DNA from: Leucoraja erinacea
Taxonomy: Eukaryota
Length of the DNA stretch: 64,000 bases
Direction: 5' to 3'
Assembly (NCBI RefSeq): GCF_028641065.1
Contig: NC_073393.1
Location: 15,996,001-16,060,000, forward strand
Made by a program: the position numbers and the translations under genes
Shown: piece by piece, positions 1-64,000 of the stretch
Layout: each line of letters begins with the position of its first letter
How positions within the stretch are numbered: position 1 is the stretch's first letter
Notes under the pieces: generated by a model
The model's input: only the letters and a program-made list of their open reading frames with translations
What the model was told of the DNA's origin: nothing
The model's database searches: none

Positions 1-493
1 AAGAGTCAAAATCCCGTCACTCAACCAAAAACAAAAAATGAAGAGTTGGGACAAAAGAATATGCTGCTCAGCCATGAGATATTGTCAAAGAGGTAGGCAT
101 TAAAAAGAGCATGAAAAAGAGAAAAAGATATGGCAGTTGAAGTCTGGGCTGCTAAAGTTGGAGCTATTAAATTCAGAGCAGCTAGAATTGTACAGACATT
201 TGACGATTAGAGGAATGAAGCAAATAAAAGTGAACCCAAGGATGAAACAAATAAGAGGCTATACTTAACCAGAGGCTAATACAAATTAGCAAAGTAAATG
301 CTAATGGGTAAACTGAATGATGCAAGTTAGTTATAGGTCATCTAAAACTATTCTATCGTAAGTTGAGACTAGAATAAGGCCAGCTCAATATACATAAAAT
401 TGATTTTCAGCAGCATTGTTTCTGACAATTATTATCAGAGGTTGGAATTAGCTTCTAAATTGGATGGTAGTTAAAAAAAAACTTTTAAGTTCA

Positions 494-1500
494 TACTAGA
501 ACAAGTGCGGACCTCTTTGGCCCCCTCCCCCAACAAACCATTCCACCACTGACCCATAGCCCCCAACTGCGCAGGCGTGGTTGAGGGGTTCCCGTTGTGA
601 CGAGAGTCACGGCAACACTCCCCCGACTGCGCCTCGTCATCCCTCTTCCTACCCCAATCCTCCCCTCTCTCATTCTCACCCTCACATCTACCTGCCTCCC
701 CTTTCCCCTACACTCAGTCACTCCCTCCCTCCATAAACCCTCTCCCCTCCCTACGCTCCCGCTATCTCCCTGCTCCCCCACTCCACCTCCCCACAGCCCT
801 CCTCTCCCTCTATCCTCCCCCACTACCCCCTCCTCTTCCTCTCCCCCACACCCCCCTCTCCACAATCTCAATTTTTCATGTAAATGAGATTCGGGATCCC
901 ATTGTGACGTTGAATGCTGCAGACGGGCAGGGCAAGTAGAAAAGTTCTTTGAAAAGTGATTTTTGTAAAGTTTAAAATGTCAATAAAATATACCATAAAT
1001 CCGAACAAAACGTATTTCTTTTTCATCTCAGGACAATGGTGAGTAAATTGGGCCAAAAATGGTAGCGCTATCATGTACTGTTTTGGTGGGGTTTTTGGAA
1101 TATCCCTTACACACACGCATTTATACATACAAACATCGTTGGGTTCCTGTCACATGGGAGGTCTGTCCCCCCAACGCAACCCATTCCCCAACGCAATATT
1201 CCACCACTCACCTGTTCCCCCAACACAATATTCCACCACTCACCCATAGCCCTCAACTGTGCTGGGGCGGCTCATTTCCCCTTATCCCCAGCACTCCCTC
1301 CCCCTCCTCTTCATCCTCCCTCTTTTTAAACTTTAATAAAAATGCAAGCACTTGCCGCCAGGACTTTAAAGAAAATTCCAATTACACTTCCCCTGCCTCC
1401 CCCAGCACTACCTCCCCCTCCTGTTTGTTTAGCCTCCTCTGCCAGGACAGAAATATCAATATTGGAATGGGAAGGGGTGTTAAAATAGTTAGCAACTGGG
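494..1500 (-). mobile_element. Non-autonomous Helitron-like element with low-complexity CT-rich interior
   Basis: Minus strand ends in a GC-rich short hairpin-like segment then CTAGT at 494; internal sub-repeat (ttccaccactcacccatagccc) recurs near 540, 1200 and 1230. Confidence 0.5.
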
Positions 1501-2204
1501 GGATCCAGCACACCTTGGTGGACAAAACTCGTGTGTTCAGTGAAGCAGCAGTCGACCTGTTTATATGCTTTGGTCTAGCTTTTACAGTAGCAATGTCAGC
1601 AGCAGAAAATTAATATTCAGTATGTAATCGGGCTAGTCTGAAATGGTGCCTTAAACTCAAAAAGCGTGACTTCAAAATAACAGTTGCAAAATATAGTAAT
1701 CGAGTTGCTTCATTCAAATTCACGGAATTTCAAAGCTTTCTCATAGCACAAAATCACAATATGCAATACAAGTCTCCAGAGATGCGGCAGAAGACTCCCA
1801 AGATGCGGTGGGGGAGGGGGACGGGAGACATTGTTCGCCGCTGCAAGAAGACTGTTGGATTGACTTTTGTAACTTTGTCAGCACCAGTAATGTGACAGCT
1901 CTTTGTGTACTGCCGAGGTGAGGTCTGGTGTATATTACCCGATTGTATGCAAAAACAAAGAATTTCATTGTACCTAGATACAAGTGACAATAAAGTATCA
2001 TTGAAATGAATCAATGAACAAAACAGAACTTCAAGGAACTAGAGAGTTTACTTGTGAAAGTATTCCTTAGTCATTTGTACACCATAATGCCCTGAAACTA
2101 TGATCCTCACATCATAGCTACTGAAGCATCTGATTTTCAAAGACAAATTTATTTCCAATCTATTCCAACGTTGTTGAGCCAACCACCTGCAAGAACCGCA
2201 AGTG

Positions 2205-2700
2205 AAAGATGTTTAGGAAGGAACTGCAGATGCTGGTTTAAACCGAAGATAGACACAAAATCCTGGAGTAACTCAGTTGGACAGGCAGCATCTCTGGAGA
2301 GAGGGAATGGGTGACATTTCAGGTCGAGACCCTTCTACAGAAAAAAAATCTTAGTTTAGGCCTCCAGGATTAATAAAGTCAGGCCAGGTCTGAGAAAAGT
2401 CCATAAGTCCCCAGGCATTAGAAAAACCCAGCAAAATGATCATCATGGAGTAACCAATGCCAACTCCTTGGAAAGAATCTGCACAAGCAGCAATGCAATT
2501 ACAAATGTGTAGGAAAAAACTGCAGATGCTGGTTGAAACCAAAGATAGACACAGAATGCTGGAGTTACTTAGCGGGACAAGTAGCATGATGCTGGTTGAA
2601 ACCAAAGATAGACACAGAATGCTGGAGTTACTTAGCGGGACAAGTAGCATCCCTGTAGAGAAAGAATGTGTGACGTTTTGGGTCGGGACCCTTCTTCAGA
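2205..2700 (-). mobile_element. Two Penelope-type terminal-repeat/SINE-like fragments with degenerate hammerhead cores; exact 63-bp tandem duplication 2525-2650
   Basis: aactgcagatgctgg...cagcatctctggag...acccttcttcag motif repeated throughout the window. Confidence 0.7.
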
Positions 2701-3299
2701 TTATTAAAAAGACACCTTCGTATGACTGAAAATTAAGAACACTGCCTCCAAAAACAGATCTTCCATGGACAAGTGAGGCACAGCAGAAGATAGGATTCTG
2801 TATACAAACACTATTAATGCAAATAGCTGAACAATTTGGGGTAATTTTTAACACTCATCTGCCAGCTACATGCAAAAGACAAAGAATAAAGGGGCTGTCC
2901 CACAGCAGCGACCTAATCTGCGAGTTCAGAAGAGTGTCCGATCTTCAAGCTCGAGGGCACTCGCCTGGAAAACCTCGAGCTCCATCGATCGACCACACCA
3001 GGCACGTGCAGTCAGGGTAGCCAAGGTAGGCACTGCCTACCCTGACTAAAGGAATAAAATGGTAATTATTAAATATAAATAGTAAAGGCATGGGAGAATA
3101 ATGCCTACCTAAGAGATGGATCCCTTAGGTAGGCATAATTCTCCGTGCCTTTCATCTCCAGTCCATGTAACACGCGAAGGTCTGTGCAGATGACGTGCCG
3201 TCGACTGGCCTAGCAAGCCATTTAGTTGTAAGGAACTAAGAAACCAAATTGAATGGAATACCTGGAATCTAACTACAATGGTGAGCTGCCTTCCTCAAG

Positions 3300-4243
3300 T
3301 CGTCAAGTTTATTTGTCACATACACATACGAGATGTGCAGTGAAATGAAAGTGGCAATGCTCGCGGACTTTGTGCAAAAACACAAACAAACAAACTATAA
3401 ACACAATCATAAACACACACATATTCTTTTACATATTAAATATTCAAAGGAAAAATGTTCAGTAAAGTTAGTCCCTGGTGAGATAGGAGTTTACAGTCCG
3501 AATGGCCTCTGGGAAGAAACTCCTTCTCAACCTCTCCGTTCTCACAGCATGGCAACGGAGGCGTTTGCCTAACCGTAGCAGCTGGAACAGTCCGTTGTAT
3601 GGGTGGAAGGGGTCTCCCATGATTTTATTGGCTCTGGAGTTGCACCTTCTGATGTATAGTTCCTGCAGTGGGGGGGGGGCGAGTGAAGTTCCCATAGTGC
3701 GTTCGGCCGCTACTCTCTGCAGAGCCTTCTTGTCCTGGGCAGAGCAATTCTCAAACCAGATGGTAATATTTCCAGACAAGATGCTTTCCACCGCCGCTGA
3801 GTAGAAGCACTGGAGGATCCTCGGAGACACTCTGAATTTCCTCAATTGCCTGACGTGGTAAAGGCGCTGCCTTGCCTTACTCACGAGTGCTGAGGCGTGT
3901 GATGTCCATGTCATATCCTCAGAGATGTGGACTCCCAGATATTTAAAACAGCTCACCCTATCCACAGGATCCCCATTGATCCTCAATGGTGTGTACGTCC
4001 TCGGATGATGTGCCCTCCTAAAGTCCACGATCAGCTCCTTAGTTTTTTTGATGTTCAAGAGGAGGCTGTTGTCCTGGCACCAGAGTGCTAGATCAGCCAC
4101 CTCCTCCCGGTAGGCCTTCTCATCGTTGTCTGAGATCAGGCCCACCACCACAGTGTCATCAGCAAACTTAATTATTGAGTTGGAGCTGAACCTAGCCACA
4201 CAGTCATGTGTGTACAGGGAGTACAATAGGGGGCTGAGGATGC
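3300..4243 (-). mobile_element. Rex1/Babar-type LINE, 3' part (RT C-terminus)
   Basis: ORF 3468-4226: YSLYTHDC...IIKFADDTVVVGLI...KTKELIVDFR...FKYLGVHI...KARQRLY. Confidence 0.88.
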
Positions 4244-4249
4244 CTGAAC

Positions 4250-5520
4250 TGTGGTGTAGTTAGATTCATGGCAGATCTATTTCTCCTTCTCAATCCCATT
4301 CTTCTGCCCTTACCATAACCATTGACACCATTACTAATCAAGAATCTTTCAATCACTGCTTTAAAATATATCCATTGACTTGGCCTCCACAGCTGGCTGT
4401 AGCAATGAATTCCACAGATTCACCACCCTCTGACCAAAGTAATTTCTTATCTCTGTTCTAAAGGTACATCCTTTTATTCTGAGGCTGTTGCCTCTGGTCC
4501 AAGACTCTCCCACTGGTGGAAACAGCTTCTCCACGTTCACTCTATCCATATCTTTCACTATACGGTAAGTTTCAATGAGGTCCCCCTCATCCTTCTAAAC
4601 TACAGCGAGTACTGGCACAGTGCCTTCAAATGCTCATCATATGTTAACCCAATCATTCCTGAGATAATTCTCGTATACCTCCTCTGGACCCTCTCCAATA
4701 CCATCACGTCCACCCTCAGATGTGGGGCCCAAATCTGCTCACAATACTCAAAATGCAGTCTAACCAATACCTTATAAAGCCTCACCATTAAATCCCTGTT
4801 TTTGTATTCTTGCCCTCTCTAAATAAATGCAAGCATTGCATTCACCTTCCCTACTACCGATTCGACTTGTAAATTAACTTTTTGGGAATCCTGCACCAGT
4901 ACTCCCAAGTCCCTTTGTATCTCCTATTTCTGAATTATCTCCCCATTTAAAAAATAGTCTATGCCTCTATTCCTACTACCAAAATGCATGACTCCATACT
5001 TTGCAACGCTGTTCTCGATCTGCCACTTCCCAGCCCACTCTCAACCTGTTCAAGTCATTTTGCAGAGCCCCTGATTTACCTATACTACCTGCCCCTCCAC
5101 CAATCTTTGTATCATCTGCAAATGTGGCTATGAAGCCTTCATCCAAATTGTTGATATATACCGTGAAGAGAAGCAGTCCCAGTACGGACCTCTGCAGAAC
5201 ACCACTGGTCAGTGGTAGCCAACCAGAAAATGCCTCCTTCATTGCCACTTTTTACCTTCTACTATCCAGCTAACTTGCTATCCATGCTAGTATCTTCCCT
5301 GTGATACCATGGACTCGCATCTTCTTTAGCAGCCTCCTGTGTGGCAGCTTATCATAGGTGTTCTGATAATCCAAGTAAACCATATCCATGGACTCTCCTT
5401 TGTTTATCCTGCTATTTACTTCCTCAAAAAGTTCCAGCAGGTTTGTCAGGCAACATCTTCCTTTCACAAAACCTATTTTATCGTGTGCGGATGTGGGGTA
5501 CTCAGAAACCTCATCTTTTA
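4250..5520 (-). mobile_element. CR1 LINE, decayed RT and 3' end
   Basis: CLTNLLELFEEV, VYLDYQ, TSGVLQRSVLG, FADDTKIGG, LYKVLVRLHFEYC in broken frames. Confidence 0.9.
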
Positions 5521-7079
5521 TAATGGACTAATTAACTTGTTTTCAGAACCATCATTATTTTTTAAATCCCGGATTTCAAATTTATTATGATCTGCCATGG
5601 GATTTGAATCTAGGTCCCAAAGACTTTGCCCTGGACATTTAGACTATTAATCCAGGAATCATATCACTGTACTATTGCCACCCCATTTATAACAGAACAC
5701 GCTCTCTAATTAAATAAACCATGCTCACTTTTATACAAGTTCCTTTCCATTATTAAATTATGGACGATTGTGACATAGTCTTGAAAGGAATCTGACCAAT
5801 ATTTTAGTCTATTACCCCAAAATTACTTCCCCAACTAGACTGCACATATTTCTAGTGCTTGCTCCAATTGCTGTCAACAGTAGTTAAGCATAAATTCATA
5901 CTTTGATCTATCCTAAGTCCTCTGGTGTTCACCTGTGTGTGACCCAGTGTTCCACTCTAAAATTGTTATGTTCCATCACATTTAGCACAGTGCACCATTT
6001 ACCTTGCAATATCTTCATTTAGCCTTTGCACTGGGTTGACATTTTTCCAAAGTTGTGAAATCAATCCATATCAATTCATTACGCAATTTGCCATCCAGCA
6101 TGCAAACTATTACTTGGTTACAAATTCCTACCTCTTCCTGGCAACTGATTCATTAGCAGATACATCATGACATAGTTTCATATTTGACCCTTGGAACAGC
6201 TACTGCAAATTGTGCTTTGAAAACCATTATTTGCACTTCTGACTGACTACTTTGCTGCCTCAGTGCCTGCTGGCAAAAACCCATATACTTAGTTATTTTT
6301 AGATTTGACCTTTCCAACATGTACATATCCTCTCAGTGTTGTGCCCCATACAAACTCGAGATCATTCCGGACGCTGCAACTGTGACCCAAGTTGAAAAAA
6401 ATCCAATTTGCCCATCAATCCTGGGCAAAGCAGAGTGCAATTAAGCATCGTCTCAATTTTAAAATACTCTTCCTGGTTGTCATATTGTTCATGCCTCACT
6501 CCTTCCTATTACCCATCTCCAAAGTTATCTTCTCCACCCCTACAATAGAATAAGGTACCAGCACACGTCTAGTTCGCATCGTGAGCATCCTAGCTTTTAA
6601 TTGTCCCATTGGCATAATTGCCAATGCCCGTCTGCATCCCTCTAACCAGATATTTTAGTTTAAGGATAGTTCTCAATGCCAATCTCTGATCAAGTATTGA
6701 GTCATTTGGCCTTCCCTCTCATTGCACCTCTGTGAAATTCTCTTTTGCATCACTCCTGTGACATGTCTCAGTAAGGTACTATTTAACAGCATGTTGTATT
6801 GTCGCAGTCCACGCATATATTTTATATTGAAGGGCTCCATTTATTTATATCAGCTTCACCAACTGTGATACGCAGACATGTGATAACTAATTCAAAGAGA
6901 AACGATAAAGCAGATAATGTATTCACCAAAAGAAATTCAAGGGATCTATCTCATCTAAGTTGTCTACAGAGATGTAAGTGTTACATTTATGTTTTACAAA
7001 CCTTATTCACTGTAGAAGTGATGAAGGTAAACAAAACAGTACGACATGAAATCTTTAAGATAGCTGTAGTCATTTCCTG

Positions 7080-8590
7080 TACTCGAGAGATGCTGCTTGA
7101 GTTACTCCAGCATTGTGTCTATCTTCGGTTTAAAACAGCACCTGCTGTTCCTTCTTACACATTTTATCTGCTCCACTGCTAAATCTCAAGGTATGTCTAC
7201 TTTGAAGAAGTTCTCCTCCTCCCTCCAATGAGTGTTCAACAGCATCCTCTCTCGCTGCTCCCTCTCTGTGATTCCTCCTGCTCTCAGACCACGTTTTCTC
7301 ATCTTGCAAACAGCTAACAATAAAGGCCTGTTTCCTTTATCATTGTTACTTTTTTGCACATTTTCATTCATTTGTTCTATGTCTCTCTACATTATCGTCT
7401 ACACCCCGTGATTTTCAGTCTGAAGAAGGGTCTCGACCCGAAAAGTCATCCATTCCTTCTCTCCAGATATGCTGCCTGTCCCACTCCAGCATTTTGTGCC
7501 TATTTCCACCCTTGACAAATTACAATTAATAAATACTTAAAGTGATAGTTTTCTAGCTGCTAGTATTTTCAAAGTTTTGGCAACCCAAGGTCTGGGCCCT
7601 TCTTCAGAGTGATTGTGATGGGGAAGAAAGGAAAGCTGGAAGAGCGGAGGGGCAAGACAAAGCTTGGCAAGTGGTATGTGGATAAGGGTGGGCTGGGGAT
7701 GCAGGAGGTTTGATAGGCAGATGGTTGGACAAAGGACAGATGAAAAGATAGCAGGTGCGAGATTAGAAGTGCAAATTGTGAACCAGACGAAGACTAGGTG
7801 GAAGGGGAGGAGGATAATAATAATAATAATAATAATAATGTATTTTATTGTCATTGCACATAAGTGCAACGAGATTTGCGTTTGCAGCTTGCAGGATGGG
7901 GGGGGGGAGGGATAAGTCCAAGTAGGTACAGAAAAGCGATGGGGAGGGGGTAGTGGTTGAGAGGGGGTGGTTTGTTTGTAGGTTAGCTACCTAAAATTAG
8001 TTAGGTTGTAAGCTACCCAAGCAGAATACAAGGGGGTGCTCCTCCAGTTTGCTCGAGGTCTAATTCTGGCAATGGAGGACCAGGAATGAAAGGTCAGAAT
8101 TGGAATGGGAAGATAACAGCTGGGATCCACTATCGGCCATGAACAGCAACAGAATTACACAGTGTAACTTCATAAACCACTATATGCCCGATTCTGACAC
8201 AACTAATCAGAACAAAAGGAAAACCCTAGTTCAATGTTGAGGTACGTCAGGAACCGTGCTGTTTGCCAAAAGCTGTCAATATGAACCTATAAAATTAAAA
8301 TTACAGGACATTGGGGATGCTGGAATATTGTACAAAAAAGTATTGGTGGATCAGTCTGAAAACTAGGTTAGAAATTACCTAAAACTGGAGAATTCAACTT
8401 TCATACCGTTGGGTTGTAAGATACTGAAGCAGAATACGAAGTGTTGTCCCCCAGTTTATGTATGGCCTCACTCTGACAATGGAGGCGGCTCAGAACAGAA
8501 AGGTCAGTATGGGAATAAGAAGGGGGTTTAAAATGGTCAGCAACCAGGAGATTCAGTAGGCTTTGGCGGACCAAGTGTAGCCAAACTGGC
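7080..8590. mobile_element. Cluster of Penelope-like element fragments in both orientations
   Basis: Hammerhead core 7420-7447 (+); GIY-YIG C-terminal remnant ADHFKPPSYSHTDLSVL..LHCQSEA in ORF 8401-8592 (-); (TAA)n insert near 7814-7838. Confidence 0.7.
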
Positions 8591-10139
8591 AAACCATCAG
8601 TACTTGAAATTCCAAGCCAAGAACAGAATGCTCACAAGATAAAACCTGTGACTTGATCAGCTGCAGAGACAGCTAAACCTGTTGCATTTAGACAATTATC
8701 ATCAGAAGCTTCTCAAGGTCAGGAGCAATTATCAAAAGGTAGTAACCCACTTCAGGCCCAAACTAATAATTGCTTTCTTCAGCACTGCAACTAGAACAGT
8801 GTTTAGCCACAGGGTACATCAATTGGATATAAACTTTGGGAATAGTCTTTTGGCATTCTCAATGGATTGCCGTGGACAAATTGACAGAATATCAACATGA
8901 CAAGCAGCGTAAAACTCATGCTCATATACTAAAAATAATTAATTTGCCTCTTTTAAGATCAAGTGACTCCTATAAACTTTCCAAATGCTTTTCAGTTGGC
9001 CTCAGTGTACGTGGGGCATACCTCAGGGATTGCAGTGTTATGCAAAATAAATCAGACATGTGAGTGTATTTAAAAAAATCAATTATGCACCATGCAGTAA
9101 ATGCCACCTCAGTTTATTTTGTGTGAAATACTCCCTAGTGTACAGATAATCAAAACAAACTTCAGAAGATTTTAATTTTTTTTTTTTTGCGCTGTGTTTT
9201 TGTTGACAGGTCTCAATGGAACTAAAAATAGTTGTGACTCTTTCCAGACAATGCACCCCCTTGTATCTCATCCAAATTACCCATTCCACTTGCAAAACTC
9301 AAATTGGCAGTGGTGGGTAAAAGGAAGAGATTTTTTTTAAAAACCCTAAGGAATTGAAGTCTGCCTAGTTTTCTACCAATCTGAGTAAAATCAGGTAATT
9401 CAACATTGGTGAGAAAATAAACCCAGGATCTTGAGCAAATAATACCAACAAAGTACTGGAGGAAACCCACAGGTCAGGATGGATCTGTTGAAGCAATGGT
9501 CAAACAACATTTTGGGTCGGACCATTTCAGACTGACTGGAGTAGGGGGAAGAAAGCTGGAAAAGAAAGGTGGGGGTTCAACAAAGCCTGGCAAGTAATGT
9601 GGATACAGGTGCCCGGTGGTGTGTGTGGATGTTTCATTGGCAAGTGACAACGGCTAGGCTTGAGAAGGAGACAAAGGCATCAAATAAGGAAAATAGAAGA
9701 GTGAAATGTAAAGCTGGAAAGTGGGATATGGGTGGAAGGGGAAAAAGGGGAAGATATAGTTTACAATCCGAGTAAGAGAATGTAGAACTGTCACTTCTGC
9801 TGCAAGCCATCCATCTGGGAATTGATTCAGCTTTTCAATCCCTCTTAGCGGGCATGTCCTATATTTTGCGAGATGTTGTCTACATTATCACTATCTATTG
9901 CCATTACTATTTACCCACTGAGCAACTCGATTAAATATATTTATTTTATTACTCCATTGCTTCCATAGCCTTCTCTATAATTTTTAACTAACTAAATTTT
10001 GCTCCATTTGAGTTCTGACAAAGCATCTTTGACCTGAAAATGTTAACTGTTTCTATTTACACAAATGCTGCCTGACCTGCTACGTTTCTGAAGAAAGGGT
10101 CTCGACCTGAAACTTCACCCATTCCTTCTCTCCAGTGAT

Positions 10140-11660
10140 GCTGCCTGTTCCGCTGAGTTACTCCAGCTTTTTGTGTGTATCTGAGGTAGAGGAGAATCTG
10201 ACTGTACCCTATTTTATGGAAGAACTATTCAGAGGGGAATCTGGTGGTGCGCGCTTTCAAGCTTCTGTATCTTCTGGGCTTGACAGAGGTGGGAAGGTCT
10301 TTGATAATGTTGGCTGTTTTTCCAAAGCACCAGGAAGTATCTGGTGGAGATACTCTGCATGATGAACTAGGCTACATCCACAAATCTGCAATTTCTTGTG
10401 ATCTGGGGCAGAGCTGTTACCAAATAAAGCTGTGATGCAACCCAACAATATGCTTTCTATGGGGCAATAGTAAAAGGTTGTAAGAGTCATTGGAGACATG
10501 CCACATTTCCTTCAGTCACCTGAGGAAGTAGAAATGTCAGTGTGCCTTATTGGCTGTGGCTTCAATGCAGTTGAAGCCACAGCCAGGGAATTTAAACTTC
10601 TCAATCAATTCTACTGCAGTTGCATTGATGCTAATTGGGGCATGTACTTACTCCACCACTCTTCATGAAGTAGATAACTAGCTCCTTCTTCTTGCTAACA
10701 TTAAGGGAGAGATGACTAGCCTGACAATATGTTACTAGGTTCTCCATTATTTTCTGGACTCAGCCTTGTCGTTGTCATCCAGTCCATCACAGAGGTATCG
10801 TCTGCAAACTTGTAGATGCAGTTAGAGTTTAATTTGTCCACACAGTTGCGAGTGTCCAGGGAATATCATAAGGGACTGAAAACGCATCCTTGCAGGGTAC
10901 TGGTATTAGGAATTATTGTGGACAATGTGTTGTCCCCTATCCTCACTGAATGTGGTCTATGGATCAGAATGTTGAGGAACCAATGGCAGATGGCAGTGCG
11001 GGCTCCAATGTCCAGGAATTTGGAGATCATTTTGGATGAGATTATAGGTGTCCTTGTTGTGTAGGTGTTCCAAAGGCGAACCTTGGCTCGTGAGATGACA
11101 TCCGCTGGAACATATTGTGACGAGAGACAAACTGCAGTGGATCAAGTGTCTGGGAGGCTGGAGTTAATTTGCACCATTATCAGTCTCTCCACGCACTTTC
11201 ATGATAGTGAATGTTAGAGCCATTGGACAATAGTTACAGCATGCCACCTTAGTTTTCTTTGGCACTAGGATAATAGTGATCATCATAAAATAGACGACGG
11301 CCACAGAGGCCAACAGAATTAACAAGCTCATCAGAAAGACTGGCTCCGTCCTGGGGGTGAGGTTGGATTCACTGGAGGTGATGATACTCCTCAAACTGCA
11401 GAGCATCTTGGACAATACCGCTCACCCCCTCCATGACACACTGATCAACCCTGAGGAGCACCTTCAGCAACAGACTGGTTCCACCAACATTCAGCACAGA
11501 ATGCCACGAGAGCCCTTTTCCCCTGTGGCTACCAAACTGTACAATCCCTCCTCCTGTCATGGGGTAGACTGTCCCCTCCCCCCCACTCCCCCTCCCCAAT
11601 CTTTGCACATCCCCAATCCTGGGCTTTCAACTTGTCACTTTAATTTCATGTTTCATGTAT
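10140..11660. mobile_element. Rearranged Rex1/Babar-type LINE fragments
   Basis: FYYCPIESILLGCIT, KLQSILDNTAHPLH and KTKVACCNYCPMALT remnants on both strands. Confidence 0.7.
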
Positions 11661-12218
11661 TGTAGGATTCCACAGATTCCCTCTCAGGAAGGCCGATCTT
11701 GCAACTGCCACAGTGATCATTGATGTAGGCGCCTCTGAGACTAAAGGGCAGGTGATGTTCCTCTATTGACCCTCTGCTCAAAGTGAGCATAAAATATTCC
11801 CTCTTATTCAAAAAATTACCAGTTGCAAATAAGTGATCCAGAAACTGACCATCAGTACCTGGTATAAAAACAAAAGCAGCTGCTACTGTTTACACAAGTT
11901 AAAAAAAGTTATGAAATTATTAAAGTTAGCGAGTTTGCAATACTATGCTTTTATACAACATGTCAAACTGAATAATGGTTCCCAAGGAAAACCATTTCTA
12001 CCAGACAGACTGTAAACAGGATAAAAACACAGCAGCAGTGCATATTCAGTTCTTGACCAAAACATAAAATTAATACTTGGGCACCAAAAAGCATGGCTTA
12101 CACCCAATGTTACCAATTCACCAAATCAAGCAATGAGCAACTTCAGTTGGAAAAAATCCACTCTTCATGGAGTAGTTTTCACAGTGCAACATAGGGAAAT
12201 GAGAGTAGGATAGGTGGG

Positions 12219-12870
12219 GTTACTTGCAGTTGGAGAATTCAATATCCATACCTTGAGGTCTAAGCTGCCTAAGGGAATACGAGGTGCTGTTCTTCCAAAG
12301 TGCATGTGGCCTTACTTTGGCCACTTTTATATCAACGAGAACGAGTGTAGACAAGCAGATCTTCACACTGATCACTTGTGCTCTATTTGCTAAGGTCTGC
12401 TGGAACACCCCGGCTAACCATGTGAACTCCCCTTCCCATACCGATCTTTCTGGCCTTGGCCTCATACATTGCCAGAGTGAGGCCACACACAAACTGTAAG
12501 AACTGTAACTTGCCCCTTTCCTGCCCTTCACACACTCATTTCACATCCCCAAGTTCCATACATTCCCTTCAACTTTGACTCTTTCCCTCCCACTGTCCCC
12601 TTCCATCCATATTCTGCCTTCCAGCCTTATATTTCACTCTTCTTCTTTCATTATCTGATACCCTCGTCTCTTTCACCGCTAGGAGTTATCACTTATTCCA
12701 CTCAATATCCATCCACATGCCAGGCTTTCTCCCCCTACTCTAAATAGTCTGTAGAATCCAACCCAAAATATCATCTGCCCATTCCCACCTCAGATGCTGC
12801 GTGACCCGCACTTCTTCCGGCACTGTTTTTTTGCTGAAAATTCTAACATCTGCAGTTACTATTGTCTCCA
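12219..12870. mobile_element. Penelope-like element with inverted 5' segment
   Basis: GMDIEFSNCK (-) at 12220-12330 and PANHVNSPSHTDLSGLGLIHCQSEATHKL (+), both from the GIY-YIG C-terminus, in opposite orientations; degenerate terminal repeat at 12745-12870. Confidence 0.7.
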
Positions 12871-12904
12871 TTTTACCTCATTTTATCATAACCGTTTAAA
12901 CTTT

Positions 12905-13420
12905 ACACCTAATATGAGGAAGGGCATTCTTGCTATTGAGGGAGTGCAGCGTAGGTTTACAAGGTTAATTCCCGGGATGGCGGGACTGTCATATGCAGAG
13001 AGAATGGAGCGGCTGGGCTTGTACACTGGAGTTTAGAAGGACGAGAGGAAATCTCATTGAAACATATAAGATTGTTAAGGGCTTGGACACGCTAGAGGCA
13101 GGAAACATTTTCCCGATGTTGGCGGAGTCCAGAACCAGGGACCACAGTTTAAGAATAAGGAGCAAGCTACTTAGAACGGAGACGAGGAAACACTTTTTCC
13201 TCACGGAGAATGGTGAGTCTGTGGAATTCTCTGCCTCGGAGGGCGGTGGAAGCAGGTTCTCTGGATGCTTTCAAGAGAGAGTTAGATAGGGCTCTTAAAA
13301 AATAGCGGAGTCAGGGGATATGGGAGAAGGCAGAGTACTGATTGGAGATGATCAGCCATGATCACATTGAATGGCGGTGCTGGCTCGAATGGCCAAATGG
13401 CCTACTCCTGCACCTATTGT
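12905..13420 (+). mobile_element. CR1 LINE 3' fragment
   Basis: IEGVQRRFTRLIPGMAGLSY, RGNLIETYKI; CR1 3'UTR gatcagccatgatcacattgaatggcgg. Confidence 0.9.
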
Positions 13421-14873
13421 TTATCGACCATCCAAAAACATTAACCACACCACATCTTTTCAAACAACTTCATCTCAATGCAAAACTTAAATCTAGGAAC
13501 AAGAGTAACGCAAAACCCTCAAGCCTGCTCCATTCAAACCCTCACTTCCACTTTATAGCCGAAGAATTGTATCCTTCAATTCCCCGTGCATCGAATGTTC
13601 TTTCATCTCAGCCTTAAATATTTGTTAAGCATCCACAGATTTAACAAGCAATTCAATTATCACCATTGAAAAATCTATTATTAATTGATACATAGGTCTC
13701 CATCTCTTTCAATTTCCTGGAATAACATGACAACGCATGCAAACTATGTTGGAAGATCACAAATAATACTTTCAGAAGCTGTCGCCATATGTTTTAAGAA
13801 CTGTAAAGATAATATCAAGTTGGAGGGATCAATCACTTGCAATACCTTAACGTTTGGTACCTTGTTGTTGCTCCATTACAGACTTTATTCCCATTTTCTA
13901 AAATGTTGTTGAGACAAACAAATGTTGGTGTACTTCCTCATTCTGAAATCTAATTTCTTCTGAATCCAATGGGACCTAGATTACATTTCCTCTGAGAAAT
14001 AAGACACATTCCTTTCTTGCCCAATTTTATTTCTTATATTTTCTCTGGCAATTACTGACATCTCTTTGTTTGTTACTAAAATTCTACCAGCCCCCAGACA
14101 CCCGGCAACATTATAAACCTCTTAATCCAACTCTATACTTTCTCTCTAGGCCAAATTATTTCTCCCAAAGAAGTGTTATAATTTTCAATAAGCATACATT
14201 ATACTGAAATATTTATTTAAATATTTGTCTTTCGAGCATTTTTTTTAAACCAATTTCCCAATCTAGCTAAAGTAACTATACATTTAATTGACAATCTAGT
14301 ACATTCAATGGACATTTATCTTATCATGACAGCACTTGTCCAAATGGTTTCTTTTGTATGCTCTTACTATTTGTATTGTCTCATAAATTCACTTTTACAT
14401 CTTGTACAATGAATATTTAAATTTATGGCTGTTCTTTATGAGAGCTCTTTGATAGCTTGTATACACAGATTTCTAGATAATCCATAAACTGTATAGAAGT
14501 GAGAAGGCTTTATCTTGCATGTGAAAGTCAAAACAACAACCACCAATGTTATACTGTAGACACAAAATACTGGAGTAACTCAGCGGGACAGGCAGCATCT
14601 CTGGAGAGACGGAATGGGTGATGTTTCAGATTATACTGTCAGACAAAAAGCGCCTCCTGACATTTAGATTGCCATTATGTGGCTCCATTTTCTTTTATTA
14701 ATTGAGCATAACTATCAATCTTCTGTTTATTGCACAAAACGTCCAACAATCTCTACCCCTTCTAACTCATCCCTAAAATATCATTTTGATAGTAGTTAGC
14801 TTTACAAAATTACACAATGGGAAAAAGTTTGCAGAAACATAAAAATAAACCTTGAGTAGGGAAGCATTAACAT

Positions 14874-14875
<2 letters not shown>

Positions 14876-14915
<40 letters not shown>
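14876..14915 (+). repeat. G40 homopolymer inside a degenerate ~130-bp tandem duplication (about 14860-15105)
   Basis: aagcattaacatttg...cttctgaccac...atacatgggtatg occurs twice. Confidence 0.85.
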
Positions 14916-14916
<1 letters not shown>

Positions 14917-16156
14917 AAGCATGGGAGGCTTCTGACCACTATTCAGCGACTCTATAACAAGTGTAAACATACATGGGTATGGATAAATGGCAAAAGCATT
15001 AACATTTGCATACAAACACACAGGTTAAGGCAAGAATAAAAAAGCAAATGAGACTTCTGACCACATGAATCTCTACTGAGTGTTAATATACATGGGTATG
15101 AGTATATGACAGTTAAATCCAATTGTGATCCAAGTCCTTTGACCTGCTTTCCTTGCCTAGGTTTAGATAGACCGAGCACTTTGGACAAATATAATATTCA
15201 CAAAATGGCAATATTTAAGTAGGATGGGAAAAATTTGAATCTTTTTTTGTGCTCAGATTTGGATACAGCTGTTGTAGAAACTGTCTGAAGACTTTAAATT
15301 CCACTAACTAAAACACTATAAATATTTGTTGGGCACCATCTTGCCTATGAAATGTGCATCCAAGCCGAAATTGTTTCAAGTTCCGATTTCATCTTCAAAG
15401 TTCAAAAAGTTTGCAATTCATATTCATGTAGATTCATGAGTAGCTTAAAGGGAATTTCCTGTTTATTAACTCACTGCAGAACAACATTATGGCTATTATA
15501 AAATATCATGTTTTACCAAGTTTGCGATATTTTGAATTTAACAGAATAATTTCCAAAATATTTACGATGCTTTAAAACTTTGGACAAACATTTCAACTAA
15601 ATACAATGACGAATAAAAGGTATTTCCTAACACATCACAACAAGAATCCAATGCCAGTGGCAAATAATCAGATTCACAACGTTTATTTGACTAATTTACA
15701 ATGTTATTTTGTATGTTCTAAATATTTATCCCAAGTGAAACATATCTTTCAGTTCAGTAAATTGTTTGAAGATTTTGATGTAGATGTTTAAAAATACAAA
15801 GTATCCAATTTTAAAATAACGCAAAATAAAAGTTCTGCAGAATATTCGATTCCTTCCAACAGAGAAAATCACGGGAAATTAAGGAAATATTATCTGACCA
15901 TCGGAGTTTTTAGCGATAATTCAACTACATCGCATTATCACCAGAAAATTCACATAACTCCTATATTTTAAAAACGCTTTGGGGGACTTGCAATTTTACT
16001 TTCAACATTTCGCACATTTAGAAAAATCTGAAGCAAGTCAATGCCTTAACTATTTTGCCTCTTGAAAGTATGAAGCTTGGACAGAAAGTCCTCTCGATTT
16101 TTAGATTTCCGGCGACAGGAAGGGGGCGGGGTGAAGGGAGAAACCCAAACACTCAC

Positions 16157-16549
16157 CCAAATACACCAGCCGTCTGATACCAGGTACCAGGCTATTTCCA
16201 GGGCGAATCCGTGGCCTTGAGCCCACTCCGGTCTGCCCGAGAGTCCCAAATCGGGCTCACCATGGTCAACGTAGATCCCTGCGCCGGGGTGGACGCGCTG
16301 CTCGCGGTCTGCTCCGGTATCCCCGTCGCTGTTGGCTTCGGCGGCCGGTAGATCGCCGCTTATGGCGTCAATAGGGATGGGAGTGCCGAGGTTGGGATGG
16401 TAACGAGGGACAGAGATCGGAGCTTGGCCCGGGGGCAGGCTGAGGTGAGAGTAGGCGCTGAAGAGGCTGGCGGCGAGCAGTACCGCGCTGAGGGCTGTGT
16501 ACAACCTCAGACTGGGCCAAGGGAAGCGTTCGAGGAAAAGCAGCGGCAT
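16157..16549 (-). CDS. AMFR: AMFR/gp78 E3 ubiquitin ligase, coding exon 1 (131 codons); later exons not found in the window
   Basis: Translates MPLLFLERFPWPSLRLYTALS...IAWYLVSDGWCIW, matching the AMFR N-terminus (human MPLLFLERFPWPSLRTYTGLS...QYLLSDSLFVW). Ends at phase-0 donor TGG|GTGAGT. CpG-rich context. Confidence 0.95.
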
Positions 16550-16830
16550 GATCGGGCCGAGGCTCGACTTGCGGGTGAGGGTGAGGGTGAGAGCGGCGCT
16601 GCCGTTAGCCAGTGACGAAGCGCGGGCGCGAACCGCTGTCTCCCCTGCTCCTCCCGAGTTTGTGGCGAGTAGCAGTGGGCGACGTCGCCAACAAGCGGGG
16701 CGGCTGGTGATCTGTTGAAAGCACCCGGAAATGAAATGTGTGAGACGTCAGCACAGTTCAGGGAACATCCTGAAAGGGGTGAGGTCACGTTGCCATGGTT
16801 ATAATCTCCGGGGTCACTGCTGCAGTCGCG
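16550..16830 (-). promoter_or_regulatory. AMFR 5'UTR and CpG-island promoter
   Basis: CpG-rich segment directly upstream of the AMFR ATG. ETS core CCGGAA near 16725; X-box-like GTTGCCATGG near 16789. Confidence 0.65.
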
Positions 16831-17207
16831 ACATTATTCTCATCTGCGGTCAATGTAATTGTAATCATGTGATAATCTTGCTATAAATCGCCGTGGAAAA
16901 TTGAAGAAATTATATCTTATATTTCTCTTTCATGTCTAGTTTTCACACCTTACACTTAGGGGTGGGAGTTTATCTCTGTGTCTCCCTCTCCCCTGACTCA
17001 GTTTGAAGACAGGTCTCAAGCTGAAATGTCACCCATTCCTTCCATCCAGAGATGCTGCGTGTCCCGCTGAGCTACTCCAGCATTTTGTTGTCTGGTACGT
17101 TAGGAACACTTGGCGCTGGAATAATTCGGCGGGTTCGATGACATCCCTAAAGTACATATTATGACGTTGTAGAAATAACGACAAGTAGTTTAACTTCATA
17201 AGTTTAT

Positions 17208-18037
17208 AGGGTGATTTCACGAAAGGTCACTGGAGCGTAGATCCGCACCCACGTGACCGAAAATCTCAACTGGAGTACATGTTATACATCGGTGCATGTT
17301 AGTGATTGGGAAAACACGCACTTTCCCACCCGTTAAAAACATCCAAATGTCAATGTCCACAACAAGGCAGGATGGAAACTCAGGACTATGCCTTAGCTTA
17401 TGGAAGGACCATTCAGAAGCATAATAACGGGGGAAGAAGCTGTTGCTGAGTCTGGTGGTGTGTGCTTTCAAGCTTCTGTTTCTTCTGCCCTACGAGGACA
17501 GTGGGAAGCAGAAATGACCGGGGTAGGAATGGTCCTTGATTATGTTGGCTGCTTTCCCAAAGCAGCGTGATATGTAAATGGTGTCAATGTATGCGAGTCT
17601 GGTCTGTGTGGTGGACTGAGCTGCATCCACAACTCTCTGCAATATCTTGCAATCTTGGGCAGGCATTATTAACTTACTTTTGATGAAATTCAGCGAGCAA
17701 ACGCGATAATTCCCGATATTTTGGATCTTTAAATCTCCACGGCAAATGTCTGCTAAGCACTTCCGCTGTTTTTCCACCTTCAGTTCCCTCTTGTAATTAC
17801 CTTACTTTCTATCTTTATTTTTGCCTGAAAATTTAGGTCGCTGTGCATCACGGTCACCCCGACTAGCACAGAAAATATCAGCTCAAATATCGGCCGTTTT
17901 CCATGTTTTTAACGGGTGGGAAAGTGCGTGTTTTCCCATTCACTAACATGTACCGATGTATAACATGTACTCCAGTTGAAATTTTCGGTCACGTGGGTGC
18001 AGATCTACGCTCCAGTGACCTTTCGTGAAATCACCCT
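17208..18037 (-). mobile_element. Non-autonomous TIR DNA transposon (ISL2EU/Harbinger-like) with THAP remnant and nested LINE fragment
   Basis: 135-bp near-perfect TIRs 17208-17342 and 17903-18037; AT on both flanks; AGGG...CCCT ends; THAP-like KQRKCLADICRGDL...NYRVCSLNF; Rex1-like insert about 17350-17665. Confidence 0.85.
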
Positions 18038-18142
18038 ATTGACCACGAAGCAACCAAACTATTGACAAAGCCCCTGCATTCCGTTCAGTACTCCCTGTCT
18101 GAACTGCTCCTGGATGGCACGCATGCGTTAAATAACATACTT

Positions 18143-20520
18143 TGGCGGTATGACAAGAACGACAACTGAATTTTTAAAATAATTTTTATTCGCAAATTCA
18201 CTCTTCAGTTTACAGGCTTTCTTGTCACGTCTGGCTACAATGGTGGTCAGTGCTGACCTGCCGCGCGAAAACAAAACCGCGCAAAATCAAGCAGCCCCTC
18301 CCGAGTCACGTGACCGCGGCTTCCAAACCTGTTCGATACCCGCAGGCGCCGCTACATGCCCCCTATAACATGCGCTGGCTTAAGGTGGCTCACAGAGACG
18401 AACTCCTTGCCACCCATGTCCAACGTAAACGTCGAGGCACCAGTCCTCAGTACCCTGTACGGACCCTCGTACACCCGCTGTGACGGCGAGCGGTGAGCAT
18501 CCCTACAAAGGAAAACATAAGCACAATCCCGTAACATAGTAGGTACATGCACCGCAACCGAACCATGCCGGGAAGTGGGAACCGGGACCAAAGCGTGCGC
18601 CCGCTCGCGAAGGTCAGCTAACACCGCCAAAGCCGGGATTTCCTGATCCCGGGAGACGGGCAGGAAATCCCCAGGTACTCGCAAAACCGAGCTGTAAACC
18701 AACTCGGCAGAGGAGCTGTTGAGGTCCTCCTTAGGAGTGGTTCTGATGCCTAGGAGGACCCAAGCAACTGGTCGACCCAATTGGGGCCAGTGAGCCAAGC
18801 TTTCAACGCTGACTTGAGCCTGTAGAAACGCTCAACCAAACCGTTGGACTCTGGGTGATACGCGGTGGTCTGGTGCAGCTTCGCGCCATACAGCTGCACC
18901 ATACCACTCCACAGGGATGACGTGGCCCCATGATCAGTAGTGATATCAGAGGGAACCGCTAGAATACTCTCTAGAATTTAGGAGATTGAGAGGGGATCTT
19001 ATAGAAACTTACAAAATTCTTAAGGGGTTGGACAGGCTAGATGCAGGAAGATTGTTCCCGATGTTAGGGATGTCCAGGACAAGGGGTCACAGCTTAAGGA
19101 TAAGGGGGAAATCCTTTAAAACCGAGATGAGAAGAACTTTTTTCACACAGAGAGTGGTGAATCTCTGGAACTCTCTGCCACAGAGGGTAGTTGAGGCCAG
19201 TTCTTTGGCTATATTTAAGAGGGAGTTAGATGTGGCCCTTGGGGCTAAGGGGATCAGGGGGTATGGAGAGAAGGCAGGTACGGGATACTGAATTGGATGA
19301 TCAGCCATGATCATATTGAATGGCGGTGCAGGCTCGAAGGGCCGAATGGCCTACTCCTGCACCTAATTTCTATGTTTCTAACCCCGAAACGAGCAATCCA
19401 ATTCGAGACGATGGCCCTCGCGCAAGCCTCAGCGGAGGTATCCGCTAACGGTATCGCCTCCGCCCACCTGGTAAACCTGTCCACGATAGTCAGTTGGTGA
19501 GTAGCCCTGCGCGAACACGGCAAGGGACCCAGCAGGTCAACATGGATGTGCAGGAACCTGCTGTTCGGGACAGCGAAATCCTGCACATGTCTCTGCACCT
19601 TGGAATTCTGGCACGGGATGCAGGAATGGGCCCATGCTGCGACCTGCTTTCTCAACCCATGCCAGACGATCTTGGCCGCGACCAAGGCAGAGGTGGCGCA
19701 AATGGACGGGTGCATTAGGCTGTGGATAGTCGAAAATCATACGCCTCCAAGCAACCGGGACAATGGGACGGGCTTTGCCCGTGGAGATATCGCAAAGGAC
19801 TCGCACGCCGGCGGCGCTGCAGGGCACCTTAGCCAGCTTGAGATCTGATTCAGCATTGCTGTAAACCTCCATGCCGGCATCTGTCTGTTGGGCAGCGGCC
19901 AGCTCCACATAATCCACGCCTAAACTTAACGCTGAAACTGCGGGCGGTGCTGGGCGGGACAGCGCGTCAGCCACAACGTTCAGCTTCCCTGCCACATGCC
20001 GAATATCAGATGTGAATGCGGTAATGTAGGCGAGGTGCCGCTGCTGTCTGGCAGACCAGGGATCGGATACCTTGGTCTACGCAACCGTGAGTGGCTTGTG
20101 GTCCGTGAATGCGATGAATGCAAGCCCCTCCAGGAAATAACGCAGATCGCTAGGTAGAGCGCAATATGTTTCCGGTCGAAAGCGCTATACTTAATTTCGG
20201 GGACTCACAGCTGCCTGCTGAAAAATGCCAGCAGCACCCAGCGACTACATGCTCATTGCTCGAGGACGGCGCATACCGCGACGTCGGAAGCGTCCACGGT
20301 GAGGGCCGTTTGGGCGTTCCAGCATAGTGGCGTTGGCCAATGCAGTCTTAGCCCCCTCGAATGCCGTCTCTGCCTCCTTGGACCAGACCTGGCATACCGG
20401 CCAGGCATTGGAACAACGGCCGCAAGATGGTGGCTGCTGACGGGACGAATTGGTGGTAGATATTAACCATCCCGATAAACTCCAGCAGGCCCTTGACAGA
20501 TAGGGGCCTCGGGAAGCGAT
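18143..20520 (-). mobile_element. Gypsy LTR retrotransposon A: pol (RT-RNaseH-integrase) remnant and 3' LTR
   Basis: GKLNVVADALSR, HIHVDLLGPLP, IVDRFTRWAEAIPL, LLGIRTTPKEDL, YEGPYRVL; purine tract then TGTAG LTR start at 18356; AATAAA within the LTR. Confidence 0.88.
18958..19379 (+). mobile_element. CR1 3' fragment inserted into the Gypsy A integrase
   Basis: RGDLIETYKILKGLDRLDAG...; splits FGV|PSDITTD with duplicated aacc; TTTCTATG-type tail. Confidence 0.92.
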
Positions 20521-22960
20521 GGGTAGCATGATAATCAGGTTGAGAGGTATAACGGAATCATTTGGAAAGCAGTGATGCTGGCTTTAAAGTCAAATGACAT
20601 ATCAGATCAGCAGTGGGAATGTGTTCTACCAGATGCATTGCACTCTGTAGATTGGTTATTGCATGTGAACCAATCATAGTAGAAATAACATCACTAACTG
20701 CACCTTACTGTATGATTCATACTAACACCCACTTCCTATACTGGTCAGTCTTGGAAGCAGTAACGATGAACTAACAACTAACAACCTGCTGTACCGCTAC
20801 ATTATGGGTACTGATTAAAGATGATCTTGAACACCAGATTGTAAAGTCTGCTTATTTACATGGTGTCAGAAGTGAGATCCAGTTCTTACCAGAATCTCAA
20901 GACCAGCTCGACTCTGCCCACGAGGACAAAACCAAACAATTCCTGAATCCAGCGAACGACACCCCTATGAATGGAACGAGATTACGATTCTCAGCATTGA
21001 CTTAATTCCCAGGGAATGATTGTGCCGTCTAGCCGAACATACAGCCGCTGACGTCACTCTCCAGCGACTCTCATCCATAATTAAAAGGGGCTAGCCAGAC
21101 AGGCAATCCTGCACACCACTGGAGGTGCAGCCGTTCTTCTTAGTCCGTGATGAACTGGTAATACAGGACGGTGTCGTAGTTAAGGGCCACAAAGTCGTGA
21201 TCCCTTCATCCTTACGTGACGGCTACTACAAAGAGTCACACAGCTGCCACCCAGGCACCGATGCCACGCTGGCCCACGCAAAGAATATGTTTTACTGGCC
21301 TGCAATGGCCAAGTACATACGGGACAGGACAGCCTCCTGCTCCATCTGCAAGAGCCTGGTGCCACACCAACAGAGACAGCGCCTGCTACCTCCACCAGCA
21401 CTGCCCTGGACAACGCTGGCACAATAAATATTATCTAGTCCTGGTCGAATCCTACTCTAACTGGTTCAAACTTGATTTACTGCTCGCTATCACATCAGAA
21501 ATGGTAATTCAAAAGCTATAGAGACACTTCTCCACATTCGGCGCACCTGTCCGCTTGCAAACCGACAACGGAAGACAATTTACCAGCTATGCGTTCAAAT
21601 ACTTTGCCAACCGATGGAATTTACACCATGTCATGAGCAGCCCCGAGTATCCACAATGTAACGGGCTCGCTGAACGAGCCATCAGAAGCGCGAAACAGCT
21701 AATGGAACGTGCCCACCTAGCCAAGTCGGATGTGTACCTCAACCTTTTAAACCTCAGAAACATCGCTCGAGACGGGGTCCTAGGCTCACCAACCCAACGC
21801 CTGATGTCCAGAACAACGAGACCACCGATACCAATCGCTCAGCAGAAGCTGGTACTACAGGTGCTGAAGCCAGCCACGATCCAGAAGCGCATCCAGGAGA
21901 AACACAACATCCAGAAACGATCACGTGACAAGTCCAACAAACCACTTAAACCACTACTGCCGGGCCAAGTCGTCCGTTTGCAAACTACTATGGGACATTC
22001 CCGTCTAGGTTGCGTTGTTGGCCCGTCAAAAGTACCCCGATCCTACCCTGTTGACATCGATGGTGCCTTGTACCGTCGCCGCCGCCAACACTTGCTGGTT
22101 GTGAAGGAACCACGTCCCCACCAGCCGATCCTTTTGCTCCACCTCTACTGTTCCAGCCATCTGCTGCCGTGGCCACCACTAGTTCTAGCATGTCCCTCAC
22201 TCCACCACGTCCAGTGGCTATGACTAACAACAACACTACCTCTCCCGCATGCTCTCCCTGTTGGTCACCACGAGTGTCCCCTGCACCTTTCTCACTTCCG
22301 GGTTCACCGCCTCCCTCTAATTTCTCTGGCGAAGAGGGAGAGGGGTTGGTCCGTGCGCGTTCGGGCCGTATTAGTAGAGTATGTTTGAATTCTAGCTGCA
22401 TGTGTGTTTAACTATATTCGCTCCTTACGGGGAAGGATGTAGATTGGTTATTGCATGTGAACCAATCATAGTAGAAATAGCATCACTAACCCCACCTTAC
22501 TGTATGATTCATACTAACACCCACTTCCTATACTGGTCAGTCTTGGAAGCGGTAACGATGAACTAACAACTAATAACCTACTGTACCGCTACATTATGGG
22601 TACTGATTAAAGATGATCTTGAACACCATATTGTACAGTCTGCTTATTTACACATTCCATCAGATCTCTACTGTCAACTGCTACCAATACTACTCAACAC
22701 GAGCGGTTCTTTAACTTGAAACACCGTTCTTCGAGTGGTACTTCTCTGCCATCATGGTTGACCAGCACTGGGCCTGTTGCTTCGTCGATACGTCCGATCA
22801 AATAAGAATGAGCCTTTTGTTGATGAAGTTGAACTGACTGATGTCAACCCTTCTTATGCAACTATCAAGTATCAGGATGGACATCAGTCAACCGTCTCAC
22901 TTCGTGACCTTGCACGATGTCCGTCTTCTCCATCAGCTCCATCACTCCTTGATAATATAA
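20521..22960 (+). mobile_element. Gypsy element C integrase remnant, interrupted by element B
   Basis: QVERYNGIIWKAVMLALKS...WECVLPDALH|SIRSLLSTATN...LRRYVRSNKNEPFVDEVEL...STVSLRDLA reads across the B insertion. Confidence 0.85.
20646..22652 (+). mobile_element. Internally deleted Gypsy element B with two 215-bp LTRs
   Basis: LTRs 20646-20860 and 22438-22652 (TGTA...TACA, 8 mismatches); PBS TGGTGTCAGAAGTG (tRNA-Leu-like); PPT GGGGAAGGA; TSD cactc/cattc; integrase H2C2 and DDE (QTDNGRQF...NGLAERAI). Confidence 0.95.
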
Positions 22961-23089
22961 ATCGAGAACTTCCTTCAACACTCCCATCATCCCCTAGTAA
23001 ATTACAAGCAGCGTAAAATTTTAATTAACCTCACAACATATATATCCATATATTTACATGTGTATATTTAAAAATATAATTGCCTTCAT

Positions 23090-23640
23090 GGTTTATGTAC
23101 ATCCCAGATAGTACAATGAAATTCTTACTTTGCTTCAGCACAACAGAATATAGTAGGCATGAATACAGAACAGATCAGTGGGTCCATATACCATTATATA
23201 AATATATACACACATGAATAAACAGATAAGGTGCAAATAAACAGATAATGGTCTATTAATGTTCAGAGTTTTGTTTCATTTGAGTTTAATAGCCTGATGG
23301 CTGTGGGGAAGCAGCTATTCCTGAACCTGGACGTTGCAGTCTTCAGGCTCCTGTACCTTCTACCTGAAGGTAGCGTGTGGCCAGGATGGTGTGGTGCCAG
23401 CCTTTTTGAGGCAGCAATAGATCTCCTCGATGGTAGGGAGGTCAGAGCCGATGATGGACTGGGCAGTGTTTACTACTTTTTGTAGTCTTTAGCGCGCCTG
23501 GGCGCTCAAGGTGCCGAACCAAGCCTACTCTCTACTGTGCACCTGTAGAAGTTAGAGAGAGTCCTCCTTGACATACCAACTCTCCGTAATCTCAGGAAGT
23601 AGAGGCGATGATGTGCTTTCTTTATAATTGCATCAGTGTA
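23090..23640 (-). mobile_element. Rex1/Babar LINE 3' end
   Basis: gatggctgtggggaagcagctattcctgaacctgg and aggaagtagaggcg motifs shared with other copies. Confidence 0.75.
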
Positions 23641-24122
23641 ATCAAAGTTGCTTCTGATCCATGAGAAGGAACTTTATCTATTTATCTCTAACTTGCCTCT
23701 CACACACACAAACACACATTCATATATATAAATATATATATTTACATCTATGTTAAATTTAATTTTGTGCACAGTGTGTGTTAAAACAATACAAGGGGAA
23801 CTGCACAATACAATGCAAGGGAAACTGTACAAAGGAGGGGGCTGGGAGGAAGGATGGGAGGGAAATAGGCAGAAACAGGGGGGAAACATTTACAATAAAA
23901 TTAATTAAAATATGTGAAGTAATAAATGAGCTATATCACACACTGTTCCCCTACAACACTGATTACACCAAAGATGATGGAGCGGATTACAGTGCGAGAG
24001 GCACAACGGAAGTCACGTTTTGCATTGAAAGATGGCGGCCGTGACGCTCCGTTACGTACAACACCTCAGTGCGTTGGATTACGTAGGAGTGGAGTATCTT
24101 GCACCGCTCTATCATCTTTGGT
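23641..24122 (-). mobile_element. Non-autonomous element with terminal and internal inverted repeats and microsatellite (Helentron/HINE-like)
   Basis: accaaagatgatggagcgg (23967) inverted against ccgctctatcatctttggt (24104-24122); left end atcaaagttg resembles the same repeat; (CA)n/(TA)n at about 23700-23740. Confidence 0.5.
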
Positions 24123-24259
24123 TCTTACCTCGGCAATTTTCCAAATAGATTTATGTACTTAACAGCTTGCTCAGAGCTGCGTGCAGTTCTGGAGCACGTC
24201 TTCAGCCAAACCACTGGGATATTCTCGATCCCTAGATCCTATACCGAATACACCTCAGT

Positions 24260-24287
24260 CTGAAGAAGGGTTTCGGCCCGAAACGTT
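24260..24287 (+). ncRNA. Minimal type I hammerhead ribozyme core (Penelope-associated)
   Basis: CUGAAGA-A-GGGU(UUCG)GCCC-GAAAC-GUU. Confidence 0.7.
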
Positions 24288-24759
24288 GCCTATTTCCTTC
24301 GCTCCATAGATGCTGCTGCACCCGCTGAGTTTCTCCAGCTTTTTTTTGTGTAACACACGTTATCCAGTCTTGGCATCATATGCTGTGAAACAAATTCACT
24401 GAAAACTGCCCTTTCTGATGGCGGAGACCTCAATAATAGGAAATGGTGATCCACTTGACATTTCTGTCTGAAAAAGGTTGCATAGGCTCCCCCTCTATAA
24501 GAAGTCAAAAGCAAAATACTGCATATGCTGGGATTGTGAAATAAAATATAATTATATACCGGAAACGCTGAACAGTTCAGACAACTGCTGATATCTGAAG
24601 AAAAAGAAAGATAACTGCTTCTCTCTCACAGGCGCTGACCTTTCGAGTATTTCCAGATTTTAATTCTCACTTCAAAGAACTGTCTTTCTGCTTTATATTG
24701 TTTTTATTTGCAGCTGAAGTAAAAGCTCCCTCTGCTGGTCTCGACAATTGCCCGCACTC

Positions 24760-25024
24760 CAGCAGCAGCAGCAGCAGCAGCAGCCCCCACATGGCGGCGG
24801 CGGCGGCGGCGGCGGCGGCACGGACCGGCCAATCACGTGCACATCCCTTCTGGCGCCGTTCTCTCACCCGGAAGTGCTGTGCTCACCCGGAAGCGAATCT
24901 CTTCGGTTAAAGCGCCAAGACAGGTTCATTCGTAGATTCGAGTTCTTAGCGTTGTAGACTTTTGTCTGTTCCCGTGGCTTCGCCGTGTCCTAGAGTCTAC
25001 TCCCGCAGACGGAGATCTGCTGCC
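24760..25024 (+). promoter_or_regulatory. NUDT21 CpG-island promoter/5'UTR, possibly bidirectional
   Basis: (CAG)n and (GCG)n tracts, CCAATCACGTG (CCAAT plus E-box) near 24829, and tandem ETS/GABP sites CTCACCCGGAAG (CCGGAAG at 24868 and 24887). Confidence 0.75.
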
Positions 25025-25137
25025 ATGTCTGTGGTTCCACCGAGCCGCTCGCAGGCTGGCTGGCCTCGAGGTGTCTCTCAGTATGGGAACAAATATCTGC
25101 AGGCCAAGCCCCTGACCCTGGAAAGGACCATTAACCT
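25025..25137 (+). CDS. NUDT21: NUDT21 (CFIm25) exon 1
   Basis: gccATG; [37 protein letters not shown](L); donor CT|GTGAGT, phase 2. Confidence 0.97.
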
Positions 25138-27905
25138 GTGAGTAACCGTAGTGGATGGTAATAGGTGGTCTGTATCTCGCTAAGAACCGCCAAGCTTCCA
25201 AACGCCCTTCTGTGTGACAGGACTCGTGTAGCAAGTAGTAACTGACTGTTCCTAACATTGAACAGTAATGTGTCGTCTGGGGTCCATTGTGTGGTGTGTA
25301 GTTTGGGTGATGTTCAAATTATTTATTCACCGTCGGCTGCACCACCCACTGTGTATTTCAAGTGTTGGTACCTGCAAATGTAGTCCCTGATCTGAAGAAT
25401 TTGCCGACGGTTGTTTGAATGTAAAACTGTTATCTTTTGTAGTTTGGAGGGGCTTAATATTACTTGCAGACTTGTCGATACGATGTGTTTATAAATCTCT
25501 AGTTTTTTTTAAACTTTAATGCTTTGTTCAATTCTACTGTGCTATTTAACATAATTATTAGCCTGGGTGCATGCCTTTTGGCTCACGATGTCTATGCTGA
25601 ACACATCAAATTAAACCAAATCCTTCTGCCTTTGCACGATCCACAGTCCCTTCATTCCTTGCAAATTCCTTCATATATATTCCAATTTTGTCTTGGCAAA
25701 AAAAAAAACTTGGTTTGCAATCTTTAAATTTCCCCTCTTACCTTAAAGCCATGCCCTCAAGTATTTGACATTTCCACCCTGGGGGAAAACAATTCTGACT
25801 GTCTATCCTATCTATACTTCTCAATTTTATAAACTTCTGAAATTGCTTTAGTATGGTTAGTAATCCAAGTCCGCTGGAGTAATGAACCAGGCATCAGTTC
25901 AAATTGAACTACATTGGGCACAAATGTTTTATCTTTATTAATTTAATTAATCTTGATAGATGACTGATGTTTTGACTAGTCTCCTATGTAAGTGGACTCC
26001 AGGATCCTTATAATACAGTTGATTCACTGATCCAGCAAGCCACTTCGTTCAAGAGCAATTAGAAATGGGCATTAAATACTAGCCTTTCCAGTATGCAATA
26101 TCTGTGAATGTTCTTTATGCTTCTCTGTTCAGGATATAAAGGATGTTGTATGTAATTGAAAATATTAATACTCTAAATCTAGTTTTAGAAGCCTTTTTAA
26201 GTACTAAATTGTGTTTAATGTTGACATCCCTTTTATACAACACATGGGCTGTGTTATTCTCATTTATCTCTTAACTCATTATAGTGACAATTCCATGATA
26301 GTACCTGGTCCCTATTCCTTGTTTAATTGCCCATTTTTGATGGTATTCCACAACTGATAGTGTTACCTTGCATTTAGTGCAATATCTAAAACCTTGATAT
26401 CTTGCTATTAATTGTGAGTGAAACGTTATGGTTTTTTCCTTCCTCCCTAATTCTGCAAATACAAAGTATTTCATTGCTAAACTATTGAAGAAAAACATTC
26501 AGCTCTATTGCATGCACTTCTAGTCTTTTTGAAATACACCTGCTGCTTGGCTGTGTTAGGAGAATAGGGTATTTGAGAACAACAAGATAAGATAATCTGC
26601 AGTTTTGACAAATATAATTGATTTCATTTGGGAGATGTAAGCAGCCTCGATGGTTAAATCACTTTTGGTTCTCATGTGAGGCATGGTCATTTATGTGGGG
26701 TGCTGGTAAATGACCATGGATTAACTGATTTATCTGTGCTGTTGTGAAAGGAGTACAAACAATTTGTTCATATTGATATGTAATGGTTCAGACATTCTTT
26801 TGTCTCTTAGGATTATTGCCTTACATTTGAAGTTTTAACTGACAATGTAGCAGAAGACAATGCTGAATTGTGAACACTATTAGTGGGCTTCTCGTGGGAT
26901 TAGACATTTCTTCTGTTATCTCTTTTATGAGCTATTCAATTTGTCCTGCAAATATATCCTCCTTGAATTTGCTTCTCTCTTGTTTCTATACTTTAAAAAA
27001 AATATTGTGCTTATTCGCATCTTTATTTTAAACCTGTGCTCTTGGATTACTGCTAAAAGGTGCTCTATATTTCTGCTGAAATCCACCAGACCTGTTTAAT
27101 ACCTTTGTGAAATCTTTCAATAAATCCTTTTATCTGAATGTAGCCTTGTTTTCGCTTGGCATAACTGGGAAACCAGTTATTTTTTAAATGCATTTCGTTG
27201 TCTCTGTACTGTACACTGACAATGACAATTAAAATTGAATCTGAATCTGAATCTGAAACAACTAGTATTCTGAATTAATATTCTCTGCATTTCTAGAATG
27301 TTTTTCCTTTGAAGTGTTTAGTGTGGTTCCTGAAATCCTTTGAAAGTATGCAAGTTGAGCAAAGTAAAAGAACTGCATGACTTCCAAAGTGCAACATTGA
27401 AACAACTGTTAATCTCTTTATTTCTCTACATTTTACATCTTATATAAACATTTGGGGGCTCAAGAGACTGCAGCTGCTGGAATCTGTAGCAAAATAAAGG
27501 GAGCTGCTGGAACAATTCAACAGCAACTGTGGTGGGAATTGGATAGTTGATGTTTCGGGCCAAGCCGCTTCACCTAGACTTTAAATGAAGGATATCAATC
27601 CAAAATTCAGCTGTCCACTCTTCTCTCCACTGATACTACCTGACTTACTGAATTCTTCCAGCAGCTCTTGATTTTTGTGATAAACATTTACTGTTTTGGG
27701 TAATGATGAAACAAAAAAAAGGGTTTAATCTTTTTAAATGAGTTTTGATCAGTGGAAAGGCAAATAGAATTAATGTGGCTTTTCACCTAACACTGTTTCA
27801 ATGTGAAAATTGAAAAGTAACAGCATTCTAGAAATGTGGCTTCTCACTAATTGACAGCAATCTCTCTACCGTCTAGCTTGATTTACCCTTATCCTAGATT
27901 GTTAG

Positions 27906-28166
<261 letters not shown>

Positions 28167-28399
28167 TGAGTCCATATGTCAATGAGATCAATAACATCTA
28201 AAAGGTTGGGAGTATGAATCAAGTCCTTGAGAAACATTTTAAGTACATTTGGTGGCTGATCAGTGGTGTGTACTGGAGTTGGTGTATCTTTTGGTGTCCA
28301 TCAATCTTACTAATGTCATGTTTCAGATGGTGACTGTAGCCAAATGTTGTAAACGTTTTCCATATGATGGACATGAGATGGTTAGACACAAAAAGGCAT

Positions 28400-29150
28400 T
28401 GATCATTTTCTATGAATAGTGTGCAGCTAGTAGGTCTTAAATTCCATGTGGTCCATCATGTCTACTCCACTATTCAGTCATGGCTGATCTATCTTTCCTT
28501 CTCAACCCCATTCTCTTGCCTTCTCGCCTTAACCCCTGACACTTGTACTAATCAAGAATCTGTCAATCTCTGCCTTAAACATATCCATTGTCTTTGTCTC
28601 CACAGCCGTCTGTGGCAATGAATTCCAAAGATTCGCTACCCTGTGACAAAAGAAAATTCATCATCTCTCTTTATTCTGAGGCTATTGCCTCTGGACCTGT
28701 ACTCTCCCTCTAGTGGAAGCATCCTCGTCACTCTATCCAAGCCTTTCACTGTTTAGTAAGTTTCAATTTAGTCCCCCCCCCCAATCCTTTTAAACTCCAG
28801 TGGTTAGAGGCCCAGTGCCATTAAATGCTCATCATATGTTGACCTAATCATTCCTGGGATCATTCTAATAAACCTCATCTGGACCCTTTCCAAAGCCAGC
28901 ACATCCTTCAGATATGGACCCAAAACTGCTCACAATTCACCAAATGCAGTCCGACTAGTGCATTTATAATGCCTCAGTATTACATCCCTGTTTTTATATT
29001 CTAACCCTCTCTAAAATTAATGCTAGCGTTGCATTTGCCGTCATTACTACCGATTCAACTTGCAAATGAATGTTTTGGGGCATCCTGTACCAGCACTCCC
29101 CAATTGCTTTGCCCCTCCAATTTCTCAATTCTCTCGCCATAATAGAAAAT
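28400..29150 (-). mobile_element. CR1 3' fragment in NUDT21 intron 2
   Basis: Similar to the 4250-4950 copy (tccagtggttagaggcccagtgcc, aatcattcctgggat). Confidence 0.8.
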
Positions 29151-30442
29151 AGTCATTTTATAAATAAGGGGTTCAGGATGACTTGCTTTCACATCTCTAT
29201 TCACTGGGGACATGTCAAAAACATCAAACTGTTTTAGTTGAGGACATTGACTTGAAGTCATAGTTTAACCTATATTTTCATTTTAAACTGCATTTTTGGA
29301 GAATATTGGAAAATGAATTTTGTGGGCAGATCATATGTTTTCTAAGGTACTTTCAGTGTATTGAATTCAACAGTACTGGAGGAACTCAATCGGTCACGCA
29401 GCATCTGTGGAGGGAATGGAGCAGTCTGAAGAAGGGTCCCAACCCAAAACATCATCTGTCAATTCCCTCCATAGATGCTGCCTAACCTTTTGAGTTCCTC
29501 CAACGCTCCAGGTTCTAGTAACTGCAATTTCTTGTCACGTTTGAATTCAATACACTTTGGTTCACAGGATAAACTTGGTCTGGGGATGTCTAGTGAGAAA
29601 ATGTAGATAGGTATTCCCTGCAGTAGAAGATTTGCTATATAGTGTTTAATTGAGAGGATATAGACTGATCTAAACTCACCAATCTGTTTCAGAATACTTC
29701 AATGCTATGAAACAGATCTCATGTAATTTATTTCATCTTGGTGTGCTTCCTGTCCCAAAACCATTGACTTCCAATCCAGTGCTGTTAACAGATGTATCAG
29801 TGTATACCAATGTAACTGGTGCAATGGTTACAGAGCAGACTATTTCTGAACACTAGTCTTCTTAACAACAGAATACAAATCTTGTGTGCTTAATATACAT
29901 GGTATTGGCAGCAGTTGTTAGTTAATGATTGAGAGCCCTATCTATCTCCACAGCCAAGAGCTAATGAGAATAATTTTAATAACTGACTGTGATGGACACA
30001 GCTAGATTTGGTGTTTGTGAACAAAGTGTTAATGATCTATGCAGTGAACTGGACATGAGGGGTGTGGCAAAAATGAATGTTCATGCCCTTTTCCCTAGGA
30101 TAGAAGATTCTAAAACTAGTGGGCGTTGGCTTAAGATGAGGGAAAAGATTTCGGAAGGACCCCAGGCAATTGAGGTAGTCTGCATCTGAAATGAACTGCC
30201 AAAGGAAGCAATAGAGGCAGATAAAAATGCCTTGTAAAAGGCATTTCAAAAGATATATGGATAGGAAACATATAGTGAGCTAAGGGCCAATTGCAGGCAA
30301 ATCAGATTTGCCCAGTATGCCAGCTTGGGTAAGGTAGGCTGAATGGTCTGTTTTTGTGATTCTGAGCTCTAACATGTTTAGATGTGATCTAGAGTGCATT
30401 TTTTTTTTTTTTTTTGCATTGTAACAGTTTTTGCTATGTTAA

Positions 30443-30550
<108 letters not shown>

Positions 30551-30986
30551 TAAAAGATCAGCTGGTTTGATTCTGGTTTGGATGTCATTTTTTTACTAGC
30601 AGGCCTGATTTGAATCTTGCAAATTTTCTGAGGGTTGATGCAAGTATGGAAAGACTAGTGGAATCATAAAGATCATTTAGGTTTCCACAAACTGCAATCC
30701 TACTTCTCGTCTCTTCATCTAGTCTCAGCAATTTTGCTCTTCTTGCCTTTCAGGAAATTCCTTGTGATTTGTGCTCCATTTACCATTATGTTTCCACTGA
30801 TTTCCCCACCTTTTAAATAAGCTGTCAAAGTATCAGCCAAATAAGGTGTAGGGGGGGCGGGGTGTGATAATAACCTGATTAAAGCCAGCACCTATCAGAC
30901 AAGCCCCAAGGGTTTGATGGTCCTTACCCCCAAGACGGAGAAGTTCACATCTGTTTGATGTTGAAGACGAACTGATACAACTGTAA

Positions 30987-31154
<168 letters not shown>

Positions 31155-31314
31155 TGATAACTATAAGTTCTTGAAACATGGTTGATGCTTTATAGAAAGA
31201 TTAGATCTAGTTCAATGCTAAACACAATGTAAAGAACAGTGCTTCCGAAAGTTTGCGACTGTCTCGCTGTTCCCGAGTGCTATTTATTATTAAAACTTAA
31301 AGAAAATGGCTTCA

Positions 31315-33720
31315 CTTAGAGTTGTATAACACAAATATGTAACATGCTGACCAAGCTACCACATCTGCACTAGTCCCACCTGCCCAAATCACTCAGCCAT
31401 TCCTGTCCATGTACCTGTCCAAATGTCTTTTAAATGCTATTCTAGTACATGATTTGAGAATTAAGGGACAGAAGTTTAGAGGTAACATGAGGGGGATCTT
31501 CTTTACTCGGAGAGCGGTAGCTGTGGAATGAGCTTCCAATGGAAGTGGTGGAGGCAGGTTCGATTTTATCATTTAAAAATAAATTGGATAGGTATATGGA
31601 CTGGAAAGGAATGGAGGGTTATGGTCTGAGTGCAGGTAGGTGGGACTAGGGGAGAATAAGTGTTTGGCACGGACTAGAAGGGCCGAGATGGCCTGTTTCC
31701 GTGCTGTAATTGTTATATGGTTATATGTTGTATGCTTATATCTGCTGAAACTATCTCTTCTGGCAGCTCATGCATATACCCACCACCCTCTGGAAAAAGT
31801 TGACTCTCAGATTGCTATTAAATCTTTCCCCTCTCACCTAAACAAATGTCCTCTGGTTCTGGATTCCCCTATTCTAGGTAAATGACCCTGTGCATGTACG
31901 TATGATCTCATACAGCTTGATAACCTCATCCTCTTGGGCTCCTAGAAATAAAGTACCAGTCTGCCCAACCTCTCCCCATAGCTCGGGCCTCAAGTTCTAG
32001 CAACACCCTCGTAAATCTTCTTTGCACTCTTTCCAGCTTGACAACATCTTTCCATTAGTGGGGTGACCATAACTAAACCAAATACTCCAAATGTAGCCTT
32101 ACTGATGTCTTGTAAAACTGTAACATAATATCCTAACTTGTATACTCTGTACCCTGACTGATAAAGGCCACTATGTCAAAAGGCTTCTTGACCACGTTAT
32201 CTACTTGTGACGCTACTTTCAAGAATTATATACCTGCACTCCTGGATCTTTACACTTTGCTGCACTCCCCAGGACCCAGCTATTCACAGTGAAGGTCCTG
32301 CCCTGGTTTGAGGTCCCAAAATGAAACTCCTCTCATTTACCTGCAATGAACTCCATTAACCATTCCTTAGCTCACTTGACCAACTGATCAATACCGTTGT
32401 GTAATCTTTGATGGTCATCTTTGCTATCTACAATACCATCCCTTTAGTGTCATCTGCAAACTTACCAATTCTGCCTTGTACATTCTCATTCAAATCGTTG
32501 ATCCAAACTGCAAATTATGAAGGGCCCAGCAGTGAGCCCTGAGACACCCCACTAGTCACAGGCCACTAGTTTGAAACACAGCCTTCTGCCATCCCCCTAT
32601 GCTTCTTTCCATTGAACCACCTTTCTATCCAGTCAGCTAGCTCTCCTTGGATTCCATGCAATCTAACTTTCTAGAGCAGCCTTCCAGCAGACTGTAACAA
32701 ATACCTTGCTGATATCCATATAGACAATGTCTACAGCTCTGCACTCATCAACCTTTTTGGTTATATCTCCAAAAAACGTAATCTGGTTGGTAAGATACAA
32801 TCGTCCATGTACAAAACCATGCTGACTATCCCTAATCAGACCCTATCAAAATGTCCATAATTATCTTGCCCTTGGAATACTGTCCAGTAACTTGCCTGCT
32901 GCATATGTTAGGCTCATTGGTCTGTAAATCCCAAACCTTTCCTTGCAACCTTCCTTCAATGGAGGCACAACATTAGCCAACATTTCCATCCAGTCTTGTT
33001 TAATGAAGATTTGCATATTTCAGCCAGGACGCCTGCAATTACTTCTCTTATGTCCCACAGTATCCACGGACATATCTGATCATGCCTGAAATATTTGTCT
33101 ATCTTCATGCGCCTTGGGATGTCAGCACCTCATCAACTGTAATACTGACTGTCACCAAAACCCTTCCATTGACAACCCCAAGTTCCTCATTCATCTTTCT
33201 CCATGGTAAAAACAGGAGAAATACTCATTGAAGACCTTGCTCATCACCTGGGGCTCCACACAGATGACAGCTTTGGGTTCTGAGGGGTCATGTTCTCCCT
33301 CTAGTTGCCCTTTTCCCCTTAACACACTTAAAATCTCTTTGGACTTTCCTTAACATTATCTGCTGGAGTTATCTCCAAAGCTCTTTGTACCCTCCTGATT
33401 TCCTCCTTAAGTATGTTGCTCAGTTCCTGAAACTTCTCCAGGGATGCACTTGATCACACCTCGCAAAACCTCCTTTTTCCTGACCAGAGCCTCAATTTCT
33501 CTCGTCATCCAAGCTTCCTCGCGTCCATCTGTCCTGGCTTCACCCTGCCAGGAACACTCAAGCCCTGAACTCTAGTCATCACATTTTTAAAAGCATCCCA
33601 CTTTCCAGATAATCCTTTGCCTGCAAACAACCTACTCCAATCACCTTGAGTTTCTTTCTAATGCCTTCAAAATTTTCCTTGCCCACATTCAGAATTTTAA
33701 TCTGTAGGCCTTCCTTGTCT
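31315..33720 (-). mobile_element. Decayed CR1 in NUDT21 intron 4, with a younger plus-strand CR1 tail nested at about 31448-31725
   Basis: Reverse-strand RT motifs (gtcatctgcaaactt = KFADD); the nested piece ends in a TTATATGG-type tail. Confidence 0.8.
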
Positions 33721-34107
33721 TTATCTGGTTTAAAAGATCTCCTTTGGCTGAAATGTGATTTTTTTTTGGAATGGAAATAGTCTTGCAGGAATAATTGTAC
33801 TATTTAATCTTATTCTTTGTTATATGTTATGTCACTGGTATGGAGTCAAAAGTATTTCCAGAGACTAATTATGGCATTCCTGTCAACTCACAACAAAACT
33901 GCTTTGGGAACCATTCATTATATTGGAAAAATAAGCTATTATTCTGAGCTACTATAGTCTTGACTAGTATATCAGTGACTTGCTTGGATATCTTGATTTG
34001 CTGTTTGGTTTTCATCCACTGATGGTGATTAGTTCCAATATCTTTTTTAACAGCTGGTGAATAATACATCTAAGTGCCCTGAAACATCATATTTTATATT
34101 AAGATAA

Positions 34108-34284
<177 letters not shown>

Positions 34285-34668
34285 TAGATACCATTTGATT
34301 TGTTGCATTGTCTCAAGTGCTTTGGTAAATGAGTGAAAAGGAAAGCGGCGCAAACAGTTCATATACTGCAAGATCCAATGAACATCAGTTGCATATGTGA
34401 TTGATAAGTTAGACTGTTGCTTGGATTATGTTATTTGACTGTAACATTGGAATTTTGGCATCTGCATAGCAAATGTATAGGAGTTTGGTTAGTCAGTGGC
34501 TTGTATGAAGGGCAACTCTGATGCAATGCTACTTCAATTACTTATAGACTTGAATTTCACCTCTATCTTTGATTTAGATGTTGACAAAAAGTGATGGCTG
34601 ATGTTTGTGATGCAAAAAAAGTGTAATAAGTTGGCTGATATTATGGATGCTTCACCACACCCCAACAA

Positions 34669-34870
34669 TCTCTATACCTATAAAAGTCATCTTGTATTTG
34701 TGTGTATGTGTCTTTTCTACCTTCGTTAAAACGCCACACGCTAGCCACACGCCACAGAAATGTTCACAGATTATTAATCACATTAACCCCATCGACAAAA
34801 TTAACTGCTTCACTTCAATTAATTTATCTTGGCATTGTGTGTGCCGCAACGTTATAGGCCCATTGGCCTC
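34669..34870 (+). mobile_element. Helitron-like non-autonomous fragment
   Basis: a|TCTCTATACCTATAAAAG 5' end, (TG)n, 3' ggcccattggcc hairpin-like segment. Confidence 0.4.
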
Positions 34871-34950
34871 TTCCTGTGCTGCACTGTCTTGTATTTTGGA
34901 TTGTGTTGGTTGGGGTCCAGGTGTTGTGTTGGTTATATTATGCTAAATAG

Positions 34951-35133
<183 letters not shown>

Positions 35134-35832
35134 TAATGAAAAAATGCACTAACAGCTTAAGCAATTTTCTTTTGAAATGGTCAAGTCATGCTTCTGGGAA
35201 TATGACTCCTTGGATTTATTACTTTCTGTCATGTTTGCCTCACTAGTTTACATATTAAAAATTAAATGCAGTCACTAATATTTTAAAGGTATCTTCCCAA
35301 CCATCTGACAATTGTTTTGCATGGTCCACTTTCTATTTCTATATTGGGCACTTCCATTGTCAATAAACTAATTTTCAGTACAAACTGAAAACCAACGTCT
35401 GATGTTTGTTTTTTTTTTAAATTTCCTTTCGCCATGGATCATCTACATTTGCACTAGGCCATATATGCTCGAGTTCTGATTAATGTGGGTTTCTAAACCC
35501 TTCAGCTCTTTTTTTTCCTTGTAACAAGCTGACAAAGTGCTGTAAGACAGAATTCTTGAAGCACAATAATTCGAATATCACTGTACTTTAATTGATACAC
35601 ATGACGATAAAAGGCTTTTGAAACCTTTGAATTGTTCTAAATATTACCTGCATAAACTGGCTGATCGTGAGACTCTGAAATCGCTGATTTGGTCTGCTTC
35701 AAGTTATGTGGCCTGATTCATCCAATGCTTTTTCTATATGAAGCGATTTGGCTCATCTGTTTTTTTTTTTTTTCCTCTGCAGTGTATTCACTTGTTTTTA
35801 AATGTACCTGAAGTTTCTTCTTTAACTTTTAG

Positions 35833-35854
35833 GTTTAATTTTATTTATAACTGA
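35833..35854 (+). CDS. NUDT21: NUDT21 exon 7 coding part (FNFIYN-stop)
   Basis: ttttag|G TTT AAT TTT ATT TAT AAC TGA. The seven exons sum to 681 nt = 226 aa plus stop, with compatible phases. Confidence 0.97.
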
Positions 35855-36159
35855 AGTGTATGGATGCATTGCTCAAGATCCTGATGGATGTACAACTACA
35901 ATTTCTTGTGAACATCTCCAAGCCAGTAGTCTGGCTTCTCAGCCAGAGAGTAAATCGGTTCTACAAACCAAATCCAACAGCATGCAGCACCTGACCTGCT
36001 CAGCTGATGCTCCTGTGAGATTTTGTTCAACTGTACACCAACTATGAAGCCGAGGAGTTTTAACTGGTGCTTTTTTTTTAAGAAATGTTTTCTGCTTATG
36101 TAATTGTTTGAGTTTTCTACTTTATTAAATGGACAAATACCTTTATTTTTGAGGGTTTT

Positions 36160-36300
36160 AATTAGCTGTAGTTTGTGTATTTTGTATTTCACCATTTATT
36201 TGGAGCTATTGTAATTGGATATGAGAGAAACCTAGTCGATGTATATTGATTAAAGACAAAACTGACCTGATTTATTCTGCTTTGGTTTATATAGTAGAAG
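36160..36300 (+). terminator. Candidate NUDT21 proximal poly(A) site
   Basis: ATTAAA at 36249-36254, preceded by five TGTA within about 85 nt and followed by a T/GT-rich tract. Other candidate hexamers at 36124, about 38007 and about 38302. Confidence 0.55.
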
Positions 36301-39300
36301 TGATTTTGAAGCAAATCTTCTGATTAATCATTCTTTCCTCCAATTTCACGGTGAACTTTTCAGGGCTGTTTTGTAACCTGGGATGTTAACTGCATGTTTT
36401 GCAGTTAAGTGATATGCTTTGGACCATTGAGGTATATAAACAAGTGATTCTATGCAGCTGTTATAAGGAGTGTGTCGAGGCATTAAATACTTGAATATAT
36501 TCGAACGTGAATTGTTACATCAGCAGCAAAGTGGTGATCTTGGGTATATGTGGATCTTCAAAAATTCTGTCATTATGTATTCTAATTACAGATTGGTTAG
36601 GGATACTTCAAATCACAAATCGGTGCAAAACTGAAATGTGCAATGGTTGTAATTTGATCGAGCGAACATGAAAATCCATTCTTGATGTGGGTCTTGCTTG
36701 CTTTTAAGTTTAATGACCTAGACCTTAGTGTGTCTTTCCAGTTAGTTGGTGTTTGGTTCAATTTTGGGGCAAAAAAACTAATTTGGAAGTTCTCACGTGA
36801 AGAATCATAGTTTATGCTGCACAATTCTAAACTTCAGTTTGGAGGATTTTAATTCCTTTCTTGGTGTATTTCAAATTATTTGATTTCCTTTTCAACAATT
36901 CCAGAAGTTGGTCATCAAAAAGAGTTGGCATTCTCAAAACTAATACCCTGACTTCAGTAACAGATGTCCTTGAATGTTTCAGATAGATGAAATGTTCAAA
37001 ATAACTTTTCTTCCATTGTTACAATATCATTAACACTTTAGAGGTCCTGAGCATTTTTCTATTATGTTGTCTGATTGTTTTTCATTCTGCCAAATGTATT
37101 ACAGCCTCAGCTTTGTAAGATGCTGAACTAAATGAAGAAATACGTTTGCAGAATTATTAGATTTGCTTGTTTAAACTACATTCAATGCTAACTGTTTTGC
37201 CGAAATTGAACAAAAGCATGTTGGGGTGAATTTATTGCAGAGGTGGGGTATTGTGCCTTGGTAAGGGAGAGATGAACAACTGCTGCTTGTATATCCATAA
37301 TGGGTGACTCTGGGCTCCCAATGTATTGTGGGGTACTGTAGGTTAAGAGTTGGGCAGTGGATTTCCTTTTCTCCCCATCTATTGCCCTCGGCAGCCTATC
37401 ACTATACCAATCCCATAATATATAATAGTACTTTAATCACCAGTTAATGGTGGTAGATTATCCTGACTTGTACTTCTAATGCTCTGCAATGTGAACATGT
37501 TATGCCAATGTGGGTTTCCTTCACTTTCCTTCCTCTTTACCGTAAATTGACCCTGGGTTAGCTGAGTAGGAGACGTTGATGGGCATGAGAGAAAAAAGAT
37601 GTAGAAACATGTGGAATAGGACTGCCTAGATATGATATGTGTGTGGCCTGCATTTAAGCCAATGTTAAATGCACCAATCTGTTCTTACTCCCAGAAATAA
37701 TTCTTTAAAATGCTGTTCTCTAAATTCAGCCATTCAATGAGATTATAGACCTTCTCAACTCGATCTATAAGTATCCAAGTCTTTTCGTCCAAATATTTGA
37801 ACAGGTGCAAAAGTCACTTCTCGCAAGGACTTGGAGTGCACCTTGTGGTTCCGCACTGCCCTAATCACTTTAGGGAACAATGCATTTCTCTCCTGGTTTG
37901 TTGGTTGGAAATTTTTTCTGTTTTGTATCAATACAGATGGCAGTCACAACAACTGATAATCTTCAAGCCGTGGATGAATTTGAAAAGACAGTTTTAATTA
38001 AGTGAAAATAAAATTATTTTTATAAAATTGAAGTAACGGGCATTTTCTTATAGAACGTAAGCTCACTTTGTGAAATTTTGATAACATTGCACCAAATGTA
38101 CTGTACAGCAGCATAAATGAGGGAGGATAGGTGTTCATGTTTGCACCTGTATGACACTGGCATTACTGTTCTTGCTTTCGTCTTGGAAAGCACTGGTTAT
38201 TAACACGTCGGCTTCCGATTCTGTCAAGGTATTTCCTCTGTTGCAAATGATAGCGATCCCCGTCCCTGATCTGCGATGTGGATCCTTTCAATTGGACAGG
38301 CAATAAATGGCAAGTGATAAGGTCTTGCATCTTCACTCATTCACAGTACCGTTTCCCCTTTGGAAATATTTATATCTGCGTAGACTGGGTGTTCGTTCTT
38401 GGGTTTAGGTGCTGATTTAATTGATTTGGAAAACTGCAGAGCAGCGTAAGTAGGCTTGTCAGCTTCCCTTCCTTTAGTCTGTGAAAGTCATTAAATATCG
38501 GATGTTAGTAAATACATGAATAGATTTTGTTTTCAAATATCGATCATTGATTAGTATAAGATAGCTACTTTAAGTATTTTTTCTTACTCCAATTTTTAAT
38601 TGTATTTATAAAGCAATATTTATTTTTGCACTTAATGTTCATACTAGGTTATTGCTAGTGTAATCTCCTAGGAAGTGTAGGTAAAGATTTAAAGTACTAC
38701 TTTTTCAGTATGCTAATACATTAGTTCGGCGTTCAACTAGCGTTCGGTGTTCCTTCCCAGAAAGCAAGTCGTGTTTATACATGGCCTGTTACAACCAAGC
38801 TTGCAGGGCCGGGTTCCTGGTTATGGACACGACTCGCCTCTGGCACAACCAGGTGATGCAAAAGTCAGTGACCCAGTAGCAGACTAGCCCATGTGGAAGG
38901 AGCCATCTTAAATATTCGATGGCTGTCTGTGTGCTGCTATCGGGTGGGATGGGGCGAACAGGGAGGCGAGTGTCATACAGTGTGCTGTTATGCAAGATAC
39001 AGTGAGACATCCAGTGAGTGCAGGTCATTGCAACAGAAAAGCAGCTGGGCGGGCACCCTACAAATCCTCCCTCACCTCCTGCTAATTGTGATGGAAGTCG
39101 CTTTGTGGCCCAAATATGTATGTATCATACCTTATCGAGCCGTGAACCTGTCCAAGTGTCTTGTATATTGTAATTGTACTTGCCTCGCACTTCCTCTGGC
39201 TGCTCGCGAATCACCCTTTTGGTGAAAAAGTTGCTCCAAAGGCCCCTTTAATATCCCTCTCCCACCTTAACCCCATTCTCCCTATCCTGGTGAATAGCTG

Positions 39301-40034
39301 TATTTTCACCCCAGAACTGTACACAGTACTCAATGTGACCGTACCAACATCTTAGCCAGCAATAATATGCCCCAACTCCTGTACTCAACCTGACTCATGA
39401 AGACATGCATGCCAAATATTTTCTTCAGCACCCTGTCTACCTGCATCACCATATTCATGGAACTATACTTCTAGGTCTTTCTGTTCTACAGCACTCCTCA
39501 GGGCCTACCATTTATTGTATTAGCCCTGTCCAAGTTTGTCTTGCCAATGTAAAACTTCTGCATTAAACTCCATGTGCCATTCCTCGGCCCATTGTCCCAG
39601 TTCATCAAGATTCTTTTGTGATCTTAGATGTGCTGATGAGACGGGGCCCCTCTCAACCAATGAAGCAGCCCCATTTTCAGCTGTTGAGCCCATTCGTTGC
39701 AAGATATATTCATGATCCCCGCATCTCAGTGCTGAGTGGCTGCGCCTGGACAAAGTACAGCTTCTACAGTACTCATTGTCCTGTGACAATGCAGTCGCAA
39801 GTTCATGGGTACAGAAGCACCAGATTGATGTAGCGGTAGAGTATAGGCCAACCAGATGAATATCCTTTTTTATATAAAGAAATGTAATTGGTCTGAGTTT
39901 TTGGATTCCAAGACTAAGAATGGTTGATAAATTCGAGTAGTGCTCAAACATCAGGGTACAAGATTATGCAAAGTCCCCTGTTGAGATATTTGTGTCTGAT
40001 CACTGATTGAGGGTTTGACTAATATTTACCCTAT

Positions 40035-40358
40035 TCACACAGTGGTGCAGCATTAGAGGTGCTGCCCAAAGATTGGTGCTGCCTTGGTGCCAGAGACCCG
40101 GGTTGGATCCTGACCTTGGACCCTGGGTGCTTGCCTGTCTGGAGTTTGTACGTTCTCCACGTGACGTGTGGGTTTTCTCCTAGAACTTCGGTTTCATCCC
40201 ACACTCAAGACGTATTAGTTTGTAGGTTAATCGGCTTGGTAAAATGTAAATTGTCCCTAGTGTGTGCAGAATAATGTTTATGTACGGGAATCGCTGGTCT
40301 GTGTGACTCAGTTGGCCAAAGGGCTTGTTTCAGCACTGCATCTCTAAACTAAACTAAA
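40035..40358 (+). mobile_element. tRNA-derived SINE (V-SINE/HE1-like)
   Basis: A-box-like agtggtgcagc, B-box-like gggttggatcc, central ggagtttgtacgttctcc, (aaact)n tail. Confidence 0.75.
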
Positions 40359-40599
40359 AAAAATTGCAGCCTTGGTCATATTGCGGATCGGGGCGAGGAC
40401 AATTTGGTTGCACCTTGGCAGAAATCAGTCCACACAGCTAAGAGTATTTGTTAGATTGAAACTGGGATCAAAAGTGAGGGCGATGTCCTTGCACCATGGA
40501 CCTTTACCATGGAAAGAGTCAGTTGGTGAATAATCTAAGCTGCATGTGGACTCATTCCCTGACTGATGAAGGCCAACATACCAAAAGTCATCTGACCAC

Positions 40600-43296
40600 T
40601 CTATCTGTGACACCACTTTCAAGGAATTCTCCCAATTTTGCTAGCCCTTCCTGTCTCCTCCCCTTCCTTAACCCTCAAGTTGTCTCCTCCCATCCCCCCC
40701 CCTGCCCTCTGGCTCCTCCTCCTCCCTTTTTCCTTCCTTCTCTGCCCCCCCCCACCCCCCATCAGTCGGCCCGAAACGTCGCCTATTTCCTTCGCTCCAC
40801 AGATGCTGCTGCACCCGCTAAGTTTCTCCAGCAATTTTGAGTACCTACAATATTAGATCCCTTTGCTCCACAACACTTCCCAGGACCCTGCCTTTCACTG
40901 TGTGGGTCTTTTCCTGGTTTGATTTCCCAAAATGCAACACCTTGTGCTTATCTGCATTTAACATTAACAATTTCTCAGCCCATTTCCCCAACTGATCAAA
41001 TATCTGCGTTATCTACGATACCACCCACTTTAGTGTCACCTGCAAACTTATTAACCATGCCTTGTACATTCTCATTCAAATCATTGATACAAACCACAAA
41101 TAGCAATGGGCCCAGCACTGATCCCTGGGGCATAACACTAGTCACGGGCCTCCAGTCAGACAAACAACCTTTCGCCATCACCTCTGCTTCCTTCCATGAA
41201 GCCAATTCTTTCCAGTACTCCCTGGATCCTATGCAATCTAATGTTTCTCTCCAGTAATTTGCCTACCACAGATATTTGGCTCGCTGATCTATAGTTCCTA
41301 ACATTTTCTTTGCAATGACATTCAGTACCTCCTCAACCATGAGGAAGAAGGGTCTGAAGAAGTGTCTCGACCCCGAAACGGCACCCATTCCTTTTCTCCA
41401 GAGATGATGCCTGTCCCGCTGAATTACTCCAGCTTTTTGTGTGTGCTCCTCAAACATAATACATACTGTCTTCGAGATTTCTATTACTGTTCCAAGTTCC
41501 TCAGTCTCCAGCAAGGAATAGAAACATAGAAACATAGAAATTAGGTGCAGGAGTAGGCCATTCGGCCCTTCGAGCCTGCACCGCCATTCAATATGATCAT
41601 GGCTGATCATCCAACTCATTATCCCGTACCTGCCTTCTCTCCATACCCCCTGATCCCCTTAGCCACAAGGGCCACATCTAACTCCCTCTTAAATATAGCC
41701 AATGAACTGGCCTCAACTACCCTCTGTGGCAGAGAGTTCCAGAGATTCAACACTCTCTGCGTGAAAAAAGTTCTTCTCATCTCGGTTTTAAAGAATGTCT
41801 GGAGGCCTGTGAGTAAGGGTGTGCCTCGGGGATTGGTGTTGGATTCATTGCCGTTTGTGTTGCATGTCAATGATTAGGGCCAGAATATAGAAGATTTTTT
41901 TGGTAAGCTTGCAGATGACATTAAGTCGGTGGTAAAGTAGATAATGAAGATGGTCATCAAATATTACAGCAGGATCTTGATCAGTTAGGCATGTGCAGAT
42001 AAGTGTAAGGTATTGCATGTCGGGAAATAAGTCCAAACATTTTCTGCAGCTCAGACCTGTTTAATGATGATTTGTTTACCTCAGCCCAGATGCTATTTCT
42101 TCTCTAACTTCCCACAGTGTCCTCTGATATATCTGATCAGGTCTGGTAGATTATTCTACATTCATACACCTCAGGACATGCAGCACCTCCTCGATCGTAA
42201 TGTGGGCTGTCAAGACATTTTCATTAACTGTCCCAAGTTCCCAGTCTTCATGTCTGCCTCCATGTTAAAAACAGAGGAGAAATACTCGTTGAGTACCTTG
42301 CCCATCTCCTGCCGCTCCACGCAGAGATGACCACTTTGGTTTCTGTGGGGCCCTATACTCTCTAGTTAGCTTCTTTTGCCTAATATTTTATAAAATCTGG
42401 ATTTACCTTAATATTATTTGCAAGCGTTTCCTCTTGACCACCTGTTGGCCTCCTGATTTCCTTTCCAAGTATGTTCCTGAATGTTCCTTTGCCCACAAAC
42501 AACCTACTTGAATTAAATTTAGCAAATTCCTGTCTAACACCTTAAAAGTTGGCCTTGCCCAAATTCAGAATTTGAACTCATGGGTCCATCCATGAGTCTT
42601 TATCCATAACTATTTTAAAGTTAATAGAACAGTGAGCACTGGTCCCAAAAGGGTAATCTATGAACACATCAGTCACTTCCCTTTCCAATTTCCTTTGGGT
42701 AGATCAAGCTTTGCCCTCTCCTATGTAAGGCCCCTCTACATATTGTCTAAGGTAGCTTTCCTGACCATATTTGACAATTTCCATTCCGTCTAAACTCTAG
42801 GTGTTATGACAATCACAGTCTATATTGAGAATATGAAAATCCCAGATTTGACAACATTAGTCTTGAAGATGCCTGCAATCTCCTGGCATATTTGCTCTTC
42901 TAAATTCCTGTTGATTATTTGGAGGTCTAAAAAACGCTCCCAACAACAATTTCATATTTCCACCCATATAACCTCACTGAACGACGATCAGTAATGTCAT
43001 CTCGGACTACTGCCATTAAGTTCTCCTTAAATAAAGCAACACTACTTCCTCTAACTGCTACCTCTCTCTCCTATAACATCTGTATCCTGTCCCTTTCTTA
43101 GCCAGGTTTCTGTAATGGCTACAATGTCCCGTAGTGACACGCACTGTCACTACACATTACCTATAGACCACTCGCATTAAAATAAATACAATTCAATCCA
43201 ATAGTCTTTCCTCACTCCTTGCCATGCTCCTGCCTATTCTCTCCTCTAAACATTCTCTCAGCATCTGTTTCTCACCTGCCTCAGTCCTGTATTGGA

Positions 43297-43300
<4 letters not shown>
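40600..43300 (-). mobile_element. Decayed CR1 with nested Penelope and CR1 fragments
   Basis: WRPVTSVMPQGSVLGPLLF...KFAGDTKVGG; CR1 tail 41519-41790; hammerhead remnants near 40770 and 41354. Confidence 0.8.

Positions 43301-43341
<41 letters not shown>
43298..43341 (+). repeat. C44 homopolymer followed by a 19-bp tandem duplication
   Basis: Read directly; taacttaaatccacccatg occurs twice. Confidence 0.85.
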
Positions 43342-43344
<3 letters not shown>

Positions 43345-43397
43345 CTTAAATCCACCCATGTAACTTAAATCCACCCATGTAATATTAGCAAAACCTG

Positions 43398-43850
43398 AGA
43401 CAGACACAAAATGCTGCAGTATCTCAGTGGGACAGGCAGCATTTTAGCAGAAAACGGATAGGTGCCGTTTCGGTCCAGGACCCTTCTTCAGACTGATTGT
43501 AGAGAGGGGGGTCTGGAAGCAAAAAAAGACCAGGACAGATCAATGCCAGCAACAGAAAACCCAAGACTAGGTGTTCCTGGATAGGACAATTGTTGTCCCG
43601 GGGTGGTGCGATCCCACGAGGGATACGTAATTGTGAACTGGTTACCTGACATTTAGCTGAGGATCGGGATTGGGGAGGGAGAAGGGGCAGAAAAGTGATG
43701 GGAGGTGAGTATGTAGAAGTTAGCAAAAAATTGTATAATTTAATGTTCATACCACTACCCAAGGGTGAAGCTACCCAAGTGAATTATGAGGAGCTGTTCC
43801 ACCAATTTGCATGTGGTCTTACTCTATCAATGGAGGAGGCCCAGGACCGA
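43398..43850 (-). mobile_element. Penelope-like 3' fragment with degenerate hammerhead
   Basis: SVLGLLH...GMNIKLYNF remnants; cccttcttcagactg at about 43481-43495. Confidence 0.7.
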
Positions 43851-44340
43851 ACCTGCCTCGGGAACTGCTTCGATATTGGTTCCAAACAGTTCAGGTGCAA
43901 CCATCCCTATTGTACAGGTCACCTCTGCCTCAGAAGTGATCCACTGCACCAAGAAACTTGAATCCAAAAATCTAATTTGTAAGTCGTGTTTGAGAACAAT
44001 CACGTTGAAAACCAGGCCTAGAAATGGAAAGGTGTCCGTGGTGACAAATTGTGAAAGCAATCCATCAACGGGGGAGTCGCACCCATGCTGTTTGTACACT
44101 TGCACAGGGTGTCAATTCTAAATATAAACAAAGATACAAGGCTATACCTTTGACTTAAAGAAAGTGAGAGGAGTCAAGAATAGTTGTTAAAGCTGAAGAC
44201 ATGTTCTGCCAGATGGAGGAAAGTGTTAGTTGAGGGGAACTGATTGGATCTCCATAAAAAGATTGGGAATGCCCCGAGACCTTCCTGGTGGGGAATGGAG
44301 ATAGGTATAAGGGATATGGTGTAGATTGGGCAATGGGGGT

Positions 44341-44990
44341 TGTAGATTGACTATTGGATGTTAGCCAATCAGAATGCTTAGTAATAATAACTCTGCCTAG
44401 TGCATGCTTTATGGTGTAAGAACTCGCTTACTGTATTCAGTAGTTGCAGCAGAATGAAGGTATAACGTACTGCATATGTGATACTGGAATGGATATTAAA
44501 GATGCTTATACCTTTACCTGAGTGCGAGTCGGGTAATTACATGGTTATTGGGTCTAACCCACTACGTTCGTTTACCGCTGTTTATTTTCTTTATCAGTTT
44601 TATTTTGTGATTTTTCAACGTTATGGCCAACTCCTGTCGAAAACCGAGTCCCATTGTGTTTTACTGACATAGATGAACGATGGCGCATGTTTGAACGTGA
44701 TTATGCTCACTACATGACCCCGATGATCTGAAGGCATCGCTACTGCTCAATCTAGCGGGTCCAGAATGCTTCGTGCAGCCAACTTCGAGTTTTCCCCAAC
44801 GATAATGGCCAGGTCATTGTGTCAGCAGAATCTATCGACAATCCAACCGTCCTACTCAGAAAATTTTAGAGTTATGTTACCTGCCCCCGAATCGCATCCT
44901 TGAGAGAACAAGGTTTTTTGCCCGACAGCAGCAGATCGATGAACATGACAAACGCTTCATCAGTGACTTAAGGTTAATGATTTGGAGTGC
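44341..44990 (+). mobile_element. Truncated Gypsy element (5' LTR, PBS, gag fragment) downstream of the first cytoplasmic exon of the IgSF gene
   Basis: TGTAGATTG...ATTAAAGATG...TTACA LTR (44341-44541) resembling the element B LTR, then TGG; gag-like DERWRMFERDY, KASLLLNLAG, ERTRFFARQQ. Confidence 0.7.
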
Positions 44991-45151
44991 ATTCTTTGAA
45001 ATTGAAAATAATATTGGTAATTACTCGAAAATGCAAGGTTGATATAAACAGGACAGCTTCCACTGTGCCACAATAATTCTAGATTTTACTCAATGAAATT
45101 AAAATCTTTGCTAAAGAACATTTTTGAAAAAAAAATGGCAATACACCCTAC

Positions 45152-45195
45152 CGTTTCTGCACTTCGACTTGATTCCATCGAATTTTTATTAACAT
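45152..45195 (-). CDS. VJ-C1 IgSF receptor, first cytoplasmic exon
   Basis: gtcttgttttctttag|; DVNKNSMESSRSAET; ACG|GTAGGG; phase 1 in, phase 0 out. Confidence 0.6.
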
Positions 45196-45817
45196 CTAAA
45201 GAAAACAAGACAACAAAATGAATATTGTGTCTTTGAAGAAAATCAAATGTATTGGCTAAAGTAAGAACTCCTGATGGCGCCGTTATATTTGAAACCGTTT
45301 AGCAATAGCGGTTTTTGCAATCTTGTGTTAGTGTATTAACTTCGCATAGTCTGTAATATGTAATCGAACATGACTTTGAATTAAATTATCAAATGGTAAT
45401 AGCGTGTCAGCAGCCGTGTCACATTCCAAAATTACAATGAAAATAAAAAGTGTGGCAAGTTAGAGCAGGTTGCTCACAAACAAAGTCAAGATCCATATCA
45501 AATTCCTTAAGATTCAATAGTTTTAAAGAATAAAATGTAATGTATGAACAATTCCTCTTAGATGTGAAATAAAGACGCAGTCGATGAGCGAATAATTCGA
45601 ATTTTGAAAAAAAAAAAATGTTCCAGCACATTTCAATAGTTAACTGTCATAATGATTTTGTTATGTGAATGATCACCTAATGATGACCTAATGATCACCT
45701 AATGATGACCTACAATGTTTCTTCTTCTGCACTCGACATTTATTAATTCAATGTTCCTGTTTTCTGAAATACTGTTATGATATTAAAGCAATTGGCAAAA
45801 ATAAATAACGGTCTTAC

Positions 45818-45916
45818 CATTTGTTGCCTTTATTCTGAGTACTATCAAAATTATAATCGGGATTAAAATTGCCAATACGCCCACTACACATCCGAGAATC
45901 AGTGCGAGATTAGAGT
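45818..45916 (-). CDS. VJ-C1 IgSF receptor, transmembrane exon
   Basis: cttctcctgcag|; DSNLALILGCVVGVLAILIPIIILIVLRIKATN; G|GTAAGA; 99 nt, phase 1-1; hydrophobic run followed by basic RIK. Confidence 0.88.
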
Positions 45917-46184
45917 CTGCAGGAGAAGCAGATACATTTAAAACTGTAAAACAGATAAACTAAGAAACTGGTGAGAAATTAGGAGTCAGGAAGGCAGAGC
46001 ACTCCGAATGTGTCTTTTTAATCCTTGGTGTACAAGCATTCCAATATATACCGAATGGAACGAATTGCATTATTTGCAAGTTAGCGAATAAATATATATC
46101 GTCTGCTTTGATCTGTCATTTTCAGATCTGACATCTCTTTGTAACCTTCCATATCTCTAGTTTCCCTTTCCACTGACTCTCAGT

Positions 46185-46212
46185 CTGAAGAGGTGTCTTG
46201 ACACGAAACGTC
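46185..46212 (+). ncRNA. Minimal type I hammerhead ribozyme core
   Basis: CUGAAGA-G-GUGU(CUUG)ACAC-GAAAC-GUC; compensatory stem II change relative to other copies. Confidence 0.7.
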
Positions 46213-46849
46213 ACCCATTCCTTCTCTTCGATGATGCTGCTTGACCCGCTGTTACACCAGCATTTCATGTCCATTTTCGGTGTAAACCATCATTTGCAGT
46301 TCCTTCCAACACAGATGTATGGTAAACACGTAAACCGTGTCACAGAATGATCCAGTGAGCTTCTCTCTCTGCATGAAAGTTACTTATGAAGTATAAAGTG
46401 AGACTTGCTTTTATCTTAGCAGATTCCATATTTTAGGACTGGCATATAGCACCTGATTCTACAGCTTTTAAGGTGTAACAAAAGCAATTTACATTTCCGT
46501 GCGGGATTGCAAGCCTTTAACGTGTTAAAATATTTCAAGAAACAGGCAGGCCTTCCAACAAGATTTGCCTCCAAATCGCAGATTATGAGAAATTAGGAGA
46601 GTCAAAGCACGAAAACCGGTCATTCCACCAAACTCACCCATGCCGAGCACGTTGCCCAACCGAGGTAGTCCCAGCTGCCTGTCGTAGGAACTCAACAGGC
46701 TTAGTTGCATTGCTGGAGGGAAATTACGTTTCGAGTAGTGACCCTTCTTTAGATATCCTCCGCAGAAGCTACCTGAAATGCTAAGTATCTCCAGAACTTT
46801 GCAGATGCTGGAAACATTTAAAAAGCAATCTCCTTTACCTCCTACTTAC

Positions 46850-46870
46850 CTGCTCCTGGCACATATGATA
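46850..46870 (-). CDS. VJ-C1 IgSF receptor, putative 21-nt hinge microexon (VSYVPGA)
   Basis: Consensus donor CAG|GTAAGT; pyrimidine-rich ttctaccatttctaccAAG acceptor; phase 1-1, in frame. Confidence 0.55.
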
Positions 46871-47889
46871 CTTGGTAGAAATGGTAGAACATTTAAGGGG
46901 CGGTTATAAGCCAGAAGGGCATTGAGGGGCATAGTGTGGGTAGTTGGTGGCATCATGGACAGGAAACGGATGAGAATAATTACATTTGAATACAACTAGA
47001 CGAATATAGTGACATTTCATGTTGGTAAACTTATAAGGACTAGAGAATAAGGTCAGATGACCTCTCCGGGTGCAAGATTGTGGTCGTTCCTCGATTATAA
47101 TCCAATTCTTGCCCATTGTTCATACCTTTTAATTTTAAAACACAAATGATCTGGGTAAAACTGACAAGGCCAGCACATACAGTTTTCCCAATTCATACTT
47201 GTCCTTCACAATGTGGCAGTGATCAGCCTTTGTGAATCACTGCAGTCCTCTCGAATATAATTCCAGTATTATTGGGTAGGGAGTTCCAGGATCAAATCCA
47301 AGCGACGATACGGCCGATTTATTTACAAGTCATGATGGTGTGTGACTCGGAAGGGAATTTGCAGGAGATGGCGCGTTCCTATGCACCTGTTGCCCTTGAT
47401 CATCATTTTCAAAAACTATTGATCTCAGCTCTGAAATACAACATTATGAATCTGTGATGTTCCGAGGTACGGAATTACAAAGATTCACGTATCTCTGGGA
47501 AGTGAAATTTATCGCCTCAATACAAACGTTAAAAGCCGACTTCCTGTCTTAAAGAAAATATGTCTTGTTCAGAGCAATCTCCTTCCCCATTCGCCATATT
47601 ATGTCACTTTGTAGTCGAGAGTTGAATGTTTGCTTGCTACACCACTGTCAAGTGCCTGAAAGTTTGCTGTTTCACACGCACGATATACATTAAACGTATT
47701 AATTAATCGTCGCAGTTCTAATTGAGAAAATATAGCGCTAAATGATGCATTAGGTTGCTTGCACATCGATATTCTACTGTGAATAAATAGGTTAACATTT
47801 ACTACTCCACGTACAGTATTCGGCCAGATATAATTTCTAAATCGGATCGGAGGTCTCCCTCTGTTCCCAGTTCTGTTTGCCAGTCTTAC

Positions 47890-48180
47890 CTGGCTTGACG
47901 GTGTAGTCGACTCTGGCGGGGACCGCAAGGGAGACATGTGACACTAGGCAGGTGTAAATATCAACGCGCCTGGTAGGCTTTGTTACTTCGAGAAAACTGG
48001 AAGCCACATACAACCCCCCCACGCTACTGGTGTTCACAGGTTCTTCCCCGGTGGAAATTGTTACACCATTTCTTTGCCAGGATATTTTGACTTCCTTCGG
48101 GGAAAAGGCAGCCGTTTGACACACAAGTTTTGGCGGCGAACTGCCATTAACTTGGCTAATGCTCAGGGGAGTTGGCGGAG
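47890..48180 (-). CDS. VJ-C1 IgSF receptor, C1-set exon
   Basis: ttctgttacag|; APPTPLSI...KLVCQTAAFSPKEVKISWQRNG...LYVASSFLEV...YTCLVSHVSL...YTVKP; G|GTAAGA; 291 nt, phase 1-1. Confidence 0.93.
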
Positions 48181-49667
48181 CTGTAACAGAAGGAAAACAA
48201 GTTATGTTGGATGTCTTCTTTCCATGTCAATGAATACTCTGTCGTACGGCTTGTGAAGACATTGCAGTATCATGACCACATGGGTTATCGGTACGTTCAC
48301 TTTTAAACTCGTGGATTTGTCACTGATTTATAGTTCGTCTTACCATGGACAGTAAAATACATTCAAGGAACACATAGGAATGTGATTTTCGATTTAAGTA
48401 ATATGCGGAGAACGTCCCATTGTTCTGAATGGAAGTGCCAGATTTAGCGCGCCGAAGAAGCTGACAGCAATATTTAGTAATTACGCCAGCAATGACTGTG
48501 TTTTACATGTTTGTTGCAAAGAATGATACATGCCCGGTGTCGCCTTCACGCTGACTATTAAACTCCTATTAATTTATCCAATTTTCCTGTCGCATCCATA
48601 TCAACTGTCCTCATTCTTCCCCACCACAATCAATTATCAAGGGATAATTTACCGCTGGCTACCCTACCAACCAGCGAAAAGTTGGCAATGGGTAAGTTAG
48701 CGTAGCAACGGAAGAAAAACCACGAATTTGCGAGGAGATTGTTAAACTGCACACAGACTAACGAATCCTAACGAATCCAGCCCTGTATATATTCACATCT
48801 CGCCAATGCATATGGTCGAGGGGCAGGGTTTGGCTACATCTATCGATCTGAGGTTTGGCCCCATAATAGTTCAAGATACAAGATACAAGGTACAAGGTAC
48901 AATTGTCACATGTGCCAGACTGGGGTTGAGAGTCAGATGAAGTAACTTTCACAAGGAAAACCTTTTCCAGGCCGCGATATACGGTATGATTGAGTTATAC
49001 TGACAATTGGTTGATAATAACAAATAAAGGCGATAGAACGTGAAAGCGACTTCCAATGTGGCAACACATTTTATCTATATCTATGACCTTTTCTAAATTT
49101 GCTCGATATATTGAACGCTCGATTACTTACATGTAAGTAAGGTTCTATTGAACCGAACTCCATATTTGTCATTTACGAACACTGATCTTTCTCAGTTAAA
49201 TCTAGTCAGTGTTTAGCTGGAAGGACAGGTGTATTGTGAGCCCAGTACAAGCAATCTGTTGAACATCTAACTTTTAAATCTTCTTACATTCCATTTTTGT
49301 ACTAACAAGTTATTGAATCAGGATCATTATTGCCTTCGGAAGAGAGTTATGTGTTTATTCTCAACCTCAGCGAGTGCACTACCAGCTAAAACTCAGTTTC
49401 TCCATGGCACAAAAACAGATTATTTTATGTGGAATAAATATTTGTTGCTAAGTTCAGTGACAGCGCCGTTTTACTTGTAGGCATTTCAACCGAGGGTCGT
49501 GTAAATGGAAACCACGATTTGCAAGGACAGGAGCACTGGTGTTTCCTCAAAAGACAATTACATTCTGTTCGTGCTTTACAGATATTTGGCGGTTAAATAA
49601 AAATGCTCGAATACACAAAAATGTAACTCAGCGGGACAGGCAGCATCTCTAGAAAGAAGAATTGGGT

Positions 49668-49695
49668 GACGTTTCGGGTCGAGACCCTTCTTCAG
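49668..49695 (-). ncRNA. Minimal type I hammerhead ribozyme core, sense to the IgSF pre-mRNA (V-C1 intron)
   Basis: CUGAAGA-A-GGGU(CUCG)ACCC-GAAAC-GUC. Confidence 0.7.
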
Positions 49696-50414
49696 TCTGG
49701 AGATGCTGCCTGTCCCGCCGAGTAACTCCAGCGTTTTTTGTCTATCTTTATTACATCCAAATCATGAGAGCTCCCTTTATTCACACGTTTCCTGACTTTA
49801 AGGATAAAACTAATAGATTTCTGAAAATTAGTTATAACAAATACTGGGTAGACAATTTGTAGCGGTTGCGTCAAAAAGGGCAAGATTGTGTGTGGACTGT
49901 GGGTGGACACAGTTCTGGGGAGGTTGTAGCCACAGTTGGCCTGGAATGGTGACTTTTCATTATACATAAGAGCAGACCCAGACTCAATGTGTTAAAATGA
50001 TTCCCGTGAGGAAAAAGCCGCCATACTTCCCACAGTCCAGATTAAATATCCAAGTGGCTTGAGCATCTTCACTGAAAAACAATGTGGTCACTGAGCACCG
50101 TGGGAATGATGAAGAGTGAATCTGAATCGTGGGCGATAGCAGCGCGACTCTACAGAAGGACAAAGGAAAAGGCCCCCTGGAAGCACGAAAAACGAGAACA
50201 ACCCTGCCTCGCCACACACATGCTGCCCGATCAGCTAATTATTTCCAGACATTTCAGATTTCAAGTCGGCGGAGTGGTTTGATTTCATAACATAAAATAC
50301 AGTTATTAGTAATCATCCAGTTTTAACCCAGCGATAAAATGTGATGTTATTCACATTAGAGAGCATAATTTATACTATAGAGAGCTTACGTTCTCTCCGT
50401 CATGGGATACTTAC

Positions 50415-50720
50415 CAATTACAGTCAGCCTGGAGCCAGCTCCATCTCCGATAGATTGCTGCTGATGTTTCACTTTACAATAATAAACCCCGGAGTCCGCT
50501 ACATTTGCATTCAGGAGAACAAAATCCCCACTGCCCTTTTTGGTAGAAATTATTTTTCTGCTGTCTGGTTCTATAAATGTCTTCTCTCCCCATCTCCACC
50601 AAGAAACATCAAGAGTAACTTGTTGTATTGAGAATGTGCAGAACATGGACGCATTGCCTCCTCTGTGGACTGTCAGCTCTTTCGGGAATTGGTCCACTTT
50701 GGTCGAAGTTACTTCGTTGG
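50415..50720 (-). CDS. VJ-C1 IgSF receptor, V-set exon with germline-encoded J motif
   Basis: ctggcag| acceptor; ...KVDQFPKELTVHRGGNASMFC...VSWWRWG...DSGVYYCKVKHQQQSIGDGAGSRLTVI; G|GTAAGT; 306 nt, phase 1-1. Confidence 0.93.
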
Positions 50721-50926
50721 CTGCCAGAAATTAAGGAAAAACACTGAAAACAGTTGCACAAACTGGACAAGGAAAATGAATCAAGAGTTGAAAATTACAA
50801 CAGTAAATTAGAATTAGCGACAAGCGAGCTGGAGAAGCACTGTAACTAAATTCACAGTGGGCAACTAAATGGAGTATTCTAAAACAGAATTGAATATGAT
50901 GGACCGGCACATATATCTAAAAGTAC

Positions 50927-50981
50927 CTTGCCAAACTGTCACCAGAAGGGCCATGTACCGAAATGATGCTTCCACTGTCAT
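50927..50981 (-). CDS. VJ-C1 IgSF receptor, leader exon
   Basis: aatATG; MTVEASFRYMALLVTVWQ; phase-1 donor CAAG|GTACTT; 206-nt intron to the V exon. Confidence 0.7.
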
Positions 50982-51789
50982 ATTATAAGAAAGTTGTTGG
51001 CCGCTTGTGAGCAAATGAGAGAAGTTTCCTAAAAGATCCTTGCAAGAAAGAGTTGCTGGTGAATAAATATTTTCCGCTTGTGACCATGACATAGGATGTC
51101 ACATGACGGTAAAGTGGGTTTCACATTTGGTTCGGTGTTGGTGGAGTGCTAGTGTGAGCGAGGGTCCGCCCCCACTGCCAAGTGAACAGTTTCTATCGGG
51201 GTACAATTCTCTCTCAGACTTCCCTGGATCCATGTTCAAATGATTGACTGACCATTCAGAAGAGAATCGCAGATTTTCCTCATTCGACGCAAGGGACTTA
51301 CAATCTAATATGAACTTTAAAAAAAAATTACCGGGGGAAGGAAGGAGAATGCGGTTGAGAGCGAAGGGTTAATCAGTCACGATAGAATGGCGGAGAAGAC
51401 TCGATGGGCTGAATGGTCTAATTCTGCTTTGATTTATGAGCTTATGAATTTATTTCGTCACCGCACTTCGGGTTTGATGTCTTTCTAATCTCTCTTATGT
51501 TCCATGTCCCAGGGCTTGAAGCCCATTGGAAAAACAACAGGAGTAACTAACCCAGATATTTCTTTCTTTATTTCTTTTGCTTCAACCCAGCCTGATTTTA
51601 ATTGGAATATAAAGCAAGGAAGGATGAACTGAAATGGACGATTAGAAGGACCAAAAGTTGCCACGAGGTGCTTGAAGAAGGGTCCCGAAACGTCACCCAT
51701 TCCTTGTCTCCAGAGATGCTGCCTGTCCCGCGGAGTGACTCCAGTATAAAAGGTGCCACAAAATGGTTTTGGGGAGTCGGATTACATAC

Positions 51790-53500
51790 AATCCCTTTAA
51801 AAAAATACCTACATTAAAACAAGAGGGTAACGAAGAGAGGGGAGGGGTCACTCAATGTAAAAGAGCAAATTTGTGCATGGAGTCGGGTTGAGGCAAGGTA
51901 CTAAACAAGTACATTGCATCTGTATTGACTGAGGAGAAGGGCATGGAAGACGGTGAGTTCAGTGTTGAGAATATTAATATTCAAGGACAGATTTTGGATT
52001 AAGTTACAGGGGTTTTTAACAAACATTAACGTGGATAAATCCACAGGGCCTAATGCGATATATTTCTTGAGAGAGGCAAGAGCGGAAATTGCAAGAATCG
52101 TGACAAAGATTTCAGCATTTTTTCTGGCTACATGCAATGATCTGGAGGACTGCAGAGTAGCTAATGTTGTTCCATTGTTTAAAAAGGGAAATAGAGGGAA
52201 TATAACTAATATGGGCCTGGTGCACCACACGTCAATAGTAGGGAGGCTATTGGATATGATTCATTTGGATAGGATTTACTCCCATTTGGAAGAGAATGGT
52301 TTCATTTAGACAGTCAGCATGGCTTTGTACATGACAGGTCATTTTTTACTAATGCTCCAGATTTTTTGAAGAAGGAGCAAAGGTGATCCATGACAGTAGA
52401 ATAGAGGATGGCATCTACATGGATTTTAGGGATGCATTTGATGTAGGCTAATCCAAAAGATCAGGATCTTGTGTATTAACAGAGGATTAACAATGATTTG
52501 ATTGTATGGATTCATAAATGGCTTACTAATAGAAGGCAGTGGATAGTGGTGGAAGAACGATACTCAGGCTGGAGGTCTGGATGATCTATTGTACATTTTT
52601 ATTGTACTCCATCCCCTTTGATATTTTGTTTTCACACCTTACCCTTCCATATCTTTGTGTCTCCCTCTCCACTGACTCTCAGTTTGCAGAAGGGTCTCAA
52701 CCTGAAATGTCACCAATTCCTTCTATCTAGGGTTGCTGCCTGACCTGACCTGTTTTTCTTTGGTGTAAATCAGCATCTGCAGTTCCTTCCTACACTTAAT
52801 AATTTCTTTAGCTGAAGGGCAACACTCCAGAGGACTGAAGAACAGCCAATATTGTTCCTTTGTTTAAGAAGGAAACTAGAGATGATCAAGGAAATTATAG
52901 GACTGGGCCTCACATCAGGGATAGATCAGCTATTGGAGTGGATTATTTGGGAGAGGCTCTATTTGTGTTTGGAAGAAAATGGGCTAATTAAAGACAGTCA
53001 GCGTGGCTTTGTACATAGAAGGCCATGTATTATGACCCTGATTGGTGTTTTTGAGCAGGAGATGAAGGTGATTGATCTGGGTGGGGCAGTGAATGCTGCC
53101 TTAGTTTATTTTTGGCTAGACATTTGATTGAATCCCTCATGGTAGGTAATCCAAAAGATGAAAGTGTTTGGAATCCAAGGTGATGTGGTTGTTGGAATTC
53201 AGAACTGACTTACTCAGAGCAGACTGAGTGCTGTGATGGAAGTGAGTTATTTTAGCTGGATGTCTGTGACCAATAAAGTTTCTCGGGGATCTGCACTGGG
53301 ACCTCTGTCATCAGCAATATATAAAAATGATTTGCAAATAAATGGGTTGGTTAGTAGTTATCAAATAATACCAAAATTGGGAAACTTGTGGAAAAGAGGT
53401 TGGCAGTCAAGTTATATGAGGGATTATAATCAGTTGCAGAAATGGACGGAGAAATGGCAGAATGAGTGTGCAAGTGTGGTGCACTTTGGGAGGTCAAATA
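51790..53500 (+). mobile_element. Decayed CR1 fragments
   Basis: NINVDKSTGPNAIY, VANVVPLFKKG, LIKDSQRGFV, QLQKWTEKWQ. Confidence 0.85.
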
Positions 53501-56500
53501 ACCATATAACCATATAACAATTACAGCACGGAAACAGGCCATCTCGGCCCTACAAGTCCGTGCCGAACAACTTTTTTTTCCCTTAGTCCCACCTGCCTGC
53601 ACTCATACCATAACCCTCCATTCCCTTCTCATCCATATGCCTATCCAATTTATTTTTAAATGATACCAACGAACCTGCCTCCACCACTTCCACTGGAAGC
53701 TCATTCCACACCGCTACCACTCTCTGAGTAAAGAAGTTCCTCCTCATGTTACCCCTAAACTTCTGTCCCTTAATTCTGAAGTCATGTCCTCTTGTTTGAA
53801 TCTTCCCTATTCTCAAAGGGAAAAGCTTGCCACATCAACTCTGTCTATCCCTCTCATCATTTTAAAGACCTCTATCAAGTCCCCCCTTAACCTTCTGCGC
53901 TCCAGAGAATAAAGACCTAACTTATTCAACCTATCTCTGTAACTTAGTTTTTTGAAACCCAGGCAACATTCTAGAAAATCTCCTCTGTACTCTCTCTATT
54001 TTGTTGACATCCTTCCTATAATTGGGCGACCAAAATTGTACACCATACTCCAGATTTTCTCACCAATGCCTTGTACAATTTTAACATTACATCCCAGCTT
54101 CTATACTCAATGCTCTGATTTATAAAGGCTAGCATACCAAAAGATTTCTTTACCACCCTATCTATATGAGATTCCACCTTCAAGGAACTATGCACGGTTA
54201 TTCCCAGATCCCTCTGTTCAACTGTATTCTTCAATTCCCTACCATTTACCATGTACGTCCTATTTTGATTTGCCCTGCCAAGGTGTAGCACCTCACATTT
54301 ATCATCATTAAACTCCATCTGCCATCTTTCAGCCCCTTTTTCCAAATGGCCTAATTCACTCTGTAGACTTTGGAAATCCTCTTCATTATCCACAACACCC
54401 CCTATCTTGGTATCATCTGCATACGTACTAATCCAATTTACCACACCTTCATCCAGATCATTGATGTACATGACAAACAACAAAGGACCCAACACAGATC
54501 CCTGAGGCACCCCACTAGTCACCTGCCTCCAACCCGATAAACAGCCATCCACCATTACCCTCTGGCTTCTCCCATTCAGCCACTGTTGAATCCATCTTGC
54601 TATTCCTGCATTTATACCCAACAGTTGAACCTTCTTAACCAACCTTCCATGAGGAACCTTGTCAAAGGCCTTACTAAAGTCCATATAGACAACATCCACT
54701 GCTTTACCCTCGTCAATTTCCCTAGTAACCTCTTCAAAAAATTCAAGAAGATTAGTCAAACATGACCTTCCAGGCACAAATCCATGTTGACTGTTCCTAA
54801 TCAGACCCTGTTTATCCAGATGCTTATATATATTATCTCTAAGTATCTTTTCCATTAATTTGCCCACCACTGAAGTCAAACTAACAGGTCTATAATTGCT
54901 AGGTTTACTCTTAGAACCCTTTTTAAACAATGGAACAACATGCGCAGTACGCCAATCCTCGGGGACTATTCCCGTTTCTAATGACATTTGAAATATTTCT
55001 GTCATAACCCCGGCTATTTCTACACTAACTTCCCTCAATGTCCTAGGGAATATCCTGTCAGGACCTGGAGACTTATCCACTTTTATATTTTTCAAAAGTG
55101 TCAGTACTTCTTTTACTTTGAACCTCGTAGTATCCATAGCTACTCTACTAGTTTCCCTTACCTCACATAATTCAATATCCTTCTCCTTGGTGAATACCGA
55201 AGAAAAAAAATTGTTCAATATCTCCCCCATCTCTGTTGGCTCTGCAGATAGCTGTCCACTCTGTCTCTCCAATGGACCAATTCTATCCCTCGTTATCCTT
55301 TTGCTATTAATATAGCTGTAGAAACTCTTTGGATTTACTTTCACCTTACTAGCCAAAGCAACCTCATATCTTCTTCTAGCTTTTCAAATTTCTTTCTTAA
55401 GATTCTTTTTACATTCCTTATACTCCTCAAGCACCTCATTTACTTCATGCTGCCTATAATTATTGTAGATCTCCCTCTTTTTCCGAACAAGATGTCCAAT
55501 TTCCCTTGAAAACCAGGGTTCTTTCCAATTTTTACTGTTTCCTTTCAACCGAACAGGAACATAAAGATTCTGTACTCTTAAAATTTCCCCTTTAAATGTC
55601 CTCCATTTCTCTTCTACATCTTTCCCATAAAACAAAATGTCCCAGTTCACTCCTTTTAAATCCTCGCATCTCATCAAAGTTAGCCTTTCTCCAATCCAAA
55701 ATCTCAACCCTAGGTCCAGTTCTGACCCTCTCCATAATGATATTGAAACTAATGGTATTGTGATCACTGGACCCGAAGTGCTCCCCAACGCATACCTCCG
55801 CCATCTGTCCCGTCTCATTTCCTAACAGGAGGTCCAGCACTGCCCCTTCTCTAGTAGGTACCTCTATGTATTGTTGCAAAAAACTATCGTGCACACATTT
55901 TACAAACTCCAAACCATCCAGCCCATTTACAGAATGTGTTTCCCAGTCTATGTGTGGAAAATTGAAATCTCCCACAATCACTACCTTGTGCTTACTACTA
56001 ATATCTGCTATCTCCTTACATATTTGCTCTTCCAATTCTCGTTCCCCATTTGGTGGTCTATAATACACCCCTATAAGTGTTGCTACACCTTTCCCACTTC
56101 TCAGTTCCACCCAAATAGCCTCCCTAGATGAGCCCTCCAATCTATCCTGCCAAAGCACTGCTGTAATATCTTCCCTGACTAGCAATGCAACACCTCCACC
56201 TCTTGCCCCTCCAATTCTATCACACCTGAAGCAACGAAATCCTGGAATATTTAGTTTCCAATCACAGCCCTCCTGCAACCATGTTTCACTGATCGCCACA
56301 ACATCATACTTCCATGTGTCTATCCAGACTCTAAGCTCATCCACCTTTCTTACAATGCTCCTAGCATTAAAATATGCACATTTAAGAAACCCCCCGTCTC
56401 TTATTCTCTGGTTATTTCTTTTTTTTTATTTCTCCTCTTGTGTCCGAGTGCTTCTCTTTTCTGCTTCCTGCCTCCCATTCTGTCTACTAGCTTTCTCTAT

Positions 56501-56840
56501 TTTAGTCCCTCGCCCCAACCATTCTAGTTTAAAGTCTCCCCAGTAGCCTTTGCAAATTTCCCCGCCAGGATATTGGTCCCCCTCGGGTTCAAGTGAAACC
56601 CATCCTTTCTGTACAGGTCCCACCTTCCCCAAAAGAAGTCCCAATGATCCAGAAACTTGAATCCCTGCCCTGTGCACCAGTGTTTCAGCCATGCATTTAT
56701 CCTCCACCTCGCTCCATTCCTACTCTCACTGTCGCGTGGCACAGGCAGTAATCCTGAGATTGTTACCTTTTTGGTCCTTTTCCTTAACTCTCCTCCCAGC
56801 TCCCTAAAATCCTCCCTTCAGGACCTCTTCCCTTTTTTTA
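53501..56840 (-). mobile_element. Young, 5'-truncated CR1 LINE: ORF1 esterase end, APE endonuclease, RT, 3' tail
   Basis: SGNH-like FLDHWDFFWGRWDLYRKDGFHLN (56524-56742); APE YDVVAISETW...VGDFNFP...SSDH (55592-56344); RT NYRPVSLTS...GVPQGSVLGP...YADDT (54016-55356); TTATATGG-type tail at 53501. Confidence 0.96.
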
Positions 56841-58099
56841 CGTCTTGTCTTATTTAGGGGAAGATGTAGATTTGGCTTTTTTTTTCCATTTCGTTTTATT
56901 ACCCTATCTGGATGCGAAGCTTTGTAAACTTGTTAATTCAACCCTCTACTGTTTACAGTAATGACAACATGTTCGATGACAATAAAGTGCTCTGGGACCA
57001 AAAGTAGATTTAAAACACGTGTTCCCTCGTGTTTCACTAGTTGTTTTCTTTGTTAAGCGGCTCATCTCTTCTTGCAAGCATATTAACCGACAAATTATTT
57101 CAGATTTGTTTTCAGCTGAAATTACTTCAGTGTTTCGAAATGCCCCTCTCTTGTCGTAACCGATAATACAGGGGAATGTCAGGATATTTATCCAATTATC
57201 AATTTTATAATGATTGCCAATGAAACAATAAGTGGTTTGTCCTTCTACGTTGCAATAGAAAGATTGGCAACTTTAAAACTTGTTTTGAATTGATATCAAG
57301 ATAATTGTTTCGTATTTCTTTTTTCCAGAATGTACACGGCGCGCAATTACCAGACATAAAACTCGCAGAGCAAATATTTTGGTATCAGAAACAGGGTCTC
57401 AAATAAATTACTCAAATTAGACTTCTTCCACTTCAGCGTCAAATTGGATACCGCAAGCAGTTTGCAACTTCAGATCATCGTACTCTTTGACCACAACGAG
57501 TTTCCATGATGTCACCAGCAGATTCAAGGTGCATTATTCTTATGGGTTACTTACTCTTAGTTCGAGCTATGAATGTATTTATGGGGGTTCATTGGCTATA
57601 TCATCTTTTTATAGAGAAGTTGCAAATGTGCATACTCTGGCTACAGCGAATTACATACAGAAAGCTAAAGTTTGAAGAAAGGTCTCGACTCGAAACTTCA
57701 CCTACACATCTGCGATGCTGCCTGATCCACAGAGTTACTCCAGCACTGTTAGTCTTTTTTTTAATTTCCTTCCAGAGGACGTACTCTTTCCAATCGCAAT
57801 GGAACAAGAAGCAAAAAAAGACATTTACAAAGGACGAGAATAAATTGAAAAGAAAGCTGACAAGCACGCACGCATGCACAGATTTAGATACACACATACA
57901 CACATTTATTTAAACGCATACGTTTTACTGCGATGTTTTCTCAGAAAACACCAATTTTCATTGATAAAACATCTTCAAACCATTTAAAGAAAATACACAG
58001 AACGTGCTTTACGGGAAGATAAAGGTCTTGCAAAGTGAGTTTAGGGAGTTCCACAAATGTTTAAAAAAAATTACTTCATGAGTCCTATCTCAGGATTCA

Positions 58100-59600
58100 T
58101 GCGTGGGATCTGTATAGGAAACATTGATTGATCTAAACTGGAAGGGAACGAAGATCAGAGAAGAGAGGATTATTCAAGCTACTTAGAAGTGTTTAAACGA
58201 ACTTGGGAAGGGAGAAGGTCGGTGGAAGCATGGAACCAGTGCAACAACTGGGGTGAAATTTGTGCAGGACAAATCAAGCAAGTCCCAAGGGCAGAGTAGA
58301 GGGTGGCAGGTTCGCAAGCCGAGGAGGCTTAGCAGGCTCAACAGCATTTACTTTAATGCAAGGTGTCTCACTGGCAAGTCAGTTGACATTAGAGCATGTG
58401 TCAGAACTTGGAATGATGACTTTACTGCAATCACATAGTTGAGGGAAGAGGGAAGGACAAGACTGGCAACTTAATGTTCCAAGTTATACAACCTTCAGGT
58501 GTGAGAAAGAGTACTGCAGAAGAGCAGGGGGGTATGTTTGCATTGCCTGTTAGGCAGAAAATAATTAGCCCTTTGGAAGGGTATCCTGGAGGGTTCATCC
58601 AATGAGGCCTTATGGATCGAATTTGGGAAAAAGAGAGGAATGATCACTTTGCCAAACTTATAAGATAGACTTCCCAGTAGTCAGGAAAAATGACTGGAAC
58701 AGGTATGTAAGCAAGCCGCCAAAGTTTGTTATAGTGGGCATTTTTATATGCTCAATCTTAACTGTGTTGTCCTGATTGTCACGGGTTTAGATGGAGAGAA
58801 ATTTGTTAAGTTTGTACCACACATTTTGAGAGCCAATATATTATTGGTCCTGTCAGATATGAGTCAGTACGATGCTCGACATTATCAGGAAAGCACTGGG
58901 TAGGTGGTGTAAATGTTGGTGGAGCGAGACTTTTTGAACAGTGAAAATTCAGAAATGTTCAAGTTATTTATGCAAAGGGATCAGGTTGTTCCTTAAATTC
59001 AAGAAAGGCTTGTTTCAATAGCATAACTAGAAATTGATGAATGTAGACTGGGCACAGATGCTTGTGGGTAAAACTGACAAGTGGAAGTCTTTTAAGGGAC
59101 AATTAACCAGACTTCAGATTCAGCAAGTTCCAATTAAGGTGAAAGGAAAGATGGCAAGGCAGGAGATACCTGTGGCCCAGGCAGAGGTTTCAGTACCTTC
59201 ATTCTTCAAAGGTGACATGCCAAAACATGGAAGGAGCACCAGAGATATGCCAAGTAATTACAACTGTTGTGCCTTACTTCATTAATGAGGGAAATTAATG
59301 AGGAAGGTCTTAAGAGATATGATTTATGTAAATTTGATCATTCAGGTATTTATTAGGGATAGTCAGTACATCTTTGTGCGGGGGTAAATCCTGCCTCACT
59401 AATTTGATTGAGCTTTATGAGGCAAGTACTAAACAGATTCATCAAGGCGGGATTGTAGGCATTTTTTTGACGTTTGACATGGTTTCACATCGCAGGCTGG
59501 TTCAGAAGATTAAGACATACTGGACACACCTTACATTGTTGGCTAATTGCATCTAAAATTGGCATGGTGAAAGTAGACAGTGTTAGTGGTGGAAAGCTAC
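58100..59600 (+). mobile_element. Highly decayed CR1
   Basis: IYFNARCL, GKSCLTNLIELYE remnants. Confidence 0.75.
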
Positions 59601-61689
59601 ATTTCTGACTGCCTTGGAAATTAATTCCACACAACCATGGAAATAAAACTGTTTCTCATTTCTCCTTTCAATTTATCCTGTGTCAGCTTAAACAATGCTA
59701 TTTAATTCCAGACTCTCCCGGTGAAGGAAGATGACTGACTATTGTCCTATTTGTGCTTCTGATCAAATTATAAATCATGATGTGGTGTGATCAGAACTGT
59801 ACATTGTACACCAAAGGCGCACATAAACAGCACATGCTTACTCACATGTTTCAGTGCTTTATGCTCCCACTGTCTTCCAGGCAAAACCTATCTGCATTTT
59901 ATGTTTTTCCTTCCATGTTCTTGTTCATGACACTCGGTGGAGCATATTTATTACTTACGTGGATACATTTAGCTCTAAAAAATACTCAAGAAGCACAACA
60001 TTATTCAGGATAAAGAAACCCTTCTCATTGGTACCGATTCACCAACATAAAATAAATAGTCTCCATTACTGTTGCATCATAGCTGCAGTGGACCACGTTG
60101 ATGGAAATATATTGCAATTCCTTCAGCTACTTCCTATCGAGGAGTGGTGATCTTTCACTTGAAGGGGCAATCATGGAAGATGAACTACCAATTTTACACG
60201 GTAATTAAATAATTCATCAGTTACAGTTGCTTAGTTAGGTTGCAGTTGCTTAAGACATTAGTGAAGCCACATTTGGAATATTGTCTTCAGTTTTCGTCAT
60301 CCTAATGTAGGGAATGTTATTGGTGCAGAGACGATTTACGAGGATGTTGCCAGAAGTAGACAGAGGGAGGTTGAGCAGGTTAGGACTTTATTCCTTGGAG
60401 CACAGGAGAATGAGGAGTGATCTCATACAGATATATGATCATGAGGGGAATAGATAGGGTAAACGTCTACTCTGTCAAACCTTAAAACTTCTATTAGGCC
60501 ACTCAATTACATTGTTTATCCATACAGACAAGCCCGAATCAATGTTTTATTTCTGGATAAGAATTGCCTCATTTTGTACACTGTACTCCAGTTCAATCCA
60601 CTTGCCTTATTCTTTTCTGCTTTTCAATTCTGTCTGAGTAAAAATGAACGGTGCCATGTTCTTTTTATATGGCCCCCTTAATCTCTATTCATAGATTTGT
60701 GTACTAATGCTCCCAAACACCTTACTCATCAATAACTGGGTATTATTTGGTGTTTATCTTTCCAGGAATGTGGGCAACATCAACAAAATCCAGCATTTAT
60801 TGTCCGTCCCCCGTTGCCCTGAGAAGATGGACATTATCCACAGGCTTGAATTACTGCATTCCTTCATGTGAATGAACTCCCCCAATGCAATTGGGAAGGA
60901 AGCACTCAGATTTAGAAGTAAACCTGATGATGAAAAACAGCATATATTTAAGTTAGGATGGTTGCCAGACCCTGATGCCATGGTGCAGATTAGGTTGGTA
61001 GATGGGAAGCTGATCAAGGATGGTGTTGAACTTCTTCAATGTTTTTGGAGTTTGATTTATCCAGGCAAGTAGGTTAAGCTTCGGCATGCTCTTAGATTGT
61101 GGATGGGCTGTCAGGAGGAGAGTCATTTCAAATTGCCTGAGCAATTTATGTATTCTTTAAAAAAGTACCGCTTCATACCTATCTAAATCAAAAACTAATT
61201 AGCTATTAAATGGTCATTCTTGTAAGTGTATTTCATTCCTGAATTTTACTTCATTTACCTTTAGATTTAAACAAATCTGACATTGAGAACTACAAACATT
61301 TTGTTGCATTTGATTATGGCTCGTTTATGCTTTCAATTTCCATCCAATTTCATTTAATTTGCAGTTGAAAAGGTCAACATCAAGGGATTCTATTACAAAT
61401 GTGATGCCAATGCATAACATGGTTAAGTTACAACTTATCTATTACATCATTGTCATAAATTCAGACAAACTGATAGAGCATATTTAATAAAGACTATATC
61501 TATAAAATCGATTAATTGCTCAAAACTATATTCTAAGAATTAATTTCTTGCCGATATCATTTTGTGGAAGAAATTTAAAATCTAGAATGAGTTAAATCTG
61601 GCATAAAATTAATCTAATAAACACCAGTGAATAATAGATTACACCCTTTGAACTTAAAAAAAATTCAAGGCATAACTCTTTCCCCTCAA

Positions 61690-62310
61690 GATCATAGAGT
61701 ATAGAAGTTGGGATGTAATGTTAAAATTGTACAAGGCATTGGTGAGGCCAATTCTAGAGTATGGTGTACAATTTTGATCGCCTAATTATAGGAAGGATGT
61801 CAACAAAATAGAGAGAGTACAGAGGAGATTTACTAGAATGTTGCCTGGGTTTCAGCAGCTAAGTTACAGAGAAAGGTTGAACAAGTTAGGGCTTTATTCT
61901 TTGGAGCGCAGAAGGTTAAGGGGGGACTTGATAGAGGTCTTTAAAATGATGAGAGGGATAGACAGAGTTGACGTGGATGAGCTTTTCCCACTGAGAGTAG
62001 GGAAGATTCAAAGAAGGGGACATTACTTGAGAATTAAGGGACAGAAGTTTATGGGTAACATGAGGGGGAACTTCTTTACTCAGAGAGTGGTGGCTGTGTG
62101 GAATGAGCTTCCAGTGAAGGTGGTGGAGGCAGGTTCGTTTTTATCATTTAAAAATAAATTGGATAGTTATATGGATGGGAAAGGAATGGAGGGTTATGGT
62201 CTGAGCACAGGTGTATGGGACTAGGGGAGAATACGTGTTCAGCCTGGACTAGAAGGGTCGAGATGGCCTGTTTCTGTGCTGTAATTGTTATATGGTTATA
62301 TGGTTATATA
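61690..62310 (+). mobile_element. CR1 3' fragment (same subfamily as 53501-56840)
   Basis: LERRRLRGDLIEVFKMMRG; TTATATGG-type tail. Confidence 0.92.
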
Positions 62311-62444
62311 TAGACAGTTTATTTTTCTACTCTCGTAGTTTATTTCATGCCACATTTGAAGTTTATGCCAGTTTTGCATTTATATATCTTTCTGGAAGAA
62401 AGGGACTGAAAAAATATACAAATTCAAATGGATGCAAACTAATA

Positions 62445-62815
62445 GATTACAAAATTCTTAAGAGGTTGGACAGGCTAGATGCAGGAAGATTGTTCCCGAT
62501 GTTGGGGAAATCCAGAACAAGAGGTCACAGTTTATGGATAAGGGGGAAATCTTTTAGGACCGAGATGAGAAAAACATTTTTCACACAGAGTGGTGAATCT
62601 CTGGAATTCTCTGCCACAGAAGGTATTTGAGGCCAGTTCATTGGCTATATTTAAGAGGGAGTTAGATGTGGCCATTGTGGCTAAAGGGATCAGGGGGTAT
62701 GGAGAGAAGGCAGGTACAGGATACTGAGTTGGATGATCAGTCATGATCATATTGAATGGCAGTGCAGGCTCGAAGGGTCGAATGGCCTACTCCTGCACCT
62801 ATTTTCTATGTTTCT
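62445..62815 (+). mobile_element. CR1 3' fragment (TTTCTATG-tail subfamily, like 18958-19379)
   Basis: YKILKRLDRLDAGRLFPMLG; highly similar to the 19-kb copy. Confidence 0.92.
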
Positions 62816-63351
62816 AATAGTTACCAGTATCTTTATATCAGATCTAATTTCGCATATTCATAAAAAAATTAATTGACAACGATTTGTCCGGAAATAACTT
62901 GTCCAATATATATTTTGAGCAGTGGATTAAGTTTACAACCTTTGCTTCCTTTGTGAAATATTCTGCACTAATTAATTTGGATTCAACATTTGTGGTTATC
63001 AGGCAGCGGGTTGCAGACATCGGAGTCATGATGACTTAACTCATCAGCCTCAGGCATGCTGAGGTTATGGAATGATGGGAGAGCGCAATATTCAGGTGCT
63101 GGAGGCACCGCCCAGATGGAAGAAGGACATGATGCTGAATTGCAGAACGGATTGACAAAGTCTGTAGTACTTCGATGAAGCCACAAGGTGGAGCACGCCC
63201 CTCACGCAGTGTAAAGAGGCTCTCTATGGCAGATGGAAGCGATTTTCTTTCTGATGAAGGATACAGAGGAGCTGGACATCAATTCGGAATTGGGATCTGG
63301 CCTTTCAACAACAACACCAGGATGCATATTTTTATTCAGGTCTTTGTAAAA

Positions 63352-63458
63352 TCAGGACTCGTCTCCCTGAACAAAGCTGGAATTACTCGGCCAAATGCAG
63401 CTTTTAAGACTGAGACGGTGGTCCGGTTTTGAGTAAATAGTGCAATTTTCAGTTAAAT
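63352..63458 (-). CDS. Probable terminal coding exon of the same unidentified gene
   Basis: tttgtttctttaacag|; only the phase-1 frame stays open after the acceptor: DLTENCTIYSKPDHRLSLKSCIWPSNSSFVQGDES-stop; AATAAA at 63331-63336. Confidence 0.45.
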
Positions 63459-63529
63459 CTGTTAAAGAAACAAAACATTTAAAGTTTATATCAACTGAAT
63501 TATTGTGATAAGGCCCCTAGCGTTCTTAC

Positions 63530-63625
63530 CCGTTTCTATCACATACCCGGAGGTCTTTCCATGTTCCTCTCTGTTCATTGTTTGCTCTGATGTCTCGACC
63601 AATCGGTCAACCTTTACCACGGAGC
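63530..63625 (-). CDS. Internal exon of an unidentified minus-strand gene whose 5' part lies beyond the window
   Basis: ttgtcttcctatctag|; (G)SVVKVDRLVETSEQTMNREEHGKTSGYVIET; G|GTAAGA; 96 nt, phase 1-1. Confidence 0.5.
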
Positions 63626-64000
63626 CTAGATAGGAAGACAAACTAATTGGGTACTATAGTGCAGATTTGGCGATCGTGAGTTATTTTGAATGTTGACATA
63701 TTTTCTTACACCACTCTTATTATGAGCCGACAACACTTCTAACGGGCGCCGATTCCCTATTGCCCAATTTGTGCACCCGACTAAAATCGATTTGTCGCCT
63801 TTGTCTCCAGATGGGTTCGAGGTCAAGGCGAGAGAGTCACCACTAAATGATACTTTGAATAATTATCTGAACATCAGTTTTGAAGACATTCCCAACGCTT
63901 CATCGGACAGGGATCAGCCGCGGCTGGGCTCCATCCTTCAGAAGCAAAAACAATGGGATGGGGACCAATTCGGGCAGATGCAGAAATCACAACATTCAGC

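What the first reader, a model, noticed from the sequence alone, without database searches (positions are those of the whole stretch)
45152..50981. Non-rearranging antigen-receptor-like gene: leader, germline-joined VJ, C1-set, hinge, TM, cytoplasmic
Seen: six exons with canonical splice sites, all phase 1 up to the tail, that join into one open frame. The V exon has the B-strand Cys, core Trp, DSGVYYC and a J-type G strand (GDGAGSRLTV) in a single exon, with no RSS. The next exon is a true C1-set domain (LVC..FSP..ISW..NG..Y..S.L.V..YTC.VSH.SL). The leader-V intron is short (206 nt), as in Ig/TCR V genes. Known: C1 domains are restricted to a few jawed-vertebrate families (Ig, TCR, MHC, beta2m, tapasin, SIRP, some B7), and a membrane VJ-C1 molecule is the architecture usually proposed for the pre-RAG ancestor of Ig/TCR. 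Inference: a non-rearranging VJ-C1 receptor of a chondrichthyan, next to AMFR/NUDT21 where I recall no such gene in human. The TM has no charged residue, so CD3/FcRg/DAP12-type pairing is unlikely. It has a Cys within a GxxxG motif (GCVVG), suggesting dimerisation.
Basis: partly seen in the sequence, partly recalled or inferred. Interest (0 to 1): 0.88.

Follow-up and report, generated by a model that had tools for sequence, protein, structure and literature searches.

The report
Skate SIRP-like V-C1 inhibitory receptor gene
This is an intact little-skate gene for a cell-surface receptor with an antibody-like, non-rearranging V domain and one C1 domain; it is one member of a large, automatically annotated but apparently undescribed shark, ray and chimaera family that resembles the inhibitory receptor SIRP-alpha, not a unique relic.

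Summary
On the minus strand there is a split leader (50981-50927), a 206-nt intron, a single-exon V domain with a J-type G strand (50720-50415), a C1-set exon (48180-47890) and an uncharged TM exon (45916-45818). All have AG/GT borders in phase 1, and there is no RSS.

Three amendments:
1. The gene is not an orphan. It belongs to a family of about 100 V-C1-TM proteins in at least 16 chondrichthyan species. NCBI names most of them "SIRP-alpha-like". Family HMMs built without the window score its V at 128 bits and its C1 at 113 bits; the best non-family scores are 24 and 54.
2. It encodes the family's paired tyrosine motifs, so the gene looks like an inhibitory receptor rather than a TCR/BCR-type chain.
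3. The V domain is short (no C'' strand), and the 21-nt "hinge" exon is doubtful.

By sequence the V-C1 unit is about equally distant from Ig light chains, SIRP-alpha and UrIg2.

Four RNA runs gave no reads on any exon, so expression is unproven.

Verdict: a real new member of a known kind, of moderate interest.

The parts
50927..50981 (-). Exon 1: start codon and most of the signal peptide (split leader), 55 nt, ends in phase 1
   Evidence: The ATG is at 50981 and the donor is GTACTT. The hydrophobic core YMALLVTVW aligns with the family leaders.
50721..50926 (-). Intron 1, 206 nt (leader-V intron)
   Evidence: Bounded by the GT at 50926 and the AG at 50721.
50415..50720 (-). Exon 2: germline-joined V(J) domain, 306 nt, phase 1 to 1; a short V lacking the C'' strand
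   Evidence: Pfam V-set scores 36.9 bits. The family V HMM built without the window scores 128 bits. The AF2 model has pLDDT 92.9, and its best Foldseek matches are shark VNAR, CD79b, TCR V-alpha and NKp30. There is no RSS.
47890..48180 (-). Exon 3: C1-set domain beginning with the family linker PPTPL, 291 nt, phase 1 to 1
   Evidence: Pfam C1-set scores 49.6 bits. The family C1 HMM built without the window scores 113 bits. The AF2 model has pLDDT 89.1, and its best Foldseek matches are MHC class II beta2 domains.
46850..46870 (-). Candidate 21-nt 'hinge' micro-exon (doubtful)
   Evidence: It has AG/GTAAGT borders and runs phase 1 to 1. With it, the stalk between C1 and the TM Cys is 17 residues, against 10-12 in relatives; without it, 10. 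No RNA evidence.
45818..45916 (-). Exon 5: short stalk, uncharged transmembrane helix with GCVVG, and stop-transfer RIK; 99 nt, phase 1 to 1
   Evidence: The TM consensus LIxGCAxGGxxIL appears in the family alignments.
45152..45195 (-).
   Evidence: Between the TM exon and the terminal exon there are 234 frame-compatible open AG..GT candidates. Only 3 have a pyrimidine tract of 0.8 or more, and this is the only hydrophilic one. It joins exon 5 to exon 7 in frame.
38341..38478 (-).
   Evidence: tblastn with family tails: P0018 E 5e-6, 53% identity. The family cytoplasmic HMM scores 36 bits, E 9e-11, in a local search of all minus-strand ORF pieces of 8 aa or more in 38200-45900. Translation.

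Best explanation
The locus is an intact member of a multigene family found throughout cartilaginous fishes. The family encodes type I membrane receptors built as follows: split leader; non-rearranging VJ-type V domain (short, without a C'' strand); one C1-set domain; uncharged TM helix with a GCxxG motif; cytoplasmic tail with paired tyrosine motifs.

Shown here: the exons, their domains, family membership and the family's taxonomic spread.

Inferred: the protein acts as an inhibitory immunoreceptor in the manner of SIRP-alpha. The V domain would bind a conserved, non-polymorphic ligand. The V is the better conserved domain (66% identity to a horn shark relative, against about 50-55% for C1). 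After tyrosine phosphorylation, the two tail motifs, 22 residues apart, would dock tandem-SH2 phosphatases (SHP-1/SHP-2 type). In this skate copy both motifs have Pro at Y-2, so they depart from the canonical ITIM/ITSM and signalling may be weakened. The gene is a non-rearranging relative of the antigen-receptor V-C1 unit, but it is no nearer the Ig/TCR ancestor than SIRP or UrIg2.
For: - Exons, phases and splice sites.
- Domains: Pfam V-set and C1-set above their cut-offs.
- Family: the C1 search of 1.84 billion representatives found many 200-400 aa proteins with the C1 at residues about 122-217 and 40-57% identity. They share the V, the PPTPL linker, the TM and tails such as LTYAAL...xxYAEV.
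- Names and species: mostly SIRP-alpha-like, and Chondrichthyes only.
- Membership: family HMMs built without the window score 128 bits (V) and 113 bits (C1), against best non-family scores of 24 and 54 bits. In the trees the window sits in an elasmobranch subclade, with SH-aLRT 92 for V and 99 for C1.
- Tail: the terminal tyrosine-motif exon is in the window. Of 42 family tails of at least 40 aa, 37 hold at least one ITIM/ITSM-like motif and 26 hold at least two.
- Constraint: all family-invariant V and C1 residues are kept in the window.
- Relation to known V-C1 units: the family profile scores SIRP-alpha d1-d2 at 60.3 bits (plus d3 at 44.9), like Ig lambda at 67.5, kappa at 64.2 and UrIg2 at 58.3.
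Against: - No RNA read covers any exon in four RNA-seq runs labelled as the same species. Tissues are unknown, only 1-25% of each run was read, and no unique-locus control was laid.
- The window's C1 has a long terminal branch (0.71, against a median of 0.11).
- Both tyrosine motifs have Pro instead of I/V/L/S/T at Y-2.
- The first tyrosine pair seen in many relatives was not found in the window.
- Exons 4 and 6 are inferred only.
- Ligand, expressing cell type and phosphatase recruitment are all untested.
Confidence: 0.7

Rival explanations
1. The family is the chondrichthyan SIRP family proper: true orthologues or co-orthologues of tetrapod SIRPs that have one C1 domain instead of two. On this reading the finding is simply 'skate SIRP'. 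This overlaps the best explanation; the issue is membership rather than mechanism.
For: - NCBI's pipeline names most members SIRP-alpha-like, and one SIRP-beta-1-like.
- Members have VJ-type V plus C1 plus an ITIM-type tail. From my memory of the SIRP-alpha tail, both have an xTYAxL motif followed about 20-25 residues later by xxYAx(I/V), repeated twice in many members.
- Some members have two C1 domains: P0008 from Amblyraja and probably P0167 from Callorhinchus (3 C1-HMM stretches; its sequence was not read).
- The SIRP-alpha d3 linker VPPT resembles the family's VPPTPL.
Against: - The ectodomain profile does not score SIRP-alpha above Ig light chains or UrIg2.
- The window's C1 alone scores Ig mu, Ig lambda and UrIg2 above SIRP-alpha.
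- The V alone does not list any SIRP among its 60 best solved chains, and its fold is the short VNAR/CD79b type.
- The window's neighbours are AMFR and NUDT21, which from memory lie on human 16q, whereas the SIRP cluster is on 20p13.
- No bony-vertebrate protein reached E 1e-6 in the profile search, though that search depends on shared words.
Confidence: 0.35
2. One reading: a surviving, little-changed descendant of the pre-RAG VJ-C1 membrane receptor from which Ig and TCR arose.
For: - It has a single-exon VJ with a split leader and a short leader intron, a true C1 domain and a membrane anchor.
- The family is present in the oldest jawed-vertebrate lineage, including chimaera.
- The V-C1 unit scores as well against Ig light chains as against anything else.
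- The V fold is nearest to shark IgNAR V and TCR V-alpha.
Against: - The same properties hold for SIRP, UrIg and UrIg2, which are already proposed in this role. UrIg and UrIg2 have the supporting linkage to the MHC and to the Ig/TCR complex (PMC12227049, PMC10751288). This gene lies beside AMFR/NUDT21 instead.
- The ITIM-type tail and uncharged TM are those of an inhibitory receptor.
- There is no evidence of closer kinship to Ig/TCR than to SIRP.
Confidence: 0.1
3. An unexpressed or decaying copy: a recent pseudogene of the family whose frame is still open.
For: - Depth was zero on all exons in four RNA runs.
- The C1 terminal branch is long.
- The tyrosine motifs are non-canonical, and the first motif pair was not found.
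- A 6.7-kb repeat-filled intron lies before the last exon.
Against: - The frame is open through all seven proposed exons, with AG/GT at every border.
- Every family-invariant residue of V and C1 is kept.
- The HMM scores lie inside the family range.
- Relatives of this kind can be tissue-restricted: UrIg2 is expressed mainly in gill and liver (PMC12227049). The tissues of the runs are unknown.
Confidence: 0.15

Closest known systems
SIRP-alpha (SHPS-1) and the SIRP family
   Same: Both have a non-rearranging VJ-type V domain followed by C1-set domain(s), a type I membrane topology and an uncharged TM. Both have a tail with paired tyrosine motifs about 20-25 residues apart. The family profile aligns SIRP-alpha d1-d2 at 60.3 bits and d3 at 44.9 bits. 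Automatic annotation calls most members SIRP-alpha-like. SIRP has been discussed as a link to antigen-receptor precursors (PMC2785349).
   Different: Most members here have one C1 domain, not two. The V is short and lacks the C'' strand; SIRP is not among its best sequence or fold matches. Sequence distance to SIRP is no smaller than to Ig light chains or UrIg2. The neighbours are AMFR/NUDT21. The family was found only in Chondrichthyes.
UrIg and UrIg2 (elasmobranch non-rearranging Ig-like genes)
   Same: Both have a single-exon VJ with a split leader followed by C1-type domains, and both occur in elasmobranchs. UrIg2 (PDB 9dmx) is among the best solved matches of the window's C1 (E 3e-14) and of the family profile.
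   Different: UrIg has three C domains and is secreted. UrIg2 has up to 9-11 C domains. They are linked to the MHC and to the Ig/TCR complex respectively, and no ITIM-type tail is described for them (PMC12227049). This gene has one C1, an ITIM-type tail and a different linkage.
Ig light chains and TCR chains
   Same: Both have a V-C1 unit with a J-type G strand. Ig lambda and kappa V-C units score 64-91 bits against the family profile.
   Different: There are no RSS and no separate V and J segments. The TM has no charged residues for CD3 or CD79 pairing, there is no membrane-proximal interchain Cys, and a signalling tail is present.
IgNAR V domain, CD79b and NKp30 (V-domain fold only)
   Same: These are the best Foldseek matches of the modelled V domain, with TM-scores of 0.74-0.81. 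They share its compact V without a C'' strand and/or its VJ-type G strand.
   Different: These proteins have no C1 domain following the V (CD79b, NKp30), or they are rearranging (IgNAR). Identity is only 18-31%.
Lamprey TCR-like gene and PRARP genes (recalled from memory, not tested)
   Same: These are non-rearranging VJ receptors with ITIM-type tails that have been proposed as remnants of receptor precursors.
   Different: As I recall, their second domain is C2-type, not C1.

Membership tests
Non-rearranging VJ-C1 IgSF genes (architectural class) | V domain and J-type G strand (GxGxxLxV) encoded in one exon, with no RSS | tested here: met
   One open 306-nt exon runs from the B-strand Cys to GAGSRLTV and a GT donor. 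The RSS scan was negative.
Non-rearranging VJ-C1 IgSF genes (architectural class) | A C1-set constant domain following the V | tested here: met
   Pfam C1-set scores 49.6 bits against a cut-off of 21. The AF2 model's best Foldseek matches are all C1 domains of MHC class II beta chains.
Unnamed chondrichthyan 'SIRP-alpha-like' V-C1-TM family | V and C1 score within the family range against family profiles built without the query | tested here: met
   V scores 128 bits and C1 scores 113 bits. Family ranges are about 45-136 and 87-142 bits; the best non-family scores are 24 and 54 bits.
Unnamed chondrichthyan 'SIRP-alpha-like' V-C1-TM family | Placement inside the family in V and C1 trees | tested here: met
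   The window lies inside an elasmobranch subclade, with SH-aLRT 92 for V and 99 for C1. These are quick trees on about 100 columns, and no one-to-one orthologue is resolved.
Unnamed chondrichthyan 'SIRP-alpha-like' V-C1-TM family | PPTPL linker, uncharged TM with a GCxxG-type motif, and a tail with xTYAxL ... xxYAx(I/V) | tested here: met
   The window has PPTPL, GCVVG, PTYAAL and PVYADI. Only the second motif pair was found, and both motifs have Pro at Y-2.
SIRP family | Three-domain V-C1-C1 ectodomain | tested here: not met
   The window has a single C1 exon, and no second C1 lies anywhere in the 64 kb.
SIRP family | SIRPs are the nearest relatives by sequence | tested here: inconclusive
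   V-C1 unit scores against the family profile are: SIRP-alpha 60.3, Ig lambda 67.5, Ig kappa 64.2 and UrIg2 58.3 bits. No curated SIRP set was available for a tree.
SIRP family | Cytoplasmic ITIM pairs that recruit SHP-1/SHP-2 | not testable with these tools
   Motif arrangement is similar across the family.
SIRP family | Conserved synteny with the SIRP locus | not testable with these tools
The window shows only AMFR and NUDT21 as neighbours.
UrIg / UrIg2 | VJ followed by three or more C1-type domains, with linkage to the MHC or the Ig/TCR complex | tested here: not met
   The window has one C1 domain, and its neighbours are AMFR and NUDT21. Features of UrIg and UrIg2 are taken from PMC12227049.
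Rearranging Ig/TCR chains | Separate V and J segments flanked by RSS, and a TM with charged residues for CD79 or CD3 assembly | tested here: not met
   V and J are joined in the germline, no RSS is present, and the TM has no charged residue.

The most novel reading that the evidence does not exclude
The chondrichthyan V-C1-TM family, of which this gene is one member, is not a SIRP offshoot. It is an independent, ancient line descending from the pre-RAG membrane VJ-C1 receptor. It would have kept that receptor's original form: one V, one C1, and an inhibitory tail on a non-lymphoid cell. That would fit the suggestion, made from the SIRP-alpha structure (PMC2785349), that the primitive antigen receptor had both V- and C1-set domains and was expressed on myeloid cells; that this receptor was inhibitory is my own addition.
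Probability: 0.1. Interest if true: 0.8.

Novelty: new member of a known kind. Interest (0 to 1): 0.45.

Why it matters
Membrane proteins that join a VJ-type V domain to a C1-set domain are few, and they are central to arguments about how Ig and TCR arose. This gene shows that cartilaginous fishes carry a large family of such receptors, spread across chimaeras, sharks and rays. The family has SIRP-alpha-like inhibitory tails and a compact V domain that resembles IgNAR V in fold. It sits in databases under a mix of automatic names (SIRP-alpha-like, NCR3LG1-like, TCR-beta-like, Ig-lambda-like, tapasin-related-like). I found no paper on it in the searchable library.

A proper description of the family would cover phylogeny against SIRP, UrIg and Ig/TCR, chromosomal location, expressing cells and ligand. 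That would show whether SIRP-type receptors date back to the base of jawed vertebrates. It would also add a third non-rearranging V-C1 lineage to compare with UrIg and UrIg2. The single gene in this window is an ordinary member of the family.

Tried and rejected
- **RNA evidence.** Four RNA runs (X6, X10, X13, X4) were laid on 45100-51050. Only two intronic repeats (46095-46293 and 49478-49875) gathered reads, and no exon was covered. This neither supports nor refutes expression.
- **V exon alone against the 5.8-billion-protein index.** Nothing was found. That search only sees proteins of 55-177 aa, so it means little.
- **C1 homodimer.** Complex prediction on two copies of the window's C1 returned 'no answer' (score 0.03). 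This is no evidence either way.
- **First tyrosine-motif pair and other tail exons between 45.8 and 38.5 kb.** A regex scan and a family HMM run with filters off found only the terminal exon.
- **Other Ig-like exons.** A six-frame screen and tblastn with family members found no second family V or C1 exon in the 64 kb.
- **Literature.** Searches for SIRP in sharks, VJ-C1, PRARP and antigen receptor precursor found no description of this family. A further search failed on a term under three letters. The PRARP and first UrIg papers are not held.
- **Considered and rejected:**
  - B7-H6/NCR3LG1-like ligand: B7 V domains lack the J-type strand and the ITIM pair.
  - CD79-like: CD79 has no C1 domain and carries an ITAM rather than this tail.
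  - Germline-joined Ig/TCR cluster gene: the TM is uncharged, a signalling tail is present, and the gene sits within the family.
- **Joined protein.** The spliced protein was not sent to any search, fold or complex tool. All searches used single exons by reference. A script checked only that the joined frame stays open.

Full report
**1. What is in the sequence**

The gene lies on the minus strand. The window holds no N.
- Exon 1 runs 50981-50927. It has an ATG, codes for 18 residues of a hydrophobic leader, and ends in phase 1 at a GT donor.
- Exon 2 (50720-50415, 306 nt) and exon 3 (48180-47890, 291 nt) both have pyrimidine-rich AG acceptors and GTAAG donors. Both run phase 1 to phase 1.
- Exon 2 translates without a stop, from the A strand through the B-strand Cys, WW, DSGVYYC and on to GDGAGSRLTV. 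V and J are therefore joined in the germline.
- An RSS scan of the gene found no heptamer-spacer-nonamer on either strand. There is only a lone CACTGTG in intron 1.
- Pfam places exon 2 in V-set (36.9 bits, cut-off 26; I-set 33.6) and exon 3 in C1-set (49.6 bits, cut-off 21).

- AMFR exon 1 lies at about 16.4-16.5 kb on the minus strand. I identified it from its N-terminal translation, recalled from memory.
- NUDT21 exons run from 25.0 to 35.1 kb on the plus strand. Pfam NUDIX_2 scores 82.9 and 47.9 bits on two of them.

**2. Structure models**

I aligned each exon, given by reference, with relatives and folded it.
- The V model is confident (pLDDT 92.9). It has strands A, A', B, C, a vestigial C', then D, E, F and a G strand kinked at GxG. 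There is no C'' strand.
- Its best Foldseek matches are shark IgNAR V domains, CD79b, TCR V-alpha, NKp30 and V-lambda. All have E near 1e-8 and TM-scores of 0.74-0.81. No SIRP is among the first 50.
- The C1 model (pLDDT 89.1) matches MHC class II beta2 domains best, with TM-scores around 0.8. The C1 assignment is sound.

**3. The gene is one of a large family**

I searched the C1 exon against 1.84 billion representative proteins. It returned many proteins of 200-400 residues that match once, at residues about 122-217, with 40-57% identity. Their sequences share these features:
- a leader and a V domain with WW(K/R)xGE and GNGxGSxLxV;
- the linker VPPTPL;
- a C1 with CxTAAFYPE, TGI, GLYEVSS and VYTCLVSHxSL;
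- an uncharged TM with a GCAxGG-type motif;
- in the long forms, tails such as ...TAYATLNL...RTVYAQTKQ...KLTYAALQL...xxYAEV.

- Most members are called 'tyrosine-protein phosphatase non-receptor type substrate 1-like' (SIRP-alpha-like).
- Others are called NCR3LG1-like, TCR beta chain-like, Ig lambda-like, tapasin-related-like, PD-L1-like, CD276 homolog or uncharacterized.
- Every named member is chondrichthyan. Species are Callorhinchus (chimaera); Heterodontus, Scyliorhinus canicula and S. torazame, Heptranchias, Carcharodon, Mustelus and Chiloscyllium (sharks); and Mobula (two species), Narcine, Pristis, Hypanus, Hemitrygon and Amblyraja (batoids).
- Within a species nearly all members lie on one chromosome-sized record each (a few on small scaffolds or with no record given), often with consecutive accession numbers. 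This suggests gene clusters.
- A profile search with 26 members found 47 proteins at E <= 1e-6. All 46 that carry a source name are chondrichthyan; the remaining one is an unnamed ENA entry. That search depends on shared words, so absence from bony vertebrates is not proven.

Membership of the window gene is clear.
- HMMs built from relatives only score the window's V at 128 bits and its C1 at 113 bits.
- These lie within the family ranges. The best non-family proteins among those fetched reach only 24 and 54 bits.
- Nearest relatives are a Heterodontus protein (V 67%, C1 52% identity) and a Pristis protein (V 62%, C1 53%).
- Quick maximum-likelihood trees put the window inside an elasmobranch subclade, with SH-aLRT 92 for V and 99 for C1. 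They resolve no one-to-one orthologue. The window's C1 branch is long (0.71, against a median of 0.11).
- All family-invariant residues of both domains are kept in the window.

**4. The 3' half of the gene**

- The TM exon is 45916-45818. It encodes SNLALILGCVVG...RIKATN and runs phase 1 to 1.
It encodes ...KPTYAALQF...(22 residues between the tyrosines)...PVYADI... and a stop.
- A family tail HMM scores this exon at 36 bits (E 9e-11), against all minus-strand ORF pieces of 8 aa or more in 38200-45900. Nothing else in that stretch scores.
- Its acceptor is in phase 0, so a connecting exon running phase 1 to 0 is needed.
- Of 234 frame-compatible open candidates, three have a strong pyrimidine tract.
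- With these exons the frame stays open for 317 codons.
- The 21-nt 'hinge' exon (46870-46850) has good signals. It makes the stalk longer than in any close relative, and C1 joins the TM exon in frame without it. I rate it doubtful.
- The first tyrosine pair seen in many relatives was not found in the window.

The joined protein was not sent to any search or fold. Every search used single exons by reference. The script only checked the frame.

**5. Expression**

- Depth was zero on every exon.
- Thousands of reads fell only on two intronic repeats, 46095-46293 and 49478-49875, which are inverted copies of one repeat family.
- A handful of X6 reads lie in the intron at 47090-47885. They are too few to interpret.
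- Only 1-25% of each run was read, and no unique expressed control (such as NUDT21) lay in the stretch.
- The related UrIg2 is expressed mainly in gill and liver (PMC12227049).

Expression therefore remains open.

**6. Relation to known families**

The family profile, searched against all solved chains, gives these scores for the V-C1 unit:

| Chain | Bits |
|---|---|
| Ig lambda | 67.5 |
| Ig kappa | 64.2 |
| One light chain, including its leader | 91 |
| SIRP-alpha d1-d2 | 60.3 (plus 44.9 for d3) |
| UrIg2 V-C1 | 58.3 |

- The window's C1 alone ranks Ig mu, UrIg2 (9dmx, E 3e-14) and Ig lambda above SIRP-alpha (E 8.5e-9).
- By sequence, then, the ectodomain is a generic antigen-receptor-type V-C1 unit, about equally far from IgL, SIRP and UrIg2.
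- What sets it beside SIRP-alpha is the whole architecture. It has VJ-type V, C1, an uncharged TM, and a tail with tyrosine motifs in pairs about 20-25 residues apart.
- From my memory of the SIRP-alpha tail (ITYADL ... TEYASI, twice), the family's arrangement is the same. I could not test this, because no tool supplied that tail.
- SIRP was already proposed as a link to antigen-receptor precursors because of its V-C1-C1 structure (PMC2785349). UrIg and UrIg2 are published elasmobranch non-rearranging VJ-C genes with supporting linkage to the MHC and to the Ig/TCR complex (PMC12227049, PMC10751288).
- The present gene differs from UrIg/UrIg2 in having one C1, an ITIM-type tail and a different linkage.
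- It differs from Ig/TCR in having no RSS, no charged TM residue and a signalling tail.

**7. How it most likely works**

- *Shown:* an intact gene for a type I membrane protein with a VJ-type V domain, a C1 domain, a TM helix and a tail with two tyrosine motifs. It belongs to a chondrichthyan family in which 37 of 42 long tails carry ITIM/ITSM-like motifs.
- *Inferred:* an inhibitory receptor that binds a conserved ligand through the V domain, which is more conserved than the C1. After tyrosine phosphorylation it would recruit tandem-SH2 phosphatases.
- *Caveats:* both skate motifs have Pro at Y-2, and the ligand, cell type and oligomeric state are unknown.
- C1 domains usually pair, and the GCxxG motif suggests TM-helix contacts. 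The single complex prediction (two copies of the C1) gave no answer, so I make no claim of dimerisation.

**8. Verdict**

The gene is a new member of a known kind: SIRP-type non-rearranging V-C1 receptors.

Noticed in passing
window 16049-16747 (-) and 25020-35133 (+): AMFR exon 1 (minus strand) and NUDT21 (plus strand) are arranged head to head, about 8.5 kb apart. The receptor gene lies tail to tail with NUDT21: its last exon (38341) is only about 3.2 kb from the end of the NUDT21 coding sequence, so the two 3' UTRs may converge or overlap.
   Followed up: partly
window 46095-46293 and 49478-49875: Two intronic copies of one short interspersed repeat lie in opposite orientation. Reads join them as 'opposite strands'. 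They gather hundreds to thousands of RNA reads at 95-99% identity, on both strands, in all four runs. The repeat family is therefore abundant in skate transcripts. A copy also occurs near 51,5xx-51,8xx and elsewhere in the window.
   Followed up: no
window 54019-56425 (-): A LINE with long open frames lies upstream of the receptor gene. It has a 455-aa reverse-transcriptase ORF (54019-55383) and a 277-aa endonuclease-like ORF (55595-56425). It may be a young element.
   Followed up: no
window 18355-22220: Retroelement pieces with integrase-like ORFs lie in the AMFR-NUDT21 intergenic region: for example 21522-22220 (+), 233 aa, and 19314-19736 (-). The local GC content is raised (0.50-0.54).
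   Followed up: no
family proteins P0008 (Amblyraja) and P0167 (Callorhinchus): P0008 has two tandem, nearly identical C1 domains after the V, which looks like a recent exon duplication. P0167 (489 aa) gave three C1-HMM stretches, but I did not read its sequence. Many species have short-tailed forms without tyrosine motifs (e.g. P0155, P0153, P0160), reminiscent of SIRP-alpha versus SIRP-gamma. No member with a charged TM residue was noticed.
   Followed up: partly
window 45670-45715: A short tandem repeat (units atgatcaccta / atgatgaccta) lies in the intron after the TM exon.
   Followed up: no
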